A DNA stretch of 64,000 nt from an uncultured Chloroflexia bacterium (GCA_963826225.1 CAWGWF010000001.1:988391-1052390); one strand, 5' to 3'; positions 1 to 64,000 are shown, numbered from the stretch's first letter. Notes: generated from the sequence alone by a model not told the origin. Numbers and translations: made by a program.

Positions 1-1
1 C

Positions 2-814
2 CGATCCTTGCTGACCGAGGAGAGCACGCGCCTCGGCCCCATCCGCCTGCCACCGATCCCGTACCTCGCGCCGATGGTGGCGATGTGGGCGATCGCGCTG
101 GGGGTCGTGGTCGTCCAGCGTGATCTGGGCGCCGCGCTCCTGCTGTTCGCGGTGTTCCTTGGCCTCCTGTACGTGGCGACCGACCGCCCGTCGTACGTCG
201 TCGGCGGGGTGCTGCTGTTCCTCGCCGGCTCGTGGGTGCTGTACAACCTGTTCGGCCACGTCCAACTGCGGGTGGACAACTGGCTCGACCCGTGGGCCGA
301 TCCCCTGGGCGCCGGGTTCCAGGCGGTCCAGGGGCTGTACGCGTTCGGCCGGGGCGGGCTGCTGGGCGTGGGACTGGGCGCCGGCCTGCCAACGATCGCG
401 GGACGGCTGCCGGTCCCGGCGGTGCACACCGACTATCCACTGGCGGCGCTCGGCGAGGAGATCGGGCTGATCGGTCTGCTCGCGGTCCTGGGCCTGTACC
501 TCGTCATCGTGCTGCGGGGGCTTCGGATCGCCGCCGCCGCCCACGACGACTTCCGCGCGCTCCTGGCGGCCGGGCTGTCGCTGGTGGTGGGCGTCCAGGC
601 GTTCATCATCGCGGCCGGCAACCTCAAGCTCATCCCCCTGACCGGGATCACCCTGCCGCTCGTCTCGTACGGCGGCTCGTCGCTGCTGGCCAACGCTCTC
701 GTCGTCGGCCTGCTGCTGGCACTCTCGGACCGGGGTGCCGAGCCACCCGAGCCGCCCCGGCCCGCCGGCGTCGGGCAGGGCCGGCTCGGTCGATTGCGCC
801 GGAGCCGGGCGTGA
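2..814 (+). CDS. SEDS-family peptidoglycan glycosyltransferase (FtsW/RodA), C-terminal part; the gene starts upstream of the window
   Basis: The 268-aa translation is polytopic membrane protein with SEDS C-terminal blocks (GITLPLVSYGGSS...). The stop overlaps the start of the downstream PBP gene (GTGA). Confidence 0.85.
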   Translation, partial: RSLLTEESTRLGPIRLPPIPYLAPMVAMWAIALGVVVVQRDLGAALLLFAVFLGLLYVATDRPSYVVGGVLLFLAGSWVLYNLFGHVQLRVDNWLDPWADPLGAGFQAVQGLYAFGRGGLLGVGLGAGLPTIAGRLPVPAVHTDYPLAALGEEIGLIGLLAVLGLYLVIVLRGLRIAAAAHDDFRALLAAGLSLVVGVQAFIIAAGNLKLIPLTGITLPLVSYGGSSLLANALVVGLLLALSDRGAEPPEPPRPAGVGQGRLGRLRRSRA

Positions 815-2316
815 GCGGGCAGGTTCGCCGCGTGCGACCGATCGGGCCGAGCGTGGTCAGGACCGGCGTCGCTGTGGCGTGCGCGTTCGCGGTCCTTGCG
901 GTGGGCGCGGGCTGGTGGCAGGTGGTCGAGGCACAGCGCCTCTCGACCGCCGGCGACAATCCGATCGTGATCGCCGCCGCCCGACGGACTCTCCGGGGCC
1001 CGATCGTCGACCGCGACGGGCGGTGGCTGGCGCGCAGCTCCCGGGATGAGAACGGCGAGGCGCTCCGCGAGTACCGGGATCGATCGATCAGCCACGTCGT
1101 GGGCTACGCGTCGCGGCAGTTCGGCGAGGCGGGTCTCGAGCGCGCGTACAACGCCGAGCTGCTGGGCCTCTCCGGCAGCGCCCCGCTGGGCGGCCTGCTG
1201 GACAAGTTCGACCCCACGCCGCGCGACCCGCTCGGCCTGCGGCTGACGATCGACCTGCGGCTGCAGCGGGCGGCCGCGGAGGGGTTGGGCCGGAACCGCG
1301 GCGCCGTGGTCCTGCTCGATCCGTCGACCGGGGAGGTGCTGGCGCTCGCTTCAACCCCGACCTATGACGCATCCGCCATCGCGGACCCGGAGACGGCTGC
1401 CGGCGCCTTCGCGGCCCTGCGCGAGGACAAGGCGCAGGCACTCCTTCCCCGCGCGACGCTCGGGCGCTATGTGCCGGGGTCGGTGTTCAAGATCGTGACC
1501 GCGGCCGCGGCGCTTGACAGCGGCACCCTGTCGCCGGCGACCACGTTCCCGGAGCAGCCCCCGGCCGAGGAGGACGGCCTGCTCGTGGAGGGGTACCGGA
1601 TCCGGGACGGCCACCACCCGCAGACCGGCGACACCGCGCTGGACCTGGTCGGGGCGACGGAGGCCTCGTGCAACATCTGGTACTCGCTGGCCGGCCTCGA
1701 GACCGGCGGCGACCGGCTCGTGGACTTCGCCTCGCAACTGGGCTTCGGGGCGGCGATCCCGTTCGACCTGCCGGTGGCCGTCAGCCGGGTCACGGACGGG
1801 GACGGCGGCGCACCCGGCGGGTTCACGGACGACGTGGAGCTGGCCTCGGCCTCGTTCGGGCAGGGCGAGACGTTCGTCACGCCGCTCCAGATGGCCCTGG
1901 TCGCGGCGACGATCGCCAACGACGGAACCTCGATGCGGCCGCACCTCGTCGCCGAGCTGACGGGCGCCGGTCCAGGTGCACGGACGATCGACGCGGACGC
2001 CTGGAGGCGCGTGCTGTCGGCAGAGGACGCGCGCTCGGTCCAGGCGGCGATGCGGCAGGCGATCGAGGGCCGGATCGGGCGCCAGTTCACGCAGGGGGCG
2101 AAGGTCCCGGGCGTGCCGACCGCCGGCAAGTCGGGCACGGCCGAGCTGGGCGGCACGGGCGAGCCGCATTCCTGGTTCATCGGCTTCGCCCCGGTGGATG
2201 ACCCGCGAATCGCGATCGCCGTGCTCGTGGAACGGGGCGGCCGAGGCGGCGATCGGGCCGCCCCGCTGGCCGGCGAGATGATGCGCCGCTACTTCGAGCT
2301 GTACGGGCGTCCCTGA
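811..2316 (+). CDS. Class B penicillin-binding protein (PBP2-like D,D-transpeptidase)
   Basis: N-terminal TM segment. Transpeptidase motifs SVFK (SxxK), SCN (SxN) and KSGT (KTG-type) are present. The GTG start at 811 overlaps the SEDS stop. The in-frame ORF 232-2316 upstream of 811 is shadow sequence over the SEDS gene. Confidence 0.85.
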   Translation: MSGQVRRVRPIGPSVVRTGVAVACAFAVLAVGAGWWQVVEAQRLSTAGDNPIVIAAARRTLRGPIVDRDGRWLARSSRDENGEALREYRDRSISHVVGYASRQFGEAGLERAYNAELLGLSGSAPLGGLLDKFDPTPRDPLGLRLTIDLRLQRAAAEGLGRNRGAVVLLDPSTGEVLALASTPTYDASAIADPETAAGAFAALREDKAQALLPRATLGRYVPGSVFKIVTAAAALDSGTLSPATTFPEQPPAEEDGLLVEGYRIRDGHHPQTGDTALDLVGATEASCNIWYSLAGLETGGDRLVDFASQLGFGAAIPFDLPVAVSRVTDGDGGAPGGFTDDVELASASFGQGETFVTPLQMALVAATIANDGTSMRPHLVAELTGAGPGARTIDADAWRRVLSAEDARSVQAAMRQAIEGRIGRQFTQGAKVPGVPTAGKSGTAELGGTGEPHSWFIGFAPVDDPRIAIAVLVERGGRGGDRAAPLAGEMMRRYFELYGRP

Positions 2317-2350
2317 ACGCCACGCGGGTCCGACGCGGTACGCTGCCCGG

Positions 2351-2641
2351 GTGAGTGAGCCGCAGCGTCCCGATCCCGCCGCCGAGGACGGCCCGAAGCA
2401 GGCGGGCGCACCCGATCGCACCCCCGGCACCCCCAGCGCCGATGGGCCTGCGCCGGATCGACGCCCGCGGCCCGTCGTCGAGCGCGTGGGCATGGCCGCG
2501 ATCGCTCTCGTCATGGCCGTCCTGTTCGCGCTCGTTGGTGCGGCGGCCTTCATCGGCGGCGAGCCGTTCCTGGGCGTGATGGGCGTGTGCGGCTGCCTGA
2601 TGGTGCTGTGGGTGGGCGGCATCTCCGCGCTCCGCGGCTGA
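2351..2641 (+). CDS. Hypothetical small membrane protein
   Basis: 96-aa ORF with a GTG start and a strongly GC3-biased codon pattern. It has a polar N-terminus and two C-terminal hydrophobic helices. I did not recognise a domain. Confidence 0.4.
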   Translation: MSEPQRPDPAAEDGPKQAGAPDRTPGTPSADGPAPDRRPRPVVERVGMAAIALVMAVLFALVGAAAFIGGEPFLGVMGVCGCLMVLWVGGISALRG

Positions 2642-2851
2642 CCGCACCCGCGGTGCCCGGGAGCCTGAGCACCCGGCGGCAAGCCCTCGCGAGACCGATT
2701 CGGATGCCGGTCGTACACTTGGCCGACCGGTAGGCGTCGCCGCGTCCCGCGGTCCCGTTGCAGCGCCGTCACCGGGGGAACCGCGCCGGGCGTCCGGGAC
2801 GTCGGGGCGGAAGCAGCCGCTGCAGGTGCAGCCGCACACGACGGGAGTCCG

Positions 2852-3838
2852 ATGAGCAACATCCAGCAGGCCGGCGACCGGGTCCTCGCCAACGTCGAAC
2901 GAGTTATCGTCGGGAAGCACCACGAGGTCCGCCTCGCCCTGGTCGCCCTGCTGTGCCGGGGCCATCTGCTGATCGAGGACGTGCCGGGCACCGGCAAGAC
3001 CGTGCTGGCCAAGGCGATTGCCAGGAGCCTCGGCTGCTCCTTCCGGCGCATCCAGTTCACGCCGGACCTGCTGCCGTCGGACGTGACCGGGCTCTCGATC
3101 TACAACCAGAAGACGCAGGAGTTCGAGTTCCGACCGGGGCCGATCATGAGCCAGGTGGTGCTCGCCGACGAGATCAACCGCGCCACCCCCAAGACCCAGA
3201 GCTCGCTGCTGGAGTGCATGGAGGAGCGGCAGGCGACGATCGACGGCGTGACCCACCCGATGCCGGACCCGTTCCTCGTCATCGCCACCCAGAATCCGAT
3301 CGAGTACGAGGGCACGTTCGCGCTGCCGGAGGCACAGCTGGACCGCTTCATGCTCCGCATCCGGCTGGGCTACCCGGCCCTCCTGGACGAGATCGTGATC
3401 CTTGACGAGCAGAAGCGGACGCACCCGCTGGAGGATCTGTCCGAGGTCTGCTCGGTGGAGGAGCTGCGGAGCCTCCAGGGCTCGGTCCGGGAGATCTACG
3501 TCGACCCGGCGGTCAGCGACTACATCGTCCGCCTGGTGTCCTCGACACGATCCCATCCCGACGTCTACCTGGGCGCCAGCCCGCGCGGCTCGATCAGCCT
3601 GTACCGCTCGTCGCAGGCGCTGGCCGCCCTGCTGGGGCGCGACTACGTCATCCCCGACGACATCAAGGCGCTGGCCGAGCCGGCGCTGGCACACCGCGTG
3701 ATCATCAAGACCTCGTCGTCCATCCACGACGTCAGCGCCGCGCACGTGATCCGTGAGCTCCTCGACTCCACCCCGATCGAGGCGGCCCGCCAGACCGGTG
3801 GGCCGCGGGAGGTCCAGCCGGGAACCCCGGCCGCCTGA
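2852..3838 (+). CDS. moxR: MoxR-family AAA+ ATPase
   Basis: Walker A GTGKT, Walker B LADEINRA and the MoxR-type architecture. It is the first gene of a MoxR-DUF58-transglutaminase triad. Confidence 0.9.
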
Positions 3839-3891
3839 CAGCCGGGGCGACCGCCCCAGTCCAAGACCGCGACCCAGGGAGGACCGACCGC

Positions 3892-5109
3892 TTGTTCCGT
3901 CGGCTCCAGCTTCTCGTCCTGGTGGTGATCCTCGTCGTCGCCGCCTTCTCGACGGGTGAGCCGTTCCTGTTCTTCCTGCTGTACGCGGGGCTGCTCGTGG
4001 GCGGCGGCAGCTACGCCCTCACCCGCCTGGGCCTGACCGACCTCGAGGCCGGGTATGCCGTCGGCCAGCTCAGCGGGCACGTGGGCGATCGCATTCGGGT
4101 CACCTACACGCTCCGCAACACCGGCCGCCTGCCGAAGCCGTGGCTGGAGGTTCACAACCCGACGACCCTGCCCGGGGGCCTGCCGGGGCGGGCGATCTCG
4201 CTCTCGGGCCGAAGCGAGCGATCCTGGCTCGTCCGAACGCCGCTCGCCCGTCGCGGGCATTTCCGGGTGGAGCCCCTCCAGATCCGAGCCGGCGACCCGT
4301 TCGGCTTCTTCGAGGCCTCGGCCAGCGTGGGCCAGGGTCTGACGCTGGTCGTCTACCCGCGCATCGAGGCCCTGCCCCTGTGGCGCCTGCCACCGGCCAA
4401 CGTCGAGGGCGCGCATGCATCGCCGGAGCGGACGCTCCAGACGACACCCCTCGCCACCACCGTTCGGCCGTACGCCCCCGGCGACTCGATGAACCGGATC
4501 CACTGGCGCTCGACGGCGCGCCTGGGCGAGATCCAGGTGAAGGAGTTCGAGCTCGAGCGGACCGCCGACGCCTGGCTGTTCCTGGACCTCGACGCGTCCG
4601 CCGAGGCCGGCGATGGCGACCGGTCCACGACGGAGGTCGCGGTGCGGGTGGCCGCGTCCATCGCCGACAAGGCGATCGCCGAGAACCGGGCGGTGGGGCT
4701 CACGGTCAACGCCCATCGGCGGACCATCCTGCCCGCGGATCGCGGCGCCCGCCAGCGGCTCAAGATCCTGCAGCTGCTGGCCGCGGTGGAGGCCGACGGG
4801 AGGTCGCCGCTCTCGGAGACGCTGGTCACGGGGCTCAGCCGGCTTCGGCGAGGGATGACGGCGATCCTGATCACGTCGTCGACCGACCCGTCGTTCATCC
4901 GACCGGTCGCCGCGCTTCGCTCGCGGGGCATCGGGACCGTCGTGGTGCTGCTCGAGGCCGCGGCGTTCGAACCGGCGCCGGTGGACACGCCGGAGGCGGA
5001 GGCCCAGCTGCAGCGGGCTCGCGCGCTCCGACACGCCCTGGCGGAGTACGAGCTGCCGGTCTTCACGGTCGGCCCTGACCAGGTGCTGGCGGAGGCCCTC
5101 TCGCGATGA
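3892..5109 (+). CDS. DUF58 (VWA-like) domain protein
   Basis: N-terminal TM segment plus the typical DUF58 core (RPYAPGDSMNRIHWRSTARLGEIQVKEFE). It lies directly downstream of moxR, and its stop overlaps the start of the next gene. Confidence 0.8.
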   Translation: MFRRLQLLVLVVILVVAAFSTGEPFLFFLLYAGLLVGGGSYALTRLGLTDLEAGYAVGQLSGHVGDRIRVTYTLRNTGRLPKPWLEVHNPTTLPGGLPGRAISLSGRSERSWLVRTPLARRGHFRVEPLQIRAGDPFGFFEASASVGQGLTLVVYPRIEALPLWRLPPANVEGAHASPERTLQTTPLATTVRPYAPGDSMNRIHWRSTARLGEIQVKEFELERTADAWLFLDLDASAEAGDGDRSTTEVAVRVAASIADKAIAENRAVGLTVNAHRRTILPADRGARQRLKILQLLAAVEADGRSPLSETLVTGLSRLRRGMTAILITSSTDPSFIRPVAALRSRGIGTVVVLLEAAAFEPAPVDTPEAEAQLQRARALRHALAEYELPVFTVGPDQVLAEALSR

Positions 5110-7394
5110 AGCCGTTCCGACTCCACCGTCCCGAGGAGGGCTGGCTGCCGCCGGCCATGATCCTGGTCATGGTGCTGGTCCTGGCCTGGGCGGTGGACGA
5201 GCCGGGCTGGGTGAACGGCCGTGCGTCGCTGACGGACGGGCTGCCCCTGATCGCCCTGCTCGGGCTCGCGGTCGGGATCCTGGGACCCAAGCTGGGCTGG
5301 AGCCGCTGGACCACGCACCTGGTCGGCGCCGTGTTCGCGGGCATCCTGATCCCGGTGCTCGCCGGTTGGGCCTATCTTCCGGGCAGCTCGATGTCCGAGG
5401 CGTTCACGGCGACGGCCTCCGGGACCGTCAACGCCTACCTGGACATCGCGTGGCGGGGTCGCCGGTTCACCAGCGAGGAGATCCACTACATCCTCGTCCT
5501 GGGGATTCTCCTGTGGGCGACCGCGCAGTTCGCCGCCTACGCCGTGTTCGGCCACCGCCGCCCGTTCAACGCGGTCATCGCGGTCGGGCTGGCGCTGGTC
5601 GCCAACATGGCCCTCACCAGCCGCAACCAGCTGCCGCTCCTGGTGGTGTTCACCGGCGCCTCCCTGTTCCTGCTCATCGGCATGCACGCGTTCGACGAGC
5701 GCACCACCTGGATCCGCCGGCGGATCGGCGATCCGTCCGGCCTGGCCGGCCAATACCTCCGCGGCGGCACCGTGTTCATCGTCGCCGCCCTGGCCGGCTC
5801 GCTCGCGCTCACCACGCGGGCCGCGTCGGACCCGCTCGCGGACGCATGGAAGGGGCTCGACGACCAGCTGATCGAGATCGGCGAGACCGTCGGGCGGCTG
5901 TTCCCGGTGGGCGGCGACCTGCGGGCAGGAGCCGGCGTCAGCTTCGGCACGAGCGCGCAGATCTCCCCGCAGTGGTTCAGCAACCAGGAGGTCGCCTTCG
6001 TCGCGGTGCTGCCCGCCGCGGAGGAGGAGGCCATGAAATGGCGGGTCAGGGCGTACGACCGGTTCGAGCTCGGGGGCTGGGAGCAGACCGACATGCGCGG
6101 CACGGACGTGGAGGCCGAGTTCCCGCTGCTCGCCGGGACGCCCGAGGACCCGTCGACCGACCTGACCCGGGAGGTCACCGTCGACGTTCAGCCGGATGAC
6201 TACGGGCAGCACCTCCTGCTCAGCCCGGGCACCCCCGTGTTCGTCACCCGGGACGCAAGCGTCCGGCTGGGCGGGAATGAGCGCTGGTTCGGCAGCGTGG
6301 AGCTGGACGAGCCGAGGCCCGGCTACCGGGTGACCGCGCGGATCCTCCGGCTCGGCGACGAGGACGTGATCAGCCAGAACCGCCTCGAGGCCGCGTCCGA
6401 GGCCTACCCGCCGGAGATCACCGCCCGGTTCACGGACGTGCCGCCGGGCGCGATCGGCCCGGATGCGACGGCGCTGCTGGCGGAGATGCGGGCGACCGCG
6501 GAATCCGAGGATCCCTACCACCTGGCCAGGGCGTTCGAGACCTTCCTCCAGGACGACCCGCGCTTCCGGTACACGACGGATCTCCGGGATGTCGACTGCC
6601 GGGACCCGAGCGCGGTCGAGTGCTTCGCCCGCACCAACGAGGGCTACTGCCTCCACTACGCGTCCACGATGGCGATCCTGCTGCGGGCGGCGAACCCGGC
6701 CAACCCGATCCCGACCAGGCTCGTCCAGGGATTCCTGCCCGGCAAGCGCGTCGCCGGGCAGGAGACGGTGCGCAACGACGGGGCCCACGCCTGGGTGGAG
6801 GTCTACTTCCCGGGCTACGGCTGGATCCCGTTCGACCCCACCGGCGGCGGGGTGGGGCAGCCATCGGTCATCCAGGAGGGCCCCGAGGTGGCGCCTGCCT
6901 CGCCGACGCCCGCGTCCGCCCCGGGCACGGAGCTGCCCGACCCGACGCGCCGGATCCCGCGGGAGGATGTCGACGGCGGCGCGCTGGGACCCCGGCCCGG
7001 CGGCAGCCCCGGCGACCGGACGCTGCTCATCCTCGCCACCGTTGTCCTCGCGCTGCTGGTCGTCGGGATCGCCCTGGCCGCCCGGCTTCGCGGTCCGCGC
7101 GGCGAGCTGAGCCCCGACGGCGCCTGGCGGACGCTGTCGCGCGGCGCCGGGCGCCTGGGATTCGCGCCGCGACCCACGCAGACGGTGTACGAGTACGCGG
7201 CCACGCTGGGCGAGCTGGTGCCGGTGGCCCGCGACGACCTGCGGGTCGTGGCGGACGCGAAGGTCGAGACCGCCTACGCGCGCGCGGACCTCGCCGGCGA
7301 TCGCCTGCGTGCCGTGGGCGAGGCCACCCGACGCCTCCGGCTGTCGCTGCTGCGGCTGCTGTTCAGGCGCGGCCCGGGGCGCCGGCGCCGATAG
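5106..7394 (+). CDS. Transglutaminase-like membrane protein (TgpA-like)
   Basis: Multiple N-terminal TM helices and a transglutaminase core with the Cys-His-Asp arrangement (GYCLHYAS ... GAHAWVEVYFPGYGWIPFDPTGG). It has a C-terminal TM segment. It overlaps the DUF58 gene stop (ATGA). Confidence 0.85.
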   Translation: MKPFRLHRPEEGWLPPAMILVMVLVLAWAVDEPGWVNGRASLTDGLPLIALLGLAVGILGPKLGWSRWTTHLVGAVFAGILIPVLAGWAYLPGSSMSEAFTATASGTVNAYLDIAWRGRRFTSEEIHYILVLGILLWATAQFAAYAVFGHRRPFNAVIAVGLALVANMALTSRNQLPLLVVFTGASLFLLIGMHAFDERTTWIRRRIGDPSGLAGQYLRGGTVFIVAALAGSLALTTRAASDPLADAWKGLDDQLIEIGETVGRLFPVGGDLRAGAGVSFGTSAQISPQWFSNQEVAFVAVLPAAEEEAMKWRVRAYDRFELGGWEQTDMRGTDVEAEFPLLAGTPEDPSTDLTREVTVDVQPDDYGQHLLLSPGTPVFVTRDASVRLGGNERWFGSVELDEPRPGYRVTARILRLGDEDVISQNRLEAASEAYPPEITARFTDVPPGAIGPDATALLAEMRATAESEDPYHLARAFETFLQDDPRFRYTTDLRDVDCRDPSAVECFARTNEGYCLHYASTMAILLRAANPANPIPTRLVQGFLPGKRVAGQETVRNDGAHAWVEVYFPGYGWIPFDPTGGGVGQPSVIQEGPEVAPASPTPASAPGTELPDPTRRIPREDVDGGALGPRPGGSPGDRTLLILATVVLALLVVGIALAARLRGPRGELSPDGAWRTLSRGAGRLGFAPRPTQTVYEYAATLGELVPVARDDLRVVADAKVETAYARADLAGDRLRAVGEATRRLRLSLLRLLFRRGPGRRRR

Positions 7395-7413
7395 CCGCCG
7401 CCGGTGGCGGCCG

Positions 7414-8247
7414 TCACATCGCCCCCGACCGCGCGCGCCGCTCCGCCTCCTCCTGCGCCTGCTCGTCGAGCAGCGCGGCCAGGTGCTCGGTGAGGTTGTG
7501 GGCGCGCAGGACTGCCCGGCCGCCGCGGAACTCGACCACCGTGATCCCGCACAACGCGAACGTGAACATCCAGAACCGATCCAGCGGCAGATCGAACAGG
7601 GTGAGCAGGACGATCTTGAACACGCCGTCGTGGCCGACGAGGATCGACCACGGCTGGCCCGCGGCCGGCCCGACGCCCACGTACCCGCCCACCTGGGGTC
7701 GGTCGAGGCTGCCCCGGGGGAAGTCCCGGCCGAGGCGCTCCAGGATCGCGGCCAGGGCCGGCCGGACCCGCGCCCGCACGTCGGCGATTGACTCCCCGCC
7801 GGGCGCCCACGCCTGGTGGGGATGCCGCCGCCAGGCCGCGAGCTCGGCGGGCCAGCGGCGCATGATCTCGTCGTGGGTCTCGCCCTCCCACGCGCCCTGG
7901 CCGATCTCCATGATCCCGGCCTCGGGGCGCACGGCGGATCCATGGTCCATGGCGGCCGCGACGGCCTCCGCCGTCTCCCGCGTCCGGGCGAGGGGGGAGT
8001 GCACGATCTCGAGCGGGAGCCCGATGGGCAGCGGGAGCGCCGGTGGCGCGTGGGGTTCGGCCAGCCGGGCGGCGGCCAGCGCGGCCTGCCGGCGTCCGAC
8101 CGCGGACAGGGGCGTCTCCGCCTGGCCCTGGAAGCGGTTCTCGCGGATCCACTCGGACTCGCCGTGACGCAGCAGGACCAGCGTCGCGTCCAGGCCCTCG
8201 GGGATCAGCGGTGCGACGGTCGGAGCTGCGGCCGCATCGCCCGTCAT
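7414..8247 (-). CDS. Histidine phosphatase family protein (phosphoglycerate-mutase-like)
   Basis: RHGESEWIRENRFQG catalytic motif near the N-terminus. The ATG at 8247 overlaps the serA stop (ATGA). It lies convergent to the transglutaminase gene. Confidence 0.8.
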   Translation of the reverse strand: MTGDAAAAPTVAPLIPEGLDATLVLLRHGESEWIRENRFQGQAETPLSAVGRRQAALAAARLAEPHAPPALPLPIGLPLEIVHSPLARTRETAEAVAAAMDHGSAVRPEAGIMEIGQGAWEGETHDEIMRRWPAELAAWRRHPHQAWAPGGESIADVRARVRPALAAILERLGRDFPRGSLDRPQVGGYVGVGPAAGQPWSILVGHDGVFKIVLLTLFDLPLDRFWMFTFALCGITVVEFRGGRAVLRAHNLTEHLAALLDEQAQEEAERRARSGAM

Positions 8248-9830
8248 CGGTCGCGTCCCAGGCGGATCGTCCAGACGTCGATGACCGCCGCCTCCCGGCG
8301 GATCGCATCCGCAACGGACTCCGGCACATCGTCGTCCAGGGCCAGGACCATGAACGCGTCGGCCCGCGGCGCCGAGCGGGCGAGGGTCATCGCGCTGATG
8401 TTGACGTCCGCCTCGCCCAGGATCTGGCCGATCCGACCCATCGTCCCGGGCTGATCGTGGTGGAGCGTGATGAGCATGCTGTCCGCCGGTGCGAGGTCCA
8501 TCGCGTACTCGTCGAGCCGCACGATCCGGGGCTCGCCGTTGGCGACGGTGCCGGCGACGACCGCCGTTCGCCCGCCGGCCTCCGCCGCGAGCGTGAGCCG
8601 GGCGGCGAACGGTCCCGCGTCGGGTGTCTTGCGCTCCTCCAGCGTGATCCCGCGCGCCTTGGCCAGCGACGCTGCGTTGACCAGGTTGACACGCTCCGTG
8701 ATCGTGGTCTCCAGCAGGCCGCGCACGGCCGCCGCCACCAGCGAGGACGCGTCGTGGGCCGCGGGCTCGCCGGCGATCTCGAGCGTCAGGCGCTGGGGTG
8801 CGGTCCGCAGGAGCTGGGCGACGAATCGACCCAGCGTCTCGGCGAGCGGCAGGAAGGGCGCGATCGCCTGCGCGGTCTCGGGCGTGAGCAGGGGTGCGTT
8901 GACCGCGTGCCGGGCCGGACGCCCGTCGAGGACCGCGATGACCTCTGCCGCGACCTCCTCGGCCACCGCGACCTGCGCCTCCGCGGTGGACGCGCCGAGG
9001 TGCGGCGTGAGCAGCGTGCCGGGTGCGTCCAGCAGCGGGGAGCCGGCCGGCGGCTCCGTCTCGAACACGTCGAACGCCGCGCCGCCGATCCGGCCCTCGC
9101 GCAGGGCGGCGGCCACGGCCGTCTCGTCCAGGATCCCGCCCCGCGCCACGTTGAGCAGCAGCACGCCCGGCTTCATCCGGGCGATCGTGTCGGCATTGAC
9201 CAGGCCTCGGGTCGCACGGGTCATCGGCACGTGGACGCTGATTGCGTCGGAGCGCGCGACGAGGTCGTCGAACGAGACCAGCTCCACGCCCAGGCCGGTC
9301 GCCTGGTCGGCGGTCACGAACGGGTCCGTCCCGATGACCGTCATCTCCATCGCCCGGGCTCGCACGGCGATGGCCTGCCCGATCTTGCCAAGGCCGACGA
9401 TGCCCAGTGTCTTGCCGCGCAGCTCGGTGCCGGTGAACTGCGAGCGCTTCCACTCGCCACGGCGCATGGACGCGTCCGCGGCCGCGATCCGGCGGGCCAG
9501 CCCGTAGAGCAGCGCGAGGGTGTGCTCCGCAGCGGCGATCGTGTTGCCGGTCGGCGCGTTGACGACGGTGATCCCGGCCCGCGTCGCGGCTTCCAGGTCC
9601 ACGTTGTCCACGCCGACGCCGGCGCGGCCGATGACGGCGAGGCGAGTCCCGGCCGAGATCAACCCGGCGTCAACCCTGACCCCGCTGCGCACGATCAGGG
9701 CGTCGTACTCGGGCAGGATCGCGACCATCTCCGCCGGGGAGAGGCCCAGTCGCTCGTCCACCTCGTGGCGCGCGCGCAGCAGCTCCAGGCCCTCGACGGC
9801 AAGGGCCTCGGCAACGAGGATCCGCATCAC
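8244..9830 (-). CDS. serA: D-3-phosphoglycerate dehydrogenase with a C-terminal ACT domain
   Basis: Full-length 528-aa 2-hydroxyacid dehydrogenase with the NAD-binding motif GIVGLGKIGQ, catalytic region and ACT domain. It is typical long-form SerA. Confidence 0.9.
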   Translation of the reverse strand: MMRILVAEALAVEGLELLRARHEVDERLGLSPAEMVAILPEYDALIVRSGVRVDAGLISAGTRLAVIGRAGVGVDNVDLEAATRAGITVVNAPTGNTIAAAEHTLALLYGLARRIAAADASMRRGEWKRSQFTGTELRGKTLGIVGLGKIGQAIAVRARAMEMTVIGTDPFVTADQATGLGVELVSFDDLVARSDAISVHVPMTRATRGLVNADTIARMKPGVLLLNVARGGILDETAVAAALREGRIGGAAFDVFETEPPAGSPLLDAPGTLLTPHLGASTAEAQVAVAEEVAAEVIAVLDGRPARHAVNAPLLTPETAQAIAPFLPLAETLGRFVAQLLRTAPQRLTLEIAGEPAAHDASSLVAAAVRGLLETTITERVNLVNAASLAKARGITLEERKTPDAGPFAARLTLAAEAGGRTAVVAGTVANGEPRIVRLDEYAMDLAPADSMLITLHHDQPGTMGRIGQILGEADVNISAMTLARSAPRADAFMVLALDDDVPESVADAIRREAAVIDVWTIRLGRDR

Positions 9831-10066
9831 AGCGCCCGCTCGGCGGCCCGCATCATCGGAGACCGTCGGACGGACGCGGGCCGGGCCAGCCGGCCGGGGA
9901 TGCGGAGGTTCGGCTCGAAGCGGGTCACGCAGGATCTCCTGGCAGTCGCGGGGATGCCACGATGGTGCCCGACGGTTCCCGTACCGTCCAGCGCGGGCGG
10001 GGAATCACGGACCCGGGACCGGCGAGCCGGCCCCGGGTCCCGACGAGCGACGGACCGTCCCGCCGG

Positions 10067-10711
10067 TCAGCCGCGCTTGACCACCACGGTGGCGGCCTGG
10101 ACGTCGTGGAACCCCTGGCGCTTGGGGCTCTGCGACACGCTGTACAGCAGGTAGAGGGCGTAGCCGATGGCCAGCAGGCCCACCAGGGACCCGAGGACAC
10201 CCAGCACACCCGGCGCGTAGCCGAGGGCCGATCCCAGGGCGAAGGGGCCGAACAGGAAGGCCCAGCGGCGGATCGCCTGGTCGCGGGTGAGCGTGGCACC
10301 GTCTGCTGCGTTGACCGTCTCGAGGCTGAGCATCTTCTGGCCCGGGGACGCGCGCATCGTGGTCCAGAAGTAGACGAAGTAGATCGCGCTGCCCACGAGA
10401 CTGAGCGCCACGAGGAGCACGGTCCCGATCAGCTCGACGACCCCGCCGCCCGCGAAGATGCCCACGACGATGATGCTGCCGAGCACCACGGCCACGATGA
10501 AGAAGATGATGGAGTCGATGATGTACGCGACGATGCGCATCACCAGGTCTGCGTAGGTGACGCCCGGCGCCGGGCCCGCGGCCACCGGCGCCCCGAACCC
10601 GCCGGGCGCCGGCGCCTGGGGCGGGGCCTGCCACCCGGCCTGGACGGGCGGCGGCGCGGGCGCCTCACCCGGATCTCCCGGGGCGGGGGGCCCACCAACA
10701 GGTTCCGTCAT
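10067..10711 (-). CDS. RDD family membrane protein with a Pro-rich N-terminus
   Basis: The C-terminal 150 aa has the RDD architecture (YADLVMRIVAYIIDSIIF ... SPGQKMLSL ... RQGFHDVQAATVVV). I chose the ATG at 10711. The longer ORF that reaches 11221 is low-complexity shadow sequence. Confidence 0.65.
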   Translation of the reverse strand: MTEPVGGPPAPGDPGEAPAPPPVQAGWQAPPQAPAPGGFGAPVAAGPAPGVTYADLVMRIVAYIIDSIIFFIVAVVLGSIIVVGIFAGGGVVELIGTVLLVALSLVGSAIYFVYFWTTMRASPGQKMLSLETVNAADGATLTRDQAIRRWAFLFGPFALGSALGYAPGVLGVLGSLVGLLAIGYALYLLYSVSQSPKRQGFHDVQAATVVVKRG

Positions 10712-10967
10712 CCGAACACCTCCCTCGCCGGCGTCATCCGCGCCGCATTGGCGGAGGATACGACCGACGACTCGCCCCCGGAGGCCTGTTCCGCATTCGC
10801 ACCGTGCGCCGAGGTGGAATGTGAATCGGGAGAGTGAACGGACCCTGCCCCGCACATGAAACGGGACGATGTCGCCGGCCCGGGCGGCGGTGTTCACGAT
10901 CGGCGGTTCCATGTCATCATCTGCTCGCCCATCGGCGTCTCGCCATGCCTCGAGGAGTGAACCACCG

Positions 10968-11282
10968 ATGCGAATCCGCGCAGCGAAGCTCGAGGAGCTC
11001 GTGCCGAAACCGAGAGAGCGCGCCCTGTCACCCCGCCAGCTCGCCGCCCTGCAGCGCGAGGACGAGATCCGCAAGGCGCTGGCCAGGCTCCGATCGGAGG
11101 AGGACGTGATCGCGGTGGAGCTCGATCCGCCGGAGAAGATCCCGACCATGCGCGCGGCGGTGAAGAAGGCGATCGCGGCCCACAAGCCGGGCACCAACAT
11201 GGCGATCCGCGGCCGGACCATCTACCTGTCCACGGGCAAGCTGCCGGGCGGCCGCCGGGGCCGGCGCCCGAAGGCCGGCTGA
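10968..11282 (+). CDS. Hypothetical small basic protein
   Basis: An ATG preceded by GAGGAG (RBS) and GC3-biased codons. There is a K/R-rich C-terminus and no recognised domain. Confidence 0.35.
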   Translation: MRIRAAKLEELVPKPRERALSPRQLAALQREDEIRKALARLRSEEDVIAVELDPPEKIPTMRAAVKKAIAAHKPGTNMAIRGRTIYLSTGKLPGGRRGRRPKAG

Positions 11283-11361
11283 CGGCGACGCGGCACCACG
11301 TCGCACCGGGCAGTCCCCGCCCGTCTCTCGGGCGGCCAGTCCCGCCTCGGAGCCGGATCGC

Positions 11362-12300
11362 ATGACCTCCTCCCGCCCGCATCGCCGCCGCCGCCGGCGG
11401 TACGCCGTCGTCGCGGTGCTGGCCGCCGCGGCGCTGCTCGGGATCCTCGCCCTGTGGTCCAACGTCCTGGGGGTGGGCGACCGTCTGGCCGGTGTCGCCC
11501 ATCGGATCGAGCTGATCGTGGATCCACCGCCGGACCGGCCGATCGAGGCGGAGGTGCGGGTCACGCCGCGGCCGGTCCCCACGCCGGCGGGAACCGTGAC
11601 CCCGGTGCCGTCGCCCACCGGCTCCGCTGATCCAGCGGCGCCTGCGCCCGCGCCGTCCGCGACGCCCAGACCCACGCCGGAGCGCGCGAGCGTGGACGTG
11701 ACGCTGCTGCGTCGTCCCGAGCGCTGGTTCATCAGCCAAACAGACAAGGATTGGTGCGCGGTGGCCGGCACGCAGATGGTGTTGGCGATCCATGGCCGTG
11801 CACCGCTGACCGCCGCCTTCCAGCGGGAGCTGGCGTCCCGGATCGATGAGTGGGAGAGCCGGCGCGACAGCCACAACGGCGGCTGGGGCCCGGCCGCGAT
11901 GGTCGGGGCCCTGGAGGCGCACGGAGTGCACGGCTACGAGGTCCGCGCCTACGACCGACGCTCGGACGCGCTACGTGATGCCGCGGTCGCGATCTCCACC
12001 TATCACGCGCCGGTGATCCTGCTCACCTGGAAAGGGGCGCACACCTGGGTGATGACCGGCTACCGTGCGGACGGCGATCCCACGGTGTTCGACGACGCCC
12101 GCGTCACCGGGACCTACATCCTCGACCCCTGGTACCCGCGCGTGTCCTCGATCTGGGGTCCCTCGGACCCGGCCGGGACGTTCCAGGACGGCGCCGAGAT
12201 GCGCCGCAACTACCTGCCCTGGAAACGACCCGAGGGCAAGTACCCGAGCCGCGACGGCCTGTTCATCGCGGTCATGCCGACGGTACCGCTGGACCGCTGA
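11362..12300 (+). CDS. Membrane-anchored secreted protein with a possible C39-like cysteine-peptidase fold
   Basis: Arg-rich N-terminus plus a TM anchor, then a Pro/Thr/Ala linker. The C-terminal domain has a candidate Cys (DKDWCAVAGTQMV) and His (GAHTWVMTGY). The 3' end overlaps murJ convergently by 29 bp. Confidence 0.55.
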   Translation: MTSSRPHRRRRRRYAVVAVLAAAALLGILALWSNVLGVGDRLAGVAHRIELIVDPPPDRPIEAEVRVTPRPVPTPAGTVTPVPSPTGSADPAAPAPAPSATPRPTPERASVDVTLLRRPERWFISQTDKDWCAVAGTQMVLAIHGRAPLTAAFQRELASRIDEWESRRDSHNGGWGPAAMVGALEAHGVHGYEVRAYDRRSDALRDAAVAISTYHAPVILLTWKGAHTWVMTGYRADGDPTVFDDARVTGTYILDPWYPRVSSIWGPSDPAGTFQDGAEMRRNYLPWKRPEGKYPSRDGLFIAVMPTVPLDR

Positions 12301-13624
12301 CCGGGCTCCGGAGCCGGCGCACGACGGCCCCGACCAGCAGGATCGTCTTGGCGGCGGAGCCCGCCGCGAAGCCCAGCGGGATCGCCAGCACCCCCGCAGG
12401 TTCGACGAGCGCGAGCGTGATCCCGACCGTCACGCCGAAGCCGGCCAGCGAGGCGAGCACGGCCAGGATCGTGTTGTGGGTCGAGTACACGGACCGCGCC
12501 AGCAGGTGGCCGAGCGCCTCGAACGGCACGGACAGCGCGAACGCGGCGAGGATTCCCGCCGTGAGCGCGACGTCGTCGGGGCCGAACTCCCCGCCGCCCA
12601 GCAGGACGTCGATCGCGATCGGCCCCACGATCACGAGGCCGACGGCGGCTGCCACGGTGACGACCGCGATCGTCGTCGCGTTGGTCCTCACGAGGCGCCG
12701 GAAGCCGGCCCGGTCCCCGGTCGCCCAGGCTGCCGAAAGCGCCGGGAACGCCGCCACCGAGATGGCGACGCCGATCAGCGACACGGGCACGCTCTGGAAG
12801 TTGCGCGCGAAGCTGACGGCCGTGACGCTGCCGGCCGCGAGCGTGGTGGCGACCGCGGTGAAGAACAGGAACGTCAGGGGCTCGATCGGATGGGCGAGCA
12901 TCTTGGGCAGCATCAGGCGCCCGAACTCGCGCAGCTCGGGCATCCGCAGGTCCAGGCGGGGCCGCAGCCGGATGGAGGTCCGCCGGATCCCCACCAGGCG
13001 GATGCCCAGGTGCAGCAGCGCGCCCGCGACCGCGCCGACGGCGGCGGCGCGAATGCCGATCGAGTCGTGGAGCAGCACGGTCCCCGCGACGATGCCGGCG
13101 TTGTACAGGATCGGCGCCAGCGCGTAGAACAGGAAGCGACGCTCGGCGACCAGGATCTCGCCCAGCGTGATCGAGGCCGCGAACAGGATCGGCGTGGCGA
13201 GCATCAGCTGGAACAGCTCGAGATACCGGGCCCGCTGGGCGGGATCGAAGCCCGGAGCCACGAGGTCCGCCGTCGCGGGCGCCACCGCGAGCAGCACCAG
13301 GCACGCCGCCGCCATCACGGCGACCGCGAGCGTGAGCACGGTCTGGGCGAACCGGGTGGCCGCGGCGGCATGGTCGCGCCGCAGGGTGCTGAAGATGGGC
13401 ACGAACGGGGCCGTCAGCCCGCTCGCGACCAGCACGTCGAGGGCGAGCTCCGGGAGCACGAACGCGGCGTTGTAGGCGTCCAGCTCCGCGCCCGCCCCGT
13501 ACGTCCGCGCGAACACGCGGTCGCGGACGAGGCCCATCGCGTAGCTGGCGAAGGTCAGCACCGACAGCAGCACCGCGCCCTGGGGCAGGAAGCGCGCGAC
13601 GAGCGACCGGCTGTAGCTGACCAC
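12272..13624 (-). CDS. murJ: Lipid II flippase MurJ/MviN
   Basis: A 14-TM MOP-superfamily profile (MGLVRDRVFARTYGAG ... LMLPKML). The GTG start at 13624 is preceded by GGAGGAG. Confidence 0.8.
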   Translation of the reverse strand: MVSYSRSLVARFLPQGAVLLSVLTFASYAMGLVRDRVFARTYGAGAELDAYNAAFVLPELALDVLVASGLTAPFVPIFSTLRRDHAAAATRFAQTVLTLAVAVMAAACLVLLAVAPATADLVAPGFDPAQRARYLELFQLMLATPILFAASITLGEILVAERRFLFYALAPILYNAGIVAGTVLLHDSIGIRAAAVGAVAGALLHLGIRLVGIRRTSIRLRPRLDLRMPELREFGRLMLPKMLAHPIEPLTFLFFTAVATTLAAGSVTAVSFARNFQSVPVSLIGVAISVAAFPALSAAWATGDRAGFRRLVRTNATTIAVVTVAAAVGLVIVGPIAIDVLLGGGEFGPDDVALTAGILAAFALSVPFEALGHLLARSVYSTHNTILAVLASLAGFGVTVGITLALVEPAGVLAIPLGFAAGSAAKTILLVGAVVRRLRSPVSGPAVPSA

Positions 13625-13641
13625 GTGCTCCTCCGGGGGCG

Positions 13642-13740
13642 GGTTCGGCGCGGCTGTGACGCGCGGTGCCCGCCGGGTGGGACGGTACCGGGTCGGGCGA
13701 CCGTTGGCGACGGAACCGGGCCCGCATCCTGCGCGGTCCC
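13642..13740 (+). repeat. Copy A of a roughly 100-nt direct-repeat element
   Basis: The core ttcggcgcggctgtgacgcgcggtgcccgccgggtgggacggtaccgg ... gggcccgcatcctgcgcgg aligns at about 85-90% identity with copy B at 17941-18047. It lies in the divergent intergenic region between murJ and the repeat-protein gene. Confidence 0.7.
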
Positions 13741-14032
13741 CGGTCCTGCCCTCGGGTCGTTGACCCGTCGCACCGGCAAACGTCACCGACGCACGGGGGC
13801 GACGTCACCGCAGGCACCCCCGGCCACCTCGACCGCACATCGCACCGTGACCAACGTCCGGGGGTCGCCCGGGACCCCGCCCGGTGCGCGCACCGCACGG
13901 GGCGGTGCACCCGGGAACATGGTCCCATCGTGCGGCTGGTACGAGCGCCCGGACAGCCCGACTCTGGCGGTGCGTACCGGGGGGACGCCACGTCGGCCGG
14001 AGCCGGCGCGCCACCACCGCCGGGGGTTGAAG

Positions 14033-15421
14033 ATGCACAGGGCCACGCTCCACAGGGGACCGATCGCGATCTCGCTCGCGCTGGCGGCTGCCATCTCGGT
14101 GGGCGTCTGGCCGACGGCCCCGTCGACCGCGATCGCGGCGCCGGGCGATCCGATCCTGGACGTCGAGCTCGACGTCGCGAGCGTCGTCGTGGGTGCCACG
14201 GTCCAGCTCACCGCGACGATCCACGGTGCAGACGGGAGCCTGCTGACGGGTCCGTCGACAAACACCCAGGTCCGCTTCGACTTCCTCCCGGGCAGCGCAA
14301 ACGCGCCCGTTGGTGGGGGCGGGGCGGACATGCGGTGCCACACCGGCCTGGTCGGCACCTGCACCGTGAGCTACGTGGCGGCCGCCGTCGGCACGGACGT
14401 CATCTGCGCGAGGACGACGAACGGCAGCGACACGTGCTTGGAGGATGTCGCCGCCCCCGAACGGGTCGATGCCTTCGACACCGTGCAGCGGACGGTCGTG
14501 GCCGCCGACCCGACGCCCGCACCCGACGCCGACCCGACGCCCGCACCCGACGCCGACCCGACGCCCGCACCCGACGCCGACCCGACGCCCGCGCCCGACG
14601 CCGACCCGACGCCCGCGCCCGACGCCGACCCGACGCCCGCGCCCGACGCCGACCCGACGCCCGCGCCCGACGCCGACCCGACGCCCGCGCCCGACGCCGA
14701 CCCGACGCCCGCGCCCGACGCCGACCCGACGCCCGCGCCCGACGCCGACCCGACGCCCGCGCCCGACGCCGACCCGACGCCCGCGCCCGACGCCGACCCG
14801 ACGCCCGCGCCCGACGCCGACCCGACGCCCGCGCCCGACGCCGACCCGACGCCCGCGCCCGACGCCGACCCGACGCCCGCGCCCGACGCCGACCCGACGC
14901 CCGCGCCCGACGCCGACCCGACGCCCGCGCCCGACGCCGACCCGACGCCCGCGCCCGACGCCGACCCGACGCCCGCGCCCGACGCCGACCCGACGCCCGC
15001 GCCCGACGCCGACCCGACGCCCGCGCCCGACGCCGACCCGACGCCCGCACCCGACGGCAGCCAGGACCCGAAGACGGCCCTGGTGCTCCCCGTTGGCGAG
15101 GGCGGGCCCTCCGGTCCGCGCAGCTCCGGCGATGGCCCGGCCGGGCCGCGCAGCGACAGCATGGTTGGTCCGGCACCGGGGCTGCAGCCCGATGGGCCCT
15201 CCTCCGCCCTGGGCATCGCGCTCGAGGGCGCGGCGCGGCTCTTCCGGCCGGAGGTTGCGGCGACCGTCGCCACGGTCTTCGGGTTCCCGATCCTCCTTGC
15301 GCTGCTCGTCCTGCTGTTCCTGCTCGTGCAGTCCCGGGTTGACCACCGGGACCCGAAGCTCCGGGCAGCGCCGCTGACGCTGGCCGACACGCTCGTCCCG
15401 TTCGCGGATGACGCACCGTGA
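14033..15421 (+). CDS. Secreted, membrane-anchored surface protein with 23 tandem DPTPAPDA octapeptide repeats
   Basis: Signal peptide (ISLALAAAISVGVWP...AIAAP) followed by an N-terminal domain of about 120 aa. Then 23 copies of DPTPAPDA, a Gly/Pro/Ser-rich segment, and a C-terminal TM helix (VFGFPILLALLVLLFLLV) with a short tail. The stop overlaps the start of the downstream GGDEF-EAL gene (ATGA). Confidence 0.75.
   Translation: MHRATLHRGPIAISLALAAAISVGVWPTAPSTAIAAPGDPILDVELDVASVVVGATVQLTATIHGADGSLLTGPSTNTQVRFDFLPGSANAPVGGGGADMRCHTGLVGTCTVSYVAAAVGTDVICARTTNGSDTCLEDVAAPERVDAFDTVQRTVVAADPTPAPDADPTPAPDADPTPAPDADPTPAPDADPTPAPDADPTPAPDADPTPAPDADPTPAPDADPTPAPDADPTPAPDADPTPAPDADPTPAPDADPTPAPDADPTPAPDADPTPAPDADPTPAPDADPTPAPDADPTPAPDADPTPAPDADPTPAPDADPTPAPDADPTPAPDADPTPAPDGSQDPKTALVLPVGEGGPSGPRSSGDGPAGPRSDSMVGPAPGLQPDGPSSALGIALEGAARLFRPEVAATVATVFGFPILLALLVLLFLLVQSRVDHRDPKLRAAPLTLADTLVPFADDAP
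14507..15058 (+). repeat. Tandem repeat, 23 copies of a 24-bp unit (gacccgacgcccgcgcccgacgcc), inside the CDS
   Basis: Direct inspection: the 19 internal copies are 100% identical. The first three copies and the last copy differ at a single synonymous position (gca instead of gcg). The last copy ends in ggc. Confidence 0.95.
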
Positions 15422-17916
15422 CGGCGGATCGGGCGAGGACCGACTACGCGATCCTCGGTGACCGGCTTCGCTACCTCCTGGGCCTGCGGTTCGCGCTTGC
15501 CGCCGTCACCATCGGCCTCGGGCTGGCGAGCCCCGCGACGCTCGGCGTTCCACTCCCGTCGCTGGTCACGACGGCGATCGCCTACCTGGGCCTGGCCCTC
15601 GCAATGGAATGGGTCGGCTGGCGATGGCCGAAGGCCACGTTCGCCACGATGACGGTCATGCTCCTGGTCGACGGGCTGTTCCTCGCCGCCACGATGTACG
15701 CGACGGGCGGAAGCGGGAGCCCGATGCGCTTCCTTGTCTACCTCCATCTCGTCGCCGTGACCCTGCTCGCCTCGTACCGGACGGGGCTCAAGATCGCACT
15801 CTGGCACTCGCTCCTGCTGTTCGTCGTGCTGTACGCACAGGCGGCGGCCCTGCTGCCGCCTGTGGAAGTGCTGCCAGGCCGGGCTATCGAGCTCCAGGGC
15901 ACGCCGGCCCTCAACGTCACGGCCTTCTGGCTGTTCGCCCTGGCGACGGCGGTGTTCTCGGCGCTCAACGAACGCGAGCTCCGCCAGCGACGCACCGACT
16001 TGGAGACGCTCGTCGCCGTTGGCTCGCGACTCGACGATGAGGGCGATCCGATCCACCAGGCGCAGATCGTCCTGGAGGCGCTTGCCGAGCGCTACGGCTT
16101 TGTCCGTGGCGTCGTCCTCGGCGCATCCGACGACCGGCTGCTCGCCCTGGGCTCGTTCGGCATGCCATTCACGCAGCATGGGCAGCCGCTGCCCGTGGAC
16201 CCGATCGTGGAGCGAGTGTGGGCGACGCGTGCCCCGCTGGCCGTGCGACGGCTGAACGCGGACCGCGACCCGGTCGTGGCAGGGCTGCTGCCCGAGGCGA
16301 GGAACGTCATCGTCGCGCCGATGTTCGCCGATGGCCGACCGGTGGGCGCCGTCATCCTCGAGCGGCCCGGCCGGGCAGTGGCCGGGATCGAGCGCCGGAT
16401 CATGAGCGTCGTCGCCCAGCTCGCGTCGATCGCGGCGCTGAACCTGCGCAACGCCGTGCTGCTCAAGCGGGTCCAGGACCTGGCCGAGCGAGACTCACTC
16501 ACGGGCGCCGCGAACCGGTATTCGTTCCAGGCCAGCCTCAAGCGCGTGCTCGACGATGGCCAGGAGCCGGACCGGATCTCGGCGGTCCTGTTCATCGATC
16601 TCGACGACTTCAAGATCGTCAACGACAGCCTCGGTCACGCGGCAGGCGACGAGCTCCTGGTGGCGGTGACGCGGCGCATCTCGTCGCTCGTCCGTGACGA
16701 CGACCTCGTGGCCCGGTTGGGGGGCGACGAGTTCGCCGTCCTGACGCACGACCAGCCAGACCTGCGGCGCTCGCGCGCGATGGCCGAGCGCCTGGTGCGC
16801 GACCTCCGCGCGCCGTACCTGGTGGCCGGTCAGCCGGTGTCCATCTCGGCCAGCATCGGCATCGCCGGCGCCCGGGACGCGATCGACGGTGCCGGCGACA
16901 TGGTCCGCAATGCAGACGTCGCGATGTACATGGCAAAGGCCGGCGGCAAGGCAGGCTTCGCCATCTTCGATCCAGGCATGCACCAGGCGATCCGGGAGCG
17001 GCACGAGCTGGCGCTGGAGCTCAAGCAGGCGGTCGACCTCCAGCAGTTGGTCCTTCGCTACCAGCCCATCATCGACCTCGCCACCAACCGCCTGGCAGGC
17101 GTCGAGGCGCTCGTTCGCTGGCGGCACCCCGAGCGCGGGCTCATCCCGCCCGGCCAGTTCATCGAGATCGCCGAGGAGGCTGGCTCGATCCTGCCGATCG
17201 GCCGCTGGGTGCTCCGCGAGGCCTGCCGCCAGGCGGCGGCATGGGGGGCGCAGGCCTCGACCCCGGCGGACATGTTCGTCGGCGTCAACGTATCGGCCCG
17301 TGAAGTCCAGGAGCAGGGGTTCATCGAGGGTGTCCGGGAGGCGCTGTCCGATCACGGCGTCGCCGCGTCGCGGCTGGTCATCGAGATCACCGAGACAGCC
17401 CTGCTGCGGGCGACGCCGACGACGGTCGAGACGCTCCAGGACCTGCGTGACCTGGGGGTGCGGGTGGTCATCGACGACTTCGGCACCGGGTACTTCTCGC
17501 TGAGCCACCTTCGCCAGTTCCCTGTCGACGCCCTGAAGATCGCGGGCGAGTTCACGCAGGAAGGCGAGTCGGAGACCGCGACCCGCTCGTCTGCGCTGGC
17601 GGCGGCGATCGTCGCGATGGCCCGATCGCTGGGCATCGACACCGTGGCTGAGGGTATCGAGACGCCGGCCCAGGCCGAGCGGATGCGATCGCTCCGCTGC
17701 ACCTACGGCCAGGGGTTCCACTTCGCCCATCCGATGCTGGCCGACGAGATTCCGGCTGCGGCACGGGGCGTCGAGGCGGCCCTGGCGGAGGCGGCCGCGG
17801 AGGCCGAGGTGATGGCCGAGATGGAGGCCGGGCGCGCCACGACCCCGCGTTCGCGTCGCCGCGCGTCGGCACGGCGGACTGGGCAGCCCGCGGCCACGCG
17901 AGCGGCACCCGCCTGA
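15418..17916 (+). CDS. Membrane-bound GAF-GGDEF-EAL protein (c-di-GMP cyclase/phosphodiesterase)
   Basis: Six predicted N-terminal TM helices and a GAF-like region. The GGDEF motif (RLGGDEFAV) and the EAL motif (EALVRW ... DDFGTGYSS-like) are both intact. Confidence 0.9.
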   Translation: MTADRARTDYAILGDRLRYLLGLRFALAAVTIGLGLASPATLGVPLPSLVTTAIAYLGLALAMEWVGWRWPKATFATMTVMLLVDGLFLAATMYATGGSGSPMRFLVYLHLVAVTLLASYRTGLKIALWHSLLLFVVLYAQAAALLPPVEVLPGRAIELQGTPALNVTAFWLFALATAVFSALNERELRQRRTDLETLVAVGSRLDDEGDPIHQAQIVLEALAERYGFVRGVVLGASDDRLLALGSFGMPFTQHGQPLPVDPIVERVWATRAPLAVRRLNADRDPVVAGLLPEARNVIVAPMFADGRPVGAVILERPGRAVAGIERRIMSVVAQLASIAALNLRNAVLLKRVQDLAERDSLTGAANRYSFQASLKRVLDDGQEPDRISAVLFIDLDDFKIVNDSLGHAAGDELLVAVTRRISSLVRDDDLVARLGGDEFAVLTHDQPDLRRSRAMAERLVRDLRAPYLVAGQPVSISASIGIAGARDAIDGAGDMVRNADVAMYMAKAGGKAGFAIFDPGMHQAIRERHELALELKQAVDLQQLVLRYQPIIDLATNRLAGVEALVRWRHPERGLIPPGQFIEIAEEAGSILPIGRWVLREACRQAAAWGAQASTPADMFVGVNVSAREVQEQGFIEGVREALSDHGVAASRLVIEITETALLRATPTTVETLQDLRDLGVRVVIDDFGTGYFSLSHLRQFPVDALKIAGEFTQEGESETATRSSALAAAIVAMARSLGIDTVAEGIETPAQAERMRSLRCTYGQGFHFAHPMLADEIPAAARGVEAALAEAAAEAEVMAEMEAGRATTPRSRRRASARRTGQPAATRAAPA

Positions 17917-17940
17917 CAGTCAGCAGTCGGCGTCTCACCG

Positions 17941-18047
17941 GTTTCGGCGCGCCTGTGACGCGCGGTGCCCCCGAGTGGGCCGGTACCGGCCCTGGTGGGC
18001 CGGGCGTGACGTGAAGGGGCCCCGCATCCGGCGGATGCGGGGCCCGG
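17941..18047 (+). repeat. Copy B of the roughly 100-nt direct-repeat element, ending in a GC-rich hairpin
   Basis: It contains ttcggcgcgcctgtgacgcgcggtgcccccgagtgggccggtaccgg and ends with the palindrome gggccccgcatccggcggatgcggggccc (18017-18045). It is in the same orientation as copy A and lies between the convergent genes. Confidence 0.7.
18017..18045. terminator. Bidirectional intrinsic terminator-like hairpin
   Basis: A near-perfect 13-14 bp GC-rich palindrome between the convergent stop codons at 17916 and 18069. There is no strong U-tract, which is usual for high-GC actinobacteria. Confidence 0.5.
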
Positions 18048-18068
18048 GTGGGTCGAGGTGGGGGATCG

Positions 18069-19598
18069 CTACTGGGTGACTGGGGCGTGATCGGGGTCGG
18101 GCGAAGGTTCGAGCGTGCCGGGCTTGAAGTTGCCCTTGCCCTTGACGCCGTTGACGTCGGAGGTGTTCTGCGCGTACTGGAGCGTCGCATAGGCGACGGC
18201 ATCGGAGTTCACGTCGAGCGCCGAGAGGTTGATGTTGTCGAAGGTGTCGCAGGCTAGGTGGTAGCAGGGGTCGTACTGGTCGCCCGCGGTACCGCCCCAC
18301 ATGGCGGCCTCGTCGGGCGTCTTGATCCCCTCGGCGCCGGTGAACAGCCCGCCGGCGGGGATGCCGACCGCGATGAACGGGCCGTAGTCGGACCGGCCGC
18401 TGAAGTCGGTGCCCTTGAAGGGGATCCCGCGCTGAGCGTAGAAGCGCTCGAAGGTCTTCTCGATCTCGGCCGAGCCCGCGGGTCCCGGACCGGCGCCGGC
18501 CCCGTCGCTGTCATCGCCGTCGTAGACGAAGAAGACATGGTTCGGCGAGCCGATCATGTCGAAGTTGAGGTAGAGCGTGATCCTGTCCACCTCCTCCGGG
18601 CTGAGATTGTTGACGTAGTGGGTCGATCCGACCAGGCCCGACTCCTCGGCACCCCAGAGGGCGAAGCGGACCTTGTTCCGTGGGTTGGCCTTGCTCATCT
18701 GCTGAGCCACCTCGAGGATCGCAGCCGAGCCCGAGCCGTTGTCCTGGATCCCCGGGCCGGCGTTGACGGAATCGAGATGGGCGCCGACCACGACCACGTT
18801 GTCCGGGTCGCCGCCGGGAGTCTCTGCGAGGACGTTGGAGGTGGTCGCGATGCCGCGGAAGGTCTCGGTCTTGAGGCGCATGATGAGGCCCGGGGTCGCC
18901 GCCAGCTGCTGGCCGACCGCCTGGGTCACCGACGTCACCGGGATGTTCAGCGTGAAGCCGTTGCCGAGTGTGCCGTTGAGCACTCCCGCGGCATTGTTGT
19001 AGATGACCACGCCCGAGGCGCCCGCGTTGTAGGCGTTGGTCGCCTTGATCGCGAAGGTGCAGGTGCCCCGGCTGATGAGCGCGATGTTCCCGGCCGGGAA
19101 GCCGGCGAAGTCGGCCGCGTTGCAGCCCCGGAAGTCGCTCACGGTGCTGACGGCTGCCGTGACGTCGCCGCTGCCCGAGTAGCTGAAGATGTTGTTCGTG
19201 ATCGGCCCGGCCGGCGGCGGCGAGACCTGCTCCAGGATCGACGGCGCGAGCGAGATGAACGTCTGGAACTGGAACTCCTGGACGGTCACGTCGTAGCCGG
19301 CGGCACGGAACACCGCTTCGGCATAGTCCGCAGACTGGTCGTAGCCGGGCGAGCCCGACACCCGAATGCCGTTGTTCGCGTCGGCGATCGTCTGGAGCGC
19401 GGCCTGGTGCTCGCGGACGCCCTCGAGCGTCACGCACTCGAGCAACTTCTTGAAGTTGTCGTTGGTCCGCGTGTCGCAGGCGGGGTCACCCGCCGACACG
19501 AGCGCCGCGGGGACGACGACGACCGCGGGCGCGGCCAGCACGAACGCCACGAGGATGCCGATCCTGCCGAGCCGTCGCCGGCCGGGATTGGTGCGCAT
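18069..19598 (-). CDS. Secreted M28-family aminopeptidase with an inserted PA domain (SGAP-like)
   Basis: Signal peptide, PA domain, M28 zinc ligands (HLDSV, DNGSG, EESG, FDM) and a C-terminal HLACDT motif. The ATG at 19598 is preceded by GGAGGAGGGG. Confidence 0.85.
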   Translation of the reverse strand: MRTNPGRRRLGRIGILVAFVLAAPAVVVVPAALVSAGDPACDTRTNDNFKKLLECVTLEGVREHQAALQTIADANNGIRVSGSPGYDQSADYAEAVFRAAGYDVTVQEFQFQTFISLAPSILEQVSPPPAGPITNNIFSYSGSGDVTAAVSTVSDFRGCNAADFAGFPAGNIALISRGTCTFAIKATNAYNAGASGVVIYNNAAGVLNGTLGNGFTLNIPVTSVTQAVGQQLAATPGLIMRLKTETFRGIATTSNVLAETPGGDPDNVVVVGAHLDSVNAGPGIQDNGSGSAAILEVAQQMSKANPRNKVRFALWGAEESGLVGSTHYVNNLSPEEVDRITLYLNFDMIGSPNHVFFVYDGDDSDGAGAGPGPAGSAEIEKTFERFYAQRGIPFKGTDFSGRSDYGPFIAVGIPAGGLFTGAEGIKTPDEAAMWGGTAGDQYDPCYHLACDTFDNINLSALDVNSDAVAYATLQYAQNTSDVNGVKGKGNFKPGTLEPSPDPDHAPVTQ

Positions 19599-19633
19599 CG
19601 AGACCCCTCCTCCATCACGCCCCGGCATCGTGG

Positions 19634-19667
19634 TCTCGCGCGGGGTGGGACGCGGCCCCGCGCGAGA
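19634..19667. terminator. Hairpin downstream of rarA (minus strand)
   Basis: The 12-bp stems tctcgcgcgggg and ccccgcgcgaga flank a 10-nt loop. It lies between the rarA stop and the aminopeptidase start. Confidence 0.4.
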
Positions 19668-19755
19668 TGTCGACTGGATGGGGCGAACAATGGCGAGCCT
19701 TGCGGGTGCCGTCCAGACCTTCGTCCAGGCGTTGCGCCCAGCGAACCGGCCGGGG

Positions 19756-21297
19756 TCAGGACCCGGCTTCTTCGGAGCCCCCATCGCCGGCGTCCCGGCG
19801 CTGCCCGTCGGCCATGGCGCGGCGGTTCGTTTCACGGAGCCGCGTGACCTTCGCCGCGGAGCCCATGCCGTCCACCTGGGGCCCGGGGACCGGGTTGCGC
19901 GGCGTCCGACCGCGGGCGCGGGCATCGTCCCGCGCCGCCTCCCGGGCCGCCATCCGTTCGCCGATCGTGCGCTCGTACCCCTGGTCCGAGGGCAGGTAGT
20001 AGCGGCGCCCGGCGAGCTCGTCCGGCAGGTACTGCTGGTCGACGTCGTGACCCTCGAACTCGTGGGGGTAGCGGTAGCCGACGCCGATCCCGTGGTGCTT
20101 CATCCGACGGTCCGCGGCGTTCCGCAGGTGGAGCGGGACCGGCAGCGAGCCGCGGTCCACGACGTCCGCGACGGCCGCCCAGTAGCCAGTGCCCGCCCGG
20201 TTGGACTTGGGCGCCGTTGCGATGTAGGCGGCGGCCTGGGCGAGGGCGTACTGGGCCTCCGGAAGCCCGACGTGGTCGAGCGCCTGGGCGGCCGAGATCG
20301 CCACCTGCAGGGCCCGTGGATCCGCGTTGCCCACATCCTCCGAGGCGCTGATGATCAGCCGGCGGGCGATGAACCGGGGGTCCTCGCCGGCCGCGACCAT
20401 CGCCGCCAGCCAGTACAGCGCGGCGTCCGGGTCGCTGCCTCGCAGGCTCTTGATGAACGCCGACACCGTGTCGTAGTGGCCGTCGCCGGCGCGGTCGTAG
20501 CCCAGCACCCGCTGCTGGGCAGCGGCCTCGACGTCGGCCAGGGTGGGGGAGACGGCGCCCCCTTCCGAACGGTGAGCCTCGTCCTCGGCCAGGGCGATCG
20601 AACCCTCGAGCACGTTGAGCGCCTGGCGCGCGTCGCCGCCCGCGAGGTCCACGAGGTGGTCGAAGGGTTCAGCTGCGAGCGTCACCCCGCCGCGCGGACC
20701 GAGTGGACCGGCCAGGCCGCGCTCTGCGTCCTCGAGGGCGCGGCGGATGATCGTGGCGACGTCCTCGTCGGCGAGGGGCTCCAGGCGCCAGACCCGCATC
20801 CGCGACAGGAGGGCGGCGTTGACCTCGAAGTAGGGGTTCTCGGTGGTGGCGCCGATCAGCGTGACGGTGCCGTCCTCCACGTGCGGAAGGAGCGCATCCT
20901 GCTGCGCCTTGTTGAAGCGATGGATCTCGTCGATGAACAGGACCGATCGACGACCCTCGAGGGTCAGCCGCTCCTGTGCCTCGGCGACGGTCGCCCGGAC
21001 CTCGGCCACGCCGGACATGACCGCGGAGATCGTGTGGAACCGGGCACCGACCGCGTCGGCAAGGAGCCGGGCGAGGGACGTCTTGCCGGTCCCGGGCGGA
21101 CCCCAGAGAAGCAGCGATGCGAGATGGCCCCGGCCCACCGAGCGGCGGAGCGGGCCCCGCTCGCCCACGAGGTGGTCCTGCCCGACGAACTCGTCCAGCG
21201 CGCGCGGCCGCATGCGGGCGGCGAGCGGCTGTCGTTCGGGGGGCGGGCGGAACAGGGCCTCGGGTCGGGCGCCGGGAACCGCGCGCCTGGTGGGCAT
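19756..21297 (-). CDS. rarA: Replication-associated recombination protein A (AAA+ ATPase)
   Basis: Walker [10 protein letters not shown], Walker B FIDEIHR and the MgsA/RarA C-terminal domain (PKSNRAGTGYW). Full length. Confidence 0.9.
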   Translation of the reverse strand: MPTRRAVPGARPEALFRPPPERQPLAARMRPRALDEFVGQDHLVGERGPLRRSVGRGHLASLLLWGPPGTGKTSLARLLADAVGARFHTISAVMSGVAEVRATVAEAQERLTLEGRRSVLFIDEIHRFNKAQQDALLPHVEDGTVTLIGATTENPYFEVNAALLSRMRVWRLEPLADEDVATIIRRALEDAERGLAGPLGPRGGVTLAAEPFDHLVDLAGGDARQALNVLEGSIALAEDEAHRSEGGAVSPTLADVEAAAQQRVLGYDRAGDGHYDTVSAFIKSLRGSDPDAALYWLAAMVAAGEDPRFIARRLIISASEDVGNADPRALQVAISAAQALDHVGLPEAQYALAQAAAYIATAPKSNRAGTGYWAAVADVVDRGSLPVPLHLRNAADRRMKHHGIGVGYRYPHEFEGHDVDQQYLPDELAGRRYYLPSDQGYERTIGERMAAREAARDDARARGRTPRNPVPGPQVDGMGSAAKVTRLRETNRRAMADGQRRDAGDGGSEEAGS

Positions 21298-21326
21298 CGG
21301 GCCGGCCGTTGGGTGGCCTGCCGGCC

Positions 21327-21734
21327 TCAGGCGATCGTGATCACGCCCGCGACGTCGATCACGAGCCAGAGGGCGATCAGGATGCCGAACAGGAGGGTGG
21401 CGATCCGGACGATGTCCTTCACGTCCCTCGCCACGTAGGCGTACTCGGTTTCGGCGCGGACGGCGAGGGTGCCGGCGGGTGCAACGTCGCGGACCGCCGT
21501 GCCGCGCTCCCGTGTCCGCTTGCGGGACTGCTCGGCGGCGCGTTCCTCCGCCAGCAGCTGCGCCTCAAGCTCGGCGGCGCGCGCGGCCTCCGCGTCGGTC
21601 AGGCCCGTGGGGCGGGGCGCGACGGGTGCGGCGGGCTTGGACGCCGCCGGCGCCGCGGCGGATGCCGCTGCCGGGCGTCGGGAGATCGGCCGGCGCTGGC
21701 CGGGGCGGACACTGCCGCGGGCGCGCTTCGCCAT
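21327..21734 (-). CDS. Hypothetical membrane protein (basic N-terminus, C-terminal TM)
   Basis: 135-aa ORF with an ATG start, directly upstream of rarA on the same strand. It has a coiled-coil middle and a C-terminal TM segment (ATLLFGILIALWLVIDVAGVITIA). Confidence 0.45.
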   Translation of the reverse strand: MAKRARGSVRPGQRRPISRRPAAASAAAPAASKPAAPVAPRPTGLTDAEAARAAELEAQLLAEERAAEQSRKRTRERGTAVRDVAPAGTLAVRAETEYAYVARDVKDIVRIATLLFGILIALWLVIDVAGVITIA

Positions 21735-21877
21735 GGCGTGGCTGAGGCCTCCTCGGTCGGGGCTGCCGCGGGCGCGGCACCGTCGGCGGCAGAGGATACA
21801 CCGGTCCGGGGACCGGGGCCGTGAGTGGTGCGAGAGAACCTGCTGGTAGACTCGACCCGCCCCGGACGGAGGACCTC

Positions 21878-22399
21878 GTGGACGATCTCAACGCGCTCGT
21901 GAGCCCATCGATCGGCGCCATCGCCGTGGCGCTCGGGATCGCTTGTGGCGTGCTGATCGTGGCGGTGGTGATCCTCTGGCGCCGCACGTCCCGGCTGGAC
22001 CGGCGTCTGCAAGGGCTGACTCGTGGCGCGGAGGGGCAGAGCCTCGAGGCCATCCTCGACGCGCACCTGGACAAGGTGTACGCGGTGGCCCGCGACGTGG
22101 ACGAGCTTGCCGCGCGCTCGGCTGTCCTGGAGGCGACCCAGCGGCGGACCCTGCAGCGCATCGGGCTCGTGCGGTTCAATCCCTTCGAGGACACCGGCGG
22201 CAACCAGAGCTTCGCACTGGCCGTCCTCGACGCGCGCGGCGACGGGTTCGTCGTGAGCAGCCTGCACGCCCGGACCGGCACCCGCGTCTACGGCAAGGCG
22301 GTCGCCGGCGGGCGCTCGGAGTCCAACCTCTCGGCCGAGGAGGCCGAGGCGGTGCGGCTCGCGCTGGCCACCGGGACGGGCGCGACCGGCGGCTCCTGA
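21878..22399 (+). CDS. DUF4446-like protein
   Basis: N-terminal TM segment and the conserved block RFNPFEDTGGNQSFALAVLDARGDGFVVSSLHARTGTRVY. I chose the GTG at 21878, which is preceded by GGAGGA. The ORF also extends to a GTG at 21821. Confidence 0.6.
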   Translation: MDDLNALVSPSIGAIAVALGIACGVLIVAVVILWRRTSRLDRRLQGLTRGAEGQSLEAILDAHLDKVYAVARDVDELAARSAVLEATQRRTLQRIGLVRFNPFEDTGGNQSFALAVLDARGDGFVVSSLHARTGTRVYGKAVAGGRSESNLSAEEAEAVRLALATGTGATGGS

Positions 22400-22453
22400 T
22401 CGCCGCGCGGCCGTGACACCGGAGCTGGCACGGACTCACGCCATCCTGGCGGC

Positions 22454-25400
22454 ATGCCCCCTATCGAGCGTCCCACGCGACCCGCTCCCCCTGTACGTCC
22501 GGCGCCCGCTGCGGGCGCCCGCCCCGTGAAACGCCGTTCTCCACGGGGTGACCCGGCCCAGCTGGTGCAGATCCCGGTCTGGGGCCAGGTGGAGGTGACC
22601 GCGGACGAGCCGGAGCCCGAGTCCGGGCTCGAGAGCCTTCTCGCCGGGTTGAACCCGGAGCAGAAGCGCGCAGTGACGCACGGCGACGGGCCGCTGCTGG
22701 TCGTGGCCGGCGCGGGCACGGGCAAGACCCAGGTCATCACGCGGCGGATCGCGTGGCTCATCGCCACCCGCCGAGCCCGTCCCGCGGAGATCCTCGCCCT
22801 GACCTTCACGGACCAGGCGGCGGACGAGATGCAGGTCCGGGTGGACCAGATGGTCCCGTACGGGTATACGGACACGGCGATCTCCACGTTCCACGCGTTC
22901 GGTGACCGGCTGATCCGGGAGTTCGCCCTGGAGCTCGGGCTGCCGACGGACGTCCGCGTCCTGTCGCGGCCGGAGACCGTCGTGTTCATGCGGGAGCGCC
23001 TGTTCGAGCTCGGGCTGGACGAGTACCGGCCACTGGGGGACCCCACCCGGTTCCTGGACGCGCTGGCCACGCTGTTCTCGCGGGCCAAGGACGAGGACGT
23101 GTCGCCGGACGCCTTCCTTGCCCACGCGGACCGGTTGGGCGCCGGCGCACTGGAGGCCGCACGCACGCTCGAGGCGGCCGGAGGGGACGCCCTCGAGGCG
23201 GACCGGAGCGCCGCGGCGGCGCTGGACGAGGACGCGCGCCGGACCCGCGAGCTGGCCCGGGCCTACGGCCGCTACCAGGCGCTCCTCGCCTCCGTCGGAG
23301 CGGTCGACTTCGGGGACCAGGTCGCCCTCGCGCTGCGCCTGCTGCGCGAGTCGCCGGCCGCGCGGGACGTCGTTCAGCGCCGGTTCCGGTATGTCCTGGT
23401 GGACGAGTTCCAGGACACGAATCGCGCCCAGGCGGAGCTGGTCGCGCTGGTCGCGCAACGGCACCGGAACGTGACGGTGGTCGGGGACGACGACCAGTCG
23501 ATCTACAAGTTCCGCGGCGCCGCGATCAGCAACATCCTGGAGTTCCGGGAGCGGTACCGGCATGCGAAGGTCGTCGTCCTGCGGCGCAACTACCGCTCGC
23601 GCGGCCCGATCCTGGACGCGGCCTACCGGCTGGTGCGCCACAACGACCCGGACCGCCTGGAGGTGCGGGCGGGCATCGTGAAGCGCCTGGTCGCGGAGCG
23701 CGGGAGCGAAGGGGCTCCGGCCGTGCGCCACGAGGCATTCGCGACCGGTGCAGAGGAGGCGGACTGGATCGCCGCGGACATCGCGCGGCGCGTGCGGGAC
23801 GGGGCGGCGCCGCGAGATATGGCGATCCTGGTCCGGGCGAACGCCACCGCGGACCCCGTCATGCGCTCGCTCAACCTGGAGGGAATCCCCTGGCGGTTCT
23901 CGGGGACCTCCGGCCTGTACGCCCGGCCGGAGGTCAAGCTGCTCCTCGCCTTCCTGCGCGCGATCGCGGACCTCGAGTCGTCGGTGGACGTGTACGCCCT
24001 GGCCGCGTCGGAGCTGTACCGGCTGGGCGGCGAGGACCTGGTCGCGATCGTGAACATGGCGCGCCGCCGGAACCGGTCGGTGTTCGAGATCCTCGACGAG
24101 CTTGGCCGCCAGCCCGGGATCCTGCGCCTCTCGCCGGAGACGCGAGCCTCGGCGGCCGTGCTGGTGGCGGACCTGCGGCAGTACGCCGCCCTGGGCCACG
24201 AGCGGCCGGCCGGCGAGGTCATGTATGCGTTCCTCAAGGGGACCGGCTGGCTGGGACGCCTCGCCGGCGCCGAGTCGGTCGCGGCGGAGGAGGCGCTGTC
24301 CAACATCGCGCGTTTCTTCGACATCGTCCGGGCGCAGTCCGCCCTGCTCGCGGACGACCGTGCGGTGTTCGTGGCACGTCACCTCCAGACGCTGATCGCC
24401 GCGGGGGACGACCCGCCGACCGCGGATATCGACCCGGACGCCGACGCCGTCGCCGTGATGACCGTGCACAAGGCGAAGGGCCTCGAGTTCCCGATCGTCT
24501 ACCTGCCCGGGCTCGTCACCGGCCGCTTTCCGGCCGTCGGGCGGCGGGAGCCGCTGGCCCTGCCGATCGAGCTGGTCAACGAGACGCTGCCGGAGGGTGA
24601 CTACCAGCTCCAGGAGGAGCGCCGGCTGTTCTACGTGGGCATGACCCGGGCGCGGGACGAGCTCGTGCTGTCGCACGCGGCGGACTACGGCGGCCAGCGG
24701 GCGCGTCGCGTGTCGCCGTTCGTGCTGGAGGCGCTGGACCTGCCGGTGGCCGCCGGCGCGGCGGGGGCCGGCGCGAAGCCGGTCTCGCCGCTGGAGCGCC
24801 TGGGAGGGCTGGACCGGACGGAGCCGTCGCCGGCCGCCGTCCGGGTGCGCGGGGACGAGCCGCTGATGCTCTCGTTCTACGCGATCGACGACTACCTGAC
24901 GTGCCCGCTCAAGTACAAGTACGCCCATCTGCTGCGCGTGCCGCTGGCGCCCCACCACTCGATCATCTACGGCTCCGCGCTCCATGCCGCCGTGTCCGAG
25001 TTCCATCGTCGCCACGCGCGCGGCGACGTGATGACCGAGGACGACCTGTATGCGTCGTTCCTGGGTGCCTGGACCAACGAGGGGTTTCTGTCGCGGGAGC
25101 ATGAGGAGGCGCGCCTGGCCGCGGGCCGCGAGGCGCTGCGTCGCTTCCGGGACGCGCAGCTCGCGCCCGGTGCGGTCGTGCCCGCGTACGTGGAGCGGGA
25201 GTTCAGCTTCCTGCTGGACGGGGATCGCGTCCGGGGGCGCTTCGATCGGGTCGACATCGTGCCACGCGATGCCGAGGGACCGGGGACGGCGCCAAGTGAG
25301 GGACCGGCGCCGGTCGCGGACGTCGTGGAACCCACCCTGGAGCTTTCGCCGGAGCTGGTGACGATCACGGACTACAAGTCCTCGGACGTGCGTGACCCCG

Positions 25401-25684
25401 CCAAGGCCCGGCAGCGCGCCAGGGACTCGCTCCAGCTGTCGATCTACGCCATGGGCTACGAGGCGATGACCGGTCGCCTGCCGGACGCCGTCGCGCTTCA
25501 CTTCCTCGAGTCGGGTCTGGTCGGGTCGGTGCCCGTGGACCGCAAGCGCATGGACAAGGCGCGAGGGTCGATCCGGGCGGCCGCCTCAGGGATCAGGGCC
25601 AGGGAGTTCGCGGCCAAACCTGACCGCCTGTCCTGCAACTACTGTGCCTTCCGGGAGATCTGCCCGGCGAGCGCGGTGCGGTGA
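22454..25684 (+). CDS. UvrD/PcrA-type DNA helicase with a C-terminal Fe-S PD-(D/E)XK (RecB/AddB/Cas4-like) nuclease domain
   Basis: Helicase motif I (VVAGAGTGKT), motif II (VDEFQD) and a 2B region. The C-terminus has a DYK nuclease motif (ITDYKSSD) and a four-Cys cluster (TCPLKY ... CNYCAFREIC). It is 1076 aa. Confidence 0.85.
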   Translation: MPPIERPTRPAPPVRPAPAAGARPVKRRSPRGDPAQLVQIPVWGQVEVTADEPEPESGLESLLAGLNPEQKRAVTHGDGPLLVVAGAGTGKTQVITRRIAWLIATRRARPAEILALTFTDQAADEMQVRVDQMVPYGYTDTAISTFHAFGDRLIREFALELGLPTDVRVLSRPETVVFMRERLFELGLDEYRPLGDPTRFLDALATLFSRAKDEDVSPDAFLAHADRLGAGALEAARTLEAAGGDALEADRSAAAALDEDARRTRELARAYGRYQALLASVGAVDFGDQVALALRLLRESPAARDVVQRRFRYVLVDEFQDTNRAQAELVALVAQRHRNVTVVGDDDQSIYKFRGAAISNILEFRERYRHAKVVVLRRNYRSRGPILDAAYRLVRHNDPDRLEVRAGIVKRLVAERGSEGAPAVRHEAFATGAEEADWIAADIARRVRDGAAPRDMAILVRANATADPVMRSLNLEGIPWRFSGTSGLYARPEVKLLLAFLRAIADLESSVDVYALAASELYRLGGEDLVAIVNMARRRNRSVFEILDELGRQPGILRLSPETRASAAVLVADLRQYAALGHERPAGEVMYAFLKGTGWLGRLAGAESVAAEEALSNIARFFDIVRAQSALLADDRAVFVARHLQTLIAAGDDPPTADIDPDADAVAVMTVHKAKGLEFPIVYLPGLVTGRFPAVGRREPLALPIELVNETLPEGDYQLQEERRLFYVGMTRARDELVLSHAADYGGQRARRVSPFVLEALDLPVAAGAAGAGAKPVSPLERLGGLDRTEPSPAAVRVRGDEPLMLSFYAIDDYLTCPLKYKYAHLLRVPLAPHHSIIYGSALHAAVSEFHRRHARGDVMTEDDLYASFLGAWTNEGFLSREHEEARLAAGREALRRFRDAQLAPGAVVPAYVEREFSFLLDGDRVRGRFDRVDIVPRDAEGPGTAPSEGPAPVADVVEPTLELSPELVTITDYKSSDVRDPAKARQRARDSLQLSIYAMGYEAMTGRLPDAVALHFLESGLVGSVPVDRKRMDKARGSIRAAASGIRAREFAAKPDRLSCNYCAFREICPASAVR

Positions 25685-26571
25685 CCGTGGCGCCGCTGCC
25701 GCCCGATGCCCGCGCGGCGATCGACGCCGTGCTGGACGCGGCCGCCGGCGGGGCGGTGGTCGAGGCGGACAACCTGGAGGTGATGCGCGCGTTGCCTGCG
25801 GGCGTGGTGGACCTCGTCTACGCGGATCCGCCGTTCGCGAGCGGCCGGTCTCGGCGCCTGGCCTCGATCCGGACCGGGACGGGTCGTCGGACCCGGCGCG
25901 GGTTTGGGGGTCGCGAGTACCGCTACGAGGTGGTGAGCGACCTCGCCTGGCAGGACGACCTCCCACTGGACGAGCATCTCGACGCGCTCCGCGTCAGGTT
26001 GATGGAGATCCGCCGTGTCCTCGCGGACCACGGATCGCTGTACCTCCACCTGGACTGGCGCACGGTTCACCACGTCCGCCTGCTGCTGGACGAGGTGTTC
26101 GGCGCCCAGCGGTTCCTGAACGAGCTCGTGTGGGCCTACGACTTCGGCGGCCGGTCCACTGACCGGTGGCCGCGCAAGCACGACACGATCCTGTGGTACG
26201 CGAAGGGGGACCGCTGGCTGTTCGACCGCGACGCGATCGACCGGATCCCGTACCTTGCTCCCGGGCTGGTGGGACCGGAGAAGGCGGCGCGCGGCAAGCT
26301 GCCGACGGACGTTTGGTGGATGACCATCGTCCCGCCGGGATCCGCAGAGCGGACCGGCTACCCCACCCAGAAGCCGGTGCGGCTCCTGGAGCGGATCGTG
26401 GCTGCCTCCAGCCGCCCGGGGGATCTCGTGCTGGACCCCTACGGGGGCAGCGGGACGACCGGGGTTGCCGCCGCCCGGGCCGGCCGCCGGTGGCTGCTGG
26501 TGGACCGGAATCCGGCGGCGGTGGCGATCGCCCGGGCCCGGCTCGCCGCGGAGCAGGCAGGCGGAACGTGA
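25681..26571 (+). CDS. Beta-class DNA methyltransferase (N6-adenine/N4-cytosine type, PF01555-like)
   Basis: Motif IV DPPF comes before motif I (DPYGGSGTT) and the FxGxG-like segment. The GTG start overlaps the helicase stop (GTGA). Confidence 0.8.
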   Translation: MTVAPLPPDARAAIDAVLDAAAGGAVVEADNLEVMRALPAGVVDLVYADPPFASGRSRRLASIRTGTGRRTRRGFGGREYRYEVVSDLAWQDDLPLDEHLDALRVRLMEIRRVLADHGSLYLHLDWRTVHHVRLLLDEVFGAQRFLNELVWAYDFGGRSTDRWPRKHDTILWYAKGDRWLFDRDAIDRIPYLAPGLVGPEKAARGKLPTDVWWMTIVPPGSAERTGYPTQKPVRLLERIVAASSRPGDLVLDPYGGSGTTGVAAARAGRRWLLVDRNPAAVAIARARLAAEQAGGT

Positions 26572-27347
26572 TCGAGGCGATCACGTTCGACTTCGGGAAC
26601 ACGCTGGTGCCGGTGGCCGGCCCCGGACTCCGAGGCGTGGTCTCCGCCACGGCGAACGAGATGGCAGTGCGACTCGGCCCATTCGACAGGGAGGCCGTCC
26701 TGGCGGCCTGGGCCGAGGAGCGCGAGCGGCAGTTCCGCGAGGAGGTGCCTCGGTTCCGGGAGGTGGACCTGGGCGAGCGGATCGTGCGAGTGCTGGCCCG
26801 CCTGCGCGGGATGCAGCCGCCACCCGCCGATGTGCCCTGGGACCAGGTGGCCGCCGCCCGCCTGAGTGAGCCCGAGGAGGTGGCCTGGATGATCGAGGTC
26901 TACTCGCGGGCATTCGTGGACGCGCTGCCGCCGCGCCCGGAGGTGGGCGACCTGCTGGCGCGGCTCGCGCTCCGCCACCGGCTGGCGATCCTGTCCAACT
27001 GGCCGCTTGCGGCGACCATCGACCGGTATGCCGAGGCCGCCGGCTGGATGCCGGCCCTGTCGGCGATCGTCGTCTCCCAGCGGGTGGGGGCGATCAAGCC
27101 GCACCCCGCCATCTTCGCTGCCGCCCGGGCGGCGCTCGGCGACCCGCCGCCGGGCAGCATCCTGCACGTCGGCGACGACTGGGCGGCCGATGTGGTGGGC
27201 GCCAAGGGCGCAGGCTGGCGGGCCGCCTACCTGACGGGGAGGCCGGACGACTCGCCGCTCCCCGGCAGCGAGCGGGACGGCTCAGTCAGCCCGGACCTCG
27301 AGATCGCGAGCCTCGAGGACCTCGAAGTGGCCCTCGCGCGCCCGTAG
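26568..27347 (+). CDS. HAD-superfamily hydrolase
   Basis: Motif I DxG (ITFDFGNT), motif III (K-loop) and GDD (VGDDWAADV). The GTG start overlaps the methyltransferase stop. Confidence 0.75.
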   Translation: MIEAITFDFGNTLVPVAGPGLRGVVSATANEMAVRLGPFDREAVLAAWAEERERQFREEVPRFREVDLGERIVRVLARLRGMQPPPADVPWDQVAAARLSEPEEVAWMIEVYSRAFVDALPPRPEVGDLLARLALRHRLAILSNWPLAATIDRYAEAAGWMPALSAIVVSQRVGAIKPHPAIFAAARAALGDPPPGSILHVGDDWAADVVGAKGAGWRAAYLTGRPDDSPLPGSERDGSVSPDLEIASLEDLEVALARP

Positions 27348-27432
27348 CCCGTCCTTCGGCGCAGGACCACGCTGGGCTCCGATCCTGGTCCGGCGACGCC
27401 GTGTCCTGCCCGGTCGGTAGACTCGACGGCTG

Positions 27433-27807
27433 ATGGAGACTCGCGACCGCATCGTCAACCTCGCGCTGCTGACCGCCGCGGGTCTCGCCTGGATCCTGGT
27501 GGCGCTCGTGGTGACGACTCGCGATCCCTATCAGGACCCGATGGCCGGCTACCTCGGGGCGCTGCTGATCGGCTTGGCCGCGGGCTTGGCGGCCGTTCCG
27601 CTCGCGTGGCTGGTCGTGTTCGGCCGGCACCGGCGGATCGCCTACCAGGGCGCCTGGATCCGGGCCACCAGGCGCGGGGCGTGGATCGGGCTGTTCGTCT
27701 CGGTGGTCGTTGTCCTGCGCCTCGTGGACGCGTTCCAGCTGCCCATCATCCTGTTCCTCGCCGCCATCTTCGTGGTCGCCGAGGTCACGCTCTCGGCCGA
27801 GCGCTAG
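27433..27807 (+). CDS. Hypothetical small membrane protein
   Basis: 124 aa with three or four TM helices, an ATG start and GC3-biased codons. Confidence 0.45.
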   Translation: METRDRIVNLALLTAAGLAWILVALVVTTRDPYQDPMAGYLGALLIGLAAGLAAVPLAWLVVFGRHRRIAYQGAWIRATRRGAWIGLFVSVVVVLRLVDAFQLPIILFLAAIFVVAEVTLSAER

Positions 27808-27815
27808 GAGGACCC

Positions 27816-29025
27816 GTGACACCGCCGCTCACCGCCGCCCGCCCCGCCGAACCGTTCGCGGACCTCAAGGCCCGCGCCGCCCGAGCCGTCGAGGATGCCC
27901 GGGCCGAGATCCTGGATCTGTCGCACCGGATCCACGCCACCCCGGAACCCGCGTTCGAGGAGCATCGGGCCGCGGCGTGGGTGGCCGAGGCCGTCGCCCG
28001 CCACGGCTACGCCGTCGAGCACCCGGCCGGCAGCCTGGCCACCGCGGTGCGGGGCCGGATCACCGGGGGCCTGGGCGCCGATGGCCCGCGGATCGGCGTG
28101 CTCGCCGAGTACGACGCGCTGCCGGGGCTGGGGCACGGGTGCGGCCACAACACGATGGCCGCATCGGGCGTGGGTGCCGCGATCGCGCTGGCGGCGGTCC
28201 GGGACGCATGGGCCGGCGAGGTCGTGTTCCTCGGCACGCCGGCAGAGGAGCGGGGGAGCGGCAAGGCCATCATGATCCGCGACGGCCTGTTCGAAGGCCT
28301 GGACGCGGCGCTCCTGTTCCACCCGTGCGACCGCAATCACGTCGAGAGCGCGGCGCTGGCCTCCGAGGACGTGACGGTCACCTTCACGGGCGTCGCCTCG
28401 CACGCCGCATCGGACCCGTGGAGTGGCCGCAACGCACTGGACGCGATGATCGCGCTGTACGTGTCGGTCGGCCTCTGGCGCCAGCAGCTGCCCACCCACT
28501 GCCGCGTGCACGGGATCATCCAGGAGGGCGGAACCGCGGCCAACATCATCCCGGATCGCACCCGCGCCTGGTTCATGATCCGCAGCGCCGACCAGCCGCT
28601 ACTACGAGGTCATGAAGGCGCGCTTCCGCGCCCTGTGCGAGGCGGCAGCCCAGGCCGCCGACGTGGCGGTGGAGGTCGAGTTCTCCGGCGGAGCCACCAC
28701 GATCAAGCCCAATCGCACGCTCGCCGCGCTGTGGGTGGCGAACGGCGAGGCCTACGGGATCCGCGACGAGGGCCCGGACCCGACCTCGGGCTCCACGGAC
28801 ATGGGCAACGTGTCGTGGGTGCTGCCGGCCATCCACCCCGACCTGTCGATCACGGACGGCCCGACGCCCGGCCACACGATCGAGTTCCGCGATGCCGCTG
28901 CCCAGCCCACCGCGGACCGGACGGTGCTCCTCGCGGCGACGCTCGTGGCGCAGACGGCGATCGACCTGTTGGGCGATCCGGGGCAGGTCGCGGCGGCGTG
29001 GCGCGAGTTCCGCGGGGAGGGGTAG
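27816..29025 (+). pseudogene. M20D-family amidohydrolase interrupted by a +1 frameshift near 28596-28600
   Basis: Frame 0 (27816 onward) encodes the N-terminal two thirds, including the HGCGHN metal site, and then decays after ADQP. Frame +1 (ORF 28612-29025) encodes the conserved C-terminus (YYEVMKARF ... GSTDMGNVS). This is consistent with a single extra base in ccgCtactac. Confidence 0.6.
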
Positions 29026-29119
29026 CGGCTCATCGTCGGTCGTTCGCGCTACGATGCCGCCCTGCGCGCCCCGCTGGACGGCGGACCCGAGCCGGCGGCG
29101 CCCCGCGAGAGGACCACAC

Positions 29120-30181
29120 GTGGCGCAACGCCCGCAAGATCCGGCCGACGTCGATTTCGCGGCGCGCAACGGCTGGGACCGCCCGTACGAGACGTTCGAC
29201 GACTTCGACCTGCCCACGTACGTCGGGCTGCCCACATTCCAGAAGCTGCCCTGGGTGACGGATCCCTCCGAGCTGCGCGCCCGCAACGTGGACGTCGCGA
29301 TCGTCGGGGCACCATTCGACGATGCGGTCAGCCACCGGCCGGGGGCCCGGTTCGGGCCGAGGGCGATCCGGGAGGCGCAGTACACCTCGGGCTCGATCCA
29401 CTCCCTCCAGCTGGGCGTGGAGCCGTTCGAGATCCTCGAGGTCGTGGACGCGGGCGACGCCAACATCATCCCGGCCTGGATCGACCGCGCCCACGCCCTG
29501 ATCTACCGCAAGGTCCACGAGGTTGCCGCGACCGGGGCGATCCCGATCGTCCTGGGCGGCGATCACTCCATCACCTGGCCGTCGGCGACGGCGATCGCGG
29601 ACGTTCGGCGGCCCGGCAGCATCGGCATCGTGCACTTCGACGCCCACGCGGACACCGCAGCCGACGACTGGGGCGTCCTGGCCGGCCACGGCACGCCCAT
29701 GCGGCGGCTGATCGAGTCCGGCGCGGTCAAGGGCCGCAACTTCGTCCAGGTCGGCCTGCGCGGCTACTGGCCGCCGGTCGAGACGTTCGAGTGGATGCGC
29801 GAGCAGGGCCTGCGCTGGCATCTCATGCGCGAGATCGAGGAGCGCGGTGCGGAGGCCGTCATCGACGACGCGATCGCCGAGGCGCTCGACGGGCCTGACG
29901 CGGTCTACATCTCCGTGGACATCGACGTCATCGACCCGGGCAGCGCGCCGGGCACCGGGACGCCGGAGCCGGGCGGGATGCTGCCGCGCGAGGTGCTCCG
30001 GGCGGTCCGCCGGATCGCGTCCGCGGTGGAGATCGCGGGCATGGACATCGTCGAGGTGTCGCCGCCCTACGACCATGCCGAGGTGACGGCGATGGCCGCC
30101 AACCGGGTCGCCCTGGAGCTGATCTCGGCCCTCGCGGCGAAGCGCCTGGCGGGCCACCCGATCCGGTTCGAGCGGCCGTGA
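29120..30181 (+). CDS. Agmatinase/arginase-family ureohydrolase
   Basis: Mn-binding motifs GGDHS, DAHAD and SVDIDVIDP. GTG start. Confidence 0.85.
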   Translation: MAQRPQDPADVDFAARNGWDRPYETFDDFDLPTYVGLPTFQKLPWVTDPSELRARNVDVAIVGAPFDDAVSHRPGARFGPRAIREAQYTSGSIHSLQLGVEPFEILEVVDAGDANIIPAWIDRAHALIYRKVHEVAATGAIPIVLGGDHSITWPSATAIADVRRPGSIGIVHFDAHADTAADDWGVLAGHGTPMRRLIESGAVKGRNFVQVGLRGYWPPVETFEWMREQGLRWHLMREIEERGAEAVIDDAIAEALDGPDAVYISVDIDVIDPGSAPGTGTPEPGGMLPREVLRAVRRIASAVEIAGMDIVEVSPPYDHAEVTAMAANRVALELISALAAKRLAGHPIRFERP

Positions 30182-30191
30182 CCGGGACGCC

Positions 30192-30980
30192 GTGGTCGTG
30201 ACCGGATCCGCGGCAGCCGCCCTCGCCCGGCTGTATGACCTGGACCTGGCCGAGGACCCCGGCGACCTCGACCTGTACCTTGCGCTCGCGGCGCGGACCG
30301 GTGGTCCCGTGCTCGAGCTGGCGGTCGGCACCGGCCGGCTCGCGGTCCCCCTCGCGGCTGCCGGGTTCGACGTGACGGGCGCCGACACGGACCCGGCGAT
30401 GCTGGCCCGGGCCCGCCTGCGCGCGGACGACGCGGGGAGCGCGGTCGGGCGACGGATCCGGCTCGTGGAGGGCGACGCGCGGGCGTTGCGGCTGGCGGAC
30501 GCTGGAAGCTTCGGCCTCGCGTTCATCGGCTTGAACTCCATCTTCCTGGTCGGCGATCGGGCCGGCCAGGCGGCCGCCGTGGCGACGCTCGCGGCCCACC
30601 TCGCGCCCGGCGGGCTGGCCGTCCTGGATGCATGGCTGCCCGACGCCGACGACCTCTCGCGCTACGACGGTCGGCTCGTGCTCGAGTGGATCCGCGATGA
30701 TCCACAGACCGGGCGGACCGTCACCAAGACCGGCAGCGCGGCGTACGACCCGGCAACGGGCAGCGTCCGTTTGACGACGATCTTCGAGGAGGGTCTGCCG
30801 GGCGAGCCGGCGGTCCGTTGGATCCGGACCGACGACCTCCGGCTGGTGGGGCCGGACGGGCTGGCCGGCTACGCGGAGGCCGCCGGCCTGGAGGTCGAGC
30901 TGCTCGCCGGCGGCTACGATCTCGATCCGCTCGCACCCGGCGCGGAGCGGGTGGTGCTCCTGGCGCGGCGGCCCCGCTGA
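30192..30980 (+). CDS. Class I SAM-dependent methyltransferase
   Basis: Motif I LELAVGTGR and a downstream acidic residue (DTD). 262 aa. Confidence 0.7.
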   Translation: MVVTGSAAAALARLYDLDLAEDPGDLDLYLALAARTGGPVLELAVGTGRLAVPLAAAGFDVTGADTDPAMLARARLRADDAGSAVGRRIRLVEGDARALRLADAGSFGLAFIGLNSIFLVGDRAGQAAAVATLAAHLAPGGLAVLDAWLPDADDLSRYDGRLVLEWIRDDPQTGRTVTKTGSAAYDPATGSVRLTTIFEEGLPGEPAVRWIRTDDLRLVGPDGLAGYAEAAGLEVELLAGGYDLDPLAPGAERVVLLARRPR

Positions 30981-31054
30981 CCCATGCGACCGGGTCCCGA
31001 TGGGACCATCGGGCGGCGGGTCCGGCGGCCGGGTCGCGTGGTAGAGTCGCGCCG

Positions 31055-32194
31055 ATGCCGGACCAGATCCGCCTGCTCGTCGTCGAAGACGTCCCCCAGG
31101 TCGCCCAGTACATCCGCGGGCTGCTCAACTCGCAGTCCGCGATCAAGCTGCTGGACGTCGTCAACGACGGGTCCCGCGTCGAGCGGCTGATGGCCGAGCT
31201 CCGCCCGGACGTGGTCCTCGTGGACGCCCTCCTGCAGGGCCGTATCAAGGGCATGGCGCTCGTGGAGCAGATCCATCGCTCCCCGAACCGGGTGCCGGTG
31301 ATCGTGCTCACGGTGCCCCAGCAGCCGGTGGCGACCGGCGTGGACCAGGGGATCCACGGGGTCCTGACGATGCCGTTCACCGGGTACGAGCTGGTGACCC
31401 GGCTCCAGGCCGTCCACCAGGCCGCGGCCGTGGCGGACAACGCGGGCACCGCGCGGATGATCACGGTCTTCGCCCCCAAGGGCGGCGTGGGCAAGACGAC
31501 GATCGCCTTCAATCTCGCGGTGGGGATCGGCCAGCTCGGGCAGCGCGTCGTGCTGATCGACGGCAGCATCCAGTTCGGCGACATGCGGGCGGTCCTCAAG
31601 GTCCCCCTCGAGACGCCGTCGCTCCTGGACCTGCCCACGGACCGGATCCAGGAGTCGGACCTGCAGGACGTGCTGTGGCGGGACCCGTCGGGGATCGACA
31701 TCCTGCTCGCCCCGCCGCGCGTCGAGATGGCCGAGATGGTGACCGTCCGCGACCTCGAGAAGACGCTCTCGCTGCTGCGCCGGGTCTACGACTTCGTGAT
31801 CGTGGACACGCCCGCGGTCGTCAACGACGTCAACCTCGCCTTCCTCGACGCGTCCGACACGATCCTCGAGGTCGTGACCTACGACTCGACCACGATCCAC
31901 AGCACGATGGTGATGGCCGACGCGTTCCGGATGATCGGCTACCAGCCGACCAAGGTCCGCTATATCGTGAACCGGGCGGATTCGCAGGGCGGGATCGACC
32001 CCGGGGTGCTCGAGCGCGCCCTGGGCCGCAAGCCGGAGTACCACGTCCGTTCCGGCGGGCCGCTGGTCACGAACGCCAACAACGAGGGGATTCCGTTCGT
32101 GCTGGCCGACCCGTCCGCGGACATCAGCCAGGACGTGATGCGGGTGGCGGCCGAGCTGGTCGGCCGGGGCGCAACCGCCGCGGGCCACAGGTAG
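31055..32194 (+). CDS. Receiver-like domain fused to a CpaE/TadZ-type ParA/MinD ATPase (paralog 1)
   Basis: The N-terminal REC-like domain has the Asp but carries MP instead of the conserved KP. The C-terminal deviant Walker A KGGVGKTT is intact. A TAGAGT -10-like hexamer ends 7 nt before the ATG. Confidence 0.8.
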   Translation: MPDQIRLLVVEDVPQVAQYIRGLLNSQSAIKLLDVVNDGSRVERLMAELRPDVVLVDALLQGRIKGMALVEQIHRSPNRVPVIVLTVPQQPVATGVDQGIHGVLTMPFTGYELVTRLQAVHQAAAVADNAGTARMITVFAPKGGVGKTTIAFNLAVGIGQLGQRVVLIDGSIQFGDMRAVLKVPLETPSLLDLPTDRIQESDLQDVLWRDPSGIDILLAPPRVEMAEMVTVRDLEKTLSLLRRVYDFVIVDTPAVVNDVNLAFLDASDTILEVVTYDSTTIHSTMVMADAFRMIGYQPTKVRYIVNRADSQGGIDPGVLERALGRKPEYHVRSGGPLVTNANNEGIPFVLADPSADISQDVMRVAAELVGRGATAAGHR

Positions 32195-32203
32195 CGGGCA
32201 CCC

Positions 32204-33127
32204 GTGTCCGACCCTCGACCGCTCGGGATCTTCGACTCGGGCGTCGGCGGGCTCACGGTCCTGCGCGAGATCCTGCGCCGCTCCCCCCACGAATCCACGA
32301 TCTACCTGGGCGACAACGCGCGCGCGCCGTACGGCACCCGAACCGACGACGAGGTCCGCCGGTTCTCCGCCCAGGCGCTGGACGAGCTGGCGCGCCGTGA
32401 CGTCAAGGCGCTGGTCGTGGCGTGCAACACGTCCACGGCCGTGGCGCTGCGCGACCTGCGCGCCCGCTACGACCTGCCGGTCCTGGGGGTCGTCCGCCCC
32501 GGGGCAGCCGCGGCGGCCCTGGCGACCCGGAACCGCCGGGTTGGCGTGATCGCCACGCCGGCCACCGTTCGCTCGCACGCGTACTTCAACGCGATCAAGG
32601 ACGAGAACCCCGCCGTCGAGGTCTACGAGCACGCCACGCCCCGGTTCGTGCCCATGGTCGAGGCCGGGATCCTGTCCGGGCCGGAGCTCCAGGCAGTCGT
32701 GGACGAGGAGCTGTCGCCGCTGCTGGGCGAGCGGGACGGGGCGGGGGAGTTCGTGTTCCCTCGGCCGCCGTCCGCCAAGATCGACACGCTGCTGCTGGGC
32801 TGCACCCACTACCCGCTGCTGCGACCGATCCTGACGGCCGCCGTGGGGGACCGGGTGGCGATCGTGGATTCGGCGACGGCCACGGCCGCCACCCTGGCCG
32901 AGCTGCTCTCCGTGAACGGCCTCGAGTCGCCCGGCACGACCCGTGGCACCGCCGCCGATCCGGGCGCGGCGGGTCATGCGCGACCGGCGGAGCGGTACGA
33001 CGGCCGGCCGGCGACGCACACGCAGCTCACGACCGGGGACGTTCAGCGCTTCCGCGCGATCGCCTCGCGGATGTTCGGCGATTCGTTCCCGGACGTCGAT
33101 CCGGTCGAGCTGGCCGGGACCGCCTGA
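32204..33127 (+). CDS. murI: Glutamate racemase
   Basis: FDSGVGGLTV and CNTS catalytic-cysteine motifs. Full length. Confidence 0.9.
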   Translation: MSDPRPLGIFDSGVGGLTVLREILRRSPHESTIYLGDNARAPYGTRTDDEVRRFSAQALDELARRDVKALVVACNTSTAVALRDLRARYDLPVLGVVRPGAAAAALATRNRRVGVIATPATVRSHAYFNAIKDENPAVEVYEHATPRFVPMVEAGILSGPELQAVVDEELSPLLGERDGAGEFVFPRPPSAKIDTLLLGCTHYPLLRPILTAAVGDRVAIVDSATATAATLAELLSVNGLESPGTTRGTAADPGAAGHARPAERYDGRPATHTQLTTGDVQRFRAIASRMFGDSFPDVDPVELAGTA

Positions 33128-34389
33128 TGCCGGCCCGGGGTTCGGCGGGCGGCGGTCGCGGCGCCGCCGGCGGCCGCCGGGGCCCGGCCGGGATCCCCGA
33201 GGAGCGGCTGTGGCAGGTCGGCTTCCTCGTCGGGTCGGTTCTGGGCGCCGCGATCACGGTCGCCGGACGGGAGCTCGAGCGGTCCGCCCGCCGGGCGGGA
33301 CTCGTCGACTGGGGCCGCGTGGAGGCGATCGCGGTCGCGCGCCTGCGAAACGCTCCCGGCGCGCTCCCGGAGGCGGAGCTGCGTGCCGTCGAGGGCGAGT
33401 ACGCGGAGGCGATGGCGCGGGTGGTGCCGGCACTGTCCCGCCATCTCGGGGTGGAGCTGCCGGGGGTCGTGGACCGCGTCGCGGTCGTGGACCGTGCGGC
33501 GTGGGTCCGGGCGAACACCTCGGCGTTCGCCGCCCTCATCGGCCGCCTGGAGGACGAGCTGCTGGACCAGCTGCTGCCGTCGGGCGGCGGCATGGGCAAG
33601 GCGACGATCACGCTCGCCAACCGCTGGGTCACCACGCGCCAGCTGGGACTGCTGCTGGGCTTCATGGGCCAGCGGGTGCTCGGCCAGTACGACATCGCCC
33701 TGCTGTCGGCCGAGACCACGCCCGGCCGTCTGCTGTTCGTCGAGGAGAACGTCCGCCGGACCGCGCGGGCGCTGGACGTCCCGGTCGGCCCGTTCCGGAC
33801 CTGGATCGCGCTCCACGAGACGACCCACGCGTTCGAGTTCGAGGCGCACCCGTGGCTCCGCCCGTACCTGGCCGATCGGCTGGAGCGGCAGGTCTCGATG
33901 CTGTCCCGGGACGTGAAGGTCATGGGGCGGGACGCGATGTCGGCGATCGGGGCTGCGCTCCGGGGCGACAACCGCCGCGAGGGACAGCACTGGCTGGAGC
34001 GGCTGATGTCCGACGAGCAGCGCCGCCTGTTCCGGGAGACCCAGGCGGTGATGAGCCTGCTCGAGGGGTTCGGCGACCACGTGATGGACGAGGTCGGGCG
34101 GGATCTCGTGCCGGGTGTCGAACGGATCTCGGCCCGGTTCCACGGCCGGCGCGAGCAGCGCACGCCGTTCGAACGCGCGATGCTGCGCATCACCGGGATG
34201 GACCTCAAGATGGAGCAGTACCGGAAGGGCGAGGCGTTCGTCGCGGAGATCGAGCGGCTGGCCGGCGCGGCGGCGCTGCGGCGCCTGTGGGATGGGCCCG
34301 AAACGCTGCCGACGCCCGAGGAGATCGAGCGACCGGCCGACTGGGTCCGGCGCCTTGGACTGAACCGGATCGCGGGAGGCGTGTCGTGA
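33127..34389 (+). CDS. Zinc metalloprotease-like hydrolase (HExxH, DUF2342-type)
   Basis: HETTHAFEF zincin motif. The ATG overlaps the murI stop, and the stop overlaps the next gene's start. Confidence 0.65.
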   Translation: MPARGSAGGGRGAAGGRRGPAGIPEERLWQVGFLVGSVLGAAITVAGRELERSARRAGLVDWGRVEAIAVARLRNAPGALPEAELRAVEGEYAEAMARVVPALSRHLGVELPGVVDRVAVVDRAAWVRANTSAFAALIGRLEDELLDQLLPSGGGMGKATITLANRWVTTRQLGLLLGFMGQRVLGQYDIALLSAETTPGRLLFVEENVRRTARALDVPVGPFRTWIALHETTHAFEFEAHPWLRPYLADRLERQVSMLSRDVKVMGRDAMSAIGAALRGDNRREGQHWLERLMSDEQRRLFRETQAVMSLLEGFGDHVMDEVGRDLVPGVERISARFHGRREQRTPFERAMLRITGMDLKMEQYRKGEAFVAEIERLAGAAALRRLWDGPETLPTPEEIERPADWVRRLGLNRIAGGVS

Positions 34390-35474
34390 CCGACGAGTCG
34401 GCGAGCAGGATGGACGGTGCGGCGGCGGGCGACCCCGGGCGCGGGTCCGGACCCGGTGGGGTCCCGGCGGCAATCGGCCTGACGCCCATCCTGGCCGCTC
34501 GGTACCGGGCCCGGGATCTCGAGGCCATCCAGGCGGCCGCGCCGGGCGCACGCCTGGTCACGATCGGTTTCGACGGCCACGCGGAGGGACCGCTCGACGA
34601 CGTCGAGGTGATGCTCCGCGGCCGCCTGCCGGCCGAGACGTTCGACCGGATCCTGGCCCGCGCGCCCTCGCTGCGCTGGGTCCACTCCGCGACTGCGGGT
34701 GTCGAGCGCGTGCTCACCCCGTCCAGCCGGTCGCGCGGCCTGGTCATCACGAACGCGCGGGGCGTCTTCTCGCGCCCGATCGCCGAGTACGTGATGCTGA
34801 TGATCCTGGCCGTGGCGCGCCGCCTGCCGCAGCTCCTGGAGCTCCAGGCCGAGCGGACGTGGCAGCCCCTCGAGTCCCGCGAGCTGCGCGACGTCACGGT
34901 GGGCATCGTGGGGCTGGGATCGATGGGCCGTGCGGTCGGGGCCCTGGCCACTGCGTTCGGCTGCCGGGTGATGGCAACGCGACGTCGGCCGGAGGCCGGC
35001 CATCACGCTGCGGACGGCGCCGGCGACGAGCCGTTCCTCGGCACGCTCATGCTGGATCGTGTCCTGCCGCCCGAGCGCTTGTCCGAGCTCCTGGCCGAGT
35101 CGGACTTCGTGGTGCTGGCGGCACCGCTGACCTCGGACACGGCAGGCTTGATCGGGGATGCGGCGATCGCGCAGATGAAGCCCGGCGCCTGGGTGATCAA
35201 CGTCGCCCGAGGCGAGCTGGTGGACGAGCGTGCGCTCGTCCGTGCCCTTCGGGACGGCCGGCTCGGCGGCGCGGTCCTGGACACGTTCCGGGAGGAGCCG
35301 CTGTCGCCGTCGTCGCCGCTGTACGAGCTGTCGAACGTGATCCTCACGCCGCACACGTCCTGGTCGTCCACGCGCGTGCTGGACCGCTCCGTGGAGCTGT
35401 TCTGCGAGAACCTGCGCCGGTACGCCGACGGGCGGCCGCTGCTCAACGTGGTGGACCCGAGCGCGGGCTACTGA
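34386..35474 (+). CDS. D-isomer-specific 2-hydroxyacid dehydrogenase
   Basis: NAD-binding motif GIVGLGSMGRAV and the catalytic region (NVARGELVDE ... TPHTSW). Confidence 0.8.
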   Translation: MTDESASRMDGAAAGDPGRGSGPGGVPAAIGLTPILAARYRARDLEAIQAAAPGARLVTIGFDGHAEGPLDDVEVMLRGRLPAETFDRILARAPSLRWVHSATAGVERVLTPSSRSRGLVITNARGVFSRPIAEYVMLMILAVARRLPQLLELQAERTWQPLESRELRDVTVGIVGLGSMGRAVGALATAFGCRVMATRRRPEAGHHAADGAGDEPFLGTLMLDRVLPPERLSELLAESDFVVLAAPLTSDTAGLIGDAAIAQMKPGAWVINVARGELVDERALVRALRDGRLGGAVLDTFREEPLSPSSPLYELSNVILTPHTSWSSTRVLDRSVELFCENLRRYADGRPLLNVVDPSAGY

Positions 35475-35524
35475 GCTTCGGCACGAAGGCCGCAGCGGGA
35501 GCTGATGCGGGGCACAATCAGCCC

Positions 35525-36631
35525 ATGCAGATCGCGATCGTCGGGCTTGCCGGGTGCGGCAAGACCACCGTGTTCAACACGCTCACCCGGGGCCACGCCG
35601 AGACGGGCGGCTACGGAGGGCTCCAGCTCAACGTGGGCGTGGTCAAGGTCCCCGACGCCCGCCTCGAGCGCCTGGCCGAGATCTTCCGGCCGAAGAAGAT
35701 CGTCCACGCGGACGTCACCTACGTGGACCTGCCGGCCCCGCCCGCCTCGTCCGAGGGTCACGTCGGCACCGAAGAGCTGCCCGCGGAGCACCTGGCCCGC
35801 CTGCGGGAGGCGGACGCGCTGATCCACGTCGTCCGGGCCTGGGACTCGCCGGCCCACCCGCATCTCGCCGGCTCCGTTGATCCAGCGCGAGACCTGGAAC
35901 AGCTGGACCTGGAGTTCGTGCTGTCCGACCTCGCGATGATCGACCGGCGGCTGGAGCGGCTGCACGCCGGTGGTGGGCGCCACGGCACGCCCGCGGAGCG
36001 GGAGGCGAACGAGCACGAGGAACGGATCCTGGTCGTGCTCAAGGCGGTCCTGGAGGCCGGTCGCCCGATCCGGGACGAGACGCTGGATCCGGACGACGAG
36101 AAGGCGATCCGCGGCTTCCGGTTCCTGACCCAGAAACCCGTGCTCATGCTGCTCAACGTGGGCGAGGGCGACCTGGCGGCGGCGCCTGCCCTCGTGGAGC
36201 GGATCGCGGCCGGCTATCCGCACCGGCACGCGCAGGTGGACTCGCTGTCCGCGAAGATCGAGATGGAGCTGGGCGAGCTCGAACCCGACGAGGCGGCCGT
36301 GTTCATGGAGGAGCTCGGCCTGGCAGAGTCCAGCCTGGACCGCGTGATCCGGCTCTCGTACCAGCTCGTGGGGCTCATCTCGTTCCTCACCGCCGGCCCG
36401 GACGAGGTGCGGGCATGGCCGGTCCCGGACGGGTCGACGGCGGTGGACGCCGCGGGCGCGATCCACACCGACCTCGCCCGAGGCTTCATCCGCGCCGAGA
36501 CGATCGCCTACGAGGACCTCCTGGTCATGGGCACCATGGCCGAGGCCAAGCGCCACGGCAAGGTCCGGTCCGAGGGCCGGTCCTACCGGGTCCGCGACGG
36601 TGACGTGATCGAGATCCTGTTCAGCCGCTGA
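35525..36631 (+). CDS. ychF: Redox-regulated ATPase YchF (Obg family)
   Basis: The G1 motif has the YchF-specific form (GLAGCGKTT). There is a TGS domain at the C-terminus. Confidence 0.9.
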   Translation: MQIAIVGLAGCGKTTVFNTLTRGHAETGGYGGLQLNVGVVKVPDARLERLAEIFRPKKIVHADVTYVDLPAPPASSEGHVGTEELPAEHLARLREADALIHVVRAWDSPAHPHLAGSVDPARDLEQLDLEFVLSDLAMIDRRLERLHAGGGRHGTPAEREANEHEERILVVLKAVLEAGRPIRDETLDPDDEKAIRGFRFLTQKPVLMLLNVGEGDLAAAPALVERIAAGYPHRHAQVDSLSAKIEMELGELEPDEAAVFMEELGLAESSLDRVIRLSYQLVGLISFLTAGPDEVRAWPVPDGSTAVDAAGAIHTDLARGFIRAETIAYEDLLVMGTMAEAKRHGKVRSEGRSYRVRDGDVIEILFSR

Positions 36632-36704
36632 CCGCGGCGGAGGTTGCTCCGGCCCCGGCGGGGCTGGCCTGGACCGGCGATGCGCCGATCCGGGGCGCCC
36701 GGCC

Positions 36705-37046
36705 TCAGTTCTGCCGCCCGCCCGCCTCGAGGTCCGCGAGGATCATCGCGTAGTCCACGCCTTCGTCGGGCGCCTCGAGGTCGGCGAGGAAGTTCTCCTC
36801 CTCGTCCCGGGACACGTTGACCGCGGCCGTCAGGCGGTCCTCGGTGATCGCGATGAAGTCGTGGTCCCGCTCCAGCTCCTCGGCGATCGCCTCGACCAGC
36901 GTGTCCTGCTCGAATCCATCCAGGACGCGCCGGCGGATCGACTGGACGAGCTGGAAGAACTCCTCGGGCTCCATCTCGTCCTCGCGGGCGAGCAGGAGGT
37001 CGGCGAACACGTCGTTGTCGCCTTCGTGCAGCTCGTAGAAATGCAT
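36705..37046 (-). CDS. Hypothetical highly acidic small protein
   Basis: 113 aa, Asp/Glu-rich throughout, with an ATG start and GC3-biased codons. It lies divergent from the pfkB-family gene. Confidence 0.45.
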   Translation of the reverse strand: MHFYELHEGDNDVFADLLLAREDEMEPEEFFQLVQSIRRRVLDGFEQDTLVEAIAEELERDHDFIAITEDRLTAAVNVSRDEEENFLADLEAPDEGVDYAMILADLEAGGRQN

Positions 37047-37150
37047 GGGATCCTCGGGGTGCGCGGGTTGGGCGGGATTCCCCCGCCCGGACAGGCGAGA
37101 ATGGAACCCAAGTATAGGCGGCGCTCCCTCGCGGACCGCCGGGAGGTGGG

Positions 37151-38065
37151 ATGAGCAGCACGCCCGCGGTGGTGGTGGTTGGCTCCGCGTGCCGGGATCT
37201 CGTCGACGATGACGAGCGGGGCTGGCGGCTGGGCGGAGGGGCGTCCTTCTCCGCGCTCGCGCTCGCGCGCCTGGGTCTCTCGGTCGGAGCCCTCGTCGTG
37301 GCGGACCCGCTCGCCGAGTCCTCGACCGAGATCCAGATGATCCGTGACGCGGGCGTCGAGGTCGTCGTCGTGCCCGGCCTCCGGGGTCCCGTGTTCATCA
37401 ACACCGAGACACCGACCGGGCGGATCCAGCACACCCCGCAGGTGTCGGACCCGGTGCCCGTCGCGGCGCTGCCGCCGCACTGGCGCGGCGCCGACGCCTG
37501 GGTGTTCGCACCGGTCGCGGCCGAGGTGACCGACGACTGGGCCCCCGTCCCGCCGGAGGGCGCCCTCGTCGCGCTGGGCTGGCAGGGCCTGCTCCGCGTG
37601 CTCATCGCCGGCGGGCCGGTGACCCACCTCCCACCGGGCCCTTCGCCCGTCGTGAGGCGCGCGGACCTCATCGGCGTCGGTCGCGACGACTTCGACGTGT
37701 CCGTCACGCCGGCCGACCTGCTCCAGTTCGTCCACCCCGGGGCCACCCTGCTGCTGACCGACGGGGTGCACGGGGGTGTTGCCGTGGACGCGGGGCCGGG
37801 CGCGACGGAGGCACGCCGCCGCCCGTGGCGCAGCATCCCCATTGCCGCGTACGTGGACGCGGTGGGGGCAGGCGACACGTTCCTCTCGGGTGTGTTTGCG
37901 GCGCGGGTGGAACCTGCGCTGACCTCGTCGTGGACGGGCGAGGACCCGGATCTGCGCCTGGGCGCCGCGATGGGATCGCTCATCCTCGAGGGCCCGGGCC
38001 TGTTCGGTGTGGCCGACCGGGAGACCGCGATCGGCCGGATGTTCGGCGGCACCAACCCGGACTAG
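37151..38065 (+). CDS. PfkB-family carbohydrate/nucleoside kinase
   Basis: N-terminal GG region (VVGSACRDL) and the C-terminal GAGDTF anion-hole motif. Confidence 0.75.
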   Translation: MSSTPAVVVVGSACRDLVDDDERGWRLGGGASFSALALARLGLSVGALVVADPLAESSTEIQMIRDAGVEVVVVPGLRGPVFINTETPTGRIQHTPQVSDPVPVAALPPHWRGADAWVFAPVAAEVTDDWAPVPPEGALVALGWQGLLRVLIAGGPVTHLPPGPSPVVRRADLIGVGRDDFDVSVTPADLLQFVHPGATLLLTDGVHGGVAVDAGPGATEARRRPWRSIPIAAYVDAVGAGDTFLSGVFAARVEPALTSSWTGEDPDLRLGAAMGSLILEGPGLFGVADRETAIGRMFGGTNPD

Positions 38066-39549
38066 GGAGCCCCCTCAGCGCTGCTCCGGGAGCGCCGGCG
38101 CAGGCGGTCCACCAGGCGGCGCCCGCGGCGCTGCAGGTCCGCCTCGAGGCGTGGGTGGGGGCGCCCGAGCGCCCGCTCACGCTCCAGTGTGCGCCACGCC
38201 GCGCGGGTTGCCGCGAGCGCGCCCGCCGGATCGCCGAGGCGGTGCTCGCGCAGCTTCGCGACCTCGATCCACGCGATCGCGCCGAGGCCGCCCCCGCCCG
38301 CGGCCGCCATCTGCCAGGCCTCGGCAGCCTCAGCCCAGCGGCCGAGGCGCCGGAGCACACGCGCCCGTTCCGCGGCCAGGTGCTCGTCCGTCCAGCGGTC
38401 CGGTGAGCCCCACGCCGCCGCGCCCGGCGCCGGACCGAGCGCTCCGCCCCGTCCGTTCGCCAGGTGCCCGCGCCACCCGGCCCGCGGCGGGGCGCCGCCG
38501 AAGTGCGGGCGGGTCCTGGCCTCCCACCACGGCTCCAGCTCATCCGCCCGCGCCTCCCGGATCCGCGCCGGGGTGACGGGCGTCCGGCCGAACGGATCGC
38601 GGGCCGGGGACGGGGAGGCGAGCGCATCGTCGAGGCAGTCCAGCGCGTCCGCATGGCGCCGCTCCCGGCCGTACGCGCGGGCGAGGCCCGCCAGGTCTCC
38701 GCGGGGCGCGGCGAAGCGCTCGCTACGCTCGCCGTACCGCCGTTCCACGTGGGCCAGCAGCAGCCCCAGCGAGCGGACGTCCTTCTCGTTGTGGATCACG
38801 ACCCCGGCCAGCCGCTCCACCGGGCCGCCGCGCAGCACATCAAGGTAGATGCCCGGGATCTCCCAGCCCTCGACGTCGCCAGTCCGGCTGATCCCCAGCA
38901 GCTCGCCCTCCACCGTCTGCAGGCGGGCATCCTCCATGCGGTGACGAAACACGCGCCGGACGAAGGGCAGCAGGTCCAGGTGACCCGCGTGGACCGGCGC
39001 GGCCCGGCCGGCCAGCCGGTACCGGGCCTCGATCAGCGGCCAGTCGAAGCCGCGGCCGTTGTAGGTCACCAGCCAGGTCTCCGGCGTCACCCAGGCCTCG
39101 ATCTCGGCCAGGAGCGCCGGCTCGTCGGCGTGGTCGGGCAGCAGAAGCTGGGTCTGGCGGAACTCGCCACCGTCCCAGCGGGCGAGGCCGACCAGGAACG
39201 CGAGCGTGCCGGCGGCCGTCGCGAGCCCGGTGGTCTCCGTGTCCAGGCAGACCAGCGGCGCGTCCGCAGGCGGATGGCCGGGCAGGCAGGCAAGCCGTTC
39301 CCGGTCCAGGGGGATGTCGACCGCGGCCACGACACGCCGTACGAGCGCGCCCGCCGGCGTGTCCGCGACATCCGCGCCGAGCGCGATCGCCAGGCGTGCC
39401 GCCAGCGCCGCGCTCCGGCGCCCCGCGAACGGGGCTCGCGCCGGTGGCTGCTCCGGTCCGACGGGCGGCCCGCCGGCCCGGGCGAGAGTCGCCCGCAGGT
39501 TCGCCAGCCGCCGCTCGCGGCCGACCGCCGCGAGGGGCTCCGCCGTCAT
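38062..39549 (-). CDS. MrfB/YprB-like DEDD-family 3'-5' exonuclease with C-terminal TPR-like repeats
   Basis: RNase H-like fold with LVCLDTETTGL, YNGRGFDWPL and H-x-D motifs. The C-terminal half is a helical repeat. The ATG at 39549 overlaps the stop of the upstream helicase gene (ATGA). Confidence 0.75.
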   Translation of the reverse strand: MTAEPLAAVGRERRLANLRATLARAGGPPVGPEQPPARAPFAGRRSAALAARLAIALGADVADTPAGALVRRVVAAVDIPLDRERLACLPGHPPADAPLVCLDTETTGLATAAGTLAFLVGLARWDGGEFRQTQLLLPDHADEPALLAEIEAWVTPETWLVTYNGRGFDWPLIEARYRLAGRAAPVHAGHLDLLPFVRRVFRHRMEDARLQTVEGELLGISRTGDVEGWEIPGIYLDVLRGGPVERLAGVVIHNEKDVRSLGLLLAHVERRYGERSERFAAPRGDLAGLARAYGRERRHADALDCLDDALASPSPARDPFGRTPVTPARIREARADELEPWWEARTRPHFGGAPPRAGWRGHLANGRGGALGPAPGAAAWGSPDRWTDEHLAAERARVLRRLGRWAEAAEAWQMAAAGGGGLGAIAWIEVAKLREHRLGDPAGALAATRAAWRTLERERALGRPHPRLEADLQRRGRRLVDRLRRRSRSSAEGAP

Positions 39550-41852
39550 GCGACCGCGGCCCGCTCCCCGGCCGCCGCGCCCAGCGCCGCGAGGAGCCGC
39601 AGGGCGAGTGCCTTGCCGTCCACCTCCGGCTCCAGCCGCGGACCGGTGCAGGCCGGGCATCCCGCGTCGCACGGGCAGGCTTGGAGCAGCTCGGCTGCCC
39701 CCGGCACCAGCTCCGCGTGGCGAGCGAACAGGCGCTCGGACAGGCCCACCCCGCCGGGCATCGCCTCGTACAGGTAGATCGTGGGCGCCTCGTGGTGCGG
39801 CGATCGCACCTGGGACACGAGCCCGAGATCCCGCGGATCCACCATCAGCAGCACCGCGGCGACCGCCTGGATGGCCCGCCCGGCGCCGATCAGCGCCACG
39901 TCCAGCTCGTCCCGCCGCCAGCCCTGCGCCGCCCCCTCCGCGGTCAGCCAGTAGGCCGTCGTCTGGAGCTCGATCTCCGGCAGGTCGATGGGCCCCCAGC
40001 CCACGTTCTCGTCGGTCACGAACTTCAGCTTCTTGTAGAGGGTCACGAGGCTGGCGACCATGACCTCGCCGTGAACCCGGGTGCCGCCGGTGGCGGGTGA
40101 CGTCGCGAACACGTCCAGGGGCTTGAGGGTCACCGCCCGGTTGGCGTACGTGTAGTGGTCCGCGTCGATCCGGTGGACGTACGCCTTCCGCTCGCCCCAC
40201 TCGAGGCGATCCACGTGGTACTGGGCCGACTCGTGCATGTAGATCGCGTGCTCGTGGACCAGCACCTGGGCGCTGAACAGGTCCACCTCGCCCAGGACCC
40301 GCGGCCGGTCGGGGGTCGTGTCGATGATCACGACGTTCTCGGGGGCGGCGGCTCGCAGGGAGACCTCGGACGCGGGGAAGTTCTCCGAGCTCCAGTACCA
40401 CCGGCCGTCGTCGGCCTGGCGCACGTGCCCGCCCTCGCCCAGGAAGGCGAGCAGCTCGTCGGCGGGGCCGGGGCCGAACCACTCGCCGGGCTCGAACGGG
40501 AGCTCGAACGTTGCCGCCCGCAGGTGGGCGAGCAGGACGTGCAGGTTGTCCGGGTCCAGCCGCGCCTCCTCCGGCCGACCGCCGAGCACGAACTCCGGGT
40601 GGTGGATGACGTACTGGTCAACGGGCGCCGGTGACGCGACCACGATCGCGACGCTCACGTCCCCCCGACGTCCGGCCCGGCCCATCTGCTGCCAGGTGCC
40701 GGCGATCGAGCCCGGGTAGCCGGCCAGCACGGCGACGTCCAGCCGTCCGATGTCCACGCCCAGCTCCAGGGCATTGGTGCTGACCACGCCCAGGATCTCG
40801 CCGTCGCGGAGGCCCCGCTCGATGGCCCGCCGCTCCGTGGGCAGGTAGCCGCCGCGGTAGCCGCGGACGCGGGTCCGCGGACCCAGGTCCTGGCGCAGCC
40901 GCTCGCGCAGGTTGGAGAGCATGATCTCCACCGCCACCCGGGACTTGCCGAACACCACGGTCTGGCGGCCGGCGCGCAGGAACGGCAGGGCCCAGCGCTC
41001 CGCCAGGGTCAGCGCGGAGCCGCGCGCCCCGGTGGAACCGTCCAGGATGGGCGGGTCCACCAGCAGGATGTGCTTCTCGCCGGACGGCGCGCCGTTGCGG
41101 TCCACGAGCTGCACCGGGCGTCCGGTGAGCGTCTCGGCCAGCTCCGCCGGGTTGCCGATGGTGGCCGAGCAGCAGACGATGACCGGGTGGCTGCCGTAGT
41201 GCGCGCACAGCCGCAGAAGCCGGCGCAGCACGTTCGCGACGTGGCTGCCGAACACGCCCCGGTAGGTGTGCAGCTCGTCCACCACGATGACCCGCAGCTG
41301 CTCGAACAGCTGGAACCACTTGGTGTGGTGGGGGAGGATCGCGGAGTGGAGCATGTCCGGGTTGGTGACGACGACCTGGCCCGCCTTGCGGATGGCGGAG
41401 CGGATGGGCGCCGGCGTGTCCCCGTCGTAGCAGGCGGCCGAGACCTCGAGCCCGGCGTCCCGGACCAGCTCCCCGAACTCCGAGACCTGGTCCTGTCCGA
41501 GGGCCTTGGTGGGGAACAGGAACAGCGCCCGGGCCGACGGGTCCTCGGCCAGGGCCTGGAGGACGGGCACCGTGTAGCACAGCGACTTGCCGGACGCCGT
41601 GGGCGTGACCACCACGATGTCCCGGCCCTCGTGCACGGCCTCGATCGCCTCCGCCTGGTGGACGTACGGGCGCTCGATGCCGCGACCGGCGAGCCCGGCC
41701 CGGATCCGCGCGTCCAGCCAGTCCGGCCAGTCCCCGTGAACCGCCTCACGGACCGGGATGACCTCGTGATGGACCACGCCCCGGGCCAGCGACGGCTCCG
41801 CCAGCAGCCGGTCCAGCACGGCCTTCGTGGGCGCGGGGGCATAGGTGCGCAT
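39546..41852 (-). CDS. MrfA/YprA-like DEAD/DEAH-box helicase with a C-terminal DUF1998 zinc-ribbon domain
   Basis: Walker A TPTASGKS and DEAH-type motif II (VDELH). The C-terminus has CPCDAGCPACTG (DUF1998 four-Cys). RBS GGAGG. Confidence 0.85.
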   Translation of the reverse strand: MRTYAPAPTKAVLDRLLAEPSLARGVVHHEVIPVREAVHGDWPDWLDARIRAGLAGRGIERPYVHQAEAIEAVHEGRDIVVVTPTASGKSLCYTVPVLQALAEDPSARALFLFPTKALGQDQVSEFGELVRDAGLEVSAACYDGDTPAPIRSAIRKAGQVVVTNPDMLHSAILPHHTKWFQLFEQLRVIVVDELHTYRGVFGSHVANVLRRLLRLCAHYGSHPVIVCCSATIGNPAELAETLTGRPVQLVDRNGAPSGEKHILLVDPPILDGSTGARGSALTLAERWALPFLRAGRQTVVFGKSRVAVEIMLSNLRERLRQDLGPRTRVRGYRGGYLPTERRAIERGLRDGEILGVVSTNALELGVDIGRLDVAVLAGYPGSIAGTWQQMGRAGRRGDVSVAIVVASPAPVDQYVIHHPEFVLGGRPEEARLDPDNLHVLLAHLRAATFELPFEPGEWFGPGPADELLAFLGEGGHVRQADDGRWYWSSENFPASEVSLRAAAPENVVIIDTTPDRPRVLGEVDLFSAQVLVHEHAIYMHESAQYHVDRLEWGERKAYVHRIDADHYTYANRAVTLKPLDVFATSPATGGTRVHGEVMVASLVTLYKKLKFVTDENVGWGPIDLPEIELQTTAYWLTAEGAAQGWRRDELDVALIGAGRAIQAVAAVLLMVDPRDLGLVSQVRSPHHEAPTIYLYEAMPGGVGLSERLFARHAELVPGAAELLQACPCDAGCPACTGPRLEPEVDGKALALRLLAALGAAAGERAAVA

Positions 41853-41863
41853 GCCGCCTCCGG

Positions 41864-41875
41864 TTCGATATCGAA
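41864..41875. promoter_or_regulatory. Perfect 12-bp palindrome TTCGATATCGAA, 12 nt upstream of the mrfA-like start codon
   Basis: Seen directly in the sequence, adjacent to the RBS. The half-site order is GTTC-N6-GAAC, which is not the GAAC-N4-GTTC LexA box. Confidence 0.35.
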
Positions 41876-42033
41876 CAGATGAGCGAATTGTGCCGCGAGT
41901 CTACGACACCGTAGGCCGGACGTGGTGACAGCTCTGGTGTCACGGCCGTGCGACACCGGCGCGGATACCGAGGCACCGCCGGGAGGCGATTCCGATTTGA
42001 CACGCCGATTCGGGCGCAGCTACCCTCGGCCCG

Positions 42034-42597
42034 ATGCCTCGACGTGCCGCGCGCCCGACCGCCGCCGCCGACCCCCGGGAGGACCCCGCCGAGGAGGCCG
42101 CCCCGGATCCCACGGTCGCCTCGCCGACGCCGGCTGCGGCCGCCGCGTTGGGATCGCTGGCGGACCTGCCGGTCGCCGGCCTGACCCGACGCCGGGTCGC
42201 GCTGCTCCTGGGCGCGCTGCTGGCCGCCTGGGTGATCCTGCTGTTCGCCCGCCAGGTCGGAGAGGCCAGCGAGGCCAGCTCGCGGGCCGACGCGATGCGT
42301 GCGTCCAACGCGGCGCTCGAGGTCGAGGTGTCGGCGCTCCAGGGCGAGCTGGCCCTGATCCAGCGCGAGGCCTACATCGTGCAGCAGGCGCGGCAGTACC
42401 GGTTGGGCACGTCGCGCGAGATTCCGTTCATCCTGGCCGACGACGCCCCGCCGCTGGCGCCGGACGCGCCCGGCTCGGCCGCCGTTCGGCTGGGGGCCGT
42501 CACCGAGCGGACGTCGCCGCTGGAGTCGTGGCTGGACCTGCTGTTCGGGTCCGGCGAGGACCCGGGCGAGCCCACGGAGGCGTCCGCCGGCGGCTGA
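42034..42597 (+). CDS. Septum-formation-initiator family protein (FtsB/DivIC-like)
   Basis: Pro-rich N-terminus, a single TM segment, then a coiled-coil with a leucine-zipper-like heptad (ALEVEVSALQGELALIQRE). Confidence 0.5.
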   Translation: MPRRAARPTAAADPREDPAEEAAPDPTVASPTPAAAAALGSLADLPVAGLTRRRVALLLGALLAAWVILLFARQVGEASEASSRADAMRASNAALEVEVSALQGELALIQREAYIVQQARQYRLGTSREIPFILADDAPPLAPDAPGSAAVRLGAVTERTSPLESWLDLLFGSGEDPGEPTEASAGG

Positions 42598-42731
42598 TCC
42601 GTCGGACCCTTCCGGGGTCGCGTCTCCCGGTGCCGCGATCGGGCCGAAATGGCCTTTCGCCGCGTGCTGCGGGCGCCTATGCTGCCCGGAGGCGCCTCAA
42701 GGCGGGTCGCCAGGGGAGGTGTGGACGTCGG

Positions 42732-43289
42732 ATGATCACGATCCCGGTTGAGGACTGGGTGTTCGCCGTCGCGGCCCTGGTCGGGGGTGTGCTGCTGCTG
42801 ATCATGGTGGTGTTCGACGACATCGTCGGCGGCCTGCTGGACGGGTTCGGCTTCGATGTCGGCGGGACGTCGATCACGCCGATCCTGCTCGGATTCATCG
42901 GGATGTTCGGGGCCGGTGGCCTGTTCGCCACCCAGATCCTGGACGTCCACGGCGGGCAGGCGGCGATCATCGGCGTGATCTCCGGGATCGGCGGAGCGGC
43001 TCTCGCCGCCGGACTGTTCGGGCTGCTCAAACGCAGTGAGACCGAGGAGCCCTTCAACCTCACGGACCTGGTGGGTGGTACGGCCTACGTGTCGGTCGCC
43101 ATCCCGGCCAGCCGGTTCGGCAGCATCCTGGTCAAGGCCGAAGGCCAGACACACGAGTTCGCGGCGACGTCCGACCAGGACATCCCGGCCGGCCGGACGG
43201 TCACGATCACGGGAACGGCCGGCAGCGGCGTCATCGTCCGGGACGATACGTCGATCGTCACGCACACGGCTTCGGCCGGGGAGGGCTAG
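42732..43289 (+). CDS. NfeD-like (short form) membrane protein with an OB-fold
   Basis: Two N-terminal TM helices and a C-terminal beta-rich domain. It lies directly upstream of the flotillin gene and abuts it (TAG then GTG). Confidence 0.7.
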   Translation: MITIPVEDWVFAVAALVGGVLLLIMVVFDDIVGGLLDGFGFDVGGTSITPILLGFIGMFGAGGLFATQILDVHGGQAAIIGVISGIGGAALAAGLFGLLKRSETEEPFNLTDLVGGTAYVSVAIPASRFGSILVKAEGQTHEFAATSDQDIPAGRTVTITGTAGSGVIVRDDTSIVTHTASAGEG

Positions 43290-45341
43290 GTGCTCGACTC
43301 GCTGTTCAACTTCCTGGGCGGTGGGGTGCTCATCGCACTCATCGGCGTCCTGATCATCGTCCTGATCGTCGCCTACGCGACGGGTCGCTTCAAGGTCGCC
43401 GGTGCCAACGAGGCCCTAGTGAGGACGGGCGGCACCCAGCTCAAGGTGGTTCGCGCGGGCCGCGTGATCGTCCTCCCGCTCATCCACAAGCTTGGCCGGC
43501 TCCACCTCTCGGCCCGCCAGATCAATGTCAACCTCTCCGACGCCGTCACCAAGCAGGGCATCAAGGTCGCCGTGCAGGGCGTGGCGACGGTCAAGATCGG
43601 CGGCGACGACGAGTCCATCCGCAACGCCGCCGAGCGGTTCGTGGACCGCGAGGACCAGATCGACTCGATCGTCAAGAACGTGCTCGAGGGCTCGCTCCGC
43701 TCGATCGTCGGCACGCTCACGGTCGAGGAGCTCAACTACGACCGCCAGAAGTTCCAGCAGGAGGTCCAGAGCGCGGCCAAGGGTGACCTCGCCACCTCCG
43801 GTCTCACGATCGACAACTTCACGATCCAGGCCATCCGCGACGAGGTCGGCTACATGGACCTCATCGGCCAGCAGGAGACGGCGCGCCGCGAGCGCGACGC
43901 CCGGATGGCCAAGGCGTCGGCCGACCAGGAGGCCGCCGTCCGCGAGGCCGAGGCCCAGCAGATCAAGCTCAATGCGCAGCGGGACGTCGCGCTCCGCGAG
44001 GCCGAGGTCGAGGCGCTGACCGCGGCCGCCGAGGCGAAGGCCGCCCAGGCGGGCCCGCTCGCCCAGGCCGAGGCCCAGCAGGAGGTCACCCGCCGCCAGA
44101 CCGAGCTCGCCCAGCTGGAGGCGGATCGCAAGCAGAAGGAGCTGATCGCCAGCACGATCCGCCCGGCCGAGGCCGAGGCGGAGGCCCAGGTCCGCCGCGC
44201 CGAGGGCGACAAGGGCGCACGGATCGCGCAGGCGCAGGCCGAGGCGGAGCGCGTCAAGCTCGCAGGCCAGGCCGAGGCCTCCGTCCAGGTCACCAAGGGC
44301 GAGGCGCTGGCCCGCGTCACCCTGGTCAACGCGGAGGCGACCGCCAAGCAGACGACCCTCGAGGGCAACGCCGAGGCCGGGATCACGTTCACCAAGGGCG
44401 AAGCGGAGGCCAAGGCGCTGGCCCTGCGCGCCGACGCCTACCGCCAGTTCAACGAGGCGGCCATCATCTCGACCGTCCTCTCGATGCTGCCGGAGATCGT
44501 CCGCGCCGCCGCAGAGCCGATCGGCCGGATCGAGAGCCTGACCGTGCTCTCGTCGGAAGGCGCGTCGGACATCGTCAAGACCACGACCCGGACGCTGGCC
44601 GAGGCATCGGCGACCGTCAAGGGCCTGACCGGGATCGACGTCCCGGAGCTGCTCCAGTCCGCGCTGGGCAGCGAGACCGCGGCGGCGCCGATGACAAGGG
44701 CCACGGCCGTGACCCGCCGGGCGAAGCCGGACGAGGACGAGGGTGACAAGGGCGGCGGGGCCGGCGGCGGCGCAGGCGACGGGGGGACCCCGGCCGCCGG
44801 TGGGTCGGGGCCGGCCGGGGACGCCGGCGGATCGGCGGCCGGCGCGTCCGCGCCGGGGGTGCCCGAGGCTCCCGTCGCCACGGCCGCGGCTGCGCCGGCC
44901 GCCGGCGAGTCACCGGAGGAACGCTTCGCGAAGGCCGCGGAGTCGATGCGCACCGCCGGGACCATGGCGGCCGCGCCGGCCGGTGACGCGCTCGGGGGAC
45001 TGACATCCGCCCTGCCGCCACATCCGCCGGTGTCGGACGTCCGGCCGTCGGACCGCCGCCGCAAGGCCGCCAACGCCGTCCTCGGCGCCGCAGGGCTCAG
45101 CGAGCAGGCGAGCCTCGAGGAGGCGGCCGTGAAGCTCGCCGAGGAGCTCCGCCGGATCCCCGGCATCGAGCGCTTCGGGGGCACGCGGCTGTCGGATCTC
45201 GAGCGGAGCGGCCCGCGCACCTTGCGCACCCTGTGGCGCGATGCACGCGGCGAGCTGCAGGCCCGCTACGAGGACGTGACGATCGGGATGCTGCTCGACC
45301 GGTACGAGCAGGCGCAGGGCGGAACAAGCCCGGAGCGTTGA
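43290..45341 (+). CDS. Flotillin-like SPFH/band-7 protein with a long low-complexity C-terminal extension
   Basis: N-terminal TM segment, SPFH domain, and the flotillin EA-rich coiled-coil repeats. There is a Gly/Ala/Pro-rich segment of about 150 aa, followed by a conserved C-terminal tail. Confidence 0.85.
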   Translation: MLDSLFNFLGGGVLIALIGVLIIVLIVAYATGRFKVAGANEALVRTGGTQLKVVRAGRVIVLPLIHKLGRLHLSARQINVNLSDAVTKQGIKVAVQGVATVKIGGDDESIRNAAERFVDREDQIDSIVKNVLEGSLRSIVGTLTVEELNYDRQKFQQEVQSAAKGDLATSGLTIDNFTIQAIRDEVGYMDLIGQQETARRERDARMAKASADQEAAVREAEAQQIKLNAQRDVALREAEVEALTAAAEAKAAQAGPLAQAEAQQEVTRRQTELAQLEADRKQKELIASTIRPAEAEAEAQVRRAEGDKGARIAQAQAEAERVKLAGQAEASVQVTKGEALARVTLVNAEATAKQTTLEGNAEAGITFTKGEAEAKALALRADAYRQFNEAAIISTVLSMLPEIVRAAAEPIGRIESLTVLSSEGASDIVKTTTRTLAEASATVKGLTGIDVPELLQSALGSETAAAPMTRATAVTRRAKPDEDEGDKGGGAGGGAGDGGTPAAGGSGPAGDAGGSAAGASAPGVPEAPVATAAAAPAAGESPEERFAKAAESMRTAGTMAAAPAGDALGGLTSALPPHPPVSDVRPSDRRRKAANAVLGAAGLSEQASLEEAAVKLAEELRRIPGIERFGGTRLSDLERSGPRTLRTLWRDARGELQARYEDVTIGMLLDRYEQAQGGTSPER

Positions 45342-45401
45342 GCTCCGGGTACCCCGACGGCCCTGACCGCTTGGCCGATCTGGCCTACAATCCGTGCCCG
45401 T

Positions 45402-45476
45402 GGCTGGGTAGCTCAGTGGTAGAGCAAGCGGCTCATAATCGCTAGGTCACAGGTTCGAATCCTGTCCCAGCTACCA
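45402..45476 (+). tRNA. tRNA with a CAU anticodon (elongator Met or Ile2 type), CCA encoded
   Basis: Manual fold. Acceptor stem GGCTGGG/CCCAGCT (G1-U72). D-arm GCTC-AGTGGTA-GAGC. Anticodon arm AGCGG-CTCATAA-TCGCT. T-arm ACAGG-TTCGAAT-CCTGT. Discriminator A plus CCA. Confidence 0.8.
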
Positions 45477-45488
45477 CGTCGATCATCC

Positions 45489-45512
45489 GACGCCCGGGCT
45501 CGCCCGGGCGTC
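45489..45512 (+). terminator. Perfect 10-bp stem hairpin immediately downstream of the tRNA
   Basis: gacgcccggg-ctcg-cccgggcgtc, followed by gtatgtt. Confidence 0.5.
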
Positions 45513-45711
45513 CGTATGTTCCGGCTGCGACGGGCGGCCGCTCGGAACGAACGCCGCCGGGGCTCGGACGATCGGGCCGACGCGCGCCGGGCTCCGATCC
45601 GGGAACGTGGCGAGACCTGAACCGGACCTCAACCGGGATTCAGCGACCCCGGCGCTATACTCGCCCGCGTGCCGGCTGCTGCCGGTCGTCGGACCCGGAG
45701 GCCTGTCCGTT

Positions 45712-47643
45712 TTGAATGCCAAGTTCCTGCGCAACGGAATCGTCATGCTCGTCCTGGTGGCGGGAACCGTTGCGCTGCTCTTCACGTGGGTGAGCCAGTC
45801 CACTCCCCAACCGTCCAAGGGCTACTCGGACTTCTACGAGGACGTGAAGTCCGGCGCGGTGATCGAGGTCACCCAGGACGGGGAGACCCTGACGGTCAAG
45901 ACGGGTGGCAGCACGTACACGGTGGTCGTCAGCAACTCGATCACCGGCGACGTCTACGCGGACATGCAGAAGGCCACGGCCGAGGGAGGCCAGCCCAAGG
46001 TTCCGCCGTTCACCAAGAAGCCGACCCAGGACACCGGGTGGATCGGCCTCCTGCTGACGGGACTCCTGCCGCTGCTCATCATCGGCGGCTTCATCTTCTT
46101 CATGATGCGCCAGGCCCAGGGCACCAACAACCAGGCTCTCTCGTTCGGCAAGAGCCGGGCGCGGATGTTCCTGGGCAACAAGACGGTCGTGACCTTCGCG
46201 GACGTCGCCGGGGTGGACGAGGCCAAGACGGAGCTCCAGGAGGTCGTGGAGTTCCTCAAGTACCCCGAGAAGTTCAACTCGCTGGGCGCGCGCATCCCGC
46301 GCGGCGTGCTGCTGGTGGGCCCTCCGGGCACGGGCAAGACCCTGATGGCCCGCGCCGTGGCCGGCGAGGCCGGGGTGCCGTTCTTCTCCATCTCCGGCTC
46401 CGAGTTCGTCGAGATGTTCGTGGGCGTCGGCGCCAGCCGCGTGCGCGACCTGTTCGACCAGGCCAAGCGCAACAGCCCGTGCATCGTGTTCGTGGACGAG
46501 ATCGACGCGGTCGGCCGCCAGCGCGGGGCAGGCCTCGGCGGCAGCCACGACGAGCGCGAGCAGACGCTCAACCAGATCCTGGTCGAGATGGACGGCTTCG
46601 ACACCAACACCAACGTGATCGTCGTTGCCGCCACCAACCGGCCGGACGTCCTGGACCCGGCGCTGCTGCGCCCCGGCCGGTTCGACCGCCAGGTCATCCT
46701 GGACCGCCCGGACATGCGCGGCCGCGTGGCGATCCTCAAGGTGCACACCAAGGGCAAGCCCCTCGACAAGGGCATCGTGGTCGAGGAGATCGCGCGCCAG
46801 TCGCCCGGCTTCTCCGGCGCGGACCTCGCCAACCTCGTCAACGAAGCGGCGATCCTGTCCGCGCGCCGGAACAAGAAGGTCATCGGCATGAACGAGTTCT
46901 CCGAGGCCCTGGAGCGCATCGTCGCCGGCCCGGAGCGCAAGAGCCGGGTCATCAGCGACGAGGAGAAGCGGATCATCGCCTACCACGAGGGCGGCCACGC
47001 CGTCGTGCAGCGGATCCTGCCCAAGTGCGATCCGGTGGCCAAGGTCACGGTGATCAGCCGCGGCATGGCCCTGGGCTACACGATGGCGCTGCCCACCGAG
47101 GACCGCTACCTCCAGAGCAAGACGGAGTTCGAGGACAAGATCGCCGGCCTGCTGGGCGGCAACGTCGCGGAGCGCCTCGTGTTCGATGACACGACCACGG
47201 GCGCCAGCAACGACATCGAGAAGGCGACCGACCTCGCGCGCCGGATGGTGACCGAGTTCGGCATGAGCGACCGGCTCGGCCCGCTGTCGTTCGGCAAGCG
47301 CGACGAGCTGGTGTTCCTGGGCCGCGAGATCGGTGAGCAGCGGAACTACTCGGACAACGTCGCGATGATGATCGACGAGGAGGTCCGGGCGATCATCGAC
47401 CGGGCCTACGAGCGGGCGACCGAGGTGCTGACGACCCACCGGGACCGGCTTGACCGCCTGGCGGAGAAGCTGATCGCCGAGGAGACGGTCGACTCGGACG
47501 GGTTCGAAACGCTGTTCGATGGCCTGCCTCCCAAGCCCGCCCGCACCGCCGGCATCCCGCGCGTCATCGCACCCGGCACGGATGGCGGTACCTCGGCGGG
47601 TCCCGGCAGTCCCACCCCTAGCCCGTCGCCGCAGCCGGCCTGA
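45712..47643 (+). CDS. ftsH: ATP-dependent zinc metalloprotease FtsH
   Basis: Two TM helices flank a periplasmic domain. AAA motifs GPPGTGKT and DEIDA, the SRH, and the zinc motif HEGGH. The TTG start at 45712 is preceded by GGAGG. Confidence 0.9.
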
Positions 47644-47665
47644 CGGCGGCGCCGGAACGGCAAGG

Positions 47666-47691
47666 AAGGGCGGACGCGGCGGTCCGCCCTT
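47666..47691 (+). terminator. Hairpin downstream of ftsH
   Basis: aagggcggac-gcggcg-gtccgccctt, then tcatcgtgtc. Confidence 0.45.
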
Positions 47692-47762
47692 CATCGTGTC
47701 GGGCGACGGGCGCCCGGCGCCGCGCTACGATCGTTCCGCGCCCCGCGAGCCACGGAGATCCG

Positions 47763-49361
47763 ATGAGCGACTTCACCTTCAGGTCCGAGCCGCCGCCGAG
47801 CGAGCCCGAGTCGCCGCCGCCGGGCGAGCCCGAGGAGCCGCCCGAGGCGGCGTCGCCGGTTGCCGGGGGGGCACCGAGCGAACCCGAGGCGGCCCCGGGC
47901 GAACCGGAGGCGTCGCCGCCCGAGCCGCAGCTGCCGCCCACGCCGTCACCGAGCCCTCGCGGCCACGCGTTCGGATCCACGCCGATCCACCCGGCCGTGG
48001 AGAGCGCGCTCGTGATGTCTGCCGAGGCGCGGCGGGAGGCCCTGCTGGAGCTTGCCCGCATCCCGAGCGTCTCCACCCTGCCCGTCCACCGGGAGGCCAT
48101 GGTCACCGCAGCCGAGTGGGTGGCGGACCGGCTCCGGCGCGTCGGAGCCCAGGGGGTGGAGGTCGTGCGCACGGATCTCCATCCGATCGTCACGGGCTCG
48201 ATCCACGAGGCCCCGGACGCTCCGACGGTGCTCGTCTACTGCCACTACGACGTCCAGCCGGTGGACCCGGAGGACCTGTGGGAGACGGCGCCCTTCGACC
48301 CGTTCATCCGGGACGGGCGGTTCGTCGGCCGCGGGGTCGCCGACGACAAGGGCCAGCTGGTGATGCACCTGTCGGCGATCGAGGCTCTGCGTGCCGCGGG
48401 TCTCTCGCCCGCCGTGAACCTGACGTTCGTGTTCGAGGGCGAGGAGGAGTTCGCCTCCACCAGCCTGTTCCGCTGGATCGATGCCAACCGGGACCGGCTC
48501 GCCGCCGACGTGGCCGTGATCAGCGACACGGGGTTCTTCGAGGGCAACGTGCCCGCGATCACCGTGGGCCTGCGCGGGATCATGTACGCGCAGATCGACG
48601 TCGTCGGACCGCCCCTGGACCTCCATTCGGGCTCCTACGGGGGCACCGTGCAGAACCCGGCCAACGCGCTGGCCTCGATCATCGCCGCGCTCAAGGGTCC
48701 CGACGGTCGGGTCCGCATCCCCGGCTTCTACGACGACGTGGTGACGCTCTCCGACGCCGACCGTGCCGCGATGGCCGCGCTGCCCTTCGACGAGGAGGCG
48801 TTCCGGGCGGGGATCCCGGTTCCGGCGCTGGTCGGAGAGGCCGACTGGACGACCCTGGAGCGCAAGGGCGCTCGCCCCACGCTGGACGTCAACGGCATCT
48901 GGGGCGGCTTCTGCGACGAGGGAGCCAAGACGATCATCCCGGCCCATGCGCACGCGAAGGTGTCCACCCGCCTGGTGTCGCACCAGGATCCGACGCGCAT
49001 CTATGAGGCGTTCCGGGACTTCGTGGCGGAGATCGCGCCGCCTGGCGTGACCGTCACCACGCAGTACATCCACGGAGGCAGCCCCAGCCTCACGCCGACC
49101 GACCATCCCGCGACCCGCGCCGCGGCTCGTGCGATCGAGGCCGTCTACGGACGCCCGCCCGTGTACATCCGCGAGGGTGGCTCCATCCCGGTCACCGCGG
49201 CCTTCGACCAGGTCCTCGGGCTGCCCGTGGTCCTGCTCGGCTTCGCCAATCCCGGCGCCAACACGCACGCCCCCAACGAGTGGTTCGGGGTCGAGAACTT
49301 CGAGCGCGGCACACGGGTCATCGTGCGCCTGTGGGACGAGCTGGCCCGCCTCTCCGGCTGA
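47763..49361 (+). CDS. M20-family dipeptidase with a Pro/Glu-rich N-terminal extension
   Basis: M20 metal-binding blocks (HYDVQP, GRGVADDKG, EGEEE) and a dimerisation domain. The N-terminus has 70 aa of PE-rich low complexity. Confidence 0.8.
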   Translation: MSDFTFRSEPPPSEPESPPPGEPEEPPEAASPVAGGAPSEPEAAPGEPEASPPEPQLPPTPSPSPRGHAFGSTPIHPAVESALVMSAEARREALLELARIPSVSTLPVHREAMVTAAEWVADRLRRVGAQGVEVVRTDLHPIVTGSIHEAPDAPTVLVYCHYDVQPVDPEDLWETAPFDPFIRDGRFVGRGVADDKGQLVMHLSAIEALRAAGLSPAVNLTFVFEGEEEFASTSLFRWIDANRDRLAADVAVISDTGFFEGNVPAITVGLRGIMYAQIDVVGPPLDLHSGSYGGTVQNPANALASIIAALKGPDGRVRIPGFYDDVVTLSDADRAAMAALPFDEEAFRAGIPVPALVGEADWTTLERKGARPTLDVNGIWGGFCDEGAKTIIPAHAHAKVSTRLVSHQDPTRIYEAFRDFVAEIAPPGVTVTTQYIHGGSPSLTPTDHPATRAAARAIEAVYGRPPVYIREGGSIPVTAAFDQVLGLPVVLLGFANPGANTHAPNEWFGVENFERGTRVIVRLWDELARLSG

Positions 49362-49509
49362 CGGCAGCCGCCGCGGCGACATTGCCCGCCGGGGCCGGCC
49401 CGCCGCCGGTACATGACGGAGCGGACCCGTACCATCGGGTGGTGCTGGGTCCGCGAAACGCGGTGCTAGGATGCACCCACGGCTACCGCTGGCGGGAGGA
49501 CGCGATCAC

Positions 49510-50580
49510 GTGACGACGGAGACGGGGGCAACGCCGAAGTCGGCCTGGCGCCTTGATGGACCGAACGGGAGCATGGCCCCGCGCTCGGCCATGGATGTGC
49601 TGGTCGACCTCAACGAGAAGGTCGCGAGCGGCCGGGTAGGGGAGTACCAGCCCGTTCCGCTCGGGTTCACGCCGCTGGACAAGACGATCGGCACCGGGCT
49701 GCGGGCCGGCGAGCTGCTGCTCATCGGCGGTGCGCAGGGCACCGGCAAGACCACGATGGCCCTCCAGATGGCGCGCAACATCGCGTCCGGCGGACAGGCC
49801 AACGTGCTCTACCTGTGCTTCGAGCACGACGAGCTGTACCTGCTCAATCGGCTGATCGCGGCGGAGTCCGCGCTCGCCCATCTGCCGCACAAGACCGGCG
49901 CGATCAAGATCCAGGACGTCCGCAAGGAGATCCTCGGCACCTGGATGGCGGAGGGCGGCGGGGCCGCCCAGCTGGCGGCCAACCCGCGCCTGCGTCCGTC
50001 GCTCGACCGCATCGCTCGCTACGGGCAGAACCTGTTCCTGCTGCGCGGATCGCAGACGGCCAGCACCATCGACGGCATCCGCGAGCTCGTCAGCCAGCAC
50101 CGGGTCCTGTCCGGAGACCGCCGGCTGGTGGTCGTCGTGGACTACATGCAGAAGGTGCCGGTGATCCCCGAGCCGCCGACCGAGGCCGAGAAGGTCACGT
50201 TCGTCATCAACGGCCTCAAGGACATCGCGCTCACCGAGGACGTCCCGATGATGGCGATCGTGGCCGCGGACAAGGAGGGCCTCAAGGCCTCGCGGCTGCG
50301 CAACTACCACCTGCGTGGCTCGTCGGCGATCAACTACGAGGCCGACATCATCCTGATCCTCAACGAGAAGTACAACATCGTCGCCAAGGTCAACATCGAG
50401 TTCAACCCGTACCAGGCGCAGCGCTTCCGGGACTGGGTGATCGTGTCGGTGGAGAAGAACCGCGGCGGACAGGACCAGGTGGACCTCGAGTTCGAGAAGC
50501 ACTTCGAGTTCTCGTGCTTCGACCCCAACGGGCGCACGGTGCAGGAGAAGCTGATCGAGGAGCGCCTCTACAACGACTGA
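49510..50580 (+). CDS. Stand-alone DnaB-C-terminal-like / KaiC-like RecA-fold ATPase
   Basis: Walker A GGAQGTGKTT and Walker B VVVVDYMQ. There is no DnaB N-terminal or linker domain. The GTG at 49510 has a GGGAGGA RBS. The ORF also opens earlier, at 49471. Confidence 0.65.
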   Translation: MTTETGATPKSAWRLDGPNGSMAPRSAMDVLVDLNEKVASGRVGEYQPVPLGFTPLDKTIGTGLRAGELLLIGGAQGTGKTTMALQMARNIASGGQANVLYLCFEHDELYLLNRLIAAESALAHLPHKTGAIKIQDVRKEILGTWMAEGGGAAQLAANPRLRPSLDRIARYGQNLFLLRGSQTASTIDGIRELVSQHRVLSGDRRLVVVVDYMQKVPVIPEPPTEAEKVTFVINGLKDIALTEDVPMMAIVAADKEGLKASRLRNYHLRGSSAINYEADIILILNEKYNIVAKVNIEFNPYQAQRFRDWVIVSVEKNRGGQDQVDLEFEKHFEFSCFDPNGRTVQEKLIEERLYND

Positions 50581-50588
50581 CGCACCGA

Positions 50589-50740
50589 CTGATCCGCCGC
50601 CATCGCGGCGTTGTCGCCTGCGGTCCTCGTTCACGCACATCCAGGTGCGCTCGCTCCGGTTCTCGGCTCCGCCTTGCGCTGACGACGGCTGAGCCGGCGC
50701 CGCTGCGGTGCTGATCCGCCGCCATCGCGGCGTTCTCGCC
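50589..50740. repeat. Two copies of the 30-nt direct repeat ctgatccgccgccatcgcggcgtt(g/c)tcgcc, at 50589-50618 and 50711-50740
   Basis: Seen directly in the sequence. 29 of 30 positions are identical and the spacing is 122 bp. Each copy contains a small imperfect inverted repeat (gccgc-catc-gcggc). The pair lies in the intergenic region upstream of ppa. Confidence 0.6.
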
Positions 50741-50764
50741 CCGGCCGCGCGGTAGAGTTGGCTG

Positions 50765-51283
50765 ATGAGCACCGCCAACACGGACGCCTTCCCGGGCGTC
50801 GTCGAGATCGTGGTCGAGATCCCGCGGGGGAGCCGCAACAAGTACGAGTTCGACGAGGTTGCCGGCGTCTACCGCCTGGACCGCGTGCTCTCGTCCGCGG
50901 TGTTCTACAACTTCGACTACGGGTTCATCGAAGGAACACGGGCGGACGACGGGGACCACACCGACGCCCTGCTGATCATCGACGAGCCAACGTTCACCGG
51001 CTGCCACGTCTGGGCACGCCCGATCGGCGGCCTCGAGATGCGCGACGAGAAGGGCTTCGACTTCAAGACCCTGTGCGTCGCGATCGGCGACCCGCACCAG
51101 CAGCACATCGAGCGCCTGGAGCAGATGCGCCCGCACCGCCTCATCGAGATCGAGCACTTCTTCAACACCTACAAGATGCTCGAGAACAAGGCGGTCGAGA
51201 TGGTGGGCTGGCGCGACCTGGAGCGGGCGCTGGAGGTGCTCACCGAGGACCGTGCGCGCTGGCACCGGGAGCACGGTGCCTGA
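50765..51283 (+). CDS. ppa: Inorganic pyrophosphatase (family I)
   Basis: Conserved DGDHTD-type region (ADDGDHTDALLI) and the C-terminal block FFNTYK. A TAGAGT hexamer ends 6 nt before the ATG. Confidence 0.9.
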   Translation: MSTANTDAFPGVVEIVVEIPRGSRNKYEFDEVAGVYRLDRVLSSAVFYNFDYGFIEGTRADDGDHTDALLIIDEPTFTGCHVWARPIGGLEMRDEKGFDFKTLCVAIGDPHQQHIERLEQMRPHRLIEIEHFFNTYKMLENKAVEMVGWRDLERALEVLTEDRARWHREHGA

Positions 51284-51863
51284 GGGCGCCCACCGGCTGT
51301 TCGTCGCCGTCCCCGTGCCGCCGCAGGCGCGTGACGCGTGCCGCACGCTGATCGACGGCGTCCGCCGTGGACCTGCCGGGCGCGGGGTCCGGTGGGTTCG
51401 GACGGAGAACCTGCACCTGACCCTGCGGTTCCTGGGCGACACGCCTGCGGACCGGGTGCCTGCGGTGGCGGAGGCGGTCAGGCGAGCGGCCGGTGACACG
51501 CGCGCCTTCGACGTCCGGCTCGCGGGCGCCGGATCCTTCCCGTCGTCGGGCCGCCCGCGGGCGCTGTGGCTGGGCATCGTCCAGGGCGCCCCGGAGCTCG
51601 GCGCGATCGCATCGGCCCTGGAACCACCGCTCGCGGAGCTCGGCTGGCCGCCGGAGGGCCGTCCGTTCCGGCCGCACCTCACCGTGGCTCGCACGGACGC
51701 GGCTTCGATCACCGACGGCGCCCGGACCGCGGCGGACCTGGTCGCGGCGGCCGCCGGCTGGACGGCGTCGTTCGGGGCCGATCGCGTCGTGCTCTACCGC
51801 AGCCACCTGCGGGCCGGACCGCCGGTCTACGAGCCGGTCGCCGAGGTTCTGTTGGTCGGCTGA
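51276..51863 (+). CDS. thpR: RNA 2',3'-cyclic phosphodiesterase (2H phosphoesterase, ThpR/LigT-like)
   Basis: Two H-x-T-x motifs (HLTLRFLG and HLTVAR). The GTG start overlaps the ppa stop. An alternative GTG lies at 51252. Confidence 0.75.
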   Translation: MPEGAHRLFVAVPVPPQARDACRTLIDGVRRGPAGRGVRWVRTENLHLTLRFLGDTPADRVPAVAEAVRRAAGDTRAFDVRLAGAGSFPSSGRPRALWLGIVQGAPELGAIASALEPPLAELGWPPEGRPFRPHLTVARTDAASITDGARTAADLVAAAAGWTASFGADRVVLYRSHLRAGPPVYEPVAEVLLVG

Positions 51864-51955
51864 GGCCCGGGCGCGCCGCGCGACGCCCGTTGTCGCGCCC
51901 GGCATGAGGCGGTACCCTCCTCAATCCCCAGCCCCACCTCGGAGGACTCCCCGCG

Positions 51956-53329
51956 ATGGCCACCGCCCCCTCCAGCCGGACGCAGTTCCCGCTCGCCGAG
52001 GACCGGATCCCGAGGGCCTGGTACAACATCGCGGCGGACCTGCGGAACCCGCCGCCGCCGCCGCTCCACCCGGGCACCCTCCAGCCGATCGGGCCCGCGG
52101 ATCTCGCGCCCCTGTTCCCGATGGCACTGATCCAGCAGGAGGTCAGCGCCGAGCGCGAGATCGAGATCCCGGACCCCGTCCGCGAGGCGTACGCGCTCTA
52201 CCGGCCGTCGCCGCTCCACCGGGCGCGCCGCCTGGAGAAGGCGCTCGATACGCCGGCCCACATCTACTACAAGTACGAGGGCACCAGCCCGGCCGGCAGC
52301 CACAAGCCGAACACCGCGCTCGCCCAGGCGTTCTTCAACAAGCAGGAAGGCGTCAAGCGCCTGGCGACCGAGACCGGCGCCGGCCAATGGGGGAGCGCGC
52401 TGGCGTTCGCAGGTGCCGTGTTCGGGCTCGAGGTCAAGGTCTACATGGTGCGGGCCAGCTACGACCAGAAGCCGTACCGCCGGATGCTCATGGAGACGTA
52501 CGGAGCCCAGGTGGTAGCCAGCCCCAGCCCCACCACCAGCTACGGGCGCAGCGTGCTCGAGGCCACCCCGGACTCGCCCGGCTCGCTGGGCATCGCGATC
52601 AGCGAGGCGGTCGAGGACGCGGCCACGCGCGACGACACGAGGTACTCGCTGGGATCGGTGCTCAACCACGTCCTGCTCCATCAGACGGTGATCGGTCTCG
52701 AGGCCATGGAGCAGATGGCGATGGCAGGCGAAGAGCCGGAGATCATCATCGGTTGCGCCGGCGGCGGGTCCAACTTCGCGGGCCTGGCGTTCCCGTTCCT
52801 CGGCCGTGTGCTCCGCGGTGAGGCCAGCTACCGCGTGATCGCCGCCGAACCCGAGGCCGCACCGTCCCTCACCCGGGGCGTCTACACCTACGACTTCGGG
52901 GACACCGGGCACATGGCGCCGATCGTGAAGATGTACACCCTGGGCTCCGAGTTCATCCCGGAGCCGATCCACGCCGGCGGCCTCCGCTACCACGGCATGT
53001 CGCCGCTCGTGTCGCAGCTCAAGGCGGAGGGCATGATCGAGGCGCGGAGCGTCCACCAGCGCGCGTGCTTCGAGGCCGGCGTCCGGTTTGCCCGTGCCGA
53101 GGGGATCCTTCCCGCGCCCGAGCCGACCCATGCGATCAAGGTGGCGATCGACGAGGCGCTCGCCGCCCGCGAGGCCGGCGAGGCGCGCGTGATCCTGTTC
53201 AACCTGTGCGGCCACGGCCACTTCGACCTGTCCGCCTACGAGCGGTATCTCCAGGGCCGTCTCGAGGACTACGAGTACCCGGCCGAGAAGGTCGCCGCGG
53301 CCCTCGCCGATCTGCCGCGGGTCGGCTGA
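51956..53329 (+). CDS. TrpB-like PLP enzyme (tryptophan synthase beta, type 2)
   Basis: PLP lysine region ([11 protein letters not shown]) and the TrpB2-type N-terminal extension. There is no trpA nearby. Confidence 0.8.
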
Positions 53330-53361
53330 CCGCGCGGGCCGCGGGACCTGGCGCCGCCGCC

Positions 53362-53601
53362 ATGTCGAAGCTCGCCTGCCGAACGTGTGGCCGCCAGGTC
53401 TTCGTTGCCGTTCCCCTCGAAGCGCTGCACGCCGACGACCGCCGCTGCCCGCGCTGCGGCATGCGCCTGGACCGGGAGCGCCGGGACGCCGACCGGAGGC
53501 TGTGGGAACGGCGTCGCACCCGTCCGGAGGATCCGGGACCGCCTGCCGCCACCGGGGAGCGACGCGTCCGGGAGCGCCGGAAGCGGCAGCGGCGACGATA
53601 A
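53362..53601 (+). CDS. Small zinc-ribbon protein with an Arg-rich tail
   Basis: CRTCGR ... CPRCG (two CxxC pairs) followed by a highly basic C-terminus. ATG start. Confidence 0.45.
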   Translation: MSKLACRTCGRQVFVAVPLEALHADDRRCPRCGMRLDRERRDADRRLWERRRTRPEDPGPPAATGERRVRERRKRQRRR

Positions 53602-53608
53602 TCGCCCG

Positions 53609-54481
53609 ATGCGGATCGCATTCCTCGGGCTCGGGCTGATCGGCGGGTCGATCGCCCACGCCCTGCGCCCGGGTGCCTCGGGCGGAGAGACCCCTGAGAT
53701 CGCGGCCTGGAGCGAGGGCGGCACCGGACCTCGGGCGGCGCTGGCCGCGGGGGTCATCGACGCCGCCGCGGCCACCCCCGGCGCGGCGGTCGAGGGTGCC
53801 GACCTGGTCGTGCTGGCGGCTCCGCCGCTAGCCTGCGTGTCGTTGCTCGGCCGCCTCGGCCGTGACGGCGACCTGGGCGCGCGGCTGCTGCCCGGCGCGA
53901 CCGTCACGGACGTCGCCTCCACGAAGTCGGCGCTGCTGGCGGCGGCCCGGGTGTCCGGCGCGCCGTTTGCCGGCGGTCACCCCATGGCCGGCCGCGAGAC
54001 GAGCGGTTTCGGGGCGGCGGACGGCGACCTCTTCCGCGACCGGGCATGGGTCGTCACCGAGGCCGTCAACGGGGGTGATCCCGCCCGCGTCCGGGCGCTC
54101 GCGGGAGCCTGCGGCGCGCGCGTCGTGGAGATGGACGCGGCCACCCACGACCGCCTCGTCGCCGCGATCAGCCACCTGCCGCTGCTGGCCGCCGTCGCGC
54201 TCGTGGAGGCCGTGGCGGGCGTGGAGGGGGCGCGCGGCGACTGGGGCGCCGCGTCCGGCCTGACCGCGAGCGGTTGGCGGGACACGACGCGCCTCGCCCG
54301 CGGTGACGTGACGATGGGCGCGGAGATCGCGGTCACCAACGCGGCGGAGATCGCGACACGGCTCCGGGACCTGCGCTCGGCCATCGATGCCTGGATCGAG
54401 GCGCTCGAGGCACCCGGTGGCCCGGACCCGGACGCGATCCGCCGCCGCCTGGCCGCCGCCCGCCGCCGCCTGGAGGGCTGA
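53609..54481 (+). CDS. tyrA: Prephenate dehydrogenase
   Basis: Rossmann motif FLGLGLIGGS and the TyrA catalytic region (GGHPMAG, SHLP). Confidence 0.8.
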   Translation: MRIAFLGLGLIGGSIAHALRPGASGGETPEIAAWSEGGTGPRAALAAGVIDAAAATPGAAVEGADLVVLAAPPLACVSLLGRLGRDGDLGARLLPGATVTDVASTKSALLAAARVSGAPFAGGHPMAGRETSGFGAADGDLFRDRAWVVTEAVNGGDPARVRALAGACGARVVEMDAATHDRLVAAISHLPLLAAVALVEAVAGVEGARGDWGAASGLTASGWRDTTRLARGDVTMGAEIAVTNAAEIATRLRDLRSAIDAWIEALEAPGGPDPDAIRRRLAAARRRLEG

Positions 54482-54483
54482 CG

Positions 54484-55062
54484 GTGGGCGACCCGGGCGA
54501 GCTGGTGCTCGTCGTGCCGCGGGAGATCGTCGTCCCGGGCAAGGGCTGGCTGGGTGTCCGCCGGGAGGGGATGGACGCCGCGCTCGAGGCTGCCGCCCGG
54601 CACGGCTTCTTCATGGCCCGTGAGGCCGCCGAGCATGACCCGACCCACAAGCAGGTGATCCCGTACCTCGTCCTTCGAGACGGTGAGCGCTGGTTCCTCA
54701 TGCGCCGCACTCGCGCCGGCGGGGACGCGCGCCTCCACGACCGCTGGTCGATCGGCGTGGGCGGACACCTCAACCCGGGCGATGCGGACGTCGAGGGCTG
54801 CCTCCGGCGCGAGTGGGCGGAGGAGCTGGTCGCGGACTTCGTGCCCGGGTTCGCGCCCGTCGGGCTGCTCAACGACGACACCACGGCGGTCGGCGCCGTC
54901 CACGTCGGCTTCGTCTACCGTGCCGATGCGGCCGGGCGGGAGGTGGCGATCCGTGAGACGGACAAGCTCTCCGGCTCGTTCGCCTCGACCGCGCAGGTCG
55001 CCGCCGTCCGCGAGGACATGGAGACCTGGAGCCGGCTCGCCTTCGACGCCCTGGCCGGCTGA
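54484..55062 (+). CDS. NUDIX hydrolase
   Basis: A Nudix box variant (GGHLNPGDADVEGCLRREWAEEL). GTG start. Confidence 0.7.
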   Translation: MGDPGELVLVVPREIVVPGKGWLGVRREGMDAALEAAARHGFFMAREAAEHDPTHKQVIPYLVLRDGERWFLMRRTRAGGDARLHDRWSIGVGGHLNPGDADVEGCLRREWAEELVADFVPGFAPVGLLNDDTTAVGAVHVGFVYRADAAGREVAIRETDKLSGSFASTAQVAAVREDMETWSRLAFDALAG

Positions 55063-55360
55063 CACGATGGGACGGCTCCCTCGTCGGTCGCGGCGGGGCT
55101 CCCGACGGGAGGCCCTGACCGCAATCCGGTGCGCCAGACATCGAGGAGGTCAGGGCACCGGATCCCGTGCATGTCCCGCCGCACCGTCACGGGCGTCGCC
55201 TGGACAGCGACCTCGGCCTGGATGCGGGGACGCCCACCCCCATGACGCTCCGGGGGCGCGGTTTCTCCAAGGGCGAAGCGGCCATTTCTGAGCGCGGTCG
55301 GGCCGAATGCCCCGCGTCGAGCGCGGCGGGCGGTGAGATACTCAGGCCGAGGTACCGAGA

Positions 55361-56722
55361 TTGCACGCGCCGTCACCGATCATTCGCGGCCTCAGCCGGG
55401 TCCTGGTGCTGCTGGGCCTGCTCCTGCTCGCGGCTCCTGTGCGAGGCGCGACGCCGGAGGTCGTCGTGCTCTCGGCGACCGGGGTCGTGGACAGCGTGCT
55501 CGCGGGCTACCTGGAGGAGGGGATCGCGCAGGCGGCCGAGGGCGGTGCGGCGGCGGTCGTCGTCGAGCTCAACACCCCGGGCGGGAGCCTCGATGCCACG
55601 CAGCGGATCACGAGCGCCCTGCTGGAGGCACCGCTCCCCGTCATCGTGTGGGTCGCGCCGGCAGGCGGGCGTGCCGCCAGCGCCGGGACGTTCATCACGC
55701 TTGCCGCCCATCTCGCATACATGGCACCCGGCACGAACATCGGGGCGGCCTCGCCCGTCGGCAGCGGTGGCGAGGACATCGAGGGGACGATGGGCGACAA
55801 GGTCCGGAACGACACCATCGCCAACATCACGGCGATCGCGGAGGCGCGGGGCCGCCCGGTGGACTGGGCCGTGCAGACGGTGACGGACGCACGATCCTCA
55901 CCTGCAAGCGAGGCCGTGGAGCTGGGTGTCGTGGACGGGATCGCAAGCACGATCGAAGAGGTGCTGGAGCAGGCGGACGGGCAGGAGGTGACCGTCGCCG
56001 GCCGGACCTATCCCCTGGAGCTCACGGGGGCCACCGTGACCGAGACATCGATCAACCCGCTCCAGGGCCTGCTGCATCTGCTGTCGGACCCCAACATCGC
56101 GTTCGTGCTGTTCACGATCGGCGTGTACGGGCTGATCTTCGAGCTCCAGAACCCGAACTTCGTGACCGGGATCCTGGGCGCGCTCGCGATCATCCTCGCC
56201 TTCATCGGGTTCGGCAGCCTGCCCCTCAACCTGGCCGGCCTCCTGCTCCTCGCGCTCGGCGTCGTCCTGTTCGTGCTGGAGACGCAAGTCGTCAGCCACG
56301 GGCTGCTCACGATCGGGGGGATCATCTGCTTCGTGCTGGGCGCATCCGCCCTGTACACCCAGCCCGGCGACCCGACCGGCCCGATCGTGGAGGTCGCCAC
56401 GCCGCTGATCGTCGTGTCCACGGCGACCACGGCCATCCTGATGGGCCTGCTCGCAGTCGCCGCCGTCCGCACCCGGCGGATGCGGGCCCCGGCGGGCACG
56501 GTCGGGGCGCCGGTCCCGATCGGCGCCAGCGGGATCGTCCAGTCGCCGCTTGCCCCGGTGGGCACGGTGTTCCTTGCCGGCGAACCCTGGAGCGCCCGGA
56601 CCGCGGACGGAGCGTCCCTGCCGCGGGAGGCGCACGTCCGCCTCGTCGCCTTCGACGGCCTGACGGCCGTCGTCGAGCCTTCACCAGAGCCACCGTCCTC
56701 GGCGCCCGCCGACGACACCTGA
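55361..56722 (+). CDS. NfeD-family membrane protein (long form, with a ClpP-class serine-protease-like domain)
   Basis: Signal/TM segment, a ClpP-like domain (VVELNTPGGSLDAT ... SAGTFI), four or five TM helices and a C-terminal OB-fold. It is followed by the stomatin gene. Confidence 0.8.
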   Translation: MHAPSPIIRGLSRVLVLLGLLLLAAPVRGATPEVVVLSATGVVDSVLAGYLEEGIAQAAEGGAAAVVVELNTPGGSLDATQRITSALLEAPLPVIVWVAPAGGRAASAGTFITLAAHLAYMAPGTNIGAASPVGSGGEDIEGTMGDKVRNDTIANITAIAEARGRPVDWAVQTVTDARSSPASEAVELGVVDGIASTIEEVLEQADGQEVTVAGRTYPLELTGATVTETSINPLQGLLHLLSDPNIAFVLFTIGVYGLIFELQNPNFVTGILGALAIILAFIGFGSLPLNLAGLLLLALGVVLFVLETQVVSHGLLTIGGIICFVLGASALYTQPGDPTGPIVEVATPLIVVSTATTAILMGLLAVAAVRTRRMRAPAGTVGAPVPIGASGIVQSPLAPVGTVFLAGEPWSARTADGASLPREAHVRLVAFDGLTAVVEPSPEPPSSAPADDT

Positions 56723-56736
56723 TCAAGGAGGCACCC

Positions 56737-57651
56737 ATGGAGCTCGCCGTCTTGCTCGCGACTCTCGCGTTCCTCGCGGTCGTCGCGCTCGTGCTCCTGT
56801 ACCTGTCCGTCCGGATCGTGCAGCAGTACGAGCAGATGGTCGTGTTCCGCCTCGGCAAGACGGACCCAAGCCTGGTCCGGGGCCCGGGCCTGCGGTTCCT
56901 GATCCCGGTCGTGGACCGGCCCGTCAAGGTGGACATGCGCGAGCAATTCATCGAGGTTCCCAGCCAGACCACGATCACCCGGGACAACGCGCCCATCAAC
57001 GTGGACTTCCTGATCTACTGGCGGATCGTCGACCCGCTCAGGAGCATCGTGAACGTCGCCTTCTTCTCGGGTGCCCTGCAGGGCGTCGCGACGACGACGT
57101 TGCGGGCCGTGATCGGCGACATCCTGCTCGACGAGGTGCTGTCCCGCCGCGAGCAGATCAACGAGGTCCTGCGCACCAAGCTGGACGAGGTCACCGAGCG
57201 CTGGGGCGGCAAGGTGACGACTGTCGAGATCCGCGAGATCACCCCGCCCCGTGACGTCCAGGACGCCATGAACCGGCAGCTGTCCGCGGAGCGGACGCGG
57301 CGCGCAGTGATCACGGAGTCCGAGGGCAATCGGCAGGCCGCGATCAACGTCGCCGAGGGCCAGAAGCAGTCCGAGATCCTCAAGGCCGAGGGCGAGCGCC
57401 AGGCTGCGATCCTGCGAGCGGAGGGCTTCAGCCAGGCGCTGGAGCGGATCTTCGCCGCAGCCCACCTGGTGGACGAGAAGACGATGGCCCTCCAGTACCT
57501 CGAGGCGCTCAAGGCGCTGGGCGCCGGCCCGTCGACGAAGTTCCTGATCCCCACGGAGTTCTCGCGTCTCGCCGAGCAGATCGGCGACTACGTCCAGGGC
57601 GGGATCGCTCCCCGTGCGACCGGCGGTGTCCCACCCGACACCGTCGCCTGA
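56737..57651 (+). CDS. Stomatin/band-7 (SPFH) family protein
   Basis: N-terminal TM segment and an SPFH domain (VVFRLGK ... RQAAINVAEGQKQSEILKAEGE). Strong RBS AAGGAGG. Confidence 0.9.
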   Translation: MELAVLLATLAFLAVVALVLLYLSVRIVQQYEQMVVFRLGKTDPSLVRGPGLRFLIPVVDRPVKVDMREQFIEVPSQTTITRDNAPINVDFLIYWRIVDPLRSIVNVAFFSGALQGVATTTLRAVIGDILLDEVLSRREQINEVLRTKLDEVTERWGGKVTTVEIREITPPRDVQDAMNRQLSAERTRRAVITESEGNRQAAINVAEGQKQSEILKAEGERQAAILRAEGFSQALERIFAAAHLVDEKTMALQYLEALKALGAGPSTKFLIPTEFSRLAEQIGDYVQGGIAPRATGGVPPDTVA

Positions 57652-58667
57652 TGCGCCGCATCCTCGTCGCCGCCGCCGCGCCGGTCGTCGCGGCCCTCTC
57701 GGTGCGGCCGCTGGCGGACCGGATCGCAACCCGCCTGATGGACGCGCCCCGCCGGCTGCCCGAGGAGGCGGGAATGACGTCCGCCCTCGATGCGCTGGGC
57801 GGCGAGGTCGTGCGGCTGCGGGCACGGGACGGGGTGCGGCTCACGGGGCGCTGGCTGGCGGCGGACCCGGGTGCCCCGGGAGCTGCGGGCGACGACGCCG
57901 CCCCCGACGCCGCGCCGGCCTGGACGCCGGACCCGCGCGAGGCGATCCTGCTGCTTCACGGCTGGAGCGGTTCGGCCACGCCGGACCTGGTGGAGATGGG
58001 CCCGTTCCTGCGCCGGACGGCGGGCGTGCTGGGCCTCGACTTCCGCGGCCACGGCGGGTCCGACGATGGGCCGACGACGTTCGGCCTGCTCGAGGTCGAG
58101 GACGTCGCCGGCGCGCTCGCGTGGCTGGGCGAGCGGGGGATCTCGCGGGTGGCCCTCGTCGGCTCCTCGATGGGCGGCGTCACCGCGATCGCGGCCGTCG
58201 CCGTGCTGGGTGACGGGCGCCTGCCCTCCGCGGACCTCGATCCCGCCGCGCCGGTGTCGCCGGGGCCGCCGCCGCGTCCTCGGATCATCGCCGTCGTGGC
58301 CGATTCGGTGGAGCCCGAGCTGGAGCCGCTGATCGCCCGCCGGATCGGCCGGCCGCTCGGCCGCCTGCTGGCCGGGCGGGCCTTCGGCCGCGTCGCGCGA
58401 CGGGTGGGCGGCGATCCGCGGCAGACGCAGCCCATCGCCATGATCGGCCTCCTGGAGGAGCTGCCGCTGCTGCTGGTCCACCTCAATGCCGACCCGCTCA
58501 TCCCGCTTGCGGAGGGCCGGCGCCTGGCCGCGGCCGCTCCGCCCGGCGCCCGCCACCTGGTGATCGAGGGCGCCGGGCACGGCGCGGCGCACGCCGCGGA
58601 CCCCGCCCGCTACGAGGCGGAGGTGGGCGCGCTGCTGCGGGGAGCCTTTGCCGCGGCGCGAGCGTAG
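57651..58667 (+). CDS. Alpha/beta-hydrolase fold protein
   Basis: Nucleophile elbow GSSMGG, with HGW upstream. The start overlaps the stomatin stop (TGATG). Confidence 0.7.
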   Translation: MRRILVAAAAPVVAALSVRPLADRIATRLMDAPRRLPEEAGMTSALDALGGEVVRLRARDGVRLTGRWLAADPGAPGAAGDDAAPDAAPAWTPDPREAILLLHGWSGSATPDLVEMGPFLRRTAGVLGLDFRGHGGSDDGPTTFGLLEVEDVAGALAWLGERGISRVALVGSSMGGVTAIAAVAVLGDGRLPSADLDPAAPVSPGPPPRPRIIAVVADSVEPELEPLIARRIGRPLGRLLAGRAFGRVARRVGGDPRQTQPIAMIGLLEELPLLLVHLNADPLIPLAEGRRLAAAAPPGARHLVIEGAGHGAAHAADPARYEAEVGALLRGAFAAARA

Positions 58668-58762
58668 GCGGGCGGTTCGGGCACGACCCCTATACTTCTC
58701 GGCGGCACCCATCGGGGACGAGCGCGGGGCTCGTAATCGCCGGTGCCATTCCAGGAGATCGG

Positions 58763-59935
58763 ATGACCGGGAAGGTCCTCGTCGTCGATGACGACGCGAG
58801 CGTCCAGCGCCTCCTCCAGTACACCCTCAAGCAGGAGGGGTACGAGGTCGTCCTCGCCGCTGACGGGGCGGAGGCCATCGCCCTGTGGGCGAGCGAGTCC
58901 CCGGACCTCGTCCTGCTCGACGCCACGCTGCCGACGCTCGACGGTTTCGAGGTCGCGACGCGGATCCGGGCCGAGGAAGGCCCGGGCTTCCACGTCCCGA
59001 TCATCATGCTCACCGCGGACCGTGACGTGCAGCAGAAGGTCCGCGCGCTGCGGGCCGGCTCGGACGACTACCTGATCAAGCCATTCCATCCGGCCGAGCT
59101 GCTTGCCCGGATGAAGAGCCTGATCGCCCGTTTCGCGCCCGGCGACACGCTGGTCGGGCGTCCGCCGATGGGCCGCATCCACGCCTACTACGGTGCCAAG
59201 GGCGGTGTCGGCACGACGACGATCGCGATCAACGCCGCGATTGCGCTCCACAACCTCGGGCGGCGGGTCTGCCTCGTGGACGGCAATCTCCAGTTCGGCG
59301 ACCACCGCGTGTTCCTGGATCTCGGCCTGGACCGCAAGAGCATCGCGGATGTCGTCAGCGCCCCCACCATGGACGCGGACCTGATCCGGCGCATCGTGCA
59401 GCCACACGAGTCCGGCGTGGACCTGCTCCTGGCGCCACCGACCCCCGAATCCGCGGATCTCGTCACGGCCGCGCACATGCACCAGATCCTGGACCTGCTT
59501 GGCGGCATGTACGACTACGTGATCGTGGATATCGACAAGCGGCTCGAGGACGTGAACCTCATGGTCCTCGACATCGCGGAGACGATCTTCGCGGTCATGA
59601 CGGCCGACCTTTCGTGCCTCAAGAACGTCCGCCTGGTGCTCGAGACCATCGGCCACCTCGGTTACGAGGCGAACAAGCTCAAGCTCGTGCTCAACCGGTC
59701 CAACGCCTTCACCGGCATCAACGTGAAGAGCGCCGAGGGTGCGCTCAAGCGGCCGATCGAGTACCAGATCGTGAACGAGTACCGGGGTGCGATCTCCGCG
59801 CTGAACACGGGGGCCCCGTTCATGCTGGGCAAGGCGGACTCGGTCCTGGGGCGGTCGGTGCTCGACTTCGCGCGGGCGGTGGACAAATCCGGTCCGGCGG
59901 CCGTGGCCCAGCTGGCCCCCGTCGCCGGGAGGTAG
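58763..59935 (+). CDS. Response-regulator receiver fused to a CpaE/TadZ-type ParA/MinD-like domain (paralog 2, degenerate Walker A)
   Basis: Canonical REC domain (VVDDD, LLDATLP, KPF). The ATPase domain reads GAKGGVGTTT, so the signature GKT lysine is replaced by Thr. A TATACT hexamer lies upstream. Confidence 0.8.
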   Translation: MTGKVLVVDDDASVQRLLQYTLKQEGYEVVLAADGAEAIALWASESPDLVLLDATLPTLDGFEVATRIRAEEGPGFHVPIIMLTADRDVQQKVRALRAGSDDYLIKPFHPAELLARMKSLIARFAPGDTLVGRPPMGRIHAYYGAKGGVGTTTIAINAAIALHNLGRRVCLVDGNLQFGDHRVFLDLGLDRKSIADVVSAPTMDADLIRRIVQPHESGVDLLLAPPTPESADLVTAAHMHQILDLLGGMYDYVIVDIDKRLEDVNLMVLDIAETIFAVMTADLSCLKNVRLVLETIGHLGYEANKLKLVLNRSNAFTGINVKSAEGALKRPIEYQIVNEYRGAISALNTGAPFMLGKADSVLGRSVLDFARAVDKSGPAAVAQLAPVAGR

Positions 59936-60008
59936 CGCCGGCAGCCGGTCCCGGCCGGGAGCGTCCCTGATAAGTGCGTGGTGAGCGCCTGGGCCTACCG
60001 TCTGCCCC

Positions 60009-61604
60009 GTGCTTGCGACCCTGCTCTCCGCCACGCTCCACGGGATCACCGGCCGTGTCGTGCGGGTGGAGGTGGACGTGGCGCCCGGCCTGCCGGGGTT
60101 CACGATCGTCGGGCTGCCGGATGCCGCCCTGTCCGAGGCGCGGGAGCGGGTCCGCGGGGCGCTCCGCAACGCAGGATTCCACCACCCGCCGCGCCGGATC
60201 ACGGTCAACCTCGCCCCGGCCGAGCTGCGCAAGGCAGGCGCCTCGCTGGACCTCGCCATCGCGCTCGGGATCCTGCTGGGCTCGGAGCAGGTGCGCCCCC
60301 GGCCCGGTCGCGTCGGGCTGATCGGGGAGCTGGGTCTGGGCGGGGAGGTGCGGCCCGTACCGGGAATCCTGCCGATGTGCCTGTCGCTCGCCCGTCACGG
60401 TGTCCGGCGCGTCCTGGTGCCCCGGGAGGCCGTGGCGGAGGCCCGGCTCGCCCCCGGCATCGATCCGGTCGCCGTGGCCAGCGTCTCCGAGGCGGCCGAG
60501 GCACTGCGGGCGCCGCGCTCCCGGCGGCCCGCCCCGATGCCTCTGCCACGCGCCGGGGAACCCGCCGGGACGCCGGAGGCGCGAACGGACGCCACCTCCG
60601 CAGGCGTACCGGCGGAGGGCGGCCGCTCCGCAGCAGACGGCGTCGTGGACCTGGCGGACGTCCGCGGCCAGGTGGTTGCCCGCCGGGCGCTGGAGATCGC
60701 CCTTGCCGGCGGCCACGCGCTGCTGCTCATCGGACCGCCGGGCGCCGGCAAGACGCTGCTTGCGCGGACCATTCCCGGGCTGCTCCCGGACCTCGGGGAC
60801 GCGGCGGCCCTGACGGCGACGATGGTCGCGTCCGTGGCCGCTGTTCGCCCGCTGGATGCCCTCGTTCGCCGGCCACCGGTCCGCATGCCACACCACACAA
60901 CCTCGTATGCCGGGATGGTCGGTGGCGGGCCGCGCATGTCGCCCGGGGAGGTGACGCTGGCCCACGAGGGCGTGCTGTTCTGCGACGAGCTGCCGGAGTT
61001 CGGTCGGGACGTCCTCGAGGCCCTCCGGCAGCCTCTGGAGGACGGTGCGGTCAGCGTGGTGCGCGTGGGACGTGCGGAGACGTTCCCGGCCCGCTTCACG
61101 TTCGTGGCCGCGATGAACCCCTGTCCCTGCGGCCAGCATGGGTCCGCGGACCGCAGCTGCTCCTGCCCGCCGGGGATCCCGGAGCGGTACTTGCGCAAGG
61201 TGTCCGGGCCGCTGCGGGACAGGATCGACCTGTGGGTCGTCGTGGACCGCGTCCCCCCTGCGGTCCTCGTGGCCGGGACGGCGCCGGAGTCGAGCGAGAC
61301 CGTCGCCGGGCGGATCGCGGACGCCCGCGCCCGCCAACGGGGACGCGCCGGCGAGCAGCCGAACGCGCGCGTGCGTGGCCGCGCGCTGCGCGAAGCCTGC
61401 GCCCTGGACGCATCGACGCAGACCCATGCGATCCTCCTCGCCGAGCTGGAGGGCCTGTCCGGGCGCGGCACCGATCGGCTGCTGCGCGTCGCGCGCACGA
61501 TCGCCGATCTCGACGGCTCGGCCGGCGTCGAGGCGCGACATCTCGACGAGGCGGCACGGTTCCGGGTCCCGGTGGACCGGATGGCGCTGGGACGGGCCGG
61601 GTGA
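60009..61604 (+). CDS. YifB/ComM-family Mg-chelatase-like AAA+ ATPase
   Basis: N-terminal Lon-SSD-like domain, Walker A GPPGAGKT, and the C-terminal Mg-chelatase ChlI-like domain. Confidence 0.85.
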   Translation: MLATLLSATLHGITGRVVRVEVDVAPGLPGFTIVGLPDAALSEARERVRGALRNAGFHHPPRRITVNLAPAELRKAGASLDLAIALGILLGSEQVRPRPGRVGLIGELGLGGEVRPVPGILPMCLSLARHGVRRVLVPREAVAEARLAPGIDPVAVASVSEAAEALRAPRSRRPAPMPLPRAGEPAGTPEARTDATSAGVPAEGGRSAADGVVDLADVRGQVVARRALEIALAGGHALLLIGPPGAGKTLLARTIPGLLPDLGDAAALTATMVASVAAVRPLDALVRRPPVRMPHHTTSYAGMVGGGPRMSPGEVTLAHEGVLFCDELPEFGRDVLEALRQPLEDGAVSVVRVGRAETFPARFTFVAAMNPCPCGQHGSADRSCSCPPGIPERYLRKVSGPLRDRIDLWVVVDRVPPAVLVAGTAPESSETVAGRIADARARQRGRAGEQPNARVRGRALREACALDASTQTHAILLAELEGLSGRGTDRLLRVARTIADLDGSAGVEARHLDEAARFRVPVDRMALGRAG

Positions 61605-62941
61605 TGCTGGGGATCGGGCGCTCCGGGCCGACCGGGGGCGAGTCGCCACCGGACGCCGCCGCAACGCGCAGCGCCGGCACCGGCCCGGGGATCCCCGATC
61701 GGGAGCGCGACGCATGGGTGGTCCTGGCCGGGGTCACCGGCGTCGGCCCGGTGTCGTTCGGGCGCCTCGTCGCCGCCTTTGGGAGCGCGTCGGCCGTCCT
61801 GGTGACGGCCGGCGCGCCCGGAGCGGTCGCGCGCCTCGTCGACGCGTGCATGGACCCGGACGGCGGCCCGGCCACGCTCGGCCCGGACGCGGCCCGGGCG
61901 ATCGCCGAGGCGGCACAGGAGGCGGAACGGCGGCTGGCGCCGGTCCGGGCAGCGGGCGTGCACGTCATCACCCTCGCCGACGAGAGCTACCCGGCGCGCG
62001 TCCGCAGGATCGAGCTGCCGCCGCCGGTGCTGTTCCTGCGGGGGGACCCCGCGTCACTGGACCGGGAACGGGCAGTCGCGATCGTCGGGACGCGACGACC
62101 CACGGAGGCGGGCCGCCAGCTGGCCGCGCGGATCGCAGAGGCCGTCGGCGGACTCGGGGCCATCGTCGTGTCAGGTCTCGCGCTCGGAATCGACGGTGCC
62201 GCGCACGCCGCCGCCATCCGGTCGGGGACGCCGACCGTCGCGGTGATCGGCGGCGGTCACTCGCGGCTGTACCCCGCTGCGCACCGAGGGCTGGCGGACG
62301 CGATCGTGGCCGGCGGCGGCGCCGTCGCGAGCGAGTTCCCGCCGGACACCATCCCAACCCGGGGGACGTTCCCGCGTCGGAACCGGATCATCAGCGGGCT
62401 CGCGGACGCGACGGTCGTCGTGGAGGCCGGGGCCCGGAGCGGTGCCCTCACGACGGCCGCCTGGGCGCTGGAGCAGGGGCGGGGGCTTCACATCGTGCCC
62501 GGGCGGGTCGGGGACCCGGCGGTCGCCGGCTGTCTCGCGTTCCTGCGGGAGGCAGCCGGCGAGGCCCGGATCGTGGTGGGCGTCGCGGAGCTGCTCGAGG
62601 ACCTCGGACTCCTCACCAGCCGCGGTGCCGCGCGCGGCGACGCCGCGACGACCTCGGGGCTGGAGCAGATCAGCATGGATGCCCTCATCGCGACCCTTGC
62701 CCCGGCGGAGCGGTCGGTGGCGCGGGAGCTCGTGGGTGGCACGGGCTCGGTGGACGAGCTGGCGGCCGCCACGGGATACCCGGGCGCCACGTTGCTCGGG
62801 GTGCTGACGTCCCTCGAGGTGCGGGGCATGGTGTTGGAGGCCTTCGGCCGCTACCGGGCGGCGGGTCCGCTGGCCCGCACGGGCCAGGTGGATCGCCCCA
62901 AGACCCTGCGCCGCGGCGGCGGCCGGCGGCGCGCGGCGTGA
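61604..62941 (+). CDS. dprA: DNA-processing protein DprA (Smf)
   Basis: Rossmann-like DprA core (GLALGIDGAAH ... RNRIISGL) and a C-terminal winged-helix domain. The ATG overlaps the comM-like stop (ATGA). Confidence 0.8.
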   Translation: MLGIGRSGPTGGESPPDAAATRSAGTGPGIPDRERDAWVVLAGVTGVGPVSFGRLVAAFGSASAVLVTAGAPGAVARLVDACMDPDGGPATLGPDAARAIAEAAQEAERRLAPVRAAGVHVITLADESYPARVRRIELPPPVLFLRGDPASLDRERAVAIVGTRRPTEAGRQLAARIAEAVGGLGAIVVSGLALGIDGAAHAAAIRSGTPTVAVIGGGHSRLYPAAHRGLADAIVAGGGAVASEFPPDTIPTRGTFPRRNRIISGLADATVVVEAGARSGALTTAAWALEQGRGLHIVPGRVGDPAVAGCLAFLREAAGEARIVVGVAELLEDLGLLTSRGAARGDAATTSGLEQISMDALIATLAPAERSVARELVGGTGSVDELAAATGYPGATLLGVLTSLEVRGMVLEAFGRYRAAGPLARTGQVDRPKTLRRGGGRRRAA

Positions 62942-63076
62942 GCGAGGTTGCCCGTCCGTGCGGGGCGGTGCTACGCTCCGGTCGACTTCCAGCCCGTTGC
63001 GGCCCCCGCACAATCACTGGCTGGAGGTCAGGCCCGTGTCGCTGGGCATCGGCTGCGCGGACCTGGAGGAGACGTA

Positions 63077-64000
63077 TTGCGGAAGCTCGGCGCGCTCGCG
63101 CTCGCCGTCCCGGTGGTGGTCGGCATCTACCTCGCATCCCTCGCCCGCGCGGGCATGGTGGGCCGCATCGGTTCGGGGATCGCTGCGTTCGCGATCGTTG
63201 GCTTGGTCGTCGTCGCGAGTCTGCCGCCTGCGCCCAGCAGTGCCGCCCCCGTGTCGGGCACGCCCGAGCCGGTGGATGCCCGGTTCCTCGATGCGGTGCA
63301 GACGGGGCACGGGCTCGCGTCCCCGTTCGTCGTCCAGTTCGACGCCCCGATGGATGCCGCGTCGGTCGCCGCTGTGCTGCGCCTCGACCCGGACGGCCCG
63401 ATCTCGCTGGCCTGGGACGCGTCCGGGAGCCGGCTGACCATCGCCCCCGTGGAGCACTGGACGCCCGACACGCTGTACCGGATCACGATCGGGGCCACGG
63501 CCCGCGCCGCCGCCGGTGGCACGCTCGGGGCGCCGCTGCGCGCGCTGGTGCTCACGGAGGCGGCGGCGGAGGCCCGCCTCGAACCGATCGCCAAGGCCGG
63601 CAAGGCCGTCCTCCTCGACACCGCCTTCCGCATCGCCACGACCCGCGAGGTCAGTGCCGAGTCCGTCCGCCGCGCGCTGCGAACCGAACCGGCCGTCACC
63701 GGAGAGGTCGTCGCGGGTGACGCCCCGGGCGAGCTCCTGTTCCGGCCGACCGCCCCCCTCGCACCCGGGACGACCTACCGGATCTGGCTCGAGGGTCTCC
63801 GTGATACGGATGGCATCGCGTTCGGCGCCCTGCCGTCGATCAAGGTGAGGACCGTCGCAGCTCCACAGGTCGTCCGCTTCCGGCCGCGCAACGGCAGCGA
63901 GGGGGCGGCCCGCACCGACGCGATCTCGGTCCGCTTCACCGAGGCCATGAACCGGAAGGTCACGGCCGCGGCGTTCCGGGTGACCGTGAACGGCAAGGCC
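63077..64000 (+). CDS. Membrane-anchored protein with tandem Ig-like (Big/SbsA-type) domains, 3'-partial (it runs off the window)
   Basis: Not in the ORF track because there is no stop in the window. My manual translation, from a TTG preceded by GGAGGAG, gives an N-terminal TM/signal segment and then repeated units of about 90 aa (VVQFDAPMDAASVAAVLRL..., AFRIATTREVSAESVRRALR..., VVRFRPRNGSEGAARTDAISVRFTEAM...). Confidence 0.55.
   Translation, partial: MRKLGALALAVPVVVGIYLASLARAGMVGRIGSGIAAFAIVGLVVVASLPPAPSSAAPVSGTPEPVDARFLDAVQTGHGLASPFVVQFDAPMDAASVAAVLRLDPDGPISLAWDASGSRLTIAPVEHWTPDTLYRITIGATARAAAGGTLGAPLRALVLTEAAAEARLEPIAKAGKAVLLDTAFRIATTREVSAESVRRALRTEPAVTGEVVAGDAPGELLFRPTAPLAPGTTYRIWLEGLRDTDGIAFGALPSIKVRTVAAPQVVRFRPRNGSEGAARTDAISVRFTEAMNRKVTAAAFRVTVNGKA

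Follow-up and report, generated by a model that had tools for sequence, protein, structure and literature searches.

How the expression of a DNA-repair gene pair resembling mrfAB of Bacillus subtilis is controlled in a soil bacterium of the phylum Chloroflexota is the question raised by the locus analyzed here, which forms part of a 64,000-nucleotide stretch of a Limnocylindria chromosome (the window). The gene pair itself is ordinary and nothing new was found in the genes; the novelty lies in the promoter. An earlier note on this DNA had drawn attention to a perfect palindrome at the ribosome-binding site and to an array of three half-sites further upstream, and had proposed an operator other than the canonical LexA type.

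The first gene of the pair (39546 to 41852, minus strand) encodes a mrfA/yprA-like SF2 (DExH) DNA helicase of 768 amino acids with a C-terminal, four-cysteine MZB (DUF1998) domain. Pfam matches were obtained to DEAD (3.7e-34), MZB/DUF1998 (PF09369, 5.8e-18), Helicase_C, and WHD_HRQ1, and a phmmer comparison with B. subtilis YprA/MrfA (PDB 6znp) gave an E value of 2.8e-250 over the full length (residues 13-754 versus 8-747), with the zinc-cysteine motif CPCxxGCPxC aligned (CPCDAGCPAC versus CPCHDGCPSC). The SF2 DExH core, the wHTH, and the C-terminal OB-CON-DUF1998/MZB region with four Zn-binding cysteines that mark YprA-family helicases are all present, and the domain order is that of B. subtilis MrfA. 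By these comparisons, the protein is a full-length orthologue of MrfA/YprA; its score against TIGR03817 was 642 bits, under the cutoff of 874 bits. It had been described as a DEAH helicase with DUF1998, of which the DUF1998 assignment stands, but motif II reads DELH and not literally DEAH. An ATGA overlap at 39546 to 39549, as had been noted, joins the stop codon of mrfA to the start of a mrfB/yprB-like gene (38062 to 39549, minus strand) for a DEDDh 3'-5' exonuclease of 495 amino acids with C-terminal TPR-like helical repeats. The exonuclease assignment also held in the profile search (RNase_H_2, PF13482, 7.7e-30), and the core matched MrfB (PDB 8un9) with an E value of 2.5e-28 by sequence, so that the proposed likeness to the MrfA/YprA-MrfB/YprB arrangement is borne out for both proteins. 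8un9 was also the top Foldseek match of the AF2 model (pLDDT 77.5), and the DEDDh residues D103, E105, D169, H253, and D257 are invariant across 42 homologues. The TPR repeats claimed earlier are less firm: none reached the Pfam thresholds (best sub-threshold match TPR_2, E value of 7e-4, 19.9 bits versus a cutoff of 27), about 20 of 120 listed homologues have precomputed TPR matches, the AF2 model has, with high pLDDT, helix pairs at 283-311, 388-418, and 420-460 and one long helix at the end, and the Foldseek matches to TPR proteins, which speak for the assignment, are weak (E values of 0.004 to 0.06). Sequence and model together characterize the protein as a DEDDh exonuclease of the MrfB type whose tail is probably TPR-like. 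In B. subtilis MrfB, the TPR domain at the C terminus consists of three repeats and a capping helix; the DEDDh type and, going by the model, a helical-repeat tail are common to both proteins, whereas the Chloroflexota protein has an N-terminal extension of about 95 amino acids and, inserted within the TPR-like region, about 60 amino acids of low confidence (residues 321-382).

The pairing of mrfA and mrfB is kept in 78 of the 80 relatives' loci described below, and the 4-nucleotide overlap in 73. The operon partner of the helicase is the MrfB-like exonuclease, with no DISARM, Dpd, or Druantia component, and the neighbours are housekeeping genes. The pair falls into the "DNA-repair" branch of the YprA family, which is associated with MrfB, and published complementation needs close relatedness of the alleles (PMC12458937). 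The products, a 3'-5' helicase and a DEDDh exonuclease, correspond to the pair by which B. subtilis repairs adducts of the mitomycin C type. Mitomycin-C-specific, UvrABC-independent tolerance conferred by MrfAB has been reported from B. subtilis only, whereas the host phylum here is Chloroflexota, in which the function of the pair, including any specificity for mitomycin C, is putative.

The promoter was footprinted in 81 sequences, namely that of the window and 80 orthologous mrfA promoters from Limnocylindria (Chloroflexota), the relatives spanning 79 to 95% protein identity. In an unbiased MAFFT alignment, conservation of at least 90% was found only at GTGACA, TG.CAC, A...T, TA..CT, G..C...GT.C, and the ATG. 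The Shine-Dalgarno sequence of mrfA, read from the sequence as GGAGG (41857 to 41861, minus strand), lies 4 nucleotides upstream of the ATG, and GGAG is present in most relatives. The palindrome at the ribosome-binding site exists and even comprises 14 bp (GTTCGATATCGAAC, 41863 to 41876, containing TTCGATATCGAA at 41864 to 41875), a length for which about 0.01 perfect palindromes are expected by chance per window. As a regulatory feature, however, it did not survive: among the 81 promoters, the perfect palindrome of 12/14 bp occurs in the window's genome only, the next longest being one of 10 bp at a single locus. Because footprinting keeps only the arm at 41871 to 41876 (GTTCGA), the palindrome is regarded as this arm of a LexA-type box with a lineage-specific extension.

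This LexA-type SOS box occupies 41871 to 41886 (TCGAACAGATGAGCGA on the plus strand and TCGCTCATCTGTTCGA in gene orientation). It is an exact match to tCGAAC-N4-GNNCGa, the consensus derived from ChIP-seq of Streptomyces venezuelae LexA (PMC9380542). Boxes of the GAAC-N4-GTTC type have been reported in Firmicutes and Actinobacteria, and variations of them in Chloroflexi. Compared with CGAAC-N4-GTTCG, 16 promoters have no mismatch, 30 have one, and 24 have two (two or fewer in 70/81), and the columns G..C...GT.C belong to the positions with at least 90% conservation. The sequence is a 16-bp imperfect GAAC-N4-GTTC dyad that overlaps the promoter or transcription start, as expected of an SOS box. 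With its AT-rich flanks and its position between the -10 region and the ribosome-binding site, directly after a -10 hexamer (TAGACT, 9 to 12 nucleotides upstream), it resembles Gram-positive and actinobacterial LexA boxes, from which it differs in that one arm is degenerate (CGMWC) in many Limnocylindria relatives. On sequence criteria, it is a canonical LexA box of the Gram-positive/actinobacterial type, conserved in relatives. The claim of a non-canonical operator is thus contradicted at this box, but an operator of another kind exists as well. The LexA and RecA proteins of E. coli, used as tblastn queries, gave no match in the window or the 80 loci.

The other operator is a 19-bp dyad, GTGACA-N7-TGTCAC (41925 to 41943), which is without mismatch in the window and is predicted to be an activator site. 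It is the one conserved element of the supposed array of three half-sites; the third half-site, GACACC (41951 to 41956), is taken as a chance match, given that the commonest base stays at 0.47 or less at positions -12 to -7, upstream of the dyad. In the upstream columns generally, the commonest base reaches at most 0.47 to 0.71, and GGTGACA alone is no more frequent in the window than chance predicts. Phylogenetic footprinting, which the earlier note had suggested as a check, was passed by the dyad and failed by the palindrome and the third half-site: 43 promoters have the dyad with no mismatch, 33 with one, and 3 with two (zero or one in 76/81), and the arm columns are 94 to 100% conserved. 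In the proximal arm TG[T]C, all 79 of 79 promoters have the G and the C, and the middle base varies. The spacer is GC-rich and contains one invariant, asymmetric A oriented towards the -10.

Downstream of the dyad, two candidate core promoters were identified on the minus strand. The first, P1, has a weak nAnnnT hexamer as its -10, which stands exactly 10 nucleotides after the dyad in 76 to 77 of 79 promoters; A is found at its second position in 76/79 and T at its sixth in 77/79, with flanking columns at 0.35 to 0.55. The pattern TGTCAC-N10-SAnSST describes 77/79 mrfA promoters, whereas the window's own mrfA promoter, with TACGGT at 41908 to 41913, has a spacing of 11 nucleotides. No -35 partner and no TG extension precede the dyad-anchored hexamer in the mrfA promoters, and no sigma-70-type -35/-10 pair that could serve mrfA was found in the intergenic region, so that P1 should need an activator. 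The second candidate, P2, has the strong -10-like hexamer TAGACT (41898 to 41903); TAnnCT is kept 20 to 21 nucleotides after the dyad in nearly all relatives, with an extended -10 TGn in the more distant ones. Two relatives (L019 and L021) are without both -10 elements. The divergent gene on the plus strand, coding for a DivIC/FtsB-like membrane protein of 187 amino acids (41997 to 42597 including its promoter; DivIC match weak, 6.5e-4), is found opposite mrfA in 78/80 loci. It has a putative promoter of its own, with TTGACA (41997 to 42002), 18 nucleotides, TACCCT (42021 to 42026), and 7 nucleotides to the ATG at 42034; it is probably leaderless and is outside the regulated unit.

Several familiar kinds of element were considered for the dyad and rejected. 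A sigma-54 promoter (TGGCAC-N5-TTGC) has a TTGC that is missing here, and most sites read TGTCAC; the spacing is wrong for a CRP site (TGTGA-N6-TCACA); GTGACA would be a -35 at 23 nucleotides from the -10; a MerR-type site would have -35/-10 hexamers 19 to 20 nucleotides apart, of which there are none; and an RNA hairpin or terminator is excluded by arm variants that are not compensatory, the lack of a T-run, and the position upstream of the start.

A search for the motif in front of other repair genes, also suggested earlier, revealed it upstream of a UvrD-like gene, both in the window and at the homologous loci of five relatives. This second composite element (22413 to 22447, plus strand) consists of the dyad GTGACACCGGAGCTGGCAC at 22413 to 22431, a 10-nucleotide spacer, and CATCCT as the -10. 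The start codon at 22454 follows 6 nucleotides after CATCCT, which implies a leaderless mRNA. The gene (22454 to 25684, plus strand) encodes a UvrD/PcrA-family helicase fused to a PD-(D/E)XK (Cas4-like) nuclease, a protein of 1076 amino acids with AdnB/AddA-like architecture; Pfam matches were UvrD-helicase (6.8e-71), UvrD_C (2.5e-43), and PDDEXK_1 (5e-29), and all NCBIfam equivalog scores were under their cutoffs. All five homologous loci (L201 to L205, 73 to 86% amino acid identity) conserve the dyad with one mismatch as well as the N10 spacing, the nAnnnT hexamer, and the start codon 6 nucleotides after it, and TGTCAC-N10-SAnSST is found in 6/6 UvrD-like promoters. The gene is the second predicted regulon member. 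The occurrence of the composite element at mrfAB and at a gene 16 kb away would mark a small or larger LexA-independent repair regulon, of which two members are documented, mrfAB and the UvrD/PDDEXK gene.

Clear parallels exist between this layout and the promoters of WYL-type activators, a likeness to PafBC promoters having emerged only after footprinting. The mycobacterial PafBC motif, tGTCgg(N10)tA(N3)T, lies at -23 to -28 of promoters with no -35, and two Arg residues of PafBC read the G and C of its GTC triplet (PMC8635444). The Limnocylindria relatives have the same bipartite layout, with a GTC triplet whose G and C are invariant, N10, and no -35 (TGTCnn-N10-nAnnnT, the -26 element or mycobacterial "RecA-NDp"). 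Both systems have repair genes as targets, including a UvrD-type helicase-nuclease, as PafBC upregulates the AdnAB helicase-nuclease in Mycobacterium tuberculosis, and here the element stands beside a promoter predicted to be under LexA control, as it stands beside a LexA-controlled one at mycobacterial recA. Differences are equally apparent. The PafBC motif is non-palindromic and bound by a PafB/PafC heterodimer from the Pup-proteasome locus, the second HTH of PafBC contacting sigma region 4, whereas in Limnocylindria the element makes up the proximal half of a dyad that is perfect, which implies two DNA-bound HTH domains. GTC is followed by AC here and by gg in the PafBC motif, the Limnocylindria -10 is usually without the first T, and the host is not an actinobacterium and has no known pafBC or proteasome context. 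Because of the perfect dyad and the lack of a pafBC-like gene in the window, the element is classed as working like a PafBC site and not as being one. To our knowledge, PafBC has so far been described as a heterodimer of actinobacteria with a link to the proteasome, and we know of no PafBC-type (WYL-domain) control described in Chloroflexota.

Homodimeric WYL activators offer the other half of the comparison. They bind hexamer-N7-hexamer dyads with GAC/GTC that lie over the -35 position at a fixed distance to the -10, examples being DriD of Caulobacter (ATACGAC-N7-GTCGTAT) and SiwR of M. smegmatis (TAGGAC-N7-GTCCTA). The Limnocylindria dyad shares with these 19- to 21-bp sites the hexamer-N7-hexamer form, the GAC/GTC content, the position and fixed distance, the lack of a -35, and the association with DNA-damage genes. 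However, the half-site is GTGACA, compared with ACGAC for DriD and TAGGAC for SiwR, and GAC and GTC are 9 nucleotides apart (GAC-N9-GTC) and not 7 as in both. Furthermore, the DriD spacer is AT-rich, whereas that of Limnocylindria is GC-rich with its one invariant A, and the SiwR dyad abuts the -10. The spacing of 9 instead of 7, the lack of a palindrome in the site of PafBC, and the 11 nucleotides at the window's mrfA promoter count against a WYL activator.

From this arrangement we infer what binds the mrfAB promoter, in which direction it is regulated, where transcription starts, and that damage induces it, and we lean slightly towards a combination in which LexA represses and a homodimeric regulator resembling PafBC/DriD activates. 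The dyad, 10 nucleotides (11 in the window genome) upstream of a weak nAnnnT without a -35, would constitute the activator-dependent promoter P1 and would bind a homodimer of a wHTH-WYL regulator akin to PafBC, DriD, and SiwR. By sensing single-stranded DNA, this regulator would allow housekeeping RNA polymerase to use the hybrid promoter, with the gene-proximal TGTCAC playing the part of the PafBC -26 element. LexA, bound to the box downstream of P2, may hold P2 repressed and also stop transcripts that come from P1, up to its RecA-mediated cleavage, and the module of dyad and -10 may also drive the leaderless UvrD-helicase/PD-(D/E)XK-nuclease gene. More tentatively, we propose a LexA-independent damage regulon of Limnocylindria that is governed by a homodimeric PafBC-like WYL activator through a palindromic -26 element (GTGACA-N7-TGTCAC-N10-nAnnnT), with mrfAB under both LexA and WYL control.

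Overlap of a dyad with the -35 region is classical for repressors as well, and the dyad might be the operator of a non-WYL repressor (XRE/DdrO-like, a second paralogue of LexA, or a dimeric HTH protein of some other kind) that would occlude the -35/spacer region at mrfAB and at the UvrD-like gene, with derepression in place of activation. It spans about -41 to -23 from the predicted start, a common position for a repressor, and many dimeric repressors typically have palindromic sites of 19 bp. Pfam/NCBIfam scans of about 45 ORFs, moreover, detected no WYL-domain or other candidate regulator gene within the 64-kb window, so that the identity of the activator is one that we infer. On the other hand, a promoter with a weak -10 (S-A-n-S-S-T) and neither a -35 nor an extended -10 should be nearly inactive unaided. 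The spacing of dyad and -10, fixed to the nucleotide in 77/79 promoters, and the asymmetric spacer A facing the -10 suggest that RNA polymerase is contacted stereospecifically, and the layout coincides with that of PafBC promoters. Such a non-WYL repressor is judged unlikely. More doubtful is the view that mrfAB is a plain LexA/SOS gene transcribed from TAGACT and that the dyad serves a damage-unrelated regulator, such as a class-II-type activator near -41.5/-42.5, shared with the UvrD-like gene by chance. Both the LexA-type box and TAGACT are well conserved, and the dyad centre, 29.5 to 30.5 nucleotides upstream of TAGACT, is in a classical class II position. However, the UvrD-like promoters are without TAnnnT 20 to 21 nucleotides after the dyad, where the start codon is already reached at +23, so that the element common to both promoters is the N10 hexamer and not TAGACT; both targets, besides, are DNA-repair helicase/nuclease genes. 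The original proposal of TTCGATATCGAA and three half-sites as a promoter-specific, non-LexA operator array is hardly credible, for although all the sequences named are in place, 0/80 orthologous promoters conserve the perfect palindrome or the third half-site and the conserved half of the palindrome is an arm of the LexA-type box.

The dyad element, with a nucleotide-exact geometry that is kept across at least 80 species-level genomes of an abundant uncultured soil lineage, connects two repair operons and is built like the promoters that depend on PafBC. Should the proposed regulator exist, Chloroflexota would be added to the range of the WYL/ssDNA-sensing branch of the DNA-damage response of bacteria. 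The logic of a -26 element plus -10 would then not be peculiar to actinobacteria, and these would be the first hybrid promoters of the sigma-adaptation type outside Actinobacteria. The regulator would also represent a structural intermediate between PafBC, with one DNA-bound HTH, and DriD/SiwR, with two, and its site a natural palindromic variant for testing one versus two HTH domains on DNA in sigma adaptation.

Further sites were searched for in the window, in viral contigs, and in metagenomes. The RecA-NDp pattern TGTCRGTG-N8-TANNNT occurs at chance level in the window, with no occurrence at the mrfA promoter. A viral-contig scan for dyad-N10-nAnnnT gave about as many matches as expected by chance, and a few high-GC contigs with the element before a YqaJ-like exonuclease, transposase, or integrase were regarded as uninformative. 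Four metagenome loci (L085, L144, L124, and L172) were rejected as regulon members, as either the N10 hexamer or a repair gene that could be recognised is missing from them; the product of L085 had no Pfam match. As a side observation on WYL proteins, yafY of E. coli K-12 is a remnant of 147 amino acids. The motif is ready for use in predictions of the damage regulon from metagenomes of Limnocylindria. Among the matches listed in a metagenome scan for dyad-N20/21-TAnnnT, most were low-GC chance occurrences, and the high-GC ones were further mrfA promoters.

The mrfAB gene pair is preceded by a 19-bp dyad, GTGACA-N7-TGTCAC (41925-41943), which is a genuine, deeply conserved regulatory element and a predicted protein site. 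Phylogenetic footprinting was based on 80 orthologous loci from one-genome-per-species contigs (79-95% protein identity), with 230 nt upstream of the start codon compared per locus. Of 81 promoters, 43 match the dyad perfectly, 33 with one mismatch (76 of 81 with at most one) and 3 with two; the remaining two only seem to lack it, one owing to truncation of the locus and the other to a 1-nt indel. In an unbiased MAFFT alignment covering 79 promoters, the following blocks reach at least 90% conservation: GTGACA, one spacer A, TG.CAC, A...T, TA..CT, G..C...GT.C, and the ATG. The rest of the promoter drifts, including the downstream arm of a palindrome at the ribosome-binding site (RBS) and the third half-site of the three-membered array described in the earlier note, of which only the two half-sites forming the dyad are conserved. 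Variation within the dyad is centred, in both arms, on the symmetric fourth base (GTG[A]CA and TG[T]CAC) and is not compensatory, as befits a protein site and not a hairpin.

With the promoters anchored on the dyad, a hexamer with the consensus S-A-n-S-S-T is found exactly 10 nt past it, with A at position 2 in 76 of 79 and T at position 6 in 77 of 79 promoters; the columns beside it are 35-55% conserved, and the genome has about 14% A or T. An A at position 2 and a T at position 6 of the -10 element matter most for recognition by the sigma-70 family. The corresponding hexamer of the window, TACGGT (41908-41913, termed P1), lies 11 nt past the dyad, as compared to 10 nt in relatives. A -35-like hexamer and a TG extension were sought in the mrfA promoters, and neither was found. 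In the proximal half-site, the G and C of TG[T]C are invariant (79/79), and the middle base is T in 56, G in 15, and A in 8 cases. The spacer A at 41934 (position 11 of the dyad in gene orientation; 22423 in the second promoter described below) is invariant in all 79 mrfA and all 6 UvrD-like promoters, and most promoters carry C at the mirror position. In functional terms, the palindrome is therefore asymmetric and oriented towards the -10 element, which hints at either an RNA polymerase contact or an asymmetric binding mode.

The next good match to the dyad, and the only other one in the 64-kb window, is GTGACACCGGAGCTGGCAC (22413-22431, one mismatch). It is intergenic and directly upstream of a gene (22454-25684, forward strand) for a fusion protein of 1076 aa, in which a UvrD/PcrA-family helicase is joined to a PD-(D/E)XK nuclease. 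In all five homologous loci compared (73-86% identity), the dyad deviates by one mismatch, always at the same base, and is followed by the 10-nt spacer and an nAnnnT hexamer. The hexamers are CATCCT, CAGGAT, CATCGT, CAGGCT, GATGCT, and CATCGT, followed six nt later by ATG or GTG. This is the predicted geometry of a leaderless mRNA that begins at the start codon, which would make the hexamer the -10 element paired with the dyad. Leaderless expression is plausible in this organism, since the DivIC/FtsB-like gene divergent from mrfA also looks leaderless, its layout being TTGACA, 18 nt, TACCCT, 7 nt, ATG (41997-42036); many relatives retain the TTGACAC motif, at a distance of only 12-20 nt from the dyad. 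Across about 0.9 Mb of high-G+C DNA, the composite pattern was confined to the mrfA and UvrD-like promoters, aside from two chance-like matches in unrelated contigs; at one mrfA locus (L065) the dyad was recounted on the opposite strand. As to the neighborhood of the UvrD-like gene, its 3' end is overlapped or abutted by an N6/N4 adenine-type DNA methyltransferase gene (25624-26571) in the window and in three of the five relatives (L201-L203), and the other two have a HAD hydrolase at that position. Just upstream are genes for an MgsA/RarA ATPase of replication-associated recombination (19756-21564, reverse strand) and a DUF4446 protein (21821-22399, forward strand), the stop codon of the latter being 13 nt ahead of the dyad.

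The geometry of the dyad suggests a mechanism like that of PafBC, of which no case has been described in this phylum. The in vivo motif of mycobacterial PafBC is tGTCgg(N10)tA(N3)T, with its 5' part at -23 to -28, and the promoters are devoid of a -35 element; the G and C of the strictly conserved GTC triplet are recognised by two arginines of PafB, and PafBC slots in between DNA and sigma region 4, a process termed sigma adaptation (PMC8635444). The proximal half of the present element, TGTCAC-N10-nAnnnT, has the same layout, including the invariant G and C. However, PafBC is a heterodimer with a non-palindromic site, whereas the element identified here is a full dyad. In this respect it resembles the hexamer-N7-hexamer sites of the homodimeric WYL activators DriD (ATACGAC-N7-GTCGTAT) and SiwR (TAGGAC-N7-GTCCTA), which are placed across the -35 position, at a constant spacing to the -10 element, in promoters without a -35. 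With a GAC...GTC distance of 9 instead of 7, the present element is neither a DriD nor a SiwR box. The element combines features of both types, namely, a full dyad and a proximal arm in the PafBC register. The targets also fit PafBC, which induces the AdnAB helicase-nuclease in M. tuberculosis, and mycobacterial recA likewise carries one PafBC-type and one LexA-type promoter. The most likely candidate for the protein binding the dyad is a homodimeric ssDNA-sensing wHTH-WYL regulator. Profile scans of the ORFs of the 64-kb window revealed no WYL-type regulator gene, and pattern scans for the element in metagenome and viral contigs were swamped by chance matches. In three high-G+C IMG/VR viral contigs (L288:1076, L223:3692, and L275:1417, all reverse strand), a perfect dyad-N10-nAnnnT is located directly upstream of a gene, the targets being a YqaJ-like recombination exonuclease, a small ORF, and a transposase, two of them with an ATG 6 nt past the hexamer; the number of viral matches is compatible with chance.

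The earlier note had proposed operator control that is not of the canonical LexA type, but this is contradicted by a conserved LexA-type box at 41871-41886. The corresponding block reads (T)CG[A/C][A/T]CAnnnGTTC[G/T] in gene orientation, and the opposite strand in the window, TCGAACAGATGAGCGA, matches exactly tCGAAC-N4-GNNCGa, the consensus derived from ChIP-seq and SPR in Streptomyces venezuelae (PMC9380542). This consensus is matched perfectly by 16 of the 81 promoters, with one mismatch by 30 and with two by 24. In Firmicutes and Actinobacteria, LexA has the motif GAAC-N4-GTTC, of which variations have been reported in Chloroflexi (PMC4951493). The box begins 9-12 nt downstream of a well-conserved TAGACT/TACACT hexamer (TAGACT at 41898-41903 in the window, termed P2), thus over or just after the predicted transcription start. 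Since degenerate matches to the LexA pattern are common within the coding sequence of this G+C-rich genome, the assignment rests on conservation and position and not on occurrence. The palindrome noted at the RBS, TTCGATATCGAA (41864-41875), is present and even extends to a perfect 14 bp (41863-41876), but a perfect palindrome of at least 10 bp at this position was found in only one other of the 81 promoters (10 bp). Because the window site matches the LexA consensus, is conserved, and is placed after TAGACT/TACACT, the palindrome is best read as the conserved GTTCGA arm of the box plus a strain-specific mirror image, a predicted by-product of a canonical SOS box. Another near-perfect LexA-type dyad, TCGAACGGGAGCTCGA (40492-40507; one mismatch to TCGAAC-N4-GTTCGA), is located inside the mrfA coding sequence and could be due to chance in a G+C-rich ORF, or it could be a LexA site within a gene, as has been reported in Streptomyces.

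In the model proposed, mrfAB would possess a composite promoter. P1 would be an activator-dependent module composed of the dyad and a weak -10 element, and at least one further repair gene has this module as well. P2 would provide a stronger -10 element, and the LexA-type box downstream would act as its repressor site and hinder transcripts coming from P1. Two alternatives are possible, a repressor at the dyad or an activator unrelated to damage that targets TAGACT from about -42, but the weak core promoter and the lack of TAGACT in the UvrD-like promoters argue against both.

The gene pair itself is a known arrangement from the repair branch of the YprA family (PMC12458937) and is ordinary on its own. 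Its assignment to MrfAB was borne out. The helicase gene mrfA (39546-41852, reverse strand, 768 aa) contains DEAD, Helicase_C, WHD_HRQ1, and MZB (formerly DUF1998) Pfam domains, a DELH motif II, and aligns from end to end with the crystal structure 6znp of B. subtilis YprA/MrfA (E=2.8e-250, residues 13-754 with 8-747), including the four-cysteine motif. The exonuclease gene mrfB (38062-39549, reverse strand, 495 aa) has an ATG that overlaps the mrfA stop codon as ATGA (39546-39549), as had been noted; of 80 related loci, 78 retain the pair and 73 the 4-nt overlap. The DEDD assignment held under profile search, as did that of DUF1998: the exonuclease matches RNase_H_2 (7.7e-30) and the MrfB catalytic core 8un9 (E=2.5e-28), which is also the best structural match of its AlphaFold model (pLDDT 77.5), and all five DEDDh residues are invariant in 42 homologues. 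The TPR repeats claimed for its tail show only weakly in the sequence, the Pfam TPR matches being sub-threshold and precomputed ones occurring in a minority of homologues. In the model, the tail looks TPR-like, with three high-confidence helix pairs and a long capping helix, split by a disordered insertion of ~60 aa, and many of the weak Foldseek matches are TPR proteins. The protein differs from the crystallised B. subtilis core in its long N-terminal extension rich in Arg/Ala (residues 1-95), and its insertion (residues 321-382), which is Gly/Arg/Pro/Trp-rich and of low model confidence, contains W341, W342, G351, G352, and W359, all invariant among relatives.

The G+C content of the window is 70-77%, and the closest relatives of its genes are found in MAGs labelled Candidatus Limnocylindrales or uncultured Chloroflexia, which marks the window as part of a chromosome from Limnocylindria (Chloroflexota). 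Elsewhere it harbors two paralogous genes (30701-32194 and 58214-59935) for a response-regulator receiver domain fused to a ParA/MinD-type (AAA_31) ATPase, a cluster of MoxR AAA+ ATPase, DUF58, and transglutaminase-like genes (2669-7394), and flotillin (43290-45341) and NfeD (55337-56722) genes that are separated by FtsH and other genes.
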